This document shows, one piece after another, positions 1 to 64,000 of a stretch of 64,000 bases of DNA. Source of the DNA: Pavona decussata (taxonomy: Eukaryota); NCBI GenBank assembly GCA_977016875.1, contig CDRNST010000002.1:558001-622000 (forward strand). Reading direction: 5' to 3'. Numbering within the stretch: position 1 is the first letter of the stretch; every line of letters begins with the position of its first letter. The translations under genes were made by a program, and so were the position numbers. The notes under the pieces were generated by a model that was given only the letters and a program-made list of their open reading frames with translations, was not told the DNA's origin and did not search any database.

Positions 1-76
1 TCTTGTACTTCCTTGCCACTTAACGCGTTTCCACCTATGCTTACTTCGTAAGAACCGCCCTTTTAGCTAGTCTTAC

Positions 77-200
77 CTCTCAAGTAAGGCACCCATTTAA
101 AGAAGTAACCATTGAAGGAAGTATTGTCAAACTTTCTGCACTGCTCGGCTCTGGCCTGAATGGCAATTTTCCGAGTTATCTTAGGAGGCTGGTAACATTT
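77..200 (-). CDS. ADAMTS-like gene B exon, end of TSP1 and start of ADAMTS Cys-rich domain
   Basis: tttgcag|KC...[23 protein letters not shown], donor G|GTAAGA; matches the ADAMTS R..QC..F....F....Y.W.P pattern. Confidence 0.9.
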
Positions 201-3200
201 CTGCAAACAAATTGGAAGAACAACAAGACGTTAACGTTTTGAAGTTACAGCCCATTCCGTCTCCTCATTGACATTAAAGACTCTCTTTTAAGATATGGCA
301 GTTTAAAAATACCTTCAATGGGCTAGGCCTCTATTTAACCTTATGCGTGTTCGTTGGCATCCATCAGTAGCGGTAGACATGGGTCATTTGTATTTTCAGC
401 CGCGTAATGCTAAAATAGCTGTCATGCCCTCTTAATTAAAGCAACCAACTAACAAGGTCTAGACACCAGAAGGCCGGATTGAGTACTCCGCTCTACCTCG
501 ATAAGTTTACTAAGATTGCCTCATTTGGGACGTTTCCGCACAGATCAAGCTTCCCTCAGAATTACAGTTACCATTCCTACAAGTGGTATATTTTTCTGAA
601 CTTTCTAGCTATATGATTTATTGTTCACGTTACGCAACTGTACTCTTCTGACCCGTGACATTGATTATAAGATATGTAAATGCGACAGATCAGACATTCC
701 GCATTTAAGACTTCAGCAGAAAGTCGAAACTGTATAAAACCGTAGGTCTGCATGATGCCACAACTCCGGGATCACTATTGTTGCTATTTTAGTTTGCTAG
801 GAAAAGGATTGGGGAGCAAATTTATTTAAAGATATGTAAGAGAACGCTAGTATAGGCTTAATTTCTGCGATCAGCTTTTTCCAGAAAGGGACATTTATCG
901 GCCGAATTCAGTTAACCCTAATGTAAACTGAGTGATTTCTCACCGAAAAGCGGGCATGATGAGATACTGAAAAATATAACTACAAACAGCAAAAACCGCA
1001 ATGTTCTGACACGATAAGATAATGTAGGAAACAACCACGATAACATCGTGCTTAGGCAGTTGACTCTTTTAAAAAAACAGCATTAATGATTACGCTGTCG
1101 TGACTGTTGTGACGATATTAGAACAAAAGAGAAGGATTCACATTGCCAACTTTACAAGTTCGAAACGTTTCCTATACTGAGAACTTTTGGAGTCAAACCA
1201 TTGATTAGTTTACTTAAAGAACTTTTATCATCAGTTGGAGGTGGTTTACTTGTTTGAATGTTTAGACGAGCATTAATGATTAAATCATGAATGATTATAA
1301 TGCCTTAATCAGCTTAATCAAAGTCCACCTTTTGTGCCGTTGGGCAGGAAAAGATGGGCCCACAATACTTGACTTTAGTTTGATATAGAGCTATTTTTGA
1401 ATACATAGAAATGATGTTTAGTCATCCGTACATGATGTCTGCCTTGCGGCAAGGATGAATTTCACTGGACCAGCCATCCACGACGCAGTAAATGAAGTTG
1501 GCTCCGGCGCAAACGATTAGCAGAGACAAAGAAAAAATCAGCGAAGGAGTCGAAGTCCAAACACCAGCAATCCGATTGGGTTCTTCGCTGGTCATTTCTG
1601 GTAGAGCAATAAAATAACATATTTGTTCAAATTTCAAGAGTATTACAACCACTCCAAGCCGAAAAATTTAGGAGTATGTAAGTACAGTGGTGTAAGGAAA
1701 ATTAAGGCAAATTTCTGACCACAGGTTGTGACTAAGGTTGATATAATACTCTTCCAGATTTAAATTAGGGCCAAATATTTATTTGCTTGATGAAAAGAAA
1801 GCGGATGACTGCATGGTTACATAATAATTGAAATACACTTGGTGAAGAAGGAATCTTAACTATGGAATTGGTGCTCCACCCTTCTGAAACATAAATCGAA
1901 AGGTTTTCGTAACCACGAGATATAGCTGGTGCGACCGCTGTTGGCACCCGGCCCCTATTGCATTAGTGTAACCTTCGTGTTGTAGTTTGCTCTTGGGATG
2001 CGATTTACTGGCACGTGGCCGCTGCAATGGGAAATTTTCGTAAGAAAGTGAATGGATTGGCAGCCAGAACCAAAAACATGCCGGTCGCTGTGGAAAGTTT
2101 GGCTATAACTACAAGAAAAACGGAAGTCGTTTCTTGCAGGGAATATTCCTTATTATAAAGAACTGGATAACTGGATATTGCAATTCCAGAGTTTTGATTG
2201 GTAGGCGGCCATGATATATGATCCATTATACAATGTACCATGCCCCGATAACCAGTTGTAAGTGTATGCGTCATTGACGAAAGAAGATATCTGATGCACT
2301 AAATCAGCAAGATTTAGGGGTATTTAATTGTTCCACTTGCGCTTGTTGGATAAGAGATGATTATAGCAAACTCGGCGATGCGCGGCTCGTTGGCCATCTC
2401 GTATCAAACGCTCGCTCGTGGAGTAATTGTTAATTACGCTCTACATTGTGTACCTGCATATTACACGTGCTGTATTGGGTGGTAGTTCCGTGGCAGTTTC
2501 CTTTGTTGTGGTTTGTCTGTCTGTACACCTTCAGTACATAACTGGGTGGGTTGACATTTCTGTGTAACAAAAGCAAATCTGTCAAGCCGGCCGCATACTC
2601 TTGATTTTTAAAAAGTCTCCTTTTGGCTTAAATGCAAACGTCGATTGAGTTTACTTTAGAACTGAGGGTTTAAATCTCGAGCATTATTACTATTTTCTGA
2701 TCAGATACCAACCGAGAGGAAATCACACACTGTCTCGTTCTGATGGTTGTCCCGCCTCCACACGACTTGCTGCAGGGACCCCACTCGCTCCAGGATCCCC
2801 AGTGGTCTCTCTGTGGTTCAGACCACTAGAATGGGAAGAAAACACGTTTAAAAATATTTGTGCATGCAAAAATAACGACAAAAGTGTAGTATACGTGTAA
2901 CCTAAATGGGTATCTCATCGAAAGACTTAAGAAGCAAAAGGACAACGTGGAAGTTTTGTTCCCAGGCCGCGCTTTAAACTGCACGTTTGCAGTGGATTGG
3001 GAAACGAGTCGACGTCCTTTCCACAGTCAAGGAATAACAACCGCTCCTGCTTGGACGCATTCTTGACTCCAGAGCTCTTCCCTTTTGCGCAAAATTTGGT
3101 GTATGACGTATCAAAGCCAAGCGGCCCTGGGGTTGAGAATGGCTTGGACGTCACTGGCCAGAAAATTGTCACGGGAGTCAGTACGCAGGCGCAGCTCAGG

Positions 3201-5397
3201 AATACCATCGTTGCGCTGCTATCGATGACGACTGAGGCAGTGGCAGGGTTTCTCAGTTTTCGTCATCAACTTCAACATTTTTCTTGCTAAGTTGAAAACA
3301 TAAATTCGAAACGGTCGTTTGTCGCCATTTTTGTCGTAGTTCTTACATTCGTTTTAGGATAAAGTGATCCAATCCGTAAACCAGACCAAAGCTCAAATAT
3401 CTTTGGTGCAATCAAAATTACCTTCACTCGATAAAGAATAGCAATTTCTATCAACAGGAACAATATTCCTCTACTCTTATCTTGCAATCATTTTGCAGTT
3501 TTATCTCATGGACATGGGAGGCAGGCATTGTTACGTAAACCTAGGGGTAAACCACTCGCGTAGCGTTCGAATTTATGTTACTGTAATGTTATCTTGAAGA
3601 AAATGGATGAAGGAATATATTTTTGTGATGTCTACTTAAATGAGGCGATGGAAAACTTGAGTGAACAGCTTCAGTTCCCATGTCGTCCTAACAACAACAT
3701 CAATCCCAAAGGATCTGAGGATGTTGGCACAAACACTTGCCAGAACGGCAATCATATCAGTTAGCATTCTATCTCAGTTTACTCTAGTGCTGTCTGCATT
3801 TACTCAGGCAGCTGCGAGTTTGTAATATTCTGCTGACTGCTTTTAACATTTCACATAATTCAGGAGTCGTCGTTTTCGCCATCGCAAGAATGTAAATTTT
3901 CCATGCTGAAAAAATTGCTGCGGAAAAGTAATTAAAGAAAACTGACTGCTGAGAAAACGTGAACAGCACGAAATGAAAGTACGTCTCCGACAAATGCTTG
4001 TCCATTTGAAACTTTAAAAAGATTTATAGGACCTTTCAAGTCAAACAGTTTAACTCCAGGAACGAATTTTAAGACTGCCTGATCGCAAATGACACTACAC
4101 ATAAGAATGGAAAAACATGTGGCTTTGATGGGCAATGGGATGCACAAACGAAGAGGGATGTGATTTAGTTGAGGGAAAAACTGGTTAAAATGAGCAACAC
4201 AAAAGAATAACAAGGTATTGAGATAGAAATAAAGTTTTGCCATTAATTATGAGGTTATTTCTTTGTATCGGTTGAAGAGGAGGAGATTTTCAGAAGAGCT
4301 TTTGTATGTACACTCGGCTAACGAGCATGCAAGCTCTCTCGTGCACCAAGCCTACTGATTTGGACTGAGGTATGTAATGTCATGTGAAATTTTCTAACAC
4401 TTGATAAAATGCTCAGTGAGGTATGCCTAGATACCACCAATGTAAAATGCTATTGAGAATGACGCTTACCAACGTAGTCAAAATTAGGTTTTAGAGCTTC
4501 ACTTTTAATTCAGCTACGTAAAGGAAATAAGAAATTAACATAAAGGAAATTAGTTCTGACAGTTCTGTTTGCATCAAGTTTTGTTCAGTATTGGGTTAGA
4601 AATGTCATTTCATTAACCTCTTTTTTTTTTTCATTCCTGTCAAGCGTGGTTTCTTGCATGACTCAGGAAGCCTGAGTCAAAACTGAGTAGTCGGAATTCT
4701 CGTGATGACAAACTCTTCTCAACCTAACGTGCCGTAACGCTACAGTTTCGTCGTAATTCCACGACACGAGAGGATCAAATAGACGGTACTTACTATGGTC
4801 ACAGTCTAATATCGTAATCGTAAAGGATAATAAAAAAGTAATACTAATATAGCTATTATCTTGTCTATTATGTGAAGAACGTGATAGCAACTTACTCTAA
4901 TGAGCTATAAACTGCTCCCGGCGAGGGGGGAGATCTAATCGGAAGAATTTTAGACAGCTCTTGGCGGCTTTTCGTGAAGCCGGTCACTAATATAAAAAAA
5001 CGACATTGCGTTTTTAGCTGGTGTTTAGAGTTTTGGGCAAAGAAAATGTTTCTATTTACGAACTGACTAATCAACAGTTCACAGATCATTGCGTATATCA
5101 CTTCTGCCGTTTTCAATCCGAAGATTGTTTTCAGAAGTTTTGGGGTTTAGGCTCCGTCTGTTGCCGTTTTGATAAGGCATGTCCGCTAAAGTTCAAACCA
5201 GCTGAGCATGATGCTTGCCTACGTTCACTTAAACTCTGTTCAAGACTTAGTGATAACAACCGGTAATGTTATGTATTTCAGCAGTTTAAAAATATCCCTC
5301 TCACTCTTAAACATTGATTGGTACGTACCTGAAACGACTGCGAATAACATTGACAGGCCAGTACAAGTAGAGTGCCAAACAGAAGAAAAGTCAGCAT
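77..5397 (-). CDS. ADAMTS-like secreted matrix protein (ADAMTSL/papilin/THSD4 type), 5' part; gene runs off left edge
   Basis: Exons 5397-5329 ([23 protein letters not shown], signal peptide), 2825-~2713 ([33 protein letters not shown]), ~2520-2454 ([22 protein letters not shown]), 200-77 (KCYQPPK...[25 protein letters not shown]). GT-AG boundaries, frame-compatible. TSP1 is followed directly by the ADAMTS Cys-rich start with no metalloprotease domain. Confidence 0.9.
2454..2520 (-). CDS. ADAMTS-like gene B exon, TSP1 C-half
   Basis: [15 protein letters not shown]; donor CAG|GTACAC; acceptor at 2520 or 2528 (pairs with the donor ambiguity above). Confidence 0.85.
2713..2825 (-). CDS. ADAMTS-like gene B exon, TSP1 N-half
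   Basis: [25 protein letters not shown] motif; acceptor ttcccattctag; donor at 2713 or 2709 (ambiguous). Confidence 0.9.
5329..5397 (-). CDS. ADAMTS-like gene B, first coding exon (signal peptide)
   Basis: Acceptor ctgttag 5 nt before ATG; hydrophobic [19 protein letters not shown]; donor CAG|GTACGT in phase 0, matching the next exon. Confidence 0.85.
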
Positions 5398-8300
5398 CGC
5401 GTCTAACAGAAACAAAACGCATACATTACGAGAGAGAACAGTACAGTCCAGCACGTTAACTCTTGATCACATACATCTTACTCAGCTTAGCGACTTACAC
5501 GATTTTCGCTTCACGCTCTGTGACCTCGTCTCACAAATAAGCGGACGATTAATATGTAGAGTTAGTGATCTTTGGTCGATGTTTGTTCGCTAATGTAAAC
5601 TAATGAAAATCCCAGTGCCATAACCCCACGCCAAGATTTATACAATAGCTCTGAATGGACGAGTTACAAAGTTTGACAGGGTCGCTTATCAGAGGTTTAG
5701 CGGACCTCAAGGCGCTGTTTGTGTCAGGGAATCTCTGGCTGACAATATAATGATTACTGACTCTATTATTACGCTGTCGCGATCAAACAGGGCGCGAAAC
5801 AATAGGGAAATGATACACAAATCGCACTGGAGACTAAGTAAAGGGACTTCATGCATATTCACCGCTTGTCGGTTAGAAATGCAATCAAGCGTGAAACATG
5901 AATCAAGGCTCTTAGCACATGATTAGGAGCACTTTTATTGCGATATATTAACACTGAACGTGAAGGGTATCTTTATAAATAATTTATCCTGATAGGAGTT
6001 TAAAAAAAGCTATTTGAATTCCAAGCATTTCCATGACAGCAACGAATCATCTTAATAGGATTGCGACAAGTCTACACTGAACCACACAACCGACTGAACG
6101 TGCGGTAAATACGATAAGTTATCCATCAGTCATTTAACGCATTAACAAGACATTCAAGAGGTGCCAATCAATCTAAAAAAGGATATCAAAAGAGAGAGCG
6201 TTGAACGGTAAATACCAATTTTACAGCACTTGCTTTTATAATTACATATGGAGGCAACTTTACAATACTAATTTTACTCATTTTGAACTCTATTGCTGAC
6301 CTTCACAGCTTCAATTGACTTCATTTCTTGATAATGATGTTAGCTCTTACATCGAAACGGTTTAATTTTTGTATCAGTCTAGGCAAGCGCTTTTCTGAAT
6401 CAACGATGATTCGAACTTTTGCTGTATTCAGTAAAACTGCAATTATCACCCAAAGAGGAACACAAGGGACGTGACCTCGTCACTTATTGCGGTCGTGAGG
6501 CTATTTAAATGCTTTCATGCAGCCCTGCTGCGCACAGGTCCCCTTTGAAGTTTCATTGAAAACCAAAAGGAAATATTATAAATAGCAAAACAAGTCATAT
6601 TCGTTTGGTTATTTTGAACAAGGGTTTTGCTTCTGTTGCCATTATTACGAAACAAATTGACGGGTAGCTCAGTCAACGTTTCCTGAAAATATCACTTGAT
6701 GTGTTTTTGTTTGAACTGCAGTTTCCCTCCCGGAAATACTAAAAGAAACATCGTATTTGACCTACTTTCCATATAAAAGGGTTCATTTGCTTTGTTCGCA
6801 TTCCAAAAACTACATGGCTTTACAAAGTTAGATAGTAATAATCTTTACAAACGAAACTGCATGGTAGTTGAATTCAACAAAGTGACCTAACTTCTTGCGA
6901 TGTTTGCAAGTTTTCGCTGCCGCGCGGTTCTGATTCCCGCTCAAAAATAGCCCTGCCACTCAGTTCATTGCCAGAATATTCACGACATTATATTGTTCAG
7001 CGTTTATTAATAAGTGAATCAATCTCCCTTGCACATAGGTGTGAAAATTTACCCTTTCAATTCCACAGTCAGTGAAACTTCCTCTGGTGTAGTACTGTGC
7101 TGCCTTTTGAGTCCGTGCCGCATAAAAGTGTGAGCATCGAACTAAAAGCTTGTGAGCAGTATTTGTTGATCCTGTTTGTTTGGGGTTTTTTACGTATATT
7201 GTATGCAAAATTAATTTTCTATTTTTATTCGCTTTTATTTTGGTCGTTTTTGAGATGAAAGAGTTAATAATTGCCATGGATTCTTGGTTCCTTCTGAGTG
7301 TTACGCCGTAGGGCTTTCTGTGGTCTGACGCACCCAACTCCTTTTCTTTCACGCCAGTGTTGTAATGAATGACTACTTAAAGAGGAAGTGTGACAAGCAT
7401 TTCGGTCTTTGTTTGTGAAAATGGTGGAGCAATCCGTTCACTCAATAAGAAAATTCTAGAACACCAAGATAAAGAAAGCAACTGAAATTCTTGAATGAGG
7501 AGGAAAGCATGATCTAGTGCATTTTCAAAACCAAAATGTGAGAACTTGAAAATATTAGGTTAAGTTTTTCACATGTCAGAGTCTTCACATGAGTTATCAT
7601 TGCTGAGTAGCCAACAGTTCCATGTGAATAAACCAAATTAGTGCCGGTAGTCACGACTTTTTCTCTCCGCGGTTCCCAATAGCTGAAAATATATTTTCCT
7701 TTTTCTTTTTAACACACTGAAGACATCTGTAGAAAGAAGGTGTAAAAGAGGTAAAGAAAACTTTGACAAATGCTTTCAATAAATGGTTGTACATAGGCAA
7801 CACACTATTCCCTGAAATATCCATTCCTTTCAAGAACGACAGTGTATGTATTGAGTATACTGTGACTGGAAGATTTGATAGTCCTTTTTTAAATTGATTT
7901 GTAGTTCTAATCGGAATTTTGTGCCATGGCAGAAATTTAGGCTAAAATCAAAGTGGCCGGTTTAGCTTCATTCAACTCTGACGCGTCAGCAAGGATCACA
8001 AGCTGTATCCTAACGTTTATAGGTGAAAAATGCCATGGGAAAAAAGGTATGAGAATTTCACGTGAACTTTGCTTGTACTTTGAGCAAATTCCTTTGGATT
8101 CTGAATGGATTCTTAGGACCGGATTTTTTTTGGCTAAGTCTAAATGTGTAATATATGATTTTTTTGGCACTGTTTACAGTAGATCACCTTTAACCATACA
8201 GCCGGGTTAGCCACTGACGTTGAAGTCGGTTTAGCTAGGCCGCTGAGGGTTGCGAGGTCAATGGTTAAACCCCACCGGACTGAAACCCATTTAAATAACC

Positions 8301-8514
8301 GGCTCTTATATTTGAACCTCCATTTAAATGAAAGTTCATGAGCTTGGGGTTAATGCTGTCATTACGTGGAACTCTATCAAGTTGGTTCGTACACTTAAGT
8401 TCAAATCCTTATGTATAATCCGTTTGGATGAAACCTATTGAGCTGTATTTTCCAGAGCCGTCTGTCTACTCTAGGTTTTCATTCAGACGGGATGAATTGA
8501 AGTGAACTGTCATT

Positions 8515-8790
8515 GAAGTGTGACCATTCAAAATGAAAGCTTCTGAGAAGTACTTTCCTATCGCGCTGTTTATTTTATTGCACAGGGTGTTACTCAGCTT
8601 TTTGAAATCAAGGCGGAGAAAATCCTGAAGTGTGTCTGCTCAAACTGCTGAGAAGCAATTGAGAAGTACTTCACACTGGTGCTACTTCAGTTATGCTGTC
8701 AGACAAGGTAATTCTGGGTGTGAAATCTTTTAGTGTCAGATCATTCTAATCATGTCTAACGAAAACTACTGAGTAGTACTTTGCCGCGGT
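8515..8790. repeat. Degenerate ~100-bp tandem repeat; inverted single unit at ~35820-35910
   Basis: Recurring GTGTGACCATTCAAA..GAAAGC..CTGAG.AGTACTTT unit. Confidence 0.55.
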
Positions 8791-9993
8791 TGCTTAAGGT
8801 CTGACTCCTACCCAGTCGTCTCCCTCATCTTTAAATCGTGAGGCACTGGGTTTGATTGCGTCCGAGTCTCCTTCCTAGGGAAAGGACTAGGGACGAATGT
8901 GGTGACTATGCGGAAAAACTTCATTGCGACCGTTAAAGAAAGTTAACACTTCCACACTTGTGGAAATTTAAAAATAAAATTGACGCCTTCGTACCTAATC
9001 TTGAGGATTTTCAGGTAAGGCATTTGGTAAGTCTGATTTGCGTTAGTCGTGGCGTTGAATATTGCTTTGGAACGACTAAACGAAAAGCGTAATATAATAA
9101 TGGGAAAAGTTAAAAGCTGGGATCGAAGTCAGTGTCATACTTGAAAGTAAAGACGTAGCAATAAAGCAATCTGTTGCTCATTGCTCAGGAAGGACCGAAA
9201 TATCGAAAGGTCAGCGCTTCAATCGCTCACGAAAGCATCCAAGACAAGACAATCTGAATGTCGTGGGGGGGGGGCGGGGGGGTGGAATGGCGAATCACTA
9301 ATGTTAACACCGGAAAAAGTACTGCTCGCATGCTTCATTTGAAGGTTACACTTTGGGATTTCATCCATAAAATACAGGAAGCCTTGGAATCCAAATACAG
9401 GAAAATAGAATCAAAATACAGGAATCTTGTACAGCATATTAAACTAAGCGTTACCTCTAAATGGTATTGCTCAGAAGCTTTCATTTGCATTAAATCGGGG
9501 TCATACTGTAGCAATTGATCTTGCTCAAATTAACGTAATAAGTTACAGCTATATTACTTCGAGTATGAAAAGGTTAATTCATGTCAAAACATATTTGTCA
9601 AATCTAAATAAGCTTATCGCTACGCGAAAGGATGAATCACGTCAGTAAACTGGTCGTTTGTTTTACACAGGTTGAAACTAGCCTGGTATGACTTGCAAGT
9701 GTAACCCGGCCATTTTGTGGTTGTTAAAGTAGGCAGTCTTTCTCGACATTTAAACGACATTTTGCATGATCCATACGAGCGAAAATTACGATGGGCGCGA
9801 ATTCACCCATCTTGAACAAATATATGGCATGCGGCTGCTAAGAAAACCGGTGGATGAAATTGATCACGCAGGAATGATAATTGTCTTGGTACCCTCATCC
9901 AAACTGAAATGGGAAACCAGATCAGAAAAACAGACATCTGGTTTCAAAGTAAACCGGATAATCATCTCAGTTATACGTTATGATGGTTCAATT

Positions 9994-10187
9994 CTGACTC
10001 GTCCCCAGTCATCTCTCTTGGTCGAGAGGAGAGAGGTGCGCATAGGGAAAGATGGGAAGGAGGAAGAAGGGGGAGACGTCGTCTCTCTTTTCTCTCTTCC
10101 TTCTTCCCGTCGTCCCCTTCGTTGCGTTGCCGTCCTAGTCTCCTCTCGGCCGTGCGATATCATAAGAGACGACTGGGGACAAGTTAG
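9994..10187. mobile_element. MITE; related degenerate copy at ~8801-8900
   Basis: TIRs CTGACTCGTCCCCAGTCATCTCT / AGAGACGACTGGGGACAAGTTAG. Confidence 0.65.
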
Positions 10188-13100
10188 GGTTAAATGCTTG
10201 ATCGCGTCGATTCAGCGTCATACCCTCTCTCCCTCCCTACACAAGACAAGTATGTGCTCTCCCTCCCCTCCCCCCGGAATTTTCACTTTGTAAATGTCTG
10301 CCTTTGACAAGACATGACAGTTCTTAAATTATTGATTTGACATTTCCATTTATCCATCCTCATAATGCGCTTATAAAGTCGGTATTAGTCTCCAAAAAAA
10401 TCGAAAAGATTAAAGGTTCAGACGGTACGCTTAAATGAAAGCGTTGGAAAAAAATAGAGGACTAAAATAAACAAATTTCTGCAATGTTTTTCTTATCTTG
10501 CAGGAAGAAGCAGCAGATTGCTTTACGCATATTTGTTTGTTTTAGCATGAGCCCTGGCTAATTATTTAATGGATGGCGTAATTGCACATACATCCGTGAG
10601 TGCGGCAAAAAGTTTATCTCAATCACAGAGATAAGGGGTATTCATGCGAGCATCAGCCATGCTCAAAAGTAAACACTCATCGTCCAATCTTGTTAGCGGC
10701 TGAGGTGAAGTAGGGTCTTATATCATGTTACAATGTCGGACGACATATTTCAGCGTTGTATTCAACGAGGTATTTGCGCTAACAAGGTCCTAAAATAAAA
10801 TTTTGTCAGCTCTTTAGTCACGACGCATCAATCGGGCGAGACATCAAGTATTCGAATTACCCTGCACTGCTGCTAACTAGACAGAATGCTCTGTGAAGAG
10901 TTATAACGCGTAAGTGATGAATTATTTGGTAATGTACCCGTTACATTTCATGGTAAACTATTTCCCAAGGTCTCAAATTAAAACTCCTCAATATTTAGAA
11001 TAAGTTACTATTTAAACACTGAGACACTTATGAATTGAATCTCGTAAGCAAATTTGCTCGGTTGATGCGATTTGAGGGAGTTGTATAAAGGGATAAACAA
11101 TCTTCGAAAGCCGTGTGATTGTAATGCATATAAACAAGGTTGAATTAGCCAATGGTGTAGAGAAATTAGGAATACGAGATAATCAATTGTCCTTTGATCC
11201 AATGCACGAAAATAACCATTAACTGAATTTTCTTACCAATAATGTGCTGCTTCTTCCTTTGCACTGCCTCCTGGTAGGTGTTTCTAGTTTGACTAAATAC
11301 GTGAGGAGTAGAGTGCTTTGACCCTTGATAGCACACAGTCAAAATAAAATGAATTTAGCGTGATTAGTCCGCGAATATCTTTGGCACGATTCGGAGATCT
11401 TGTCTCGAGACAATTAACACATCTTTTGTGTCGGAACTTGGCTCATTTTTCAGCCTTTCAAGACCACACTCAATGAACCGAAATCATTTAACCATTTCAA
11501 CCAACAAAAAACACTACAAACTGTCCAAACATAACAAAAACCTCGTTCTCATTATCGCTCTTGGTTTCAATGCTGTATTTACTAAATAGGGCTAAATAAA
11601 TAAAGTTTGTTTGCCCCTTTGGGCGGGGCGCTGCTCTCGTGGGGTTGTTATCTATAAACCAAACTAGACAGCTGCTGTCAGGTACACATTCCAACAGAAA
11701 AATGAATACCTGTTTATTGAAGTCTTATCACTGTGTTATCAGAAGGCAGCTTTGATAACAAGTCAACCGATCTCCGACCAAGCAACAGATCACAAGAAAC
11801 TGTCCAGACTGTCAACCTTCTACCTTTGTAATAATTAATGAAAAGGCAGTGTAACAAAAAATTTGGGATTTTGGACCAAAAAGACCTGCACACTCTCTCG
11901 AATGTACTTCCCCTTGTAGCCGAGAAAGAGATCAGTTTCGCTCCGATAACCTCCACTGCTCATGATTAATCGGATTTTGGCTCGTTTTGAAGCTGCAACA
12001 TAACATTGTAATCAAACCGTCAAATCCAAAGATATGAAGAAACCTTCGTATTGGCCAAACAGTGAACCGGGTGACATAGCGTCACTGATATTATCGCTTT
12101 CATTGATCTGTGCTAAATTTAATTCTCGTTGAAGGCTTTTATTACGATATGTGTGTGCAGTTTTGATATAGAACTTTTGGATGTACCGTTGTAGTAAGAT
12201 TTCTGCAGTTACCCAGGTTTTTACACTTCATTTCGCGATGAAGCCTCTGCGATAGAAGTGAAAGTTCTGAATTTAAAACCTTTTTCTCCGAAGAAAAGAA
12301 TTGGCACACGTTAATTTACATTTCGGAGATAAGAATGGATATATTTTGCCGCTAAAATCTAGGTTTTTGTTTAAGCACAATTTAAGTTTTTCGACTAAGT
12401 AAGTAATTTTCCAATTGTTTTCAAAGGAGCCTTTTTTCAATTTTTTAAAAACTTACACATTAGCTCGATTTCACGACTACAAACTAACCCACAAATTAGC
12501 CGGCTGTTTCTCTTTTAATATTACGCCAACTTTTAAATTTGTTTTAGTTAAACTGTTTTGCCTGGTTTAAACACAAAGATTATAACAAATCATTGATAAC
12601 ACAGAAAATTCTAGAAATAAATAAAATTACAGATAACAACATCCAAAAGCTGAAAAGATGGAAGCCTGAAACACAAATCTTCCTCAAGCATGCGCGATGC
12701 AGCTTTTCCATTTCCCCAAGAAGGGGTTAGCAGGAACAGAAGTCGTGCTATTGATATCCGTATTAATAAGTATTTATGGCTTAGGTTAACAGCAACATGT
12801 CTTCGTGTTTTTTGGTGATAGCATTCTTGTTCTTATCTCTTTGAGAGAGGTCGGACTTAAGACGCAATTTCCTGTTCATATTCGCCCGGGTGTGACAGTA
12901 AAAGTAGTGGAGTTAGGATAATTTGCTTAGATGGCGTTCACCGATAGCGGAGCTAACTGACATACTCGTAATTGCATTACCTACTCGTAGAACGAAACTT
13001 TCAATGCCTGTACACATGTGATATAGAGAATATCGATAGAATACTTAATTCTCCATGTTTGCCGCTTGTTTGTGTTGATTGGTAGAAGATCTGCAACACT

Positions 13101-16100
13101 GACAACCAACTTGGAAACGCTGAGTCGGAGCACAAAAACGAGACGGGATGGAACATTGCTACTGTGTGCCCCTCCATGGGGCCCTCATTAATCGCAGGTG
13201 TGGCGACAGTTTCGACAAAACAGGAAAATGTCTCGAGCGCTTGTTATCATCAAAAAGGCTTCATTTTGTAACCATCAAACTATTTAGACCAATCACGTTT
13301 GAGTAATCAAATGATGCAAATGATAGCTCGCCCGTAAGTTTCCTGATCCTCTGTGCAACAAAACAATTGAAATCATAGTTACTCCGCAGACGTTTCCAAG
13401 TTCTTGTGAAATTGCCAGTAACAGGAAACAGAAAATCGAAAAGCCATCTGAGTTAAAAGTCAATGGGAACTTTTACTGCCATCTTGAAAGAGTTTTTCAT
13501 TTTTGCCTCTTATACGCGAGAAAAAGTTCTATCAGGGGCTTGAAGACTTGAAGTTTTAAAAGTTGTTTCGCCATGCACTCCTATGACGTATTATGGATAG
13601 CGTCCCCAGGAATGAGATGTAAAAATGAACACTGATTTTGGCGATAAAGAAGAACGAAATACAGGTGCTCGTAATTGTAAGGGTCACGTTCGGACAAAAC
13701 CAATTGTTGTTGATGGTAATTGTGGTTCTTTTTTGTTGGCACCGGAAGCATCCACTGAGTGCCAGCATGCAGCAGTTCACAAGACCGTTAAACGATGCCA
13801 AACTTAATTACTGCTACGCCTCTTCAGCCACGAAATTCAAGTAGAATATCGACGTTTATCAATTTTGGATTCATGAGGTGAATGCATTAACTGGAAATAT
13901 GTAATGAGATCAGTTAGCTGACTGACATTTGTCCAAGGCAAATGCCTCTCCTCCAAGTCGACTGATATCATTCTAAGGTTGACAGCTACAATGTTCAGCT
14001 ACTCTTAAGCAGACACTATTTTCTAAAGTTCAAGATAATTGCAGTCTCTTTTAACACTGCACTATATGGTGGGCCAGACCTGACAAGTTAGCTCTAAGGC
14101 TAGACCACCGGGGAAAACAGCTGTCACCCCTGTTGGGTTATGCGCAATGATAGTTACTACTGCTAGTCATTTTAGGGTAGAAGTAAAAGACACTGTAAAC
14201 GGCTGGATTCTATGGCAATAATGCTGCGGAGTGACATCTTTCTACTGCGTTTTCCACTCTAAAGGTACTGACCATCCACTAAAGCTCTACACGTCCGTAT
14301 GAAATTTACTGGCCTAATGTGCCCGCTTTGGAGTTTGGAATTTTGAGCACTTGTCTAGTTAGGTTTTGCTACCTTGCCAAGCGAGATTATTGTTGGGAGT
14401 TTATAAGTGTGGTGATAAAGAGTAGACGATAAATAAATTGTGGAGTAAAATCAATCAGCAGAAAGTAAAATTCATCCACTTTTTCAGGAACATTGAGCAC
14501 AAGGAAAAGGCTGCGTCTATGACGGAAGCTCGCTAAAGTGGCTAAACCCGCTGTCCGTCCGCTCACCGCACGCAAACCGCATCCCGTACTGAGATACAGC
14601 AAGATGAGACAACTCATGGCAGTCTACATAGACAGCCAAGCTAGTTTAATTTACTAGGTATGCTACAAAAGCCTTTACAGGTGTATGTGCTAGAATCAGT
14701 GCTGATAGTAATGTCGAAAATGCTATGTGTGGTGATGAAATACCGAATGTGGATTAGTGTGAATTGAAGCTTTCATTCGAACAAGCCTCAAAGATAATAT
14801 TCAGAATATATGCTAAATGATGATAACAACTATTTAAAGTATGTTAACTATTCATGTCGCTCTCAGATGTCCCCTGTGGGAAAACTCAGTCTGACACTAA
14901 TAAAATAGAGAGAAAATAGATTTTATCCACGATCTTGTTTATTTGGAAAACCAAGAATGAAAGGTATTCTAACAAGTCACGAACTGGCGCCAACTTTTAA
15001 TTTTCTGATTGTTTTAGGAACCGCGAGAGCAAACGTTCTGTAGAACACAAAAGATTATCGGAGACATCGTTAACTGTTGTTTGATTTTCACTTTTGATAA
15101 TTGTTTTTTGTTGATAAGGCTTTCTTAGAGAAGTTAATTAAGAACGCTAAAAGAAAAAAAAGTTAAATAAAGAAAAGAACTGAAGAAAGCGACATGATTA
15201 GTGTAAGAACGCAAACAGTAGCTGAATTATCTTCGGTACTTGAATCAGTGGTTTAATGAGTTTGCAATTTACTCACAATAAGAAACTAAGGGAAAACCGA
15301 TAGATGGATCTTTTCTTCTCCAAGAGAAAAGCTTTCACTCGGGTTTGGTACGTCACAGCGGCAGACTGGTTAGCATACAAAGTTTTGCAGCTTGTAGCTA
15401 AGCCGTAATTCAATGACAAATAAACTATCGCTGTGAGAAACAAAAGAGAGCCATTTTTAGATAAGTATGCCCTGGTTCCCTAAATCAATAGCTTGTATAT
15501 TGCGTATACATGTATTGAGATCAACATCAACGTCAATACCAATAATCGTCCTGTTTCATTTGAGAAGGTTAATTACCCTTTTCTTCCAAGGGCACCGAAT
15601 GTCGAAAACCAAATGGGAATTTTTCCGCTCTTGTATAGAAAGAAAAAGAACTAATAAAGAGTACTTCCACAGTTCTGTGCTGCTTAAAGTCATACTTGAA
15701 CAGACCCAGACGTTAAGACCACAATAACATGCATCAAAGCAAAGTACGAACTGCTTAGCGGCTTTCAGGATTTCAGGATTGGTTCACACTAGACCTACCA
15801 TAACAGAAAGGGCCTTTTGTTCACCCAAGAAATGTTGATTCGCAAATTTTGGCGCCGGAGCGCCTGAACGACACTCCGGACTTGAAAGTGAGACACTTAA
15901 TTTGTACCGCCAGATTCGTTTTCGTGCTACTCTGAACCGGTACTGACATGTACAGATTACATGATCGGCATACCACTTTAAATGTCTTTTATGGAACTGA
16001 TTTCTTGAGTGCGACTTACACACAGAAGCACAAAGCCGCTTTGTGCCGTTGCAGTTCAAACTACGCTATATCGATTGTACTACCACCGCAAAAGTCTAAG

Positions 16101-18390
16101 AAATAGTAGTTTACTCGTGCTAGCCATAAAAGGTATGGTAATTCAGCGGCTTTGCGGTCTATAATAGAGTCTAGATCGTCACGTACCATCTTGACCTAAA
16201 ATAGTTTATGATCTATACATGTTTTGTCCACCGGTCTGAACTGAATAGGAAACACATTTTTAACGTCTTCGCCTAAAGAAGTAAGAAATAATATATTTGG
16301 TCTAAAAGAGGAATAGGATATCAAGCTTTCGGCCACCCCCTGCGGCACACCTCTCCCCTCCCCCCTCTGCTTTTCGGCCAACTGAAGAACTGAGAACTGC
16401 ACACCGAGTACTTGGACTAATAAGGTTTGTCCGTCTACGTCATGAGGACGTCCATACTGGACGTCAATCTTAGCACGCGAAAGGCCAAGTGAAAACCTAA
16501 AAATTTAGGGGACCCTCACAGAAAATTACATTCTTGTAATCTATTTAGGTATTATAACAAAGAGAAAAATGCATTTCGCTTTTGTGGTGCATGTAAGTGT
16601 GGTTTTCTTCAAATGGAACAAAGACAAGAGAAAACAAAGTACTTGTCTAACTGCTTAAAACACTCCACACGGTATTTCAGGAATGTCTAATTCATTCGCC
16701 AGCAAGTCTAGAACCACGATTTTATCAAAATCTTACTTGAATATTGCCTGGCTGATAAAAGACTCAACTACGAATGTATTACGTGAAGATTGTTCTTAAA
16801 ATGTCATGGCTATGATAGGTATAGAGTTTTGAAAAAACCGATGCCATGGAGGAAATTGGTCGATATGCTTGATAAGACTACCTAGGCAAGCGTTAAAGTC
16901 CAATATTAATTCGCTTATTATCATGTGTCTGTAAGGAAACAAGAATAACTATCAGATTACGTCCGATCTTTTTTAGATGTACTGACAACAATAATATAAC
17001 TCATTAGCTGGGAAGCTGAGAGGATATTTCCCTGCGCATGAGGTTTGGGAACATTTGTGTCGTTACGTGCTCAGAATGAAAAGAAATTAGAGACAACATA
17101 CGCAGTGTTTACATGGCTCTACAGATGATGCCATATCGCAAATAATTATTCCATGATAAAGAAGCTCAATCAGGAAACCGGCAAAGTTTTCCGCCTTTCT
17201 CGTTGAGGTCTTTCAGTGTACAGCTCTACCAGCCGTTTTGTATTCTCAAATAGCACATTAGTGTTGAGAGAAAAGAGGTATTCAGTGACTTACTTGCAGA
17301 ATGTGTTGACTTTGTCTATATATAGCAACCAGTAGTCTGTTTTTGACCTCTCCAAATGCGACACTGAGATGCAAATAAAACGGAGCGTTGATTTTTCCTC
17401 ACTACGATCCGAATTGTCGGAGAGGTGTTCCCGCAGAGAGAGGCATGTAGGCGGGTGCCTGCTTTTATATGTCCGTGCTTTCCACCCATTAGTCTCCCCC
17501 ACGCAAATTAACGCAATTAATTGATAAAGGCGGCTAATTTAGCAAGTGTACCCTATTATTAATCTCATAGTACGAGTGTCTCTGTCACTATGACTACATG
17601 AAAAAAAAAAAAAAGCTTGATCATGTTTTTTTCTGTCTCTGTCTGTTGATTAGTGTTTGTAAACTACAAAACCAACACAGTCGACGCAATTGATGTAAGT
17701 TCCCGTGAAAACGTACACCTGACACAAACCGGGCTAAAATCGAAAGAAGCTATGGTCACTTGTCATACTAGTTTTAATCCACATTTCAGTACGATTAACA
17801 TTAAAGATATTGTTTGTTTTCGTGGGCAAACTTTGAAATATTTGCATCCTAGTGCATGTGGAGGTGTCGTTGAAAACTTTACTGATAAAAAACTGATATA
17901 CGTCGGTGAAAATGTTTCAAACCTATCATGATACCTTAAAACTCAAAGGTTGTTGTAAAACTGACATCCGCTGCCCTGTCTCGTGTTTTTCGCCGCGTCA
18001 CTTTCCTGCGTCTTTATACTCAATATTGACCAATATTTTGTTCTTGACGTGGGTGGTAAACAATCTTTCTTTTGAGGCGGTTTTGTGCTTCATTTTCAGT
18101 TGCAAACGCTTGAAAGTGCCGCTTTGTCAGAAACTGTTTTCGGTGAGCTGGTAATGCATGCTGACACATTCCTCACTCTCACAATTTGGATTAACATTAA
18201 GATGGCAAGCAGACACCGACAATCCATCGGTATCTTTACTTCACCTCTTCCGTCTCGTCAGTTTCCAGAGCCCGCGTTACACTAGTCTGCAGTTCACTTA
18301 CAGAGCTCATGCCCAGAATCAGGGGAATTGAAAATCAACCATATCGGGAACAAGAGCCGAGCTTTCATTTGAATGCTCACAGTGGCGTTA

Positions 18391-20365
18391 GGGCCTCTTC
18401 ATGAGCCTGGTCAACTGAACGGGAATGGCCGGTTTCCAAGGTCTCTCAGTCAACTTTATAGCTACTTCTCCTGTAAACATTCCGATGTGTTCATGTGAGA
18501 ACTCGGGTTATACCGGAGATCTCGGGTTTTGCGACCGAGATCTCAGAAGCCAGGCTGGAAATCTTTTCCATATGAATTCGAAATTCCCAGCCCGATTACC
18601 GAGACGACTCAAAACGGCTCGCCAATAAAAGTCTTGACTTCGAGGCGGAGAAAAGAACCGCGAATGGAGATATGTCAAAACTGAATATAGATTATATTTT
18701 CATGCGGGCGACCTGTGGCTGCTTCATAGCTGCCGGGTGATTTTGACAAACTTTCAAAGGGAATGAAGGCAAAAGCGAATCAATATGGCTTTCGAAAAAA
18801 TCGCTCTCCTAGCCTTGCGCTTGTCGATTTGTGTGACAAAATTTCTTCTGCATTTGATAGAAAAGAACACGCCATTGGAGTATTCCTAGATCTTTCGAAA
18901 GCGTTCGACACGGCAAATCACGACATTCTTTTTGAAAAACTCAATCATTATGGGATCCGTGGTCTGGCACTAGAATGGGTCAAAAGTTATTTTTCCGAGA
19001 GGACACAATTTGTCGAATTTAATAACGTTAGATCTGCCCCACAGGGGATTTCCTGTGGGGTGCCTCAAGGTTCTATTCTTGGTCCCTTATTTTTTATCCT
19101 GTACGTTAATGATTTGAACAATGCTTCCCTGCTTGATGCAATCTTGTTTACTGATGATACAAACCTATTTATCTCCCATAATGAACCTGTTTACCTAATT
19201 AACACATTAAATAGAGAATTAAACAAATTGTCAACCTGGTTTGCAGCAAACCGGCTCTCCTTGAATTTAGCCAAGACTAATTTTATTGTATTCAAGCCTT
19301 GGCAAAAGAAGCAATCCTTTGAATTTCAAGTTTTCATAAGTGAGCAGCCTATCCTTCGTGTTTCTGAGACCATGTTTTTGGGTGTTTTATCAGATGACAA
19401 TTTGACCTGGAAATCTCATATAACCTTAACAGCAAATAAATTATCCAAATCTATAGGTATTATTCATAAATCTAGGTTTTTTTCTCTCTACTCACTCCCT
19501 TCGTACTTTGTACAATTCTATGATCCTTCCATATTTATATTATTGCAATTTAGCTTGGGCTGGTACCTATAAGTCAAACCTTCAAAGAATTGTAACCTTA
19601 CAGAAACGTGCGTTAAGAATAGTAAGCAATTCCACATACATTGCCCATACTGGCCCTATCTTTAAGCAACTTAAACTCTTAAAATTTCATGATATCCATT
19701 CGTTTCAATTAGGTATTTTTATGTTCTCCTTCAAGAACTCTACACTCCCTTCCAAATTCAATAACTTTTTTTTACTGAATAGTCAAATCCATAATTACAA
19801 TACTAGGAATGCTCAGTCCTTCCGCTTACCACTGTGCAGAACGAACTCCAGGAAGTTTTCAAATTACTTTCAAGGTCCAAACTTTTATAATTCGCTAAAT
19901 TCTGACATAACTAGTTCTCCCTCCTCCGCTTCTTTTAAAAGAAAGCTTAAAGAATTTCTTCTTTCTATAGGTATTAACTTCTGTAAGGCTGTAATTCTTA
20001 ACTAACTTACTTAATATGTGTGTGTGCGTGTGTGTGTACGTGTGCGCGGTCAAAGTTAATTACCATAAGTCCATATTGTAATTCTAATATAAGATTAGTT
20101 GTTTTAAGTGAGGAAGCCTGACTTGTTATAAGCCTCGTGGTTTCTTTCAGGTTTTCTCGCCATTTATTTTCTTATATCAAGTTTCTTCATTTTTTTCCCA
20201 TCTGTTAATGTTGTGTATATGGCAAAATAAATATTGTATTGTATTGAAGGATCGCCTCTTTTTCATCTCGATAACCAGGCGGAAATTTCCCATCATGATG
20301 AACAAAGACAAACTTCGTCCCGCTGACTGGGAAAGCTTGCTTACCGGGCTCGTACTAAGAGGCCG
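18391..20365. mobile_element. PIF/Harbinger-like MITE split by the LINE insertion
   Basis: Imperfect TIRs GGGCCTCTTCATGAGCCTGGT / ACCGGGCTCGTACTAAGAGGCCG, flanked by TTA on both sides. Confidence 0.6.
18770..20244 (+). mobile_element. 5'-truncated, degenerate non-LTR retrotransposon (LINE, CR1/L2-like reverse transcriptase)
   Basis: QYGFR, FLDLSKAFDT, GVPQGSILGP motifs; catalytic motif reads FTDD; frameshift near the T-run at ~19480 splits ORFs 18763-19572 and 19508-20005; 3' end AATAAA plus (TATTG)3 tail; putative TSD TGAAGG at 18764-18769 and 20245-20250. Confidence 0.9.
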
Positions 20366-21310
20366 TTAGACTCTAGTCGGGCTCAAGCAGCTGCTGACTA
20401 TGGCCCTTCTCGTTAGTTTAGACCTTATCCCCAGGTTGCGCTCGCTTTTACAAACCAAGATGGCGGCAGTTCGAATTCGATAAAAGCGTACGAGTCTCGA
20501 AAATCCCACGGAAAAATAGGGTACTGTGAACAGTCTAACTTAAAAGTTGCAACCACCTAGTACAACACAACACCAATTGAGTATCGCACCGGAAAGAACT
20601 TGCTCTCGACTTTAATTCACTTGATTGCTCGCATTTTGGAGTTTCATTTTCATAATTGTGTATCCTTAGCCCGAGTGGGTTTTGTCTTGTTTTCCAACCT
20701 CGTTCAAATAGAAATCTCCAAATTCGTTCCCAGGGTCTCTCCTGTTCCCCTCCCACGACCTTGGGAACGAGGTTGTCTTTACCCTTTCAAAAACATCGAG
20801 AACTGAGCAGAAACCCTAAGTGATCTAACACATTTCCTAAGAAAAAAAATTTCTCTTCAATTAATGAGCTATCCGCATCACATGAATCTCTTGAAACTGT
20901 CATTTTGGCAAGCTCACTATTGTATACAGAATAAAAGATATTGCTTCTAGGAACGCACTAAAATCTCAAAACAAATGTTTACAGAACGTGTCCTATCTAG
21001 GAGGGAGAATCGACAATTCGAATTTGGCATCAGAATTGGTCACTACAGTGTCACTAGGGCACTTTCTAAACACTGCATGGGGTAAGTAATTTGATTCAAA
21101 CAATGATATAGCGCTTGTGTCGCAGTTGTACTGGAATCATCCAAGATGTATATTGTCCTGCAAAGTGAACCCACTCATAAAACCACTACCTTCTTTGTCA
21201 CTGCAATTAATTTCAGTTATATTGGAACTTCTCGCCCAGCTGGTTTAACTCATTGACGTAATATTTTATTTGGGACATCAATTTGCATCAGATTGTAATT
21301 TCTTGCAGTA

Positions 21311-21607
21311 AGAGCGGTTTTCAATTGAGTGTCAAAAGTAATCAGATTTCGCGTTTGGTTTGGTTTTGCATTACTACGCGCTGTGATTGGTTAACAAAAC
21401 TCGCGCCACTCAGTTCTCAACCAATGGGAATCCAAACCAAAACCATACCATGTTTTCACAGCACGCGTTTTCCCACGTTAGGCGCCATCGGCCAGTTGCA
21501 CATTTTTGTTTCGAATTCTGATTGGCTCGTTTTGTTGTTTACATTTGTTGCGATTGGCCAGAGTAATTACTGTGGCTTTGGTTATACGAGTCAATTGGAA
21601 ACCGCTC
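21311..21607. mobile_element. MITE
   Basis: TIRs GAGCGGTTTTCAATTGA / TCAATTGGAAACCGCTC with internal inverted segments. Confidence 0.65.
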
Positions 21608-22533
21608 AAGTAATAAGTGAAAACGGATTTAGGATGGTTCACGGTACCTGGACGTTTTCCGTGGCGATCTTTGTAGGGTTTGGGAGTGTCGATGTTAAAA
21701 TGTTTGTGATGTTAAACGTTTTTGGGATAACACTGACAGTTGGCAATATAATTTTGGAGACGACAACTTGACGATTCTGTCAATCTGGTCATTGGGGCAT
21801 TCAGAAAAACCTTCTTGACTTAACTTCCTGCTATCAACCCTCTGACAGCGATCAGTTTGGACTGATATTAGCAAGGTCTGAAAGGAATGCACCTGTCCTA
21901 GCAGGAAAACAGTTTTTGAAAAAAAGGCAGTTGTTTGCAGTGCAACTAAAAACAGGTCTTTTTCTTCACTGTTATGAAAAAAAAAAATAAAATAAAATAA
22001 AATACCGAAAATTTTCGTAGTTTTCCCACAAATTCGTTTTAACGGGGTTTTCTTTATGTCCTTTATAACGAATCCACGTTAAAACGAACACATCTGGCAC
22101 TCGGTAATCACATTGGTATCGGCACGTTACCTAGAGTGTGGCTGCTTGTTTACAGCAAGACTTCACTCATGGCGTGTTCGCTAACTTAGTTAAAAGTATT
22201 TTCCTTCGAGGAAACCCGAATCGAAGGAACAGGCAATGAATTAGGTTATGTGGTTAGCTTTGAAACTTATCGGGTGAGCGATAGAAAACGAGGTACAGCG
22301 TATTCAGATATAGCCAGGAACTTGTATGACCCAAGTACGTCAATTTTTTATTGTGACTGACAGAATATTTTTGAGAACGAAGGTAAATCAGAAAAACACA
22401 AGTTCAATACAATAATATTCAACCGCTGAAGTTTGATTCATATGTTTGATAAATTTCGGGCGCAAATCAGACAAAACAAAAGGCAGAAGTGTAGCCGGCG
22501 TGACAAATCCCTTGAGAGTATAATCTGCAGTCA

Positions 22534-22547
22534 ATCACCATAGCAAC
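22534..22547 (+). promoter_or_regulatory. RFX X-box upstream of SAXO-like gene
   Basis: ATCACCATAGCAAC fits RYYRYY-NN-RRNRAC, about 110 bp upstream of the ATG of a ciliary gene. Confidence 0.6.
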
Positions 22548-22658
22548 TAAACGAAGTCGGGTTTGTATATCACAACTTCTTGTGTTGGTCATAAATGGAC
22601 TGCATCTTGAACTATGAAACTGCTTTCTACGTGAAGAATAGCTAGGAAAACGTTTAAG

Positions 22659-25600
22659 ATGACGAAAAAGTGTATTTGTCAGATCTGCACTTGCGGGTAA
22701 GTCTTTGATTTCTAAAGTGATTAGTAGAATACCCAGAGAATCCGAGTGTTCTCAAATTCCACTGCTATCGATGCGATGGCGACGTTACGATCGCGAAAAA
22801 CTCGGTGCAATCTTGAAGTTTTCCTTCTTTAGGAAGCATGCTTTGCTGTGAGATAACAAATTGTTTTGTGAGTATTACGCCTTTTATACTTTAATCGACA
22901 ACAAGAGGTTGGAAACCCATTCAAGTGCCGTTGATCTTTGTGTTTCATGGAATGGCAGATGCGTGTTCACAGAACTCGTCTTTATTCTTTTCGGTAACCA
23001 CTTTATCCGTTACCGATCCCCGTTTAGGAAAAGAAACAATCACTAAAATGCCACTGCAACATTTCCTCTTAATCTTATTCAATTTGGTTCAATTGCGAAA
23101 GCGCTTGTTTGATAAATTAAAACTTTATCGCCGCGAATTGCACACGAATGACAACTCAGCGCTATGCTTCTAATTATCTACGTGTTTAGTATTCGATTTC
23201 GGAAGTGTTCATGTTGGTATCCGAGAATCGTTTGTCGCTAAGCTTTTATTGCCCGTTCATGCAGTTGATACTGTCTGATATTTTTCCGTTTCAAGACACG
23301 AATCACTGAATTTTCGCATTGAGAACGTTAACTAAACCTATTCTTTTAAAATATTCACTTTGATGTTTGGTTGCGTGAAATTTGATTATGTTAATTTCTT
23401 GCTAGAACCGTGTTAAAAGTACAGTCATGTACCCGTTTTATTTGAAACAAAGGTTTTAAGCAGTAATTTTTTTCATGTACAATAATTTTCGTAACTTTTC
23501 CCGAGAAGAGTTATCTATAAATGTCAAACAAAAGTTGACGTAAGATTAAAAATGTTATATTTCTTTATTCCATGCCAAAATTTACATTGTTATGTTTGAT
23601 ATGATGCAGTGGGGAAATTATGAACGCAAATAGAGTTGATGTGCCATGTTAAATGGAATCTTCCTTATTTTTTCTTTCTTCTTCCTTTTGCCTTTCTCTG
23701 TTTAAAACGGGGATGAGGCCAACAAGGAATATCAAATACGACTAATTTTGGAGCTGAGACTGAACGTTCTTATAGTTTTTTTTTTGCGATTTGAGGCTGA
23801 AAACTTAAGATGTTCTTAAATTACATGGTATACACTAAATCAATGCGGCGCGACTAGGAAACCTATCAAAGTGCATTGCCTGCTGAAGTATGGTACCAAG
23901 AACTGCCGATTATGACAAACCGAGATGTGTATCACCATTGTTAATGTTAAATACAAAACATGCCCTTAAGGTAATACCCTATACCTTCAGAGTTGTCTCG
24001 CGTTTAAGCGATGTAGCGCGTCCAGTTTAAACTGTAGATACCTAAACCCCTATAACGAATTAAAGCTTATAGAGCTGGCTATTAAACTATACCAAGAATT
24101 TTGAAATAAAATGAATTGTCTAATTTTTCACGACCTCTAAATGCGAGCGTCCGAATCACCTTTTTAAAGCTACAAGTCAAAGCGAATTTTGTTTTTCGTC
24201 AATTTAATTCGCTCCTCAGTTTCCGGACCCAAAGCGCTAAAAAAACGTGTCTGCGTTTTGCCATATTCAACCGCAATGAAAAGTTATAGAGCATTTTCGA
24301 AATAGGATGGAAAAAATGTGGAGTAATCGTACAAAAATCGCTGTCGTAAGAAAAAATTCGCAGACACGTTTTTGTTGTTTATATCTTAAGCTAGCTACTG
24401 TCCGGCAAATTTGAAGGCAAACGAACAATTTCCTTTTGAGTTTTAGCTCTTTGAAGTGGCTCCACCAAGTGAAAAATTGGTTCGAGAAAACAGCGCTAAA
24501 AATTCGGCAATTCATTTTATTTCAAAATTCTTGGTTTATTTTGATAGCCAGCTCTATAAGCTTTAATTTGATATAAGGGTTCAGGTAGCTACAGTTTAAC
24601 CGGACGCGCTACATCGCTTGGACGCGAGACACCTCTGAAGGTATAGGGTTACCTTAAGTATTTTGGTTAATTTACATTTGTTACCTTGATTTTATACTGA
24701 CAGATTGGCAAAATAAAAACGTTCTTAACCAACTCTCAGCCTGAGGAATGTTCTTAATACGTTCTTAAAATTTTGGTTAATCTCAGCCTCGACGTTCTTA
24801 TAAAAAAGGTTCTGATAAAAAAAAACCAGAGTGTATTAAAACGAAATATTGACATTAGTGTTATGTTACCCGGATATTTTATTACAGTAAATTATCAATA
24901 GGCGAAATACCTTTTCTTTTTTTATGCCAAAAACCAACAGAGGAAAGTTACTTATGCCCTATTTTATCCCCAAAACGATAAAAGACAACAACAATAATTA
25001 GCAGCAATTTATTACTTTGTGAAATTAATTTAGGGAGTATTTGGGTGCTCACGTGACCACCAGGAGCGCATGCGTGTGAATTCCATGCACTCCATTAGCC
25101 TTGCTTGAGTTCAGCTTTCTTAATTTAGTACATTTATTCTTCAATAGAGATTGTTATTTGGTTTGTTACAGTATCCGGTTGTAAATAGGCAAAAACGTAA
25201 TTGCACATGCGCTAGCGTAGCTAACAGTAAATCACGCCGCCTAGACCGTGTACTTTTTTTGTTGTTGTTGTTTACATTATCTGAGCGACTTAAATTTGGG
25301 CGATTAAAAGAAATAGCACTGATAGTGCTGTTAAGCTTTCCAACATCAGCTGAAAGGTAGTGACGGTCACCAAGGCGCAAACGTCGGATTTTTGCTCAAA
25401 GCGCAGTTTAGTACGGAATCTGAGTACATTTAGCACGAATGCGTTTTATAGGAATACAGATGGGAGCACAACATGGTTCGTTTTGTAACCCATCTTGGTT
25501 TTGTGACCAAAACTGTCGTTTCTAGTTGATGTTGGCTCCTTTTTTTTGTCAACTCTTTCTACTCTGACCGACCCACCGTAAACGCAAAAGGAAATGACCT

Positions 25601-27699
25601 TAAACCATGGAAAGGACGAATTCTCGTTGCCTTATTTATCAATGCTTTACCTTCCGTGCTGGTGCATGAATCAATCTCGTTCGTTGTGGTATGCAAGCGT
25701 CTGAAACCAAGTGCTGGTGTCACTCCCTTCTCCCACGGAAATTTAGTCGTCCCAAAAGTAAGCAAATCTCAGTTATTCACAGTTCGCAGTTCTTTTATTG
25801 GCTCGAGGTTATCTTTAACAAATGAACCAGCTGCACAGAACACATTAAAACTCGAATCGATAGCATTCCCATTCAACAACATCGAAGCAGTAAACAAAAC
25901 AAAATGCCAACGTGATTCTGACGAAATCAAAATGTGCTCAAAAATAGAATCTGCAAAATATGAAATTTTTTGTCGGCATAACCCTATAGGTGTTTGCAAT
26001 CAATCGCTAGAGATCCAAAAGACAATGGTGTGGCAGCCATGTTGGATGACAGAACCTTTTGTTTTGCCATCCAACATGGCCGCCCTACCGTTGTCTTTTT
26101 GGATCTCCAGAGATTGGTTGCAAACCACCTATTCCAGATATTTAGGCGGCTGCTAATCGAGCCTACTATTCTGCGGCGCTTGCTGCTGTAGTTATTCTCG
26201 GAAAACTTTATCCCATAGATCACTCGTGTTCGTTGTCTAACCAATGCTATCCATTTATAAACAAAACCAAATGTGGTTTTGTTTCGTTGGTTGTAGAATT
26301 TAGGTATAATTTTTTTGTTAAATTCCACAGACGCCATCGTTGTCCACACGAGGGTTCAAGTCCAAACCGGATTATCAACAAGTCCAATCAGGGTCGGTGT
26401 CACGTGAACTCTGAGTACAAAACAAGCTACCAACCGGGCAAACGAACCAGGGGACCATTCCGCCGTCCAAACGACCTTCTTCACAACCAAGGAGATATAG
26501 ATAAAGACACGACCCAGAGGCTGGACTTTGTACCATTTGAGGTCAGACCTCCGAAGAAGAAGGAAGCAGAAAAATACTTGCCTAACCCAAACCCGTTTGA
26601 AACTGTATCAGAACACCGAGATCATTACCGTGGAGTGCGAACCATACCCGCTAAAATCCCTCCGTACATCCGCGGGGAGACTATGCGTGCTCCCTCAGCC
26701 AAGGTTGTGTACAAATCCATTTCGCACGACGATTACAAAGGCTGGATTCCGCAGGTTCACCGTGTCACGCGCAATGACTCCTACGCACCTCCTGAAGATC
26801 CATTTAGGGAGACGTCTATCCATCGACAGGACTACCAAAGGTTCAACCAGCCGCCACGCCCAACTGCGCGGCAGCCCGACAAGATCAGATACGAAGGTCC
26901 TGTGTCATCCAGCACCAACTACAGGGCGGACTTTAGGAACAAGGAGATACCGCCGCGATACCAGCGGAAACTGGAAGAACGCGTGCCGCCCGAAGAACCG
27001 TTCAACAGCAACTCGGTTTTCAAGGAAGATTTTGTGGATTTACGCGGCGCGCCAAAGGCTCCCATTTTTAATCCTAAAAGCGATCTGTTCAAAACCGATG
27101 AGCCCATGCAGCAGAAGACAACGAAGAATGAGGATTACAAGAGTTGGGAGGTATCGCCACGCAAGCAGCCCGAACCTGAGAAATACAAAGTACCGGATGG
27201 CGCCATGGACTGTCAGACCACCCACATGGATTACGCGCATTTCGGAAAGAAAGCTGTACCAGCCAAGACCGCTAGACCGCGCACCAAGCTGCGTTTTGGA
27301 CGAGAAGACGCACTTGATGACAAGACAAACTACGGCCTTAGCTTCAGATGGTCCTACGAGCCTGTTGTGCACTCAAAGGGTCCAGGGATCAGGAATGAAA
27401 TCTTCCCTCCGGTTCAGGAGAAGAGCGTCGAGAAGTCTGAATTTTTGGATAAGTACAAGAGATTTAACGTAGTACCCCCCAAGATGTTCCGTGACCGGAG
27501 CACGCTGTTCAAGACGTCCGAGGGAATTGCCAAGGATACGGTGTACGATGATGACTATACATGGCCCCGAATCAACTGTCCGTCGGACGCTTTGATGAAA
27601 GGCAAAGGAACGTTTACGTTTGATCACGAGACTGAAACCGGACATAAAATCTTTTCCATTGCTGAAAATTCACGCAGCACTGACATTGCAGTCGCGTAA
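22659..27699 (+). CDS. SAXO1: Stabilizer of axonemal microtubules SAXO1/SAXO2-like (FAM154), two exons, 468 aa
   Basis: Exon 22659-22696 MTKKCICQICTCG|GTAAGT spliced to 26331-27699 (ccacag|A CGC CAT) gives MTKKCICQICTCGRHRCPH, the characteristic SAXO N-terminus. Twelve ~34-aa Mn-type repeats (SEYKTSY, TTQRLDF, SEHRDHY, SISHDDY, SIHRQDY, TNYRADF, SVFKEDF, TTKNEDY, TTHMDY, TNYGLSF, SEFLDKY, TVYDDDY). SAXO1 versus SAXO2 cannot be resolved. Confidence 0.9.
23970..24653. mobile_element. Non-autonomous DNA transposon with ~150-bp TIRs and TTAA flanks (Kolobok-like) in SAXO intron
   Basis: TTAA|GGTAATACCCTATACCTTCAGAG ... CTCTGAAGGTATAGGGTTACC|TTAA with long inverted arms; GG termini rather than the CC of piggyBac. 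Confidence 0.75.
25986..26132. mobile_element. Palindromic MITE in SAXO intron
   Basis: ATAGGTGTTTGCAATCAATC...GATTGGTTGCAAACCACCTAT; whole element folds back. Confidence 0.7.
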
Positions 27700-28153
27700 C
27701 GAAAGCATGAGCGAGAAAGAGATTAATTATGTTTTCCATCGAGTTGCGAGCTTTCAAACAAATCATACATTTTGCCAGGGAATTGTTGTGCGTTTTAAAA
27801 ATGTTTCAGAATCTAATCGTTATATCCATCATTTAGTTATAGATATGAATTTGTCGGATTTTTACCTAATTTATTTTATATCGTCGAGCTTTTATCATAT
27901 ATGGTGAGCCTCTAACTTGTCTGTTATTTCAGAAATCATGAGACAACTATTTTCAGTAATGACTCAAGGGGTGATGTCATCGGAATTTTGTTACGTTTCG
28001 GTCAAAACTGCACAAAATGTATGACAAGGTTATTTTTTAAGGTTATTTGACATTGTTATTTTTCAGTGTCGCACAGTACAACTTTTCATGACTGCAAAAA
28101 TACGTTAGGGGATATAGTATTTAGCGGGCGTACATGTATAACAACACTTATTA

Positions 28154-28521
28154 AGGACCTTAAAATCGACGACGTCGACGTCATGAGAACGTCAAAGAAC
28201 AATAGGATTTATGAGCAAAACGATCGCTCTGCAGGTGTGTTATGAATTTTGGTCAATTTCTTTGTCTTCTTCTTAACAACAACATGAAATGACCAATTCC
28301 AAAGGTTTATGGAGAACATCAACACACGAAGGTAAATTTTTCATTTTATTTTTTAACTTGAACGTCACTGCCACCAGTTCAGTTCCAAGATAGTTCGGTC
28401 ACACTGTACAAGTTGAACTATTTAAATTGGAAAAATCTCGAAGAATTTCAAAGAATATAAAATCACATAATTTGTCAGTGACGTTTTTGTAGATGTTGCC
28501 GTTGTGGTTCTTGAGGTTCCT
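28154..28521. mobile_element. Degenerate MITE
   Basis: AGGACCTTAAAATCGACGACG ... GCCGTTGTGGTTCTTGAGGTTCCT imperfect TIRs. Confidence 0.5.
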
Positions 28522-30042
28522 ATTATCCAGCTGCACTTAGTGCTATTCGAATGACGCTCGAAACGAGTACAAATATGACGTGATATTCGGAAAAATAGTT
28601 ATTTTTGCTGCAAAAAACCGGTTTGGAGGTTATTCGTACAGTACAAAACCGGTTTTCTAACGCGCGCGCGCGCTCACCTTGTTTCAGTTTTTCCATATAG
28701 CTTTCTTACCAACTTATCAGAAAAGCTTAAGTTTAAATAACTGATCTCTTTCTTTAGATGTATTGGTGTGTAGTATGGCTGTATATTTTTTATCCGTTGT
28801 TTGTATTTTGACTCGTCCTGCGAGTTTGTCAATGTAAAAACAATGGGTATAGATATACAGCGATACTACCCGCCAAAACGTCTAATTAACAAATATAGAT
28901 ATTATCCTTTCGTGCGTCCCGGACACCTCTATAAAAAGGAAACACTGTTCAAAACTATTCAGCTGAAATGTTTTGGGAGTTCTTGAAATCGGACTGAGTT
29001 TATTTTCGTTATTTCTGCTTGCACTGTAAGAAAAATGGGTTTTGTACCATTAAAAGTATTTTGAATGTATGTTTCTGTGTAATCTTTTTTTTTTTTTTTT
29101 TTTTTTTTTTGGGGGGGGGGGGGGGGGCTATAAACCATCAAAGCCTTCCAAAGTGGCAAAAAAAACATTAAGTCAAAGACAGTTTAAGCTTGTACAGTTT
29201 TATTACTTGTATTTTCTTAGGCAGATAAATGTGTGTCCATAACTAATTATTTTAACTGGTCAACATTAACATTAACCGCAGGTACATTGTATTTGACTGT
29301 ATACTCTAATTTGAACTTGAATTGCCTTGGTTTGATTGAAATTGGCCTATTGATCTATAATTGATTGGCCTATAAGTGAGTGTTTTATAAGAGGATTTCG
29401 AAGACCAGTTTAAATTCCTATTCTTATTTTTATTACTTTTTCCAGTTTGTTTAGATAAATAGATCGAAATATTAAAGTTTTTTTTAGCAGAGATTGTTTG
29501 AAATCACTTTCCCGAGGCCTGTTTCTTTGTTGATGGCTTTCGTCTATCAATAAATTTCTTCAGTGAATGTAGACCAGCTATCTTTAAAATTAGAGTAAAA
29601 CAGACTTTAATACAGAATACTCTAACGTAAACTGGAACAATTTGTTTCTAAAAGTATTATCTCCTTGTATTTTCAATCGTCTTCTCAGCCTTAACAGCTT
29701 TGTGTCCACAGTAAAGCTAAAAATTCCAAGTGAAGTAGACACAAAAATATAAAAAATTTCTCTAGCGGTGCTATTCTTTTGGGATTAATATTTCAAGTAT
29801 TCGGAAAAGAATTGAAAAACCTCGAAAGAGGGTTGGTATAAAGAGCGACTTCTTTGGCTCGCATTTAAGAAAACGGAAATCCGCAGAATATTGGGCTACG
29901 GTTATTTTTGAATACGAGGAAATATCTCCCAAAAGCGCACCCTATGTGTTCTGTTAAATAAATAGAATATTTATTTTTGCAAATTTCAGGTAATTATTCA
30001 GCATATTTCTTTCAAAGTTCAGGTAATTATTCAGCATGTCTT

Positions 30043-30137
30043 TTAGCGGCACGTATTACAACACCAACGGGAATATACAGGGCACATTCCAATTTGTTTG
30101 ACTCTCTGGCAGTATTTAACTTCGTCGACGCAGTTCT
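30043..30137 (-). CDS. Giant ADAMTSL terminal exon, PLAC domain
   Basis: tttttgttttcag|ENCVDEVKYCQRVKQIGMCPVYSRWCCNTCR*. Confidence 0.92.
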
Positions 30138-32912
30138 CTGAAAACAAAAAGAAGGAAAAACTTTCAGTTTGCGTTATTTGTGATGTAGCCGGTGTAGTCT
30201 GTAAACGAAACTTAGAGAGACTTTAGTTGTGTGAGGTATGATACGAAGAGTATGGAACAATGCCTGAAACGTTACGGAGAACAATGTTCGATTACCGTCC
30301 GCAATAGTCCCTGATTTCAAAGGAACTGAACTTTTCAACTTTTAAAAATTTCGAACAGGATGCGCACTTTGAGCTCAGGAGAGCGCTCTCAAACTGAACT
30401 CAAAGCGAGTGAAAAAATTCATTACTTCGTCCGTGATTTTGAAATTGCAAGGGAGGAGAGTTTCAACCCGCATGCGCTCTGGTTTTCCGCACTGTTTCCA
30501 AGTGCTCTAGCTTTCAGTAGTTGCAAAGCTATGTAAAATCCTGGTTTACACCGTTAATGGAAGCTTTTGGCCATCCTGTTTTAAAGCAGCGTTCACGGCA
30601 TGCATCGCTAAGGTTTTAGTGACAGTTTGAGGTGAAACAAAGACAATGAAAGATCAAGGTGTATGAACAAAAATTCTCCTTTTACACCTTACGCAGAGAT
30701 GAACTGGGGAAAAGATATGGCTACAATAAGTACGTGGTATAGGAACACATGATTTGGTGACAAGGTACAACAACTTATTTCCATCAAGAACAGTAGGGAG
30801 ATGGGGGTACAGAAAAATTTTCCCCACAGAAAGCGGGTAAATTTGTTGCACCATAACTATACATACCTTCAAAAAACTAACCACTCAAGTTCTTCGATAC
30901 CTTTTCTGTTTGTTTTAGTTTTTTCTGTTACCTAACGACTTGTTTGCCAACAAACTAATTTTCCTCAAAAGCTGTAAAGATAATAACTGTCAGGGTAAAA
31001 TTTCTCATAGAAATCTCTCAAATTCCAACGATTCTTCAAAAACACAACACGATACTGTTAATTTCTTGATAAAACAGTGGAGTCAAACAACGAAAGCCAC
31101 TGCTGCCATTTTTGAATAATGTCTATAACTTGTTAAAGTGAATTCAACCTGACTTCTGATAGGATTAGCCTGTATAATTGTATCTCGAGTAGTGACGAGA
31201 GCGGGGTGTGATATTTAGTATGTTTACCAAGGGTTATATCAGGAAGCCGAAGGGCAAGCCTTACCTTTTCTACACGGCTTTCTGTTACAAGGCTCCTGCA
31301 AGGGCGGTTGTTTCAGCCATCCGCACTGACCTTTGGCCGGCTTCAAGCTTTTTGCAAAGACACACTGTAAATTACGAAGCTTAACTCCATGTGGACCGCA
31401 AGAACGGGAACACTATCAAAGAAACGAAACAAGAAAAAGTAAATGCGCGATTATAAAGGCGATTTTAAAATGGTTATTTTGTAAGTTCACTTCGTCATAC
31501 AATTGGACAACTGAACAACAAAAACAACAACAACAAAAAAGGACAAATAAGCAGACAATAGACCATTTCCGAGTTGCTTTGAACCTCATCATGAATGCGA
31601 GGTTAAGTGCAAAGTTTTTGTTACGAAAATTAGTTTTCATTCATATGCAAACAAAACTAATTTTATTATGAAAAGTTTTGCACTTAGCCTCGCTCTCATC
31701 GTGAGGTTCACAGCAACTCGGAAATGACCTATTACTGTCTCCCATTTTAAGACAGTGCTTCTTGGGGGACTAAAACTTGAGCGAAAGGTTAAACTTTAAT
31801 TTCCCGCGATACCGAAGAATTGTATCACAGCAGTGCTACGACCTCAGCGCATGTGGTTTCTGTATCATTTGACGCTCAAAAGTAGATCAAGAGGGCAGAA
31901 AGCAACATTAGGAAAAGCAAACAAACAACAACAACAACAACAACAACAAAAAACAAATAATTAGAAAAAAAAAAGAGCAAAGTCTTTTCCATCCCAAACC
32001 GGAATTTTTTGCCGAGCCTGCCTAGTACAAATTTGCTTTAAAACAAACCTACTTCACACCACATAAATCTCCTCGGCGTTAGCCTCGACTAGCGCGCGAC
32101 AGCCGCAACAATGATGGTTTAATCTTTACTTACCGCTGACCAAGCAGTTGTCCGCCAAATCACGTGACAATCTCTATGAGTACAACGCCGGCGTTTGATT
32201 GGTCTATGCTTGTGTACACAATGCAGGTCACTAACAGCCTTACCCGCCGGACCCATGCAACTTATGTGTCTTTCCTGCCAGCCTCGAAGATGCGTTACAC
32301 AGTTACCGCACTGAAAGGAAGGTAAACAGAAAGAAATCGATAAGAATATTTGAGACACTTTATTTCCTCAAACAAGCGTCTGGGGCGCTGATTTCCGGTT
32401 GTAAATTTTGCCTTTTGAACAGTAATAAACTTTAACTAAATTAACGTGCCTCAAGTTTTCAACAATTTATTGTCCGTTTCAAAAAATGTGACTTTAATTC
32501 CCTACCTCATGCATTATTTGAAAGTTATTTTCATTGGCTATATTGGTGAGGGTGTGGTGGTTATTTTAGTCTCCCTGGCAGCAAATCGAGGGTGAGCGAG
32601 TGATCAACGCGGTACGGTATCGGTCATTTAAAGGGGAAACTAAACTGGATAGTATTTTTTAAAATTTAAACGAGGAATGTAAACTTACATTGCTCCAGGC
32701 TGTTGTCTTCCAGTGCCCTAGAAAAAAAACAGAACGAAAAAGGCCTTTCAGCAGGAGAAGAGATTGTATAATGCAAATCCAGGGATTTGATTGGCTTAGC
32801 GGCCATGGTATATGAGCCAAGATCTAGCAATATTTCTTGATTATTTTCAATAAAACAATTTTTCCACTTGTGCTTGTTGGATATGAAGATGATTATAGCC
32901 AACTCGGCGCTT

Positions 32913-32952
<40 letters not shown>

Positions 32953-35900
32953 GCTCGTGGAATAATTATTAAATAGCTATAAAAAGTAGCAATGTTAGAA
33001 AATATACAAAACAAAGCAAAACAATGACTTATAAGAGAAAAACAAGTTGACAATCACTTTTTTATGTGCTTTACGAATGATTTTACGGATGCGGCAGCGT
33101 TTGACTGTCCCTATTCCAGAATAATGGTCCAGCCAAACGTAAACGAATCCACCACCGATGTGGTTCGACACTGGCCAACATTGTTGAATTCAAGTGATAC
33201 TGGAATTGCCTGGCCACTATGATTTTAATATTGCTGAACGAAGTCCCCCATAGAGGGGGGTAACGCAACTACACCGAGCTCACTTGTCTATTTTACGGTG
33301 GAAAATTAATTTGGAGATAAAATCTGAAATGAGCACTTTCTTTTGCAATGTCTTCTATGCATAATAATATTGCTTGGAATAGAGCAAGGGGAGACGTTAG
33401 TGTTGATTTATTTGCGGGCCACTAGTAAATTGAGTCGCGCTCGCGCAATAAAAAAAAGCGTCATCTAGACGTTGACCAAAGGTATCCAGCATGTTTCATC
33501 CAGCACATTTGGGAGATGTTAAATTCGTTTGACTACCCCACATAACTTCGTCCATGGACGTTGCATTAATATCTCTTTTACAGCTAGTGTCATACAGTCT
33601 TTATTAGTGCTGGAACAGCGTTAGAATTTGCACTTGTATGACACTTTCTAGTAAATAAAGATTCACAATCATTCATAAACCAAATTCGAATGATGTTGAT
33701 GATGTTGAGTTCAGTCTATACGGCCTAACATGTGTAAGATTTAATAAGGCCGATTTAGACGGTACAACTTTTGCTTACGACTGTCGCATACGATTTCTGG
33801 GTCGCGCGCTGCTCGCGTCATGCAAAAAATCGCACACAACTCTCGTTACTCAACATTGCCTATACCTACGATTTTAAAACATGTTTTAAGGGCGATTTAG
33901 ACGGTACGATTTTCTCTTACGACTGTCGCATGCGATTTCTAGAGCGCGCGCTGCTTGCGTCATGCAAAAATCGTACACAACTCTCGCCACTCAACATTGC
34001 CTTTACCTACGATTGTCGTAGGATTTTAAAACATGTTTTAAGGGCAATTTAGACGGTACGATTTTGCCTACGATTTGTCGCAAGCGATTTCTAGAGCGCG
34101 CGCTGCTTGCGTCATGTAAAAATCGTACACAACTCTCGCCACTCAACATTGCCTTTACTTACGATTGTCGTAGGATTTTAAAACATGTTTTAAGGGCGAT
34201 TTAGACGGTACGATTTTGCCTACGATTTGTCTCATGCGACACGCTTACGCCATGCCTACAACACGAATCGCGTCGTGTAAATCAACCTACAACATCCTTA
34301 CGACAGACGCACACAACACGAAAAATGTCGTAGGATTTTAAAACATGTTTTAAAATCCTACGACAATCGTAGGTAAAGGCAATGTTGAGTGACGAGAGTT
34401 GTGTACGATTTTTACATGACGCAAGCAGCGCGCGCTCTAAAAATCGCATGCGACAGTCGTAAGAGAAAATCGTACCGTCTAAATCGCCCTTTAAAATCCT
34501 ACGACATTTTTCGTGTTGTGTGCGTCTGTCGTAAGGATGTTGTAGGTTGATTTACACGACGCGATTCGTGTTGTAGGCATGGCGTATGCGTGTCGCATGC
34601 GACAAATCGTAGGCAAAATCGTACCGTCTAAATCGCCCTTTAAAATCCTACGACATTTTTCGTGTTGTGTGCGTCTGTCGTAAGGATGTTGTAGGTTGAT
34701 TTACATGACGCGGTTCGTGTTGTAGGCATGGCGTAAGCGTGTCGCATGCGACAAATCGTAGGCAAAATCGTACCGTCTAAATCGCCCTTTAAAATCCTAC
34801 GACATCTTTTGTGACGTATACGACAGTCGTAAGTGAGTTGTAGGTTTGATTTACACGAAGCAATTCGTGTCGTAGGCCTGTCGTAAGCTTCTCGCATGCG
34901 ACAAAGTTGTCTCGTATAAATCGTCCTATAGAATGGTCTCGAGCTGTCACTCGTTCACAACAGTTTTGACTACCTCCCAGCAGATAAACACGCCATACCA
35001 TGTATTACAATTCACAATGCATTAAAAGTTTTAGAATGGAGAATTTTAGTAATCATTATGTGTTTATTTATTCCGGAATAGTGCCAATCAGATCGTACGA
35101 ACCCAAAATTTCATTTCCAGTCATGCTATTCATTCAGCTGTTTATCACATGAAGATCTCACAAAACAATAACATCATAGAATAATGAACGATACTCACCG
35201 GTAGCTTCATTTTTAACAGTAAGCCTTACGGATCCTTCATCCTTCCCAACAATGTTACTCGCAATACACTTGTATTGCCCGGTCTCCTTAGTTTCAACCT
35301 GACGGACTAACAAAACACCATTCGGAAGTAACAAATGTCTACTGTCATTCTTGATCAGCTCTTCGTTCCTTCTCCATGTGATGTGAGGGCTGGGCTTTCC
35401 AACAACCGTACAGATCAATATTAGATTGTAGCCTCTTTCAACAGCGAGGGATGAAATCGTTTTCCTTTTGACCTCTGCATGAGCCATTGCATAACCCTCG
35501 ATTCGTTTTTCGTTGAAGACGTGTCGCAACTGACGGTCAAGGATTTCAGGAGGAACTGCAAAAAATAAACAAAGGCTAAAATCATTGCGTTTCTTAAAAT
35601 TACCACAAATTATGCGAATTTTCGTCCATGAGGGATGTAAGTGTCATGGCGCTAAAAAGATCGCCAAGGAGACATATCCATGAAGCCTTTATAAATCAGA
35701 GTTACAAAATGGCAAATTTTACTTTGCAAAACGGTGTCAAAGAAACAGAATCATAAGCAAGTACTGCTGACGACGTTTCACTTCAGGAATTCATCAACAG
35801 ACTAAACATTTTGAACCGACGTGTCCAGCATAATAAAGAGCACAACAGGAAAGTACTGCTCAGTTGCTAACATTTGAATGGTCACCCTTTGGCTTTCATC

Positions 35901-38900
35901 CACCACTCTAAACCAAACGTTTCTCACCTCGTTAGAAGCCCCTCCCCGCGCCTCTTTTAAAATTGTTCCTTTCCCCCAAAGCAACATAATAAAAAATAAA
36001 TCAATAAAATAAACAGTAGTGGCCGTTGTTACGGATTTCTATACCAAAGGCACACCAGTTTAAACAAAAATATCTTTATTACGTGCGATTGAACTTACCC
36101 AAAATGCTGACACTTGTGGTTCTTCTGAGTGTTCCATATGAGTTATTTGCAATGCAAGTATAATTCCCTTCGTCCTCTAGCTCGGCGCTTGGTACCACCA
36201 ACGTGCCGTCATCTAACACACTGTGACGCTGTTTTTCGCTTAAAGTAGCTACTTCCCACGCAATCTTGGGCTTAGGAGTTCCTTCTGCAGCACATTTTAG
36301 GAGTAAGCTGGCTCCTCTGACCACCGCTGCCACGGCGCCGGTTGACGTTCTTCTGGCGTGTTCGGGTATATTGAATCGAGATTTTACTCCTCGCCAGTGA
36401 CTAGGAATCTCTGGAGGTGCTGAAATAAATGTGAAGGGAATAAAGAAACTAGGAAAACTTTTAAGTCCAGGAAGAATCGAAAAATGAGGTAACCGATAAG
36501 TAAATATCAATCAGTCCATGAGGCAACCAATCAGTTAGTCAATCAGGTAGTACGTCACTGAGCCAGCTGACAAATCAAGCCAGTCGGTCAGTCAATCAGT
36601 CAGTCGCTCGGTCTCTCGGTAAGTCAGTCAGTCAGTCAGTCAGTCAGTCAGTCAGTCAGTCAGTCAGTCAGCCATCAATCATTCAATAGTCAGACAATCC
36701 CTTTGCCTGTCAGCCAGTCAGTCAGTCAGTTAGTCAGTCAGTCTGCTTCCCCTACCATCAGTCAGTCAGTCAGCTTTCCCTACTATCAGTTAGTCATTGT
36801 GAAAGTCATGCATCCTTCGTTATATTTCAAACATAAACATGGACAATTGAAGACACAGAAGACTTCATAAAACAAAATACAAAACTTCCTTACTTCCAAT
36901 ATTCAACAGAGTTGAACCTTCGTCCTTTCCGGCGACATTAGAGGCAACACAAATGTAATAGGCAGCATCATTAATAGCGGAATTTGTTATGGAGAGAGAA
37001 CCGTCATAAAGGACTTTCAAAGAATGACTGACAACCACTTGGTGTCGCTCTTTCATGCCTGGAAGCCGCCTGTACCACGTAATGGTTGGCGTCGGAACTC
37101 CTGTTGCTAGGCACTTTATTCTTACAGAAACCCCTCTGGGAATAGTGACAACGGCCCCGGTTGTTATGGAAATGAGATCTCTAATGTCTGTTATCTCAAA
37201 GCTTCCCTTGAGGTTGCTAATTAGTGGTGGCACTGAAAAGAGGAGAAAATACATGTACAGTAACCTGACAGGGAAAAAATACGAATAACATCTGCCTTGA
37301 ACTTGTCGCGCAACAAATGTTTCTCTGGAAGCTGCAAAGAACGTCTACTCTCTGCAAGGCAGAACAAAGAATCGCAATTTACAACGTAACATTTGTTGAA
37401 TGACAAGTTGAACGAAAATTTTACCGGAATTCTTGGCCTTAAACTTGCTGCTGTTTATAAAAAGGGTTAATTTGTTGGAAGCAAAATTCACTGACAAACA
37501 AAAAGCAAACAAAGAAACAAAGAACAACAACAACAACAACAAATCTTTTAATCGTTTGAAGGCTTGGATGAAAGTCTTCCTATACAAATTTCTGGAATTC
37601 TTATGGTAATCTTATACTAAGATGCATAGGATTCATAACTTTTGATGGGCATAATTATCAATTTACAGTTTTGTTTGACCAAAATAGCTAAGTACAAGAT
37701 GTATCTAGTGTTTTGTTTAGTTACCTGTTATAGTAAGAGACAGTGATTCCACATCACGACCAAAGGGATTGGACGCCGTACATTGGTAACTGCCCTCGTC
37801 CTGTAGCCGCACTCCACGAATGACCAAAGATGATTCATTCATGAAGTACCTTCTGCCAGGAACTATGAACCGCTGGTGATGGCTCCAAGTGACTGTAGGC
37901 TTTGGTGAGCCCTTGTTAGGGCATGTCATGATGACTGTAGCATTAACTACAGTTGTAATGTTGGCGCCAACGGGTGCAAACACAGGCTTACTGCTGTTCA
38001 CGTCTACTATCACTCTCCTGTCGGGTAAAATGACAGGTCCTCCTGGTCCTGTGTGAAAGGACACAAAGACAGAAAATCATGAACAAATCGCCCTTCGCTA
38101 CATTAAAAACTTAAAATGTTCTGTCTAATGTCCTGTGTTTTCTGACAAAATTATGCTCCACAAATGTACTCTGTTATTGCTGTGAGTCTATCACTCAACC
38201 AGAAATCTTTTGTCCAAGGTGCCGATTCACGGGTCTCCACAATTCAAATTAAATAGTTTTTTTTCTTTATCGGGTGCTGTAAAACTGTAGTATCTGCCTC
38301 TGTTGATTTCTGCTGTCGTGTTACACATATCCAACGAAAAATGTCAAGGCCAGTTCCGGTGTCCACTTCTTAGTAATTTTACTGCGGATGGAGTAAAGAA
38401 TGAATTTTGAACGAAAATAATACAGGAAATAAAAGTTTCACGTCGAAGGGACCTACACTCCTTTGCCATATTTGGTTTGCTCCACTTCTCGCTCTCCCTT
38501 TCGTACTTGAGCTTAAATCTCTGTTTATTCTTTTTTATCTTATAACGTCGTTTGAGCTAATGAAGGCCTCTCAAACAAAAAAACTACACGTAAATACAAT
38601 ACAAGTAAATTAGTAGCATGAACTGTCCACTTAAAGTGCATAAGGTACTTTTAAGATGTTCGCCTTACTTATCCATCCTCCACGAATATAATACGAACTA
38701 GCAAAATGACGAGCTCTCGGTTGGCGTGATAGCTCAGTTGGTAGAGCACTACATCGGTATTACAAGGATCATGACTTCGAATCCCATTGAGGCCTAGCTA
38801 GCTAATTCTAGCTATAGTTAAAAAATAATTGGGGACACATGTAGGTGTACTACTCACGCACTAAATCTTTAATATGTTTAAATGACAACGATGGTTAATG

Positions 38901-41900
38901 GTCAGTAAGAACACCACATCTCGGAAATTTACGCCAGACTAATATTTATCGCATGTCAATAACGCGACGCACCTTTCACAACAAGTTCAGTAGTAGCAGC
39001 ATCTTGGCCTGCCTGATTAGTAGCAGTGCACGTGTATTCATCTGAGTCCTCGAACTGGACATTGTTGATGGTCAGCGTCTGTTTACTGATGTCATACTTA
39101 TCATCATCTATTAAATCCTCGATTCCACGCGTCCACGTCAGTTCCGGCGGAGGTAAACCGCTGGATATACACTTTAGTATCAGTGATGAACCATTCATGA
39201 TGTCCACTCTACTGCCAACTGCAACTGTCAAAGGACTCTCTTTGTCCCAGGATACCGCCTTTACTGACCGCTCTATAGACGGCTGGGTAGGAGCTGAAAC
39301 ACAGTGTCCGTATTTGAGATTACTAACAGTGCAAAATACTTCGATTAATTAACCGTATTCTACCGTCAACTGTACGTGAAATGTTTTGGTACTTCTCAAA
39401 ACCAAGGCATTGTTATATCATTCCCGCCGCTATCATACATGAAAATGAACACCTACCATTACTTAGACACAGAGGATTGCGAAGTCGAAGAGCCCTTAGT
39501 AATGCAGAGAAGTTTAAAAGGTGAACTTCACTTCAAAGAAAGTTCTTTTTCTTTCTGAAAAGAGCCTTACATCAAGAATATCAGCTCTCAGGTGTCGAAC
39601 TTAACGTTAAGAATAATCATAACTAAGAAGAGTTAGTAACATGACTTGAGACAGGTATAGTGGTAATTAAAAACAACAACAACAACAACAACCTGTAACA
39701 AAAGACCTAGAGATACTTTTCTTGACGGAAAGCAAAACTGATCAGCAAGCAGTTAGATTTTCCTTGAACTAAACAGATGGAATCTTAAATTTGCAACAAA
39801 TTACATAATAAAGTACATAATGACACGGACCTTCAAGAGTTACATCAGAACTAGCTTCGGCTAAGCCGGCAATATTTGTGGCCACGCATGTGTACTGGCC
39901 TTCGTTGTCTGAGTCCACAGCACCAAGAGTCAGCAGCATTCCGGATTGAGCGAGTGTTTCATTTCCTTTTCTCCAGGATAATGTTGGAGGCGGTATCCCT
40001 GTGGTAGGGCACGAGAGGGACAACTGTATACCAGGAAGAGTTCGAATGGAAGATCCAATGGTTGCTGTTAGAGGGTCCGTTTTGTACCAAACCACAGGAT
40101 CGGTCTGCGATACGATCAACGGGCGCATAGTGTCTGATAGAGAGAGAATGCATTGTTGTGGCGGTTTGCAATTTAAACAAAGCGAAAAAAAGCGAAAAAA
40201 CCCAAACAGCTTCTCTATGATGTTATAATCTCTAATATAATCAAAAGAGCTCGAGGAAAGGAGAAAGGAGTCGTCTCATAAATTTTTCAAGTTTTCGCCT
40301 TTATCACATTGCAGCCAAACTGCAATATTATTAACTACTTTCCCTTCACGACTAAAAATTTTTAATCTGGTTTTGCTGGTACGAGTCAAAACGCTAGAGA
40401 AATAAAGACTGGCTTGTTGCAATCCCCAGCAGTCAGTATAAAACCTTAAACACGAATAAAGATTCAGTATCCTTTGATAGAAAACCTTTCTTCAGTTATA
40501 CACTAGTAACTTCCATTTTGACGAGGGTTTTGTATTTGGGCGCAATTAAACTATCGCAAGAAAATTCAGTTTTAAAAACAAGAGCCACAGACGTTACTCC
40601 TCACTTGCTAACAAAAATTTATGACTGGAATGACCCTACACCCCACAATTCATTGTAGGTCTTGAACTGGTTGTTCACCATAAACGGTCGTTTTTGATTA
40701 AAAACTTTGGGGTTTAGTCAATTTTTGTGGGCCACTCAATTTGGCGAATTCTAAAATTTGCGAAAACAACAACAACAAAAAAAAGCAACAACAAAAAAAA
40801 AATGAAAAAACAAAAACAAAAGGTATTGAGGTCGATGTCATGGAATGGAGACCTCAAAATGTTTTGCTGTTATTCGCTTCAGGTAATTTCAACCTATTCA
40901 GTGTATCGTACCTGCAACATTCAAAGGAGATGATGCACTGGTCTGACCAGCTCTACTCTTTGCCTTGCATGTGTACCTGCCACTGTCTTCAACCAAAGAG
41001 TCCCGGATAATAAGAGTTCCGTTAGAGTTCAGTCGCACTCGTTCGCCCAGTAAAATCCCCTCTCCATCTTTGGTCCAACTCACCTCGGGTTTAGGCACAC
41101 CCTGCACTGCGCATGTAATTTTAATCGTAGCGCCTTTGAACGCATTAATCGTTGACCCTACATCTGCTGTTACGCTTCTGTGTTCATCTAAGGTGACCGA
41201 TCCCTTTGGCGGTAGGATCTTGGGCTCAAAAGGTTCTAAAACATTAAAAATATTTGGATTACTTTTGTTCTTTTTAGACGGACTAAAATGATGGAAGTGA
41301 AATAAATGGAATTCATATATTTGAACTACAAATAAAAGAATGAATAAATAAGAGATTATCGCAGTTATTTACGCGACTTAAGCAGCTGTGACAAAGAGAG
41401 CCTGAACAAAATCAGGCTTGAACGGGATTGGAACCCATGACCTCTGCGATACCGGTGTGGTGCTCTACTGACTGAGCTATCAAACCAACTGGCAGCTGGT
41501 CATATTGTGAATTCGTAATATACCCGTTACCTAAACAGATGGAAGGGAAATGTATTAAAACTAATTTCCCAATGTAGTAGTGTCGATATTGTCCTTATAT
41601 ACCGATTTATTATATAAACACCAATGAAATACCAGGTAAGCTTTCGCTCGAAAACACTATATCTTCACACGTGACAATAACTTGTCATCTTCACACGTGA
41701 AAAGATCACCGTTGCTATGGTTACATAATAAATCGCGCCTTTCGCAGCGGTTTGGTATTTCATTGGTGTTTATGTAATAAACAGAACATTACATGGCCGC
41801 TTGGAGATACGAAATTTCTCTTACTCATGTTTTTCAACACTCGAAGAGAAATTTCTTATCTCCGCTCGGCCATGTAATATCCTCTACATATTCAACTGGG

Positions 41901-44900
41901 GTATAAGTGAAGCATCAATCTGTGTTCGTTATAACTGATTTTTTGGGCGCTATGGTGTAGTGATCAGCGATAAAACTTCTGATAGGCAGATCAGAAGGTT
42001 GGCAATTCATAACAGGTGACTATATCGTGATCGTAAGACAATAAACTAAAATCCTCTGTCTCTCTCTACCCAGAGCCTATAAAGTATATTAAACTATAGG
42101 GCTATTGATTAATTGATTAATTAATTGGATAATTAATTAATCAATTAATAATTAATTAAGCTGATCCCAGTTCTGGCTTAGCCTAATTGGACCCAGGTGG
42201 ATATATGAGTACAAGCGAACCGTAAAGAAAATTTAACATACTCTCACAGACTTATCCCACTCTCGTTCTTCATTGTCAGCTAAGCGTAGTTGCCGATCAG
42301 TGAGGCATATCGTTTCAAAAAATATCTCTAATATGGCACGGTTCGAAGTCTGAAATTTCTGCGTAATCTTGACTTAACGTAGAATCTACATTGTGCCTTT
42401 TCACTTCTGTGTATTTTTATTAAACATTAAATAAACTACAGGGAATCGACGTACCTAAAATGTCTACGGACGAGGTCACTTCGTCCAAACCGGCTGCATT
42501 CTCAGCTGAACAAGTAAACTTGCCAGAGTCCCATATAAGCGCCTCTTGGATCGTTAAAGACCCTTTGTCATCAATCAAATATCGTTCGCCGTGTACCAAA
42601 TCCACCCCGTCTTTTCGCCACCTGATTTTTGGAGGAGGTATGCCTTCGGTAGGGCAAGTGAGAGTGATTTTCACATACTCAAGCTCGGTGATTTGACTAC
42701 CAACTGGAGCAACGACTGGCTGACCATCTCCAATTGGCAATATAGGTCCTGGCTGCGGCACCAAAATTCTTGGCCTCTGCAAACCTAACAAACAAGGAAA
42801 AAACATTTTAGTGATCCTCACAATTACCTCGTGCAATCAATAATGTTAACGGTTTCAACGCCACCACTTTGAGTTGAGATGAAAATGTCCATGGCATCCA
42901 ACGGAAAGCGTGAATGTTGTTGATCAACAAGCAACACGTAAAGCAGAGGTTTCTCAAAAAACAGAAAGACAGGTATCCTTCATAGTCTGAGTTTTGGTTT
43001 TGGTTTTGTCTAAATCGTGGGCATCTTCCTTTGAAAATTATAAACCGTCGCACCACCAACAGCATCCGTGATAGAAAGAAGAAAATAACTCTAAACTTCC
43101 TGTTCCAAAATATCGAGAAACAAACGCTCGCAAATAAAAGAAATAGAGAATATTATATAGCTGTTTCAACTCGAATAGGACGTTTGACCAAAGAAAGAAA
43201 AGGTTTCGTTTTATTATAGAGCCAGTAGTGACAGTACACTACGGTACAGAATGCACCTTAGTCATTAATAGTGCATTCGTAGTTGCTTTCGTTCGTTCAT
43301 CCTTTCCATTCACTCACTCAAAAAAGTGCTTACCAACTACTTTCACCGTGCTTGACGCGCTATCCTTTCCAGCAACACTGTCTGCTGTGCACGTGTATCG
43401 AGCATTGTCGTCTTCACCAGCTTCACTGATCAACAATGACCCATCATCCTGAACTGTGTACCTGCCCCCACGGGGAATTTCCTGGCCATCTTTTGTCCAC
43501 GTGACAGTTGGTGTTGGTACGCCGCTGGTTGGACACTGGATGGTAATGTTTGTATCGGTAAGTGCCGTCACGTTATCACCAATGGCCATGGTTATCGGAT
43601 TTCGGTCGTGGGCTTTTATCGTCTTTGGCTCGTCAGAAACCTTTACGATGGGCTTTGAAGGTTCTGAAAACATGGAAGCTCTTTAGATACTACATGCTGG
43701 TATGATATACAGCGAACAAAAAGTACAATGAAAATCGGTTAATACGACACTAGCGTAACATACCCCTCACCCCCACTCCCAAACCAGTGATTAGTTGTTT
43801 TTGTAAAGATGGAATAAGAATCAGCAATGAATGGAGACAGATCACTGAAAGGCAAATTTTTTAAAAGTAAGGTGCCTTAAAGTGCTCTTCTCCAGCAATA
43901 TAAATATAAACACGACAAAAGAGATAGAGAAGAATCACTTGTAAACGAAACTTGACTTCACCATTGACAGCTTACCAAACTCCTCAAATCTTTAATAGGG
44001 TGCTCCATGGAAGAGAATTGCTGTCACCTGGTCCTACTGTAATTAGAGGTAATGAAATCAACGAATGTCATAGAAATACTGACCTACAATCTGGACTGTT
44101 GACGAAGCGCTGTCTGAACCAGTAAGACCTTGAACGTCGCAATTGTACTTGGCGTTATCGTCAGCTTCTGCTTGTTTTATGACCAAAGAGTTTTCACTCG
44201 TGAAGAAAATGTTGTCTCCAGGAGTAATTTCTATTCCGTCTTTCGTCCACGTGACAGATGGTGTTGGTACTCCACTGACTGGACACCTGATGGTGATGGT
44301 AGTGTTTGAAGCTGCTGTCACGTTGTCACCGATGTTCATAGTCACCGGACTACCATCACCAACGGGAATCTTTTTTCCAGGTTTAGGAACATCGATGACC
44401 GGTTTGACCGGCTCTGTGAAACATTTATATAACAAAGGGAGGTAAAGTACTATTTTTAAGTACTCCTACATGTGTCCCCAATTAGCTAACTATAACTAGA
44501 ACGACAAGACACGTTAATAAAGTGTATGTTATGTTGTTAGATGAGTTAATGGGTCATTGAGGTCGTCTCGAGCTGACGTTGTTGTCTTTGAAGAACGGAA
44601 ACAAAAAAAGAATCCCAGCTGTGTTACACATAATGTAATGCACATTGTTAAATAGTCTTTCAAAAATATCTGCAAAATATTAGAGGTAAACTTTAAGCAA
44701 GGTTATAAATTCATTTAATTTGATTTCATCAATCATTCATTTAGAGAGGCGTTCAGTAGTATGTTATAGAAGTTTGGTTACCAGCTTTTTCCTTTCTTTA
44801 TAAGTATTTATAAGATGGATATGATGTAATATTGTTAGGGTTTCAATTCTTATATAGTCGTTATTTATTTATTATTATTAGATCATTATGTATAATTTTA

Positions 44901-47900
44901 TTACTGTGATGCGCTTTTGATCATATTTAGATGTAAAAACCGCAATATAAGCATTAAACATTTTATTATTAACATTAATCATTCTTTCCTTCGTCAATCA
45001 TCAATAGGTCATTCATTCATTACTCACTATCTCTCAACTCATACACTCCTTCCAAAACTCACTGCCTCCCTTGCACACTTGCTGAAACGTTCGCCCTTTC
45101 GTAGGTTCACACTATCGTTCATTCGCTCATTAACTCACTTAGTACACACAAATACTTACCCACGACTTTAACCGTGCTTGATGCGCTCTCTTTCCCCGCA
45201 ACACTGTCTGCAGTGCATGTGTATTGAGCATTATCTTCTTCATTAGCTTCACTGATCAACAATGAGCCATCATCCTGAACTGTGTACCTGTCACCACTAG
45301 GGATTTCCTGGCCATCTTTTGTCCACGTGACTGTTGGTGTTGGTACACCGCTGGTTGGACACTGGATGGTAATGCTTGTATTGGCGAGTGCGGTCACGTT
45401 GTCGCCAATGGTCAATGTGACGGGACTTCGGTCTTGAGCTTCTATTGTCTTGGGTTCGTCAGAAGTTTCCACGACGGGCTTTGAAGGTTCTATGGAAGGT
45501 AAAAGGCCACGAAATACAACAGACTGGTATGTTGAAAGTACATAAGACAGGTACATTATAGGTAACGTAACGCTTGAAATGAAAATGTGAAAATAAGAAA
45601 TTAAATTGTAAAGTGTAATGTCATGTGCGTTGTGAAGGAAAACTCCTAAAAGGGAAATTGGGGTATTGAAATTCAAAGGAAAAATCTTTTTTCTCGGTGA
45701 GATTCGAATTCAAGACCACTGTGTTAGATCTACCAGCACCCAAGCCAACTTAGCTACGATGACTTGGTTCAATTCACGTCAGGGACTGAGGTTTTTTTTT
45801 AATTTACATTTTGTAAGTAAAGATTGTTAAGAGCAAGAGGTTACTCAGAAAATTCGAGACTTTTACGCGTCACACGGTCACAAGTCTGCTCATGACATAC
45901 TGAACATTTTACATCTTCCCCTTTCATGACCGAGCTTAAAATTTACCATCTCTCACCAATCTCAACATAGGTTATTTTAATATATATGAATAGGTAAGTT
46001 ACCACCAAATTTCTTTCTGGTTCGTTTCTATAACCAAGGATCTTCATTTTGACACTGACCTAAAATTTGAACTCTTGAAGAAGCACTGTCTGTACCAGTT
46101 ACACTCCGCGCGATACAGGTGTACCTTGCACTGTCCTCAACAGCGGCTTGTTCAATCACCAAAACGTTGTTAGTGACTGAATAACCTGCTCCAAGAACGA
46201 TTCCTACTCCATCTTTGGTCCAGGTAACAGACGGTGTTGGTACTCCACTAACTGGACACCTGATGGTGATGGTAGTGTTTGAAGCTGCTGATACGTTATC
46301 ACCAACACTCATGGTCACTGGACTGCCATCACCAACAGGAATATCTTTTCCCGATTCCGGGACATCGATTGCTGGTTTGACTGGCTCTGCAAAACATTTG
46401 TCATATTACCAAAATTCTAGTAATAGCTGTCAAGAAATTTTATTGTAACTTGAACATCGCCACCCATTTTTAACTATAAGGGTTGTTTATTATTAGGTCA
46501 TCTTGAAATTCAACGAAGTTTTGAATCTGCTCCAATTATTTGTAAAAACTCAAAGAAAAAATTTCTTTGGAAGATTAGATGGTTAGATACCGAATTAAAA
46601 CTACCGATACCTAACATTTGGCAAGTTCCCCAACACCATGAAAATAATTTTCTTACAGGTTGTAAATCAATACAAATGTCGAGTTCAAACATTTTATTAA
46701 CAGCTTTAAAAAGTGTACAATAATCATGTAGGTTAAGTCTTTAACAACTCTGAAAAATACCTTAAAACGTTAAAACATTACAAGGCCATTCATAGGATAG
46801 GCAATCTTGCTTACCAACAATCTGCACCGCGCTTGATGCGCTGTCTTTCCCACCAACACTTTCTGCAGTGCACGTGTATCGAGCATTGTCTTCTTCGTCA
46901 GCTTCTCTGATCAGCAATGAGCCATCATCCTGAAGTGTGTACCTGCCCTCGCTGAGGATTTCTTGGCCATCTTTTGTCCACGTGACAGTTGGCGTTGGTA
47001 CACCGCTGGTTGGACACTGAATGGTAATGCTTGTATTGGTAAGTGCTGTCACGTTATCACCAATGGTCATGGTTATCGGGCTTCGGTCTTCAGCTTCTAT
47101 TGCTTTTGGCTCACCAGATGTCTTCACTACAGGTTTCGATGGTCCTGTGTAAGATACGACACGACAATGTTTCTTTTTCAAGAAACCCAATTTTTGAATA
47201 ACCCGTAGATATTGATTGTGGTGATTAAAAGATTCTCGAGAGATCGCTAAAAATTCACTGTACCTATCGGCTGGATAAACGTTTTGCTACATTTGGCGTT
47301 TGACGTATTAAAAGTAAACTAAAGGAATCTAGAATCCACGTTTCAAAGTGAACAGAATTTGTCTAGGGATATCCATGTCATTTTACTTGCTTTTGTAGAA
47401 GAGCGGTGTTTTGGTGATTATCGCATTGGATATTAGATTGGAAGAGAAGAAAGCCACTGGTTTGAGTCTGATCGTGTTAGTTCCTTCACACGAAACATTT
47501 TTCATCATGGAATCTCTCTAAATTGGAGGTATAAATAGGTATTGGCCATGAAATGCTGCATGGGCTAGCATCCTTCCAAGAAGAAGTGGTAATACTCCCA
47601 GTTGCTTCGCGCAAAAGAAACCTGGAATTGAAAACCAACGATTTGCGCCATTTGCGCCTCATGGATGACGTACAATTCATTAACTTAGTCTCTGGGTTTA
47701 TTTGTACATTGAGTTTTAAACTCACCTATTATCTTTACTACCGACGATTCACTGTCAGTGCCTGACACGCTCTTCACACTGCAAGTGTACTGTGCACTGT
47801 CATCAGATGCCAGTCCCTCAATCACTAGAGAATTGTCCCTTGCAATTGAATACTTCACTCCAAGGGTGATTTCTACTTCATCTTTTGTCCAGATAACAGA

Positions 47901-50900
47901 TGGTGTTGGTACTCCACTGACTGGACACCTGATGGTGATGGTAGTGTTTGAAGTTGCTGTCACGTTGTCACCAATGTTCATAGTCACTGGATTGCCATCA
48001 CCAACAGGAATATATTTTCCTGATTCAGGAACCTCTATCACTGGTTTAACAGGATCTGGAATTTAAGTAACGTAGGCTTAATAAAGTAAAGATGTTATGT
48101 TTCATGTTAATCAGGATTTCTCACTTATTTTGGGTTCTTGAAACTTCCCATTTGTACTGTATCAATAATCGTAGAAGCTTCTGTTGTAGAGTCAACAAGT
48201 TGAAATCCAAGGCAACGTTAACTGAAGCAGGTTCCCATTTGCCAAAATAGTCGCGAGCCGTCGTTAAGATTGGGAAAGTGTTTTGGATTACTACAAAATA
48301 TATATGTGTTCGCTATCAAAAGCTATCTCAAGTTTTACGTCCCGGGATTGAAGGTGTGTTCGTGCCGAGCCATATTTTATTAAAAACAACTCTTCCTGAT
48401 TAAATATATTGCTTAATTCGTAATATTGCTGGGGTTTTTCATTCTCCTTTGGATGTTTCGGCGACATAATTCCAATTACCTAACACAAACCCGAGGATAG
48501 TCTGGAAGACAAAAACGCTACTTGTTCCTTTCTAGCCCGAATTTTTTCAGGCTTTCTTTACGCAACTGCTCAATTACAATTTGCCGTGTACAAAACCGCG
48601 ATGGCCTTCCTTACCTTTAAATCTTTCATTCGCACTTCAAATATGTGATCATGATATTTCATATATTCATTCCAATTCACTGATACTTCACGGATTTACT
48701 ACAAACTTACAAAATAACCATTGGTATCGCCGAGTTGATGGACTCGAATCCTGTTCCAGCCTTAATTTTTTCAGGCTTCTTTTCGGAATTTGAGAGTTGC
48801 GATAGCCTTCTATGTCTTAAAAGAACATCCTGCAGGAATGCTATCAGGACATAAAAGCTAAGATTAACAGAGGGAAAAATCAGTCTTACCAACGACTTGC
48901 ACCATGCTGGATGAGCTGGCATTACCAGCAACATTGCCCGAACTGCAGGTGTATCGACCATTGTCTTCACCTTCGGCGTCAGTAATTAGCAATGAACCAC
49001 CATCCTGAACTTTGTACCTGCCCCCACTGTGGATTTCCGTACCATCTTTTGACCACGTGACAGTTGGTGTTGGTACGCCGCTGGTGGGACACTGAATAGT
49101 AATACTTGTATTGGTAAGTGCTGTCACGTTATCACCAATGGTTAAGGTTACGGGACTTTGGTCTTTAGCTTCTACTGTCTGTGGAACCTCAGAGGCGATA
49201 ATAGACGGCTTGACAGGCTCTGACGAAAAAATAAAAATTGTTGCAAATGAGAAGCAGGTTAATTTGCTACACCATATATGACTCAAGACCTGCCTAAACG
49301 GACGACAAAATGCGTCGAAGTGTAGCTGCGGGTGAAACATGATACGGAAGCAAGAAATTTTTTCAATCACGTAATAAAAAGACTTGCTTTAAGGACATCA
49401 ATTATGCATCCGCCGTATTCTTTTATGGCAAATTCTTGTTTTACACGATGAACTCCTACAAATATTTTTGCTTAAATCTCAGTTTAGTGTAAATTGTTTT
49501 GACCATGATTGTTTGGCGTTCTTGTCGTTGAATGCCGCGGAAGAATTGTCCCATATTCAAAAAGCACTATGAACGTCTTCCATAAGCTACCAATAGACAA
49601 GTCATTTGTCTTTCTCCTTGAGCTGACGCCTTTATGCAAAGTTGACGAAACCTCTAGTTATGAGTGCGCGGGCTTTGAGTTTTTAAAATACATAATCGGG
49701 ACAAATGACTGAAACTCCTTTAGTCAAGGTGTCGATCCAAGAATCTGGTAGACTATAAAACATTCTTCTGAAGCCAAATAATCAAATGATAAAAATAAAT
49801 CGGTTCTCGTGTTTAAAACGCAAACCAAGTCATCTGTAAAGATTGCAGGTATTCATCATTTCAAGTTTAGAATGGCCTTAACTGCTGTCAACCTTGTCGT
49901 TTGAGAGCTCAAAGCTGTTAAGGCTCTAGCGAGATTGTGAGAATACTAAATCAATTAAGATATACTAGGAAAATTTCAGGAACCATAAGGGAAACATCAC
50001 ATTCAAACAGAAAACAGACAAAGAGCCGACCAGTCTGCACATACTTTACCTTAAAAGAGACTTGAAACTTCTTTAGTAAATCGTTCAATGATTTAATAAA
50101 CTCACAGAAAAAAACCTTATAATCTTTGAGCTCTCAGAATAAAAACCATATCTTTAACGGATTTTTCTAACTTTTTATGCTTGACCGCGGTTAAAGACTA
50201 GCCAGGGCAGACCCATTTATCTCGGAAAGTAACTTTATACCACAAACCTAAGAGAGATATGAAACTTGTTGCACCATCTTGGCCCATGAAGTTCTCTGCA
50301 ATGCACTTGAACTCTCCCTTGTTCTGTATTCCTCTTATGGCCAGCGCTCCATTGTTATCAGTCTTATAATTCCCACCATTGCCGAGTTGTTTCCCGTTCA
50401 CTTGCCAGAGAATGTTTGGTTTTGGGATTCCTCTAGCTGAGCAATTGATGTTCACAGGAGTAGTGGCGAGGGCCGTCAGGTTGTCTCCTACATGCATGTC
50501 TACAATGCTACCGCTGCTGATATAAACTCTACCGGAGATTTCAACACTGGGTTTCACAGCCTCTGAAAGGCACAAAGGGACACACAAGTACAGTAATTTT
50601 GAAAAGTTATCCAAACGAACTTAGCCGAATTTCTCTCCTTGTACCCCCCACCCCCTCCCCCCCATATTTTAGAATTTTTTTCACGAAATGTAGCAAGGCT
50701 TTGAATTGAATTGAAACGAAAATGCGGTAGAAAAGCAGTGAAGACAAATGAAATATCAGAATAACAAAATTGAAGAGAAGGGGAAATTTCGGGACTTTTG
50801 TTTGTGTAAATTCAAGAATATTTTTGCAGCGATTTAACGGAACCTCCCGTGAAGGGTACCTTTGTCAAGAAGATCCAAGGTCAAACATCAGTTGTCAAGC

Positions 50901-53900
50901 AAAAGATCTTAACTACCCTTAGAATTTTTGCTCTCAGAGGACAAGCGTGCACAAAAAGGACAAACAATTACCTTGCGCACATTATGAATATTTAAGAACA
51001 TCTCCAACTCTTATCGCAAAAACAGAAACAAACAAGGCAAAACAAAATTCAAGAACTTTTCAAAGTCCCGACCGGAAAAAAAATCACTTTTCAAAACAAA
51101 AATAGTGCTATATTTCAGGAGCATTACTTCAACCATGGCAACGAAGCTTACGGTACGAGCAATGCCAAGTTATCAAAATCTTGGTTTGCGTAATACCAAT
51201 ACCCAAACTGATACAACGCCATTAAAAGCTAAATTTTGGAGGTATGAAGTTAAAACAACACTGACAACCTCTTACCAAACACTGTTACGGCACTAAAAGC
51301 CATGTCCATCCCTAGAAAGCTCTCAGCGACGCATGCGTAATCACCAGAATCCTCCAGTTCCATTTTGAATATGTTAAGGATACCAGCACAGTCCATCTCC
51401 ATACGGTCATTAGTAGAGAGCATCTTTCGATCTTTTATCCATTTTATCTTTGGTTCTGGTACGCCGAGCACTGGACACTTGATGGTAAGCGGACTTCCTT
51501 GTAAGATCGAGGCTTCATTTCCGATCGTAATATTAAGACGCTCCTGCTTTTGCAAGGATTCTTTGTGTCCATACGACGACATGATCTTCGGCGCCATGGG
51601 CTCTGGAATAAAATCGATATGACATGAAATTTCGGTAAATTATGGATGCGAATAATGACAAGCTAAATAAAAAGGGCAAGATGATAAATTTAAATCTCAG
51701 GCATGAAAAAATGAATTGAAAACAGTTAATCGCTAGCACTGCATCTGAAGAAAAAAAATATAAGCCGGTCTCCTACAGGAATCGAATCCTTGATCGCACT
51801 AGTTGGATCCTAACCATTGAAAGTTACTCGGGAGACTCGGAGCGAAAAAAGGTCAATTTGTTAGGTTCATATGCTCGGCATATTGTTAGTGTACGGCAAT
51901 GTCGAAAGCTTTTGCGACGATCAAGGTAACATTATTAGTGGATTTTACAGAAAAAATGCGAATAAACAATTTTTCGTTTTTGAATCGGAAACACTAGGAT
52001 ACAAATTTTTGCAAGAAGAGTGGGATAAAAGCACTTTTTAGCTGGGAGAGAAAAACATATCCTTTTAAAATTTTACACCCGCTAACTAAGGATTGACAAG
52101 TTTTTGTGACAACTAATTAAAATTCACCGCCAGTTGTAACGTGTAATCTTAAGGTGTAAGGAACCTGCCATTGTATTCTTGAGGGGAGGGGGTTGGGCAA
52201 AACACCACAACCAAACAAAAAAAAAAAAAACCATAAAATGATAGTTGCCAGTAAGTTGGTTTTGCTATTTGAAAATCTCTTAGTGTAACATGGTCTTACA
52301 AGTCATTTTATGCGAGGTTACTTTTCATGTTGTGTTGAATCGGGCGTTGCTGTTCAATTACCTATCTGTCATTCCTTGTAGAACGTTGATGAAAACTTTA
52401 AAAGCTGATTACGGATGCTTTGAGGTAGAAGCTTTTAACAAAAGTCAAGGCCGTCCAAAATGAAGCAAGCAAATAAAATCCATACCGTGAACTTTTAACG
52501 TAGTAGTGGCCGACGTGACTCCAGCAAAGTTCCTTGCCACACACGTGTAACGGTCCGTGTCCATTGGATCCAGATTGTACATGATCAGTGTGTTGCCAAT
52601 AGCAACGTAATTGCCACCGCTCTTCATCCTCATTCCTCCTCTGTACCATGCAATGGCTGGTTGGGGCAGTCCCAGAGCAGGACAGGTCAGGGTTAATTTT
52701 CTGCCTTTCAGTGTTGTTAAGTTGTCACCAATTTTTCCTTTGAATGGCTGGTTCTCGTACCAGATGATGTAGGATCTCGATTTTCTTATTCTTGGGCGGA
52801 TGGGTGCTGAGAAAAAAGAAAGTGATACGCGAAGTTTATCAAAAGTATCTTGTTTGCTTTGTAAAAATTATGCGTAAAAGTGAGCAAGCAATTAAAATTA
52901 GAGTAGTCAATTTTCCTTCAATTGAAATTGTGAATGAAAGTTTGGAAAATTTAATAAAAGCCACGATTACTAATTTGTTCTGTGAAGATATACAAAGGCA
53001 ATAATCTGAGATTGAGGTATTGATTATACCTTGCATGATGTGTTAGACGCCGTACAAACGTTTGTACGTTCACCCTACTTTTGACTTGCTATGCTTAGTG
53101 ATGGATCTAACAGACGCACGCCACTTTCACAACAAAACAGAAGCAAAATGAGATCCAAATGTGTCTTAGATACACGTGTTTCCGCCGCTCAACGACTGAT
53201 GCGTTTTTGCTTAGAGTGATGGTTGATTCGTATGCCGTTTTTGTCTGTTTAAATCGGAAAGAGTGATTATTTTGGGGCAGTTCGGTTTTTTGACTTTCAA
53301 TTAAAAAAAAAAAAAAAAAACGTGGAATGAACAATTCTACGTGGAAGGTAGTTTATAGAAAATAAGTTATTACCGCGAATATATACAGAGGAGGCCTCAT
53401 GCGTCTCTCCGATAGCACTCTTAGCTAAGCACATGTATCGTCCCGTATCTCCAAGCTGAGTGTTCCTTATAATAATCATAGTTCCATCCTCTTCAATGGA
53501 GACCCTATCCTTGGATTCCAGTGGTTGAGCATTCTTCGTCCAGGAGACAAATGGCCTTGGAGTTCCCTCTGCTAAGCATTCCAGAGTGAGTGAGGTGCCT
53601 GTGAACATCTGCACAGTCACACCTACAGACGCCGTAACAGGTCGTCTCCTACTCAACGCAATGATTTCACCTTCGCCCGATTTGATGCGAGGAAGAACTG
53701 GTTCTGATACATAATTAAAAGAAAGTCAATTTATTTAAACAACATAAGTAAAAGAAGGACTGAAGAAACAGTAGAACTGTTGAAATGACGGAAAGTGTGT
53801 GCACAGATCAGAAGAGACTAAACGAGGGGGGGAGTGGGTAGGGGCCAAGGGTGGGGACGGGGTAGAGAGAGCCGGCTCTATGGCACTCGCTCTGAAACTT

Positions 53901-56900
53901 GGGGTCATATTTATTCAACTCCTACACAGGTTAACCTTACGCAAGTAGGTATATTTGAACATCACTAGGGTATTAAGCTTGTTCAGTAATGACTGCTTTG
54001 CATATTTACGTTGGCTCACGCTCAAAATCTGTTAAATCGGCTAAAGATAGACACCGCGAAAAGTAGAGTATATAGTCCACAAGGACAAAATCCTAAAGAT
54101 TCTAGATCTTAGCTCTACGCATACTCTCAAATACTCTCAGATAGCACACTATCAAATACGCTTACAAACAAACAAAGAAGAATAAAGTGGTTAGGTGCTG
54201 CCTAAAACAAATACAGGAGTAAATTAACCTCATAATCTTTACACTCAAGCGAAACATTCGCTTCTCCTTCTCCTAAGTTTGGCATTCTGGAAAGGCGAAC
54301 ATCTTACGCGTACTTAAAAATTGAATTTATTCAGAAAAGCTTCAGATAAGAATCAATTTCAATAGCTAATAAACGTAAGCTTCTAAAGTAATGTTTGGCT
54401 TTCCTTTAAATTTGACTTTCTTAAATCGTGAATAGAAATTAAAAATAAAAACGTAGTTAAAACAACGGTTATACTTTTTTTAAGATCAAACCTAAGAAAC
54501 AAAACCCCCAGGCCGTGTTTCTTCTTTACCCTCTCCTTAGCGCCCTGCCTTCTTACCAATTACGTTGATATCAGTGCTTTGTGATGCATTTCCTGCCATG
54601 TTTTCGGCGACGCATGTAACCTGACCAGCATCCTCTAGGGCCCTGATGGTCAGTACCAATGAGCTGTCGGTGTCAGATTTCACGGGTATCGCATCCCTTA
54701 ACCACGTGATTTCCGGTTTCGGTACACCGTCCACCTTACATGTGATATTGATACGAGTTTGTGTTAGCACGGTGACGTCACTTCCTATCGAAACGTCAAC
54801 TGACGTCTTGTTGGATAGAGGAATGTTGCCCACTTCCGGCCGCTGGATGATTGGTTTGCTTGGTTCTGCAAGAAAAGCATTTATTTATAAACATACTCAC
54901 GCAATGCACTAACATATGCCTCGGGATATTTGAAACCAGTCCCACAATTAAAAAATTCTCTTCTAATTAAAGTAATTAATAATTTTCCTACTTCTCAATT
55001 TTGGCTAATGAACAGAAAGTATAGACCAAATTGCCTAACTTTTAACTATTTCGATGGTTTTCAAAGATCTTTCAAATAATTTTCATCTTGCTTACCGAGT
55101 ACAAAAATAGTGCAGAACTTCGGGTTATATGTTAATACAACGTAACGTCAAGGAAGGACTGTTTTTTTTTTCAGCCACACACGTCAGCATCTGTATACTT
55201 ACAGTAACTTACACCTAAATTACCATAACTCGGTAACCGACCGACTATTACGCAAACTCGAAATCTGATTGGCTACGAAAGGCAAGCGCGGACTAATTCT
55301 CGACAGATTACCTGGAGGCACCGCGTATGAGAAATTCTAAAACTCGCAAGCCAGCAAGCTAGTTATAAACTATTTTTACGGAATTACGTTGTTGAATAGA
55401 TCGGTCCTTGGGTTATGCTAATATAAAACAATTAGACAACTCGCTCTTGGATTTTATCGACTTAGAATACTGGCGACTCGAGAGGCGAAGCTTTGCTGCC
55501 TAAATGTTGAATAGAACTCCAATGGTATCACCAAAACAGAACAGTACGCCAGAGGCACGTTTCACAGCAGACGTTTTACCTATTAACATCTCAAACATAA
55601 CTAACCAATTACTGTAACTTTCGTAGATTCCTGATCAACCCCAACTTCACTCATAGCAGTGCATAGATAATCTCCCGAGTCACTTGTGGTAGCACGCTCT
55701 ATTGTTAACACTCCTGACTTCACAGTCACCCTACTGTTTGCTGATGACGTGTGAAGCATATCCTCTCCTTTGCTCCAGGCCACGGTTGGGGTAGGGATCC
55801 CGTCTGCTGAACACGTGATTGTGATTCGCATGCCCGAGAGAACTGTTACGACACTTCCTACTGTAGCTTGCACGGGAGCAATTTCTGATAATGATACTAC
55901 GATTTCTTGGGAAGAGCTGATGGATGGTGGCTGAGGAACTAAAGGAAAAAACAAAATGCCGTTAAATGAGTCTACACAAACATTGGTTCCTTAAAGAAAT
56001 GGCCTTGCATGGACACGGCTCATCCTCTTATCACTACTATTTTCCAACGATATGACCAATTATCTTTTGATGCCGCCAATTTCTTAGTTCACCAATAGCT
56101 CTCCGCCTAACTACGCTTGTATTATGTGTGTCTGTTATCAGCTGCGTGAACTGTATACGTACACATTGCCAAACCACATCACAGGCGCGCAACACGACTC
56201 CCACATCATGCTAGCATAGTTCATTGAAAAACAACAACGCTTGAGCTACTGAGAAAGATGGAATGTTGATCATATGAGTGTGTAACGCGGACAAATTTGA
56301 GACCACTGCGGGAATGGAAGCCACGATATTCTGTAAACTGGTAAGATGCCGTAACGACTGAGCCGCATATACCCTAGTTAGAGTAGAGTTAAGATTCTTG
56401 TCTCAGGAGACAACAAGACTGTGACGATAATTGACTACCCTCGAACCATCGACCCTTCGAGGCACTAACCATCACACCAACTCGCCTCCACGTAAAGAAG
56501 CGCTCTTAACGAGGATCGCCCTAAATAGGGAGCAACTTTGATCTCACTTAACTCTTACTAACTACTTTCTCCCAGGCATTGTAAAGCAATCAGTGATTTA
56601 TTTTCACCCTTTTATGTTATTGCGTTTCTATATTTTCACTATGTGGACGAAGCGGTTTGTTTTATCCCTGCCAAGAAAGAAGGAATATAAAAGTGACTAC
56701 GCGAGAAACGCATGACAAACAACACTCACCAAGAACCTTAAGCGTGGTTGATGCTTGAGCAGTTCCAGCAACGTTTCGTACAGAGCAGACATACTCCGCG
56801 GAATCAGAGGGCTGTACAGATATGAATACCAAAGAACCGTTTGTAATCTCATATCCGGCGTCCTGTTCTAAAACTTGACCTTCTTCACCTAGAACAGACC

Positions 56901-59900
56901 ACTGGACTTCTGGTTCAGGAAAAGCTGAGTACTTGCAAGTTAATGTCACTTTTGTTCCTGATAGTACTTCTATTGTACCTCCGACTGGTAGAGCACGAGC
57001 CTCTCTGTTGTACCAGGAAACGGTCGCGTCGGATGTGGTTATTTTAGGAAGAGTGGCTTCTACAAAGTTAACCAAAAATATTTATTCTAACATTTCAAGT
57101 AAAAGCGCTTTTAAGTAGAAACACGTTCCCTTCGCCATTTCTTACAGCCAAGTTCTTACATTCTTTACTCAAAGTGTAAATCAAAGATTTGGTTATCACA
57201 ACTCACGAAAAGCAATACGATGCTGCCACTAATTTCAAGTACGCTTGAGACGGCAAACCAGAAAAATCCGCAGCTTATTCAGAATAACATCCAATCCCCA
57301 TCTCACTTCATAGACGAAGGTAAATGTTCCTGCGACGATATTACATCGGTGAACAAAAAGAAACTTAAAGCGTTTGTGTGTTGGAACTCTAATTCTGAAC
57401 CAGCAATACGTTCAAAACAACACCACGGTCACACCTTTATTTAGACTAAAATCCTATCAGCAAAGTTACAATTAAAACGCAAGATCTTTGAATGACTACT
57501 AATCAGTCAAAAAGACCCTTTATTGAACATTCGCGTTCACGTTTTCATCGCAAAACTATTCCCACGTAGAATAACGTAGTATAGGTTTGCGACGTCCCTT
57601 TTATTTTTAATATCACCCTGAAGATGACTGAATAGTAAAAAACGTTAGGTGTTTCCTTTTTAAGAACATTTTTAGAAGTATTCAATTTAGATTTTTTCAT
57701 AATTATAAATAAATTCAAGGTGGCGTCAAGGAACATCATTAAGTCATCCCACAGAAGCACACATGCACGGCATTTAGAGGCCAACTAAGCCACGACTCCA
57801 GGAGATGTTCGCCCCAACCTTATCCAACAATGTCATATATTTTTTATAAAGCCCTTTCTGGCTGATGGCTCAATCGCTAACAATAATAATAATCAACAAC
57901 AATAGCAACGACAAGGAAAACACGAAGAATTACGAATGTTGAGCATGCTCATTTGTTGGTAGTCAAGCCTTGCTCGTCCATTTTCGTCACACTTATTACC
58001 CAATGTAAAACAAGTTCAAAAGCTTATTTGTTATGGTTCTTACCAATAACTTCTAACACTGCACCCTGAGTAACTTCGCCAGCTTTGTTCACCGCACTGC
58101 ACATGTACTTCCCAGAATCACTGGCATCCACTTCACGAATTGTCAACATCTGTCCTCCCTTGTTCACGTCGAATTTATTGGCCGGTTGCATGTCGCTACT
58201 GCTGTTCCAAAAGACAGAAGGCTCGGGAATGCCTGACGCAGTACAACGGATGTTGACTGTGGTCTTCTCGAGTACTTTTAGGGTTCCACCTACCGTTATT
58301 GTGATTGGCTGTCTGTCGTACGACTCAACGTTTGTTTCCTTCCCTCTGATCGATGGCTTCTCTGGCGCTGTTTAAAGAGAAATGTGAGATAAGATGAGAA
58401 AAACAACGTAAATTTGAATGATAACAGAATGTATCTTTCTGTCCCTTCACTTGAAAGACATATTAATAAATCGTTTTACGGTTTGGTTGATGTAATAAGG
58501 CCACTTAGACAATGAAAACCGATAGCATTTAATGATCAAAAATATAATACTGAATAGTATTTGCAATGTTTACTTCGTTGCACGCCAAAAATACACTTTT
58601 CCTGCGTAGTGCCGAAATACATGTATGCTTTTCAATATGTTACAAAGTCACATCCTGGACAGTTTTTTTCGATCTTAAGCTTATTTGACAGCGACAGGGT
58701 TTATAAAGTCATAGAAAATACCTTCGGCAGTGTTTTATAGGATCACGAGATAGCTCAGCAGTTAAAGTCGCCAATAGACATTTTACAGTTATGCCCTTAG
58801 TGACCTGGCTTTTGAGTGGAAGTGAGGCTGGAGGTTGACTTTGTTTTGAGTGCTGTTGTGCTAACTAGTTTTCATTTACACATGAAAAGAAGTGAGATTT
58901 GTATCAAAATAAAGTCAACACCAGCCTCAATTCCACTCAAAGGCCAGGTCACTAAGCACACAACTATATAATGGACTGTCGACTTCAACGATACTTGGTA
59001 AATCTAAGGATTACGCTGCTTTTAGTCAAACAGGTCAAATTTATTTTCATTTTAGCAAATCCATACTGTTGGAAAAAAGCCATGATTGTTCCGCACCCTA
59101 AATTGATACGTGCAAAAACGGGCTAAGTTTTCAACAAGAAATGGACAGAAAGAAAATACATTAAAACGTCAATCCGGGCGGGGAGGGAATTGTCAGGAAG
59201 TTATTTTCAGTCACTCAAAACCTCCCTTAACCCTCAATACATTGATTGAAAGCATTGTATAAAAACAGCCTTAGGCTCAGTTGTTAAATCCCGATTAAGC
59301 TATTCATGGGTTAACGTGAACTTTGATTCGAGTTTAATTACTAATCAGTGAAGACTATTCAAATCTTTTTTGTTCCGTAGTTTGACTTACACTTTTCTTT
59401 ACCACTAGCTCAAAATTAGCTTTCTAAAAAATTTTATAAACGAGATGAAAACGGGGATTAGCGTTAATTGACTTTCGAACAGCCAGGCCCTGATTACTAT
59501 TCCAAACTCTGTTACCATTGTTTAGGCGGAAAGCCGGATCGAATATAAGGAACAAATTTGAATTGGAGAGTATATGAATTTGCTTTCAACTGCAAGGATT
59601 CGAGTCATTGTAACATACCCACGAACTTAAGGAAACTTTCCTTCTGGTCTGATCCTGCGCCATTGGAGGCTTCACATGTGTAACTGCCAGTATCTGACCA
59701 CGTGCTATCCAATAATATCAGCGTGTTTTTGGCAATCTGCAAACTGCCGCTTGTGGTCAACAAAAATCCAGATTTCTTCCACTCTATGACAGGGGCAGGA
59801 TTGCCAGTAACTGGACAACGGATGTGCACGGCAGTACCTACCAAGGCCTCCACGTTGTCTCCAATGACTAGGTCATGTCTTGTCGATTTGAAGTCTTGGA

Positions 59901-62900
59901 TGTTTTTATTTGAAGACAAAATCTTTGGCTCAACTGGAACTAAAGACAACATCATTAGTTATTAGACAAGAAGGCGGCGAAAAATGCGAAGAGAATCGGT
60001 CTAGAGTAAAAGATATTTTCTATAAAGGCGACCACATGTTTTGGCTCTTTCAGTATAGGCGAGTGAAATGTGTGTGCATTTCATTACAATACCTACGCTT
60101 AAAACATTGGACCAATGTCAGTTCGCAGTGAGACTATCTGAAAATCAACTCATAATTCATTTACGCATCCTCGGCACTTGACAAATTGAAAGACGTATCG
60201 CCGTAGGTTGTTTTAATACAAGACGTCTACAGCTAGATGAGGTCAGAATCTGAAAGTGATGGTTTCAAATTCAAAGAAACTAAGAAACCAACAAAGTTTT
60301 GGACCAGGGCAAGAGCTAGCAAACTGCAGACTTGAGCCACATGTGATACCGAGTCCGGGATAAAATTCCGCAACACACGGTCGTAAACTCACTGTTGAAA
60401 CTCACTACCCTCACAATTAAGTTCGCCCTTTTCCCTCGGTACCGTTCTAAGATTTTGTAGACTTCGATTAACCCAGTTTGACTTAATTCGCACTGACCTT
60501 ACACGTTTTTCGACTTTTAGCTAGTTCGATGGCAAAGCTGAGAATACCTGACGATACAAACTGAACAAACCTTAGCACCAAACAATTTCGTGGAAAAAGA
60601 TACACTATCATTCGTTAGCTACCGATAAAACAGTTTAAAATCTCTTACCTATAAGAGACAGAAATGTAGTCTTTGAGGCCGATCCATACGAGTTTCTAGC
60701 AACACATGTGTAGGAGCCAACATCTTCCGGTGTAACACCAATCATAGTCACTGCTCCATTTTCTGAGTCAAAAATTCGACCATTTTCCTCCTCCACAGCT
60801 GAGCCATTAACCAACCAGGTGATCATTGCACTCGGCAGCGCTGTAACAGGACAGAGGATCTTCACACCGGTCCCAACGACGGTGGTTAAGTTTCCTCCAA
60901 TCACTATGGTTACTTCATTTTCTCCGCTGACAGCTACAATATTTTCTTCTTTACTTGTAATCTCAGGTTGACTACCATCTGAACAAAGCATAAACCAATC
61001 AGCATCTGATTTTGTAATCAAGCAAATAATCTCGCTTGCCTACTATTAGTCAAAATAGATCACATGATGCAAGATGCTTTAAATAAAACCGGGAAATATC
61101 AGATGACATTCCCCAAATAATATCCTCTAGTTTTAAAAACTTGAGTCACTTCAACGAAACGAAACACATTGATGGTAAATATCAAGACGGAAGAGCGTTA
61201 ACCTGAATATTGAAGTCCGTTTATTGAAGATGGAAAGAGAAAAATTAGTGTTCAGGTCTCCTGCTCAGGGAAATACGATATATAGAAGACACTCAAAAAG
61301 TCCTTTGCACTTACAGTTAGAAGCAGGTCGTAGAGAAAATCAGAAAAAGTGCACAGCGTTAATCGATGGCACGTAATTATTCAAAATTTCCAAACCGATT
61401 GACGCATACCATTCCCAGAAAACCTTGTATTTCCATTTAAATGTAAAGCGCCCTGGATCAAATTGAAGTTTGAGAAGAACAATTTACCTAACACAACGAT
61501 CTGAATATCCTGAACATCAGCTCCATCTATGTTGGAAGCGGTGCACTGGTAGCGACCAGAGTTTGTTGAGGAAAGGGACCCTAATACATACACCGGCCCT
61601 GTAGCATCCAATAGACTGCCATCTTTACTCCATGTGATCTGGGGTGTGGGTATACCAGTTGCGTTACACCTGATGGATAACGCGTTACGAGTGACTGCCG
61701 TTACATTGGATCCGACATCGACTGTAAACGAACCACTGTCAAGGACTTTAAGTGACTTGTCAACTGCAAAGATTCTTGGCGATGAGGTTTCTGAAAACAA
61801 TAAACATGATGGCAAAAATTACGAGGCAGTTTGACAGGGGAATAATTTGCTTGTTTGTTTTTTTATATTCAAAAACTACCATCAAGGTTGAAACATGCAC
61901 AACCCTGCAGTCACACGGACCCTTCATTAGTATGCTGAATAGCATTTAAATTACCTCAACTAAACTAAATGTGTTAGGTGCTTCCTCTAAAATGGACGTT
62001 GAATGCTTAAAGCTCCGCCCATCTTAGAGGGAGTTTTAGTAATTTAAAGGATTGTACTTTGGCAGTATCATTACCAGTATCAATTATTATGATTACGATT
62101 ACAAGTGTGATTGTTTGTCTAGTGTGAGAACACCTACTGGATTATCGCCCAATGCGTTGCTTCACAACGCATTAGGTTTGCCAAGTCCCCAACGTCGTCG
62201 AGACGTCTGTAAGTGTACGAAACAAAATGCTTTGTGAAGTAACGCATTGCGCGATTTTCAGTGCACGTCCACTGTGCATAACTATAGGATTACGACCTGG
62301 GATCTGTTTAGGCTCCCTTCCTAGAAAACTAAGAAATCTTAAGGATCTTTTCGAATTAATGGGGCGAAAACAAGGAACACACTCCCTTGGACAATTCGAT
62401 CTCGTGAACATCACTCTGAATTCAAAAGAGGTCAGGCGAACAATTAAAAAAAAATAGTTGGCAATTTTGTATATATTTGTGTGTTATTTCAATTTAAACT
62501 ATGTCATTACTGTTAATATTTAATTTAATGTAAATATAGAACTCCATTTAGACTAAACTAACCCTGCTGAATTGGATATTTCCCGTAGAAATACTTGTCT
62601 GGATAAAGAAATAAAATATAATTTACCTGTTACATTTACCATGGAACTCGCAGCAACCTCTCCTTCAAGGTTGAAAGCTTTGCACAGATACACACCCGTG
62701 TCCTCACTTGTAACATTGTCGATGATTAACAAAGATTCTTTGACAAGCACGCGGCCATCTCGGCTCCACGTAATCTCTGGCTTAGGGACACCACTCACGG
62801 AGCAATCGATTGATACGTTTGTTCCACTTAGCACAGAAAGCGTCTGACCGACTCTTATAGAGACAGGCTCTCGATTCTCCACGGAACGTATTGCCGCACG

Positions 62901-63820
62901 GGAAACGTTTATCCGTGGTGCTTCTGGAACTATGAAACAGCAAAAAAAATTAGTACGTTACAGTCCTAACGGCACAAAACAAGGATGAATGTAAAACTTG
63001 GTGGAAAATATCGCGAATGCTGCCGTTCGCTAAGAGCGATATAATTTCAAAAACGCTTCTTTACACTTACCTATATAACTGAAGTGAGGCAAGTTAACTT
63101 CAGTTAAATGACAAATCCTATCAGCTATCTTTATAAATCCTTACATTTTGAAAACTCCACTCCTAAAGTATGCATTGTGGTTTTAAATTTTGAGTCAGTC
63201 GTTGAAACCCTAAAGTACGGCTATTCAAACGACATTTTCTAAACACTGCTTTCATTTTCATTTGTTTGTTGATATTTTCTAAACTAACACTGAGTATTAG
63301 TTTTGAAAAATGAATATTGCGGATTTTCAAAATGCTGGGCGTTCTGGGGAATCAAAGGTTAAAACAAGAAATATGTGTGGCTTTTAAATACCTTTAGTCA
63401 ACTTACTTGCAGATACAGATTGTTGAACAAACTATAATAATAATAAACTATAAAAAATGTGGAACAGTTATCGTATACAAAATATGTTCGTACCTAGTAC
63501 TGTGATGACAGAAGAAGCTATGTCAGATCCCAAAGTGTTGCTTGCTTCGCAAGTGAACATGCCCCCTTTTCGGTGAGATATACTCAGTGTGAATAGTGTC
63601 CCTGCGTCCTCGTCCACATTGAGCATCATGCCAGACTGCACAGGAACACCCTCCCGGTACCACTGGATGACAGGCTTGGGAAATCCAGTGACTGGGCAAC
63701 TGATTTCCAGTCCTGAGCTGGCCAGAGTGGTAAGATTACTCCCGACTGTTATTGTAAAGAGGTCAATCCTCATGTGTATCAAGTTTTCTTGGGATGAGTC
63801 AATTTTAGGTGCTGAACCAA
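30043..63820 (-). CDS. Giant ADAMTS-like (punctin/ADAMTSL1/3-type) protein, 3' part: at least 28 Ig I-set domains, 2 TSP1 repeats, PLAC; 5' end lies beyond right edge
   Basis: 32 exons with canonical GT-AG join in one frame (~3180 aa). Ig exons carry C...G.P.P...W...D.G.Y.C...N..G. The C-terminus is TSP1-TSP1-PLAC then TAA. Similarity-only annotation would probably call it hemicentin-like. Confidence 0.9.
31265..31412 (-). CDS. Giant ADAMTSL exon, TSP1 repeat
   Basis: CSRSCGPHGVKLRNLQCVFAKSLKPAKGQCGWLKQPPLQEPCNRKPCRK; tag|...G|GTAAGG. Confidence 0.92.
31557..31733. mobile_element. Palindromic MITE in giant ADAMTSL intron
   Basis: AATAGACCATTTCCGAGTTGC ... GCAACTCGGAAATGACCTATT; near-complete foldback. 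Confidence 0.75.
32134..32310 (-). CDS. Giant ADAMTSL exon, TSP1 repeat
   Basis: CGNCVTHLRGWQERHISCMGPAGKAVSDLHCVHKHRPIKRRRCTHRDCHVIWRTTAWSA; phase 0-0, donor GTAAGT. Confidence 0.92.
32689..32717 (-). CDS. Giant ADAMTSL 29-nt microexon (GHWKTTAWSN)
   Basis: ttttttttctag|...AAT|GTAAGT; converts phase 1 to phase 0 and supplies the W...WS start of the TSP1 repeat. Confidence 0.85.
32856..32974. repeat. Interspersed repeat; second copy at ~2325-2434
   Basis: Shared TTCCACTTG.GCTTGTTGGATA..GATGATTATAGC.AACTCGGCG...CGCTCGTGGA.TAATT. Confidence 0.75.
33747..34927. mobile_element. Four nested copies of a ~298-bp PIF/Harbinger-like MITE
   Basis: TIR AGGGCGATTTAGACGGTACGATTTT starts at 33747, 33889, 34041, 34193; its complement ends at 34490, 34639, 34788, 34927; inner three copies flanked by TTA duplications; 40-bp perfect palindrome at 34326-34365. 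Confidence 0.88.
35199..35555 (-). CDS. Ig exon 28 (last Ig)
   Basis: 357 nt, phase 1-1; ICTVVGKPSPHITW...GQYKCIASNIVG. Confidence 0.9.
36099..36419 (-). CDS. Ig exon 27
   Basis: 321 nt; KCAAEGTPKPKIAW...DEGNYTCIANN. Confidence 0.9.
36580..36795. repeat. (CAGT)n microsatellite
   Basis: Perfect and degenerate CAGT runs in the intron between Ig exons 26 and 27. Confidence 0.9.
36894..37232 (-). CDS. Ig exon 26
   Basis: 339 nt; KCLATGVPTPTITW...DAAYYICVASN. Confidence 0.9.
37725..38048 (-). CDS. Ig exon 25
   Basis: 324 nt; TCPNKGSPKPTVTW...DEGSYQCTASN. Confidence 0.9.
38973..39293 (-). CDS. Ig exon 24
   Basis: 321 nt; KCISSGLPPPELTW...DSDEYTCTATN. Confidence 0.9.
39831..40133 (-). CDS. Ig exon 23
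   Basis: 303 nt; SCPTTGIPPPTLSW...NEGQYTCVATN. Confidence 0.9.
40912..41235 (-). CDS. Ig exon 22
   Basis: 324 nt; TCAVQGVPKPEVSW...DSGRYTCKAKS. Confidence 0.9.
41310..41528 (-). repeat. tRNA-derived SINE-like repeat; related copies at ~38680-38795 (+) and ~48540-48800 (+)
   Basis: GATAGCTCAGT(T/C)(G/A)GTAGAGCAC A-box and TTC(G/C)AATCCC B-box cores embedded in shared flanks; no complete cloverleaf. Confidence 0.6.
42455..42784 (-). CDS. Ig exon 21 (diverged B-like)
   Basis: 330 nt; LPIGDGQPV...TCPTEGIPPPKIRW...DSGKFTC. Confidence 0.9.
43334..43663 (-). CDS. Ig exon 20 (type A)
   Basis: 330 nt; QCPTSGVPTPTVTWTKDG...DNARYTC. Confidence 0.92.
44084..44413 (-). CDS. Ig exon 19 (type B)
   Basis: 330 nt; IPVGDGSPV...RCPVSGVPTPSVTW. 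Confidence 0.92.
45160..45489 (-). CDS. Ig exon 18 (type A)
   Basis: 330 nt; QCPTSGVPTPTVTWTKDG. Confidence 0.92.
46060..46386 (-). CDS. Ig exon 17 (type B)
   Basis: 327 nt; RCPVSGVPTPSVTWTKDG. Confidence 0.92.
46815..47144 (-). CDS. Ig exon 16 (type A)
   Basis: 330 nt; QCPTSGVPTPTVTWTKDG. Confidence 0.92.
47726..48055 (-). CDS. Ig exon 15 (type B)
   Basis: 330 nt; RCPVSGVPTPSVIW. Confidence 0.92.
48890..49219 (-). CDS. Ig exon 14 (type A)
   Basis: 330 nt; QCPTSGVPTPTVTWSKDG. Confidence 0.92.
50248..50562 (-). CDS. Ig exon 13
   Basis: 315 nt; NCSARGIPKPNILW...GEFKCIAEN. Confidence 0.9.
51276..51602 (-). CDS. Ig exon 12
   Basis: 327 nt; KCPVLGVPEPKIKW...DSGDYACVAES. Confidence 0.9.
52486..52806 (-). 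CDS. Ig exon 11
   Basis: 321 nt; TCPALGLPQPAIAW...DTDRYTCVARN. Confidence 0.9.
53374..53703 (-). CDS. Ig exon 10
   Basis: 330 nt; ECLAEGTPRPFVSW...DTGRYMC. Confidence 0.9.
54557..54865 (-). CDS. Ig exon 9
   Basis: 309 nt; TCKVDGVPKPEITW...DAGQVTCVAEN. Confidence 0.9.
55606..55938 (-). CDS. Ig exon 8
   Basis: 333 nt; TCSADGIPTPTVAW...DSGDYLC. Confidence 0.9.
56730..57059 (-). CDS. Ig exon 7
   Basis: 330 nt; TCKYSAFPEPEVQW...DSAEYVCSVRN. Confidence 0.9.
58044..58367 (-). CDS. Ig exon 6 (absent from the ORF track on this strand)
   Basis: 324 nt; APEKPSIRG...RCTASGIPEPSVFW...DSGKYMCSAVNKAG. Confidence 0.9.
58773..58979. mobile_element. Palindromic MITE
   Basis: CTTAGTGACCTGGCTTTTGAGTGGAA / TTCCACTCAAAGGCCAGGTCACTAAG inverted arms. 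Confidence 0.7.
59274..59490. mobile_element. Degenerate MITE
   Basis: GGCTCAGTTGTTAAATCCCGATTAAGCTA / TAGCGTTAATTGACTTTCGAACAGCCAGGCCC imperfect TIRs. Confidence 0.5.
59619..59939 (-). CDS. Ig exon 5
   Basis: 321 nt; RCPVTGNPAPVIEW...DTGSYTCEASN. Confidence 0.9.
60649..60978 (-). CDS. Ig exon 4
   Basis: 330 nt; LCPVTALPSAMITW...DVGSYTCVARN. Confidence 0.9.
61488..61790 (-). CDS. Ig exon 3
   Basis: 303 nt; RCNATGIPTPQITW...NSGRYQCTASN. Confidence 0.9.
62627..62929 (-). CDS. Ig exon 2
   Basis: 303 nt; DCSVSGVPKPEITW...DTGVYLCKAFN. Confidence 0.9.
63494..63820 (-). CDS. Ig exon 1 (first visible in window)
   Basis: 327 nt; SCPVTGFPKPVIQW...GGMFTCEASN. Confidence 0.9.
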
Positions 63821-64000
63821 CTTTAAGATAATGAAAACAATGAAAGTTAACAATAGTACTTACTGACTCGGTGGAACGGCCGAACGAAGAAGTATTTTCA
63901 GCCTGGTCATGATAAATAAGCGTAATATGTTCTCCGTCACATCCTCGACCAAACGTAGCCATTAAGCATTTTTAACATATGACCAGTTTCCTTTCTCAGC

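Follow-up and report, generated by a model that had tools for sequence, protein, structure and literature searches.

A gene of the SAXO family and a giant gene for immunoglobulin (Ig) domains, thrombospondin repeats (TSRs) and a terminal PLAC domain lie tail-to-tail in the coral Pavona decussata. This adjacency probably predates the split between cnidarians and bilaterians, as judged from the same arrangement in the genomes of a sea anemone, a coral-like assembly and amphioxus. An ancestral convergent pair that has been retained mostly passively, with the coral partner as positional counterpart of the C-terminal half of ADAMTSL1/3, is the explanation we consider likely, with some room for others. 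The window, i.e. the whole stretch of DNA analysed, comprises 64,000 nucleotides (contig CDRNST010000002.1, positions 558,001 to 622,000 of the forward strand). Coordinates of the relevant features are compiled in Table 1.

Table 1. Features of the convergent pair and of the neighbouring ADAMTSL-type gene (window positions unless a prefix is given).
Feature	Position	Strand	Evidence and remarks
SAXO exon 1	22659..22696	+	start codon and Cys motif MTKKCICQICTCG; phase-2 GT donor at 22697
SAXO exon 2	26331..27699	+	remaining coding sequence, ~455 aa; stop ends at 27699; ORF, acceptor, RNA contigs
SAXO 3' UTR	27700..28978	+	contig ends near 28317-28329; longer form to 28928-28978
Giant gene, 3' UTR	29327..30042	-	RNA contigs 29327-30012 (run X1) and 29794-29944 (run X6)
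Giant gene, last exon	30043..30137	-	putative PLAC 30046-30137 (ENCVDEVKYCQRVKQIGMCPVYSRWCCNTCR); stop TAA 30045-30043; RNA joint
Giant gene, body of last ADAMTS-type TSR (CSRSCG...PCRK)	31265..31412	-	PF19030 TSP1_ADAMTS, 33.3 bits
Giant gene, body of penultimate TSR and W-motif of last one	32134..32310	-	PF19030, 27.2 bits
Giant gene, 29-nt exon linking Ig array and first TSR (G-HWKTTAWSN)	32689..32717	-	W-x-x-x-W-S motif; AG and GTAAGT boundaries; sequence only
Giant gene, last Ig (I-set) exon	35199..35555	-	PF07679 I-set, 63.4 bits; boundaries read from sequence
Giant gene, further Ig exons	35556..64000	-	array runs beyond the window to G000:C2:653359
Upstream ADAMTSL-type gene, TSR1	2673-2825	-	PF00090, 34.7 bits
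Upstream ADAMTSL-type gene, Cys-rich exons	66-230 and L010:9015-9272	-	
Upstream ADAMTSL-type gene, ADAMTS spacer	C2:554648-554848	-	41.8 bits

The SAXO-family gene consists of two exons, established by its open reading frame (ORF), splice sites and RNA. Its product matches the Pfam family PF05217 (SAXO1-2) across residues 34-354 with 33.6 bits at a cut-off of 26.5, a result repeated in a genome-wide profile search, and by family annotation it is a predicted stabiliser of axonemal microtubules. The N-terminal cysteine motif (C-x-C-x-x-C-x-C-G) is encoded on the separate first exon and is followed by HRCPH. The splice between both exons is present in RNA contigs, in which the letters before 26330 are those of exon 1. 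This exon-1 design and the intron phase are identical in the window gene, a coral paralogue on contig C226 and the SAXO genes of Exaiptasia, Nematostella, Clytia and amphioxus. Protein identity amounts to 74-87% with relatives in other assemblies, 60% with the Exaiptasia and 55% with the Nematostella SAXO. Three RNA contigs continue past the coding exon into the 3' UTR, the distal part of which we infer to belong to SAXO, the contigs being unstranded.

Anthozoans carry two SAXO paralogues, and the window copy is the faster-evolving one; the copy on contig C226 gives the higher scores with SAXO proteins of bilaterians. In a gene tree, the branching order of window-type, C226-type and bilaterian sequences is weak: the best tree groups the window-type clade with bilaterians at negligible support (37), and a single clade of the two cnidarian paralogues was not rejected (AU p = 0.43).

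The giant gene extends over at least 65 kb, with its 3' end in the window, and includes about 56 Ig exons, 28 of them within the window. Towards the C-terminus, the Ig array is followed by two ADAMTS-type TSRs, PLAC and the stop codon. The introns 30138-31264 and 31413-32133 are confirmed by RNA joints (CT..AC on the plus strand), RNA contigs coincide exactly with the exon of the penultimate TSR, and the runs covering the 3' UTR (X1 and X6) also carry the spliced joint 30137 to 31265. The terminal exon is read as a PLAC domain: its match to PF08686 (25.3 bits, E 2.5e-05) is slightly below the cut-off of 26.4, and its six-cysteine pattern and terminal position are kept in Exaiptasia and the second coral-like assembly (L003). 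Taken together, some 56 I-set Ig domains, two TSRs and PLAC suggest a very large secreted protein of the matrix type. No match to the metalloprotease domain PF01421 (Reprolysin) was found on contig C2.

The stop codons of SAXO (27699, plus strand) and of the giant gene (30043-30045, minus strand) face each other across 2,343 bp, in which there is no ORF with a family match, no tRNA and no Rfam match. The RNA evidence consists of spliced contigs from four runs or studies and carries no strand information. SAXO transcript contigs reach 28317-28978 and those of the giant-gene 3' UTR extend down to 29327, so that about 350 nt at most separate the ends of the two transcripts. On these unstranded contigs, the two 3' UTRs occupy nearly the whole gap and almost meet. 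The first-pass annotation, which had described convergent stops about 2.3 kb apart without a gene between them, is confirmed here by the ORF, tRNA and Rfam scan together with the spliced RNA.

The order SAXO, then a tail-to-tail gene ending in Ig, TSR and PLAC, was recovered in three other assemblies. In Exaiptasia (L001), convergent PLAC, TSR and Ig exons lie about 0.8 kb past SAXO, and the counterpart of the giant gene is annotated with a product of 4,974 residues. Convergent PLAC and TSR exons follow about 8 kb downstream of SAXO in L003, where an LTR retroelement, including a retroelement ORF of about 2 kb, lies between the genes. In two assemblies of Branchiostoma floridae, the convergent neighbour is located about 2.4 kb from SAXO (product 1,261-1,329 aa); its last exons, representing the C-terminal part only, encode four I-set Ig domains, four TSP1_ADAMTS repeats and a PLAC domain of 41.6 bits. 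This recurrence in Exaiptasia, L003 and amphioxus makes it probable that the adjacency predates the cnidarian-bilaterian split. In Nematostella, Clytia, Dimorphilus (annelid), Babylonia (gastropod), Diadema (sea urchin) and a bird, inspection of 10 kb on each side of SAXO revealed no exon of the partner, and an absence may mean a longer spacer, as at the bird locus. The earlier proposal of a very old conserved pair holds for the sea anemone, the coral-like assembly and amphioxus, but not within this distance for six lineages, among them the mollusc and the annelid.

In vertebrates, a SAXO gene presumably likewise stands beside a convergent gene ending in Ig, TSR and PLAC. Human ADAMTSL1 and SAXO1 on 9p22 are presumably convergent neighbours, and ADAMTSL3 and SAXO2 presumably both map to 15q25. 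Linkage is supported by published work: ADAMTSL1 and SAXO1 both occur within 500 kb of one haplotype in a horse study and in one interval in a buffalo study, and a mouse study places Adamtsl3 together with Saxo2 in a region of chromosome 7. The coral pair would most likely be the same as this vertebrate pair, for which these papers support the linkage.

The partner of SAXO had been taken as an orthologue of ADAMTSL1/3, and this was sustained in part. As in ADAMTSL1 and ADAMTSL3 (the punctins), there is no protease domain, the TSRs are of the ADAMTS type (two PF19030 repeats), I-set Ig domains directly precede the C-terminal TSRs, the terminal domain is read as PLAC, and SAXO is the convergent neighbour in the coral, Exaiptasia, L003 and amphioxus. 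In contrast, the ADAMTS ancillary-like N-terminus of TSR1, Cys-rich and spacer modules was not found in the coral gene: an exon-by-exon search covered its ~65 kb and 49 kb upstream, with a 5' end not defined by RNA. PF19236 gave no match, the sole PF05986 spacer match on contig C2 (at C2:554648) belongs to another gene, tblastn with the TSR1, Cys-rich and spacer exons of the upstream neighbour returned nothing in C2:588000-702000, and the fragments scanned ahead of the first Ig exon contained no further Pfam domain. Judged by these features, the giant gene is not a canonical ADAMTSL. The proportions of the proteins differ as well, since the coral partner combines some 56 Ig domains with just two C-terminal TSRs, and the Exaiptasia product is about three times larger than ADAMTSL1/3 of vertebrates with roughly 1,700 aa. 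A C-terminal PLAC occurs in ADAMTSL1/2/3 and others. Amphioxus Ig exons match many coral multi-Ig genes and rank the giant gene third at best, and coral-amphioxus TSR matches are weak (best E 3e-05). Orthology of the partner genes rests on position and domain order.

Other families with related layouts were compared. Hemicentin, like the giant gene product presumably a secreted protein of the matrix, shares with it a very long tandem I-set array with thrombospondin repeats behind it. In hemicentin, nidogen G2F, EGF and fibulin modules come after the TSRs. The giant gene does not fit this layout: in the coral, RNA-confirmed splicing places PLAC directly after the two TSRs as the end of coding, and a G2F/EGF/fibulin C-terminus is missing. 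Papilin, which is related to the ADAMTS-like proteins, also has Ig domains and ends in PLAC; it has a TSR1/Cys-rich/spacer module and Kunitz domains, and its PLAC comes straight after Ig. This layout is nearer to that of a further ADAMTSL-type gene of the coral, on contig C87, with a spacer, TSRs, a mucin-like exon, two Ig domains and PLAC, than to that of the giant gene.

On its other side, SAXO is head-to-head with a canonical ADAMTSL-type gene of the minus strand, which carries PLAC (26.6 bits) and another six TSRs besides the modules in Table 1. It is decidedly unlikely, in our judgement, that this gene is the true ADAMTSL neighbour and that the giant gene is instead a multi-Ig gene of cnidarians that has no relation to ADAMTSL1/3 and just a similar TSR-PLAC end. 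Such a view would draw on the full set of TSR1, Cys-rich, spacer, TSR and PLAC modules in the upstream gene, on the lack of a Reprolysin match on the contig and on the missing Cys-rich and spacer modules of the giant gene. However, the upstream coral gene is devoid of Ig domains, the amphioxus neighbour that ends in Ig-TSR-PLAC is the convergent one, with a Myb/PAH protein upstream of SAXO, and no ADAMTSL exons were found in the 10 kb upstream of the Exaiptasia SAXO. It is also conceivable, if quite unlikely, that chordate ADAMTSL1/3 owe their Ig-TSR-PLAC half to an ancestral gene of its own, which lay next to SAXO and convergent with it as early as the cnidarian-bilaterian ancestor. The TSR1/Cys-rich/spacer module would have joined this gene later, perhaps derived from an ADAMTSL-type gene close by, such as the one that still flanks SAXO in this coral; corals would then keep the unfused state, with an expanded Ig array. 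A coincidence, in which SAXO gained a PLAC-ending neighbour independently in cnidarians and chordates, appears very improbable. The partners are linked by domain-level similarity alone, and the pair is missing in most sampled lineages between cnidarians and chordates. But a genome holds few genes that unite I-set Ig domains with ADAMTS-type TSRs and a PLAC end (at least three candidates in this coral), and gaining such a neighbour twice in the same orientation is very unlikely, well below 1 in 1,000 per lineage by a rough estimate that was inferred and not computed.

If the pair is old, it may have been held together by function, through regulatory elements in the long introns of the partner (a bystander or regulatory-block relation) or through interaction of the 3' ends by antisense transcription or shared termination. 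Both the adjacency and the orientation persist across lineages separated for more than half a billion years, the coral UTRs end within a few hundred nucleotides of each other, and the spacers of Exaiptasia and amphioxus are short. Nevertheless, we regard such a link as unlikely, since a retroelement-bearing insert separates the genes in L003, the 10 kb on either side of SAXO lack the partner in Nematostella, Clytia, Dimorphilus, Babylonia and Diadema, and neither gene is a developmental regulator of the type that usually anchors such blocks. The shared regulatory constraint once suggested for the pair has left no sign in these data: the six lineages without a partner within 10 kb favour passive retention over strong regulatory constraint, and the insert tolerated in L003 counts in the same direction.

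According to the preferred explanation of passive retention, two expressed genes transcribed towards each other would have inherited their adjacency from the cnidarian-bilaterian ancestor. The coral partner is best taken to correspond by position to the Ig-TSR-PLAC C-terminal half of ADAMTSL1/3, with a greatly expanded Ig array. Where two 3' ends are separated by some hundreds to some thousands of bases, nearly all of them UTR, few breakpoints would spare both genes, and for this reason the pair would persist mostly passively. In addition, the lineages that retain the pair probably rearrange slowly.

Known cases of conserved microsyntenic pairs already number in the hundreds. Ancient conserved pairs of this kind in metazoans were reportedly described by Irimia et al. 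2012 and Simakov et al. 2013. Like the coral pair, they include functionally unrelated neighbours whose orientation is kept from cnidarians to chordates; in many, regulatory elements of a developmental gene reside inside a bystander, whereas no such relation is evident for SAXO and the giant gene. A SAXO-ADAMTSL-type pair was not found described in the literature searched. The coral pair is a real yet fairly ordinary case of neighbours kept since early animal evolution and by itself reveals no new mechanism. It adds a well-documented example of adjacency and orientation shared by cnidarians and chordates for two genes without evident functional link. Furthermore, the existence of two anthozoan SAXO paralogues matters for the assignment of SAXO1/2 orthologues in studies of cnidarian cilia. 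SAXO is flanked in the coral by two separate genes, one with the ADAMTS-like and the other with the Ig-TSR-PLAC module, and the pair provides a positional anchor for tracing the origin of the ADAMTSL1/3 (punctin) architecture.

In the 602-Mb coral assembly (G000), the plus-strand SAXO gene and the minus-strand multi-Ig gene, referred to here as the giant gene, converge at exactly the stop positions given in the first-pass annotation and are separated by a stop-to-stop gap of 2,343 bp. Scans of this gap for ORFs, tRNAs and Rfam families revealed no family-matching ORF, no tRNA and no Rfam family. The second SAXO exon matches the Pfam model SAXO1-2 with 33.6 bits (cut-off 26.5), and the named relatives of this SAXO copy are sea-anemone proteins.

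Features of the convergent gene pair and of related coral genes. Plain numbers are positions in the window (G000:C2:558001-622000); L010 is the stretch of contig C2 preceding the window, whereas L018 and L030-L032 are stretches of contigs C226 and C87.
Feature	Position	Strand	Evidence or content
SAXO exon 1	22659-22696	+	encodes MTKKCICQICTCG, closes at GT donor
SAXO exon 2	AG acceptor 26329-26330; 1,369 nt; stop 27697-27699	+	ORF and acceptor
Giant gene, PLAC-type last coding exon, six Cys	30046-30137; stop 30045-30043	-	25.3 bits, just below 26.4 cut-off
Giant gene, two ADAMTS-type thrombospondin repeats (TSRs)	31265-31412, 32134-32310	-	Pfam matches
Giant gene, 29-nt exon with first W-motif	32689-32717	-	read from sequence
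Giant gene, last I-set Ig exon	35199-35555	-	Pfam match, boundaries read
ADAMTSL-type gene, TSR1	2673-2825	-	PF00090, 34.7 bits
ADAMTSL-type gene, Cys-rich exons	66-230, L010:9015-9272	-	
ADAMTSL-type gene, spacer exons	L010:8003-8383, 6654-6875	-	41.8 bits
ADAMTSL-type gene, six further TSRs and TSR-PLAC last exon	last exon L010:1629-1961	-	
Third ADAMTS-like gene	G000:C87:1959083-1974488 (L030-L032)	+	Cys-rich, spacer, about six TSRs, two Ig, PLAC
Second coral SAXO	G000:C226:588920-590491 (L018)	-	Pfam, 74.6 bits

Expression was assessed from assembled contigs, which carry no strand information, of four sequencing runs (X1, X5, X6 and X8) that are presumed to be RNA and whose contigs are spliced. 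At the boundary of SAXO exon 2, contigs start at or near this position in all four runs (at 26330 in X1, X5 and X8), and the letters preceding it in contigs of X5 and X6 are those of exon 1. In the giant gene, the RNA joints from 30137 to 31265 and from 31412 to 32134 coincide exactly with the predicted exon borders and show the CT..AC ends of minus-strand GT..AG introns. Contigs running on from SAXO exon 2 end at 28317-28329 and, in one run, at 28928; another contig extends to 28978, and the 3′ UTR of the giant gene is tiled from 30012 down to 29327. Based on the spliced contigs and this UTR tiling, both genes are expressed, with transcript ends that lie no more than about 350 nt apart in the unstranded contigs. 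The stretch without contig cover (about 29000-29320) holds, precisely between the transcript ends, a homopolymer run of approximately 22 T followed by approximately 18 G (29085-29128), which may be the cause of the contig breaks there. Two runs, each from a different study, carry 14 other letters in place of 147 nt in the SAXO 3′ UTR (28330-28476), representing an indel allele. In each of the four runs, the contigs over an intronic segment of the giant gene (31520-31919) add up to a depth of thousands; the segment shows many loose ends and looks like a short repeat family carried by many transcripts.

Using seven of the Ig exons in the window as queries, 56 Ig-type open frames were found on the minus strand from window position 35161 to C2:653359. 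These frames line up and make the giant gene, with a putative 5′ end, at least 65 kb long; its Exaiptasia counterpart has an annotated product of 4,974 residues. Domain and homology searches were run with single exons as queries, and E-values for the short Cys-rich exons are weak. There was no match to ADAMTS_CR_3 or ADAMTS_spacer1 in the giant gene, the sole spacer match of the contig (C2:554648) lying outside it. No Pfam match came from the fragments that precede the first Ig exon, Reprolysin had no match on contig C2, and tblastn with the TSR1, Cys-rich and spacer exons of the neighbouring gene found nothing across C2:588000-702000. As the module that defines the ADAMTSL family (TSR1, Cys-rich domain and spacer) was not found, the giant gene is not an ADAMTSL by domain content and has only the C-terminal layout of Ig domains, ADAMTS-type TSRs and PLAC in common with ADAMTSL1/3. 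Its C-terminal ending also differs from that of hemicentin.

The coral harbors closer architectural fits to the term “ADAMTSL” in the upstream gene on C2 and the gene on C87, none of which fits ADAMTSL1/3 fully. The former is a canonical ADAMTSL-type gene without a protease match, which runs from the window to G000:C2:549629 (L010:1629-9272) and is arranged head-to-head with SAXO at a distance of about 20 kb, so that SAXO has a PLAC-ending gene on each side, both on the same strand. LINE-like, frame-broken reverse-transcriptase ORFs are located between this gene and SAXO (18730-20005, plus strand). The C87 gene has no SAXO gene nearby and additionally holds a Thr-rich, mucin-like open frame of 558 residues; its layout resembles that of papilin or of ADAMTSL1/3, with Kunitz domains absent. 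A genome-wide tally of PLAC-ending genes was abandoned, as the 31-position model PF08686 gave a single match and missed both PLAC exons on C2. A genome-wide reciprocal-best-hit search of the coral with Ig exons of amphioxus was likewise uninformative, being swamped by many multi-Ig genes.

The second coral SAXO gene, on contig C226, outscores the window copy against the Pfam model. It is not a retrocopy, because it keeps the same Cys-motif first exon and an intron of roughly 180 bp. Its neighbours, a WW-domain gene and transposon ORFs, are unrelated, and its closest named relative is from Acropora. The two copies belong to two anthozoan paralogue clades, here called window-type and C226-type. 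Among the named proteins, Nematostella and Actinostola have both types, Acropora the C226 type only and Exaiptasia the window type only; a window-type copy is present in Clytia. Bilaterian SAXO proteins, including those of amphioxus, a mollusc and an annelid, match the C226 copy with higher scores than the window copy, and the stem of the window-type clade is long in the SAXO trees. In a tree of 83 rows the bilaterians are split from all others (98 SH-aLRT), a tree of 34 rows joins the window-type clade with the bilaterians at a support of 37, and a constraint that unites the two cnidarian clades lowers the log-likelihood by 0.9 units (AU p = 0.43). In another eukaryote, on a 10-Mb contig (L024), an intronless SAXO gene (10001-11395) is followed 8 kb further on by another SAXO-like ORF (19378-19848), which represents a tandem duplication.

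A convergent partner of SAXO was seen in three further cases. In Exaiptasia, SAXO has as its immediate downstream neighbour a convergent gene whose last exons correspond to the PLAC, TSR and Ig exons of the coral. A second coral-like assembly, with a SAXO 74% identical, carries convergent PLAC and TSR exons 8 kb downstream, and an LTR-retroelement ORF sits in between. In two assemblies of Branchiostoma floridae, a convergent gene for 1,261-1,329 residues lies 2.4 kb downstream of SAXO; TSP1_ADAMTS and I-set matches are on record for it, and its 3′ exons encode four Ig domains, four TSP1_ADAMTS repeats and PLAC (41.6 bits). At close range, defined as within 10 kb of SAXO, six named species and two further assemblies showed no exon for PLAC, TSR or Ig. 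The six are Nematostella (window-type SAXO), Clytia, the gastropod Babylonia, the annelid Dimorphilus (6PGD adjoins), the sea urchin Diadema (PDE8 adjoins) and a bird, whose SAXO1 locus has no annotated gene within this distance either. The Nematostella gene is annotated as a “low quality protein” of 296 residues due to an assembly gap inside it (L002, about 16400-16560). In Diadema setosum, PDE8 is the gene downstream of SAXO (L028, 25918-26767), which may be what is left of an old and more extensive linkage group, given that human PDE8A presumably maps to 15q25 near ADAMTSL3 and SAXO2. Coral RagA-type and PDE8 matches are found on contigs other than C2; because contigs are not chromosomes, no weight was given to extended synteny with genes of 9p22 and 15q25.

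Human ADAMTSL1 and SAXO1 are, as we assume, convergent as well. In other mammals, ADAMTSL1 and SAXO1 are both among the genes listed within 500 kb of a single horse haplotype and in one selection-signature interval of buffalo, and a region of mouse chromosome 7 is listed with both Adamtsl3 and Saxo2. An earlier description of a SAXO and Ig-TSR-PLAC pair was not found in the literature searched.

The first-pass annotation had regarded the pair as very old, and the same orientation with an Ig-TSR-PLAC partner in Exaiptasia, the second coral-like assembly and B. floridae supports this. An independent origin is very unlikely, because the genes are direct neighbours in the same orientation and the partner has the rare Ig-TSR-PLAC ending in each case, and the pair is read as ancestral microsynteny. 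Support for ADAMTSL1/3 orthology, also claimed, stands in a weak form only: by position the giant gene corresponds to the gene of amphioxus and probably to that of vertebrates, but its domain content is not that of an ADAMTSL. It is speculative that chordate ADAMTSL1/3 arose from an ancestral SAXO-adjacent Ig-TSR-PLAC gene joined to an ADAMTS-like module; the order of the minus-strand genes in the coral is the reverse of that needed for a simple read-through fusion. Nothing was found that indicates the suggested shared regulatory constraint keeping the two genes together. The spacer can take up a retroelement, most of the lineages sampled no longer have the pair at close range, and according to family annotation one product acts in the axoneme and the other in the extracellular matrix, two unrelated compartments. 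We infer that, where genomes rearrange slowly, a short spacer filled by UTRs would be enough to explain the persistence of the ancestral pair.

The backbone of the SAXO trees is not resolved and sequence therefore does not single out the SAXO1/2 counterpart among the paralogues. The window copy shares its partner with the amphioxus gene, and this position favours it in the role, or else a duplication within cnidarians. The assignment of SAXO1/2 orthologues in cnidarians has two paralogues to weigh.

Follow-up and report, generated by a model that had tools for sequence, protein, structure and literature searches.

Results

Architecture of the nested locus

The window, meaning the complete stretch of 64,000 nucleotides that was analysed, contains at positions 33747-34927 a nest of four copies of a single MITE, arranged as A1 A2 A3 [inverted whole copy] B3 B2 B1 and bounded by short direct repeats (Table 1). 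The nest is symmetric, comprising as many A (left) arms as B (right) arms. Every junction within it consists of an exact element terminus set at a TTA beside the centre of a 40 bp perfect palindrome, and this triplet is duplicated at each inner insertion, such that all of them read CATGTT-TTA-[element]-TTA-AAATCC at a constant position in the host copy. Only one uninterrupted example of the palindrome is present in the nest, which makes it the remaining open landing site. A 24-mer from the terminal repeat occurs seven times, always within the nest and nowhere else in the 64 kb, where zero occurrences would be expected.

Table 1 Features of the nested locus and read contigs crossing its outer junctions (positions in the window)
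Feature	Position	Strand	Remarks
Left 3 bp flanking direct repeat, outermost copy	33744-33746		ATA, abutting the start of copy 1
Copy 1 (outermost, oldest), left arm A1	33747-33888	+	82% match to consensus 1-153; ends in TTA target 33886-33888; 11 bp deletion in left palindrome arm, core beside insertion site intact
Copy 2, left arm A2	33889-34040	+	98% identity; exact terminal repeat; ends in TTA 34038-34040; one private substitution, 77T>C
Copy 3, left arm A3	34041-34192	+	Variant block at consensus 26-43; ends in TTA 34190-34192
Copy 4 (innermost), intact 298 bp	34193-34490	-	Full length; TTA on either side; 295/298 (99%) identical to consensus
Sole uninterrupted 40 bp perfect palindrome	34326-34365		One match, none expected
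Copy 3, right arm B3	34491-34639	+	Starts with duplicated TTA; ~99% identity; private substitution 246A>T
Copy 2, right arm B2	34640-34788	+	Starts with duplicated TTA; 98% identity; private substitutions 216C>T and 223A>G
Copy 1, right arm B1 (diverged)	34789-34927	+	Starts with duplicated TTA; 77-83% identity, in line with the divergence of A1
Right 3 bp flanking direct repeat, outermost copy	34928-34930		ATA, directly after the last base of copy 1
Read contig X15 record 10	33359-33774		Left outer junction
Read contigs X15 record 16 and X16 record 24	34862/34864-35500		Right outer junction

The copies differ in their similarity to the family consensus, with overall identities of ~80% for copy 1 (77% in the B arm), ~99% for copies 2 and 4, and ~99% for copy 3 outside a subfamily-specific block. 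Copy 3 belongs to a subfamily that carries the B-type subterminal block at both ends, and its variant block is also found in 18 of the 86 copies sampled elsewhere. Both outer junctions of the nest are crossed by contigs assembled from public short reads, originating from two runs. No second haplotype of the locus was detected in the assembly, in which the flanks of the nest match only the window's own contig, and the same flank matching found neither empty nor filled alleles.

The first-pass annotation of this region, made from the sequence alone, had described four left arms, a 40 bp palindrome and four right arms, with the same junction position in each host centre, an intact innermost copy inverted relative to copies 2 and 3, and an outermost copy more diverged than the others; all of these observations hold. 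Its image of growing palindromes is imprecise, as the A and B halves are reverse complementary only over ~50 bp at their ends (81%) and over the 40 bp centre, the remainder of their interiors being unrelated. The nest thus consists of a pair of half-unit arrays, direct within each array and mirrored between them, rather than a palindrome, and classification of the element as a foldback or hairpin MITE was rejected on the same grounds.

A young family with PIF/Harbinger characteristics

The element belongs to a young family of non-coding, 298 bp MITEs present in ~200-300 copies, with a median identity to the consensus of 98%. Across the genome, 428 family ends lie within one mismatch of a 20-mer and 280 intact family centres remain; an Rfam search with the MITE gave no match. 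A matching perfect triplet duplication flanks 47 of 63 independent solo copies, being TTA or TAA in 46 cases and TAT in one, and all nested junctions likewise duplicate TTA or TAA. The target logo of the solo insertions has T at position -5 and C at -4 ahead of the TWA, corresponding to TC-TWA-GA.

The MITE termini are GGGCG...CGCCC, and a piggyBac-type origin (TTAA target, CCC...GGG ends) was considered and rejected, as TTAA is not present on both flanks of solo copies. The flanks of solo copies also rule out a model in which the junctions arise through 5 bp duplications. At one locus (L002), the GGGCG...CGCCC core is preceded by CTTAA and followed by TTTAG. The affiliation with PIF/Harbinger elements previously suggested is supported by the TTA or TAA duplication in 46 of the 63 solo copies, in conjunction with a longer partner element that shares the MITE's terminal repeats and carries DDE_Tnp_4 and MADF open reading frames (ORFs).

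This autonomous partner was found by tracing two exact family ends lying 8.7 kb apart on contig C120 (locus L076, 522-9249), with TAA on both flanks; a search of the 30 best DDE_Tnp_4 loci (±1.5 kb), using fuzzy matching to the terminal repeat and BLAST, had found no partner among them. Its ends form a perfect 25 bp inverted repeat (522-546 and 9225-9249) identical to the MITE termini, and its left 180 bp is 99% identical to the MITE, including the palindrome, which is situated ~135 bp from one end. The ORF at 4911-5963 on the reverse strand matches DDE_Tnp_4 (E = 5.6e-27; 94.7 bits, relative to a cut-off of 24.8) as well as Plant_tran (27.8 bits), and the N-terminus of the transposase is probably encoded by an upstream exon. 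A candidate Myb-like ORF matching MADF_DNA_bdg at 3073-3618 on the forward strand scores 24.5 bits relative to a cut-off of 22, with only the C-terminal half of the domain falling within the ORF. A second, 99% identical copy of the partner is located at C91:486583-493052, such that partner sizes range from 6.5 to 8.7 kb; the first-pass annotation had recommended looking for an autonomous Harbinger with the same terminal repeats.

Insertion at the central palindrome across the genome

The dyad of the palindrome is the hexamer ACATGT, with a TWA one base away on each side. Junctions at this site were divided into J1, where the element end abuts the ACATGT side, and J2, where it abuts the TCGTAGG side. 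Among 230 exact element ends, 20 (8.7%; 9 J1 and 11 J2) adjoin the palindrome site, and ~26 nested loci are found genome-wide. A target model built on 46 solo insertions predicts a share of 4.9e-5, making ends at the palindrome ~1,800-fold more frequent than solo insertions would suggest. Wider counts comprise 23 J1-type and 16 J2-type junctions. Among the junction loci are C20 (four), C43 (three), C49 (two), C60, C91:3512005, C130, C144:1568207, C275, C293 (two), C381 and C471; only two events might underlie the seven J1-type junctions of C20 and C43.

The positions used are one specific TWA in the palindrome or its mirror image. By the solo model, other TWA positions of the element, at 77 and 211, equal or surpass this site, yet they are unused. 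Old outer copies, only 73-89% identical, are still targeted wherever the core is intact. At a further locus (C348; L020) an insertion lies beside a 15 nt match to the core with no other similarity to the family, this being a single case in which the flank could be an unrecognisable family remnant. Five cores outside the family are unoccupied (C51:3613296, C123:1074067, C143:730174, C171:1033255 and C354:1223850).

Features of the palindrome were also sought around insertions elsewhere. ACATGT-N-TWA half-sites are enriched, adjoining 3 of ~205 non-nested ends relative to 0.12% of background TWA sites, although these numbers are small; the comparison is stated on the unbiased list of exact ends because two of the three positives in an initial sample had been chosen for their flanks. 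Neither TACGA/TCGTA near solo insertions (P = 0.45) nor CATG within 10 nt of them (P = 0.13) is enriched, the former indicating that motif-guided capture is not general.

Recurring at ~26 loci, nesting thus shows the family to contain a strong site for its own insertion, as the first-pass annotation had proposed. Nesting no commoner than TTA frequency predicts, together with a target logo unlike the element centre, was named there as a refutation; only half of this holds, in that the solo logo is unlike the centre while nesting is ~1,800-fold above expectation. In combination with the excess, this dissimilarity implies that the centre is a separate hot spot, not merely a good generic site, and that its recognition must represent a second mode.

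Origin of the nest

The four copies of the nest are independent insertions. Their private substitutions do not overlap, and the divergence of both arms agrees within each copy. It has been suggested for tandem MITE arrays in corals that slippage multiplies the units (PMC2872659), and half-units here could similarly have been generated without repeated transposition, from one or two original copies that underwent tandem duplication, slippage during replication or unequal crossing-over. There are other loci that lend themselves to such an explanation: C51 has the structure A A A [AB] B, in which all three extra A units share 135A>G, indicating that not all repeated half-units are independent insertions, and C219, C58 and C54 each have the structure [AB] B. 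Nevertheless, every unit of the nest in the window is bounded by an exact terminus that meets the centre at a duplicated TTA, copy 4 lies in the opposite orientation, the subfamily of A3 is not that of A2 and A4, B2 and B3 have no private changes in common, and the two types of arm are equal in number. Furthermore, slippage can copy a junction between terminus and centre but never create the first. The view of separate transposition events put forward previously is therefore upheld, duplication or slippage is refuted as the origin of the window nest, and a general account of the half-units that dispenses with repeated transposition is very unlikely. Still more improbable is an assembly artefact, in which repeated reads were wrongly joined or folded back into a chimera. 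Assembly is difficult for ~150 bp repeats that are 98% identical, and the nest interior is unspanned by short-read contigs, which break inside repeats; yet the A and B halves differ, so that the structure is not palindromic as a whole, every unit has its own substitutions, two independent runs confirm both outer junctions, and both junction types are found again on different contigs, at ~26 loci.

Five of the 13 nested loci examined are asymmetric, and these are unexplained by simple nesting alone. Structures such as A A A [AB] B suggest that unequal exchange or aberrant transposition turns nests into arrays of half-units. Aberrant transposition, in which the ends of two copies on sister chromatids are used together, is described for Ac/Ds; with the family centre as the target, it would directly give A-B-B or A-A-B along with an empty site on the sister chromatid. 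The proportion of asymmetric nests counts in favour of such a process, as does the retention of a matching outer duplication by [AB] B loci (TTA/TTA at C219 and TAA/TAA at C58). However, unequal exchange that deletes one tandem A unit yields the same product, and the window nest, being fully symmetric, needs no such event. It is accordingly unlikely, albeit worth entertaining, that this process gave rise to the asymmetric arrays and perhaps to some of the nesting itself.

The hot spot itself might be read through DNA shape, if an AT-rich palindrome without a spacer extrudes as a cruciform or bends such that any TWA-seeking transpososome prefers it. As single-stranded DNA the 40 bp palindrome folds at -17.6 kcal/mol (z = -8.4), and structure-driven target choice is documented in other cut-and-paste elements, such as Sleeping Beauty (reviewed in PMC3016246). 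Against this, at C348 one flank is unrelated and the insertion used no more than a 16 bp core, which could not extrude at that length; copy 1 of the nest received an insertion although it lacks 11 bp of one arm; and a cruciform would pair both alternative TWA sites, where insertion would not leave a simple 3 bp duplication on linear DNA. A shape-based hot spot hence appears rather improbable. It is scarcely plausible that the pattern reflects retention bias only, with random TWA insertions surviving where they fall neutrally inside old repeats. Repeats would be expected to be less harmful places for insertion, and nesting of MITEs within MITEs is common in plants (PMC5172404), but such a bias explains neither the single-nucleotide precision within the element, nor, given how little of the genome is coding, the ~1,800-fold excess, nor the absence of insertions from equally good TWA sites elsewhere in the element.

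The nest was thus most probably formed by four successive, independent cut-and-paste insertions of a PIF/Harbinger-type MITE, each into the sole central palindrome open at the time, with the target captured, we infer, by a protein.

Discussion

A proposed self-renewing target site

The core of the palindrome, TTAAAACATGTTTTAA, is flanked by inverted TCGTAGG motifs, and such motifs also cluster in both subterminal regions of the element. In the proposed mechanism, the element-encoded transposase, its MADF partner or both would recognise this core by sequence. Capture of the core as a target would direct strand transfer to one or other of the TWA sites that lie one base from ACATGT, with the element able to enter in both orientations. 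Each insertion would split one palindrome while supplying a new intact one, making the site self-renewing and allowing nests to deepen. Later unequal exchange between tandem half-units, or aberrant transposition, could then lose or gain half-units, resulting in asymmetric arrays.

Safe-harbour behaviour, as inferred in the first-pass annotation, would be an adaptation, yet the hot spot could be no more than a side effect of a palindrome that binds protein. A stronger reading, possible but here advanced tentatively, is that the 16 bp core serves specifically as a landing pad, with the MADF-type protein or the transposase reading it, that integration is site-specific and self-renewing, and that the tandem, mirrored half-element arrays left as a by-product represent a regular route from MITE to satellite. 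Target choice by eukaryotic cut-and-paste elements is mostly understood as a weak preference for sequence or shape, and to our knowledge there are few natural cases of strong site specificity. Were the landing pad reading true, this family would be a natural example, among eukaryotic cut-and-paste systems, of site-specific integration that is guided by protein and renews its own target. The ~1,800-fold hot spot, the partner with intact-looking genes (99% identical between copies) and the short, defined target together make target capture directly testable.

The family also illustrates concretely how MITE halves can come to lie in tandem, step by step, with a period of ~150 bp, and thereby touches on the long-standing problem of satellite origin from mobile elements. 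For annotation, the consequence is that repeat finders would mistake such nests for long inverted repeats or for novel composite families.

Comparison with known systems

Both MITE self-insertion and site-specific Harbingers are already known. The maize PIF element, associated with Tourist-like MITEs, is reported to have the extended target CWCTTAGWG (Zhang et al. 2001); as in the family described here, its duplication is a 3 bp TTA or TAA, and TC-TWA-GA resembles its C-TTA-G. We know of no description of a self-directed hot spot for PIF. In Double Ds of maize, a non-autonomous copy is inserted, inverted, into another copy, much as copy 4 is inverted inside copy 3. Double Ds is a hAT element with an 8 bp duplication, and so of a different superfamily, and it is a single noted structure, whereas the nesting seen here is a recurrent, site-specific habit.

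The rice MITEs Castaway and Gaijin insert frequently into members of their own families, and their multimers were judged to be independent events (Jiang and Wessler 2001, as summarised in PMC5172404). The present family is similar in this respect, although its host is an animal; the summary in PMC5172404 describes no fixed nucleotide within a palindrome, no four-level nests and no partner with the same site. That the PIF/Harbinger superfamily can be strongly sequence-specific is indicated by zebrafish Harbinger3_DR, which integrates into a palindromic consensus of ~15 bp (Sinzelle et al. 2008, as reviewed in PMC3016246). In that element the duplicated triplet forms the centre of the palindrome, into which nearly all insertions fall. 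By contrast, the triplet here lies beside the dyad, at two mirror positions, only ~9% of ends use the palindrome, the rest following the weak TC-TWA-GA logo, and the target is inside the element itself; a specificity of the Harbinger3_DR type was therefore rejected.

In corals, the CMITEs of Acropora also form tandem arrays and have a conserved internal region suspected to matter for transposition (PMC2872659). These elements are related to piggyBac, with TTAA targets, and their arrays were ascribed to slippage, whereas the family described here lacks the TTAA signature and its junctions are transposase-made. McGurk and Barbash (2018; PMC5932611) have proposed that insertion-site preference leads to double TE insertions, the tandem units of which then expand by unequal exchange, and the C51 array of 152 bp half-units resembles the start of such a satellite. 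In their model, two elements come to lie head to tail at the same genomic target; here the target is inside the element, and consequently it is half-units, rather than whole units, that become tandem.

Structure and origin of the nest

The region from 33747 to 34927 consists of seven blocks: three left halves (A) of a 298 bp PIF/Harbinger-type MITE, one whole inverted element and three right halves (B), with copies numbered here from 1 (outermost) to 4 (innermost). MITE units start with AGGGCG and end with CGCCCT, and are bounded by a terminal inverted repeat that is exact for ~24 bp and extends imperfectly to ~50 bp. All seven occurrences of the terminal 24-mer in the window are in the nest, against a chance expectation of none. 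At all levels the inner copy lies in the context CATGTT-TTA-[element]-TTA-AAATCC, one TTA being doubled around each, and the insertion point is the TWA one base off the ACATGT dyad in the host copy's palindrome. ATA is found on either side of the entire nest. These block coordinates, junctions and TTA duplications bear out the four-copy structure around a 40 bp palindrome described in the first-pass annotation.

Blocks of the nest and its central palindrome, in window coordinates
Feature	Position	Orientation	Description
Left half A1	33747-33888	direct	~152 bp A unit
Left half A2	33889-34040	direct	~152 bp A unit
Left half A3	34041-34192	direct	~152 bp A unit
Complete element (copy 4)	34193-34490	opposite to half-units	298 bp
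Right half B3	34491-34639	direct	~149 bp B unit
Right half B2	34640-34788	direct	~149 bp B unit
Right half B1	34789-34927	direct	~149 bp B unit
Perfect palindrome	34326-34365		40 bp, middle of intact copy

The copies were compared with the consensus of 61 independent solo copies. Copy 4 has three differences (positions 51, 99 and 259), as does copy 2 (77, 216 and 223), with none in common. Changes in copy 3 are at 6, 119 and 246 and in block 26-43, where B-type subterminal sequence is present at the left end, a variant marking a subfamily that accounts for 18 of 86 sampled copies elsewhere. Copy 1 is the most distant in identity, at 82% in the A arm and 77% in the B arm, part of this divergence being an 11 bp deletion in one palindrome arm. 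Members of the subfamily (sampled loci L064, L068, L070, L071, L081 and others; 34041-34192 in the window) carry the B-type block at each end, as does the autonomous partner described below; in the commoner MITE form the A end carries another block.

A and B arms are equal in number in the window nest, their divergence agrees within each copy, and no private change is common to two copies. In combination with the exact terminus-to-centre junctions with TTA duplication, the one inverted copy and the different subfamilies, this fits stepwise nesting, in which the oldest copy would be outermost. In-place duplication of units does not agree with the junctions, inversion, subfamilies, private changes, arm balance and arm divergence seen in the window; the proposal of separate transposition events, made at first pass, is thereby upheld.

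Family and target preference

The assembly (602 Mb in 1,180 contigs) contains 428 terminal 20-mers of the MITE at ≤1 mismatch, 230 exact terminal 15-mers and 280 intact centres, counts slightly raised by haplotigs or recent segmental duplications. The presence of such duplicates is evident from element flanks that recur on separate contigs (C277:38552 and C393:102237; C164:588350 and C169:624021; C52:492476 and C78:5655160) or several times within one (three copies on C125, two on C144). Solo copies have a median identity of 98% to their consensus. Perfectly matching TTA or TAA flanks both sides of 46 of 63 independent solo copies, with matching TAT in one more. A further seven (L005, L016, L020, L083, L117, L014 and L104) are flanked by TTA at one end and by TAA at the opposite one, a number too high for point mutation at 2% divergence; a one-base slip involving the element's terminal A/T, or recombination between copies, could account for it. 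The pooled half-site logo of solo insertions has T at -5 and C at -4 followed by T-W-A, and the solo target is therefore roughly TC-TWA-GA, which can be likened to the short palindrome targeted by PIF in maize.

An autonomous partner

At least 985 first-look DDE_Tnp_4 candidates were found genome-wide, and in many of them the reading frame is uninterrupted over 440-560 aa and the scores are identical. This richness in PIF/Harbinger transposases suggests several young families. None of the 30 best of these loci carried the MITE's ends. The autonomous Harbinger with the same terminal repeat, sought following the first-pass annotation, was instead found on contig C120, bounded by two exact ends at a distance of 8.7 kb (locus L076, 522-9249). 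It has perfect 25 bp inverted termini, TAA at each flank, and MADF/Myb-like and DDE_Tnp_4 ORFs (both gene models partial). A second copy (C91:486583-493052) is 99% identical and is without two unrelated repeats that inserted into the C120 copy, which puts the basic length at ~6.5 kb; a more diverged third copy is on C354.

One of these repeats (L076:1378-2196), 819 bp long and absent at C91, seems to be a short element that was active recently, as at least 10 further copies are 95-100% identical. The other (L076:6825-8265) is a 1.44 kb element whose 101 bp inverted ends are 98% complementary and which also contains inverted repeats internally; more than 25 copies of 86-100% identity are present in the genome.

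The left 180 bp of the partner match the MITE at 99% identity over its B half, the palindrome and a short stretch past it. By this match, the palindrome belongs to the subterminal sequence of the autonomous element and was passed on to the MITE. TACGA/TCGTA motifs, of which each palindrome arm holds one, cluster in the subterminal region at each end of the partner.

Frequency of self-insertion

All 230 exact ends were classified by 16 nt of flank, as J1 (AAAACATGTTTTA, the ACATGT side of the nest site) or J2 (GTAGGATTTTAA, the TCGTAGG side). The palindrome site or its mirror counterpart accounts for nine J1 and 11 J2 ends, together 20 of 230 (8.7%). Without the demand for an exact inner terminus, there are 23 J1-type and 16 J2-type junctions genome-wide; the union of the sets comprises ~26 loci on different contigs, with seven junctions on C20 and C43 possibly representing two events. 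Junction-type words (palindrome core then G) are spaced 20-57 kb apart on C20 (3121927, 3141792, 3199116 and 3226256) and C43 (2593714, 2634174 and 2678903), which may reflect a nest within a large segmental or tandem duplication.

In a position weight model built from 46 solo sites, the nest site scores 1.4 bits, the 93rd percentile of TWA sites, below the 3.3 bits of the median real site. Given ~2.8e7 TWA sites genome-wide, family centres should receive a fraction of 4.9e-5 of all insertions. The fraction seen is ~1,800-fold higher, in keeping with the self-targeting postulated at first pass; this enrichment assumes a simple target model and uniform genome accessibility, but even a hundredfold bias would not erase it. 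The TWA at MITE positions 77 and 211 score equally well or better, yet are unused. A lesser hot spot is the TTA within the terminal repeat (GAT-TTA-GAC), with three ends (C8:3592426, C88:1931172 and C342:392649). Inner copies occur in either orientation and at either mirror position without clear bias.

Possible basis of site recognition

Old outer copies, 73-89% identical, remain targets where the core is intact. On contig C348, a copy adjoins a 15 nt core match, TAAAACATGTTTTAA, at the equivalent TAA, in surroundings otherwise without family resemblance; across the genome, no more than about five cores flanked by non-family sequence are unoccupied. The half-site ACATGT-N-TWA accompanies three of ~205 non-nested ends, as against 0.12% of background TWA sites. 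Neither TACGA motifs nor CATG in general are enriched near solo insertions. The use of diverged copies with intact cores, the C348 insertion and the half-site enrichment point to recognition of the core sequence, rather than of the whole element or its shape. From these three observations we infer that the element's proteins may capture targets by a second, sequence-specific mode, which would have ACATGT at its centre, flanked on both sides by a TWA at a distance of one base. Insertions may alternatively be drawn by a cruciform formed by the palindrome, although this fits poorly with both the C348 insertion and copy 1 of the window, which received an insertion despite lacking 11 bp of one palindrome arm. 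A protein-binding site required for the element's own transposition may give rise to the hot spot incidentally; the 'safe harbour' reading of the first-pass annotation is also possible.

Asymmetric nests

Eight of 13 nested loci examined (C2, C36, C206, C180, C76, C103, C96 and C8) are either symmetric or explicable by simple nesting, the inner copy being inverted in two of the two-level nests (C206 and C76). The other five are asymmetric. With [AB] denoting a whole copy, C51 is A A A [AB] B, with 135A>G common to all three extra A units; C219, C58 and C54 are [AB] B; and C178 is A followed by an inverted copy, without a B arm. The outer triplets match in C219 and C58, which places the loss or gain of a half-unit inside an intact outer element. 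Unequal exchange between tandem half-units would give such arrangements, as would transposition using the ends of two sister copies; the product is the same.

Comparison with known systems

MITE self-insertion, site-specific Harbinger elements and tandem MITE arrays in corals are already known. Some rice MITE families frequently self-insert, as reported in 2001, and the insertions were judged independent (summarised in PMC5172404); a zebrafish Harbinger has a strict palindromic target (PMC3016246). The coral arrays were attributed to slippage and belong to a piggyBac-related family (PMC2872659), whereas the Pavona family is Harbinger. No description of a Harbinger family with its own internal palindrome as a strong hot spot, hit at one fixed nucleotide position and nested as deep as four levels, was found in the open-access literature. 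By either process of reshaping, nests supply the units from which tandem arrays of ~150 bp period could form, an idea resembling the double-insertion route to satellites (PMC5932611).
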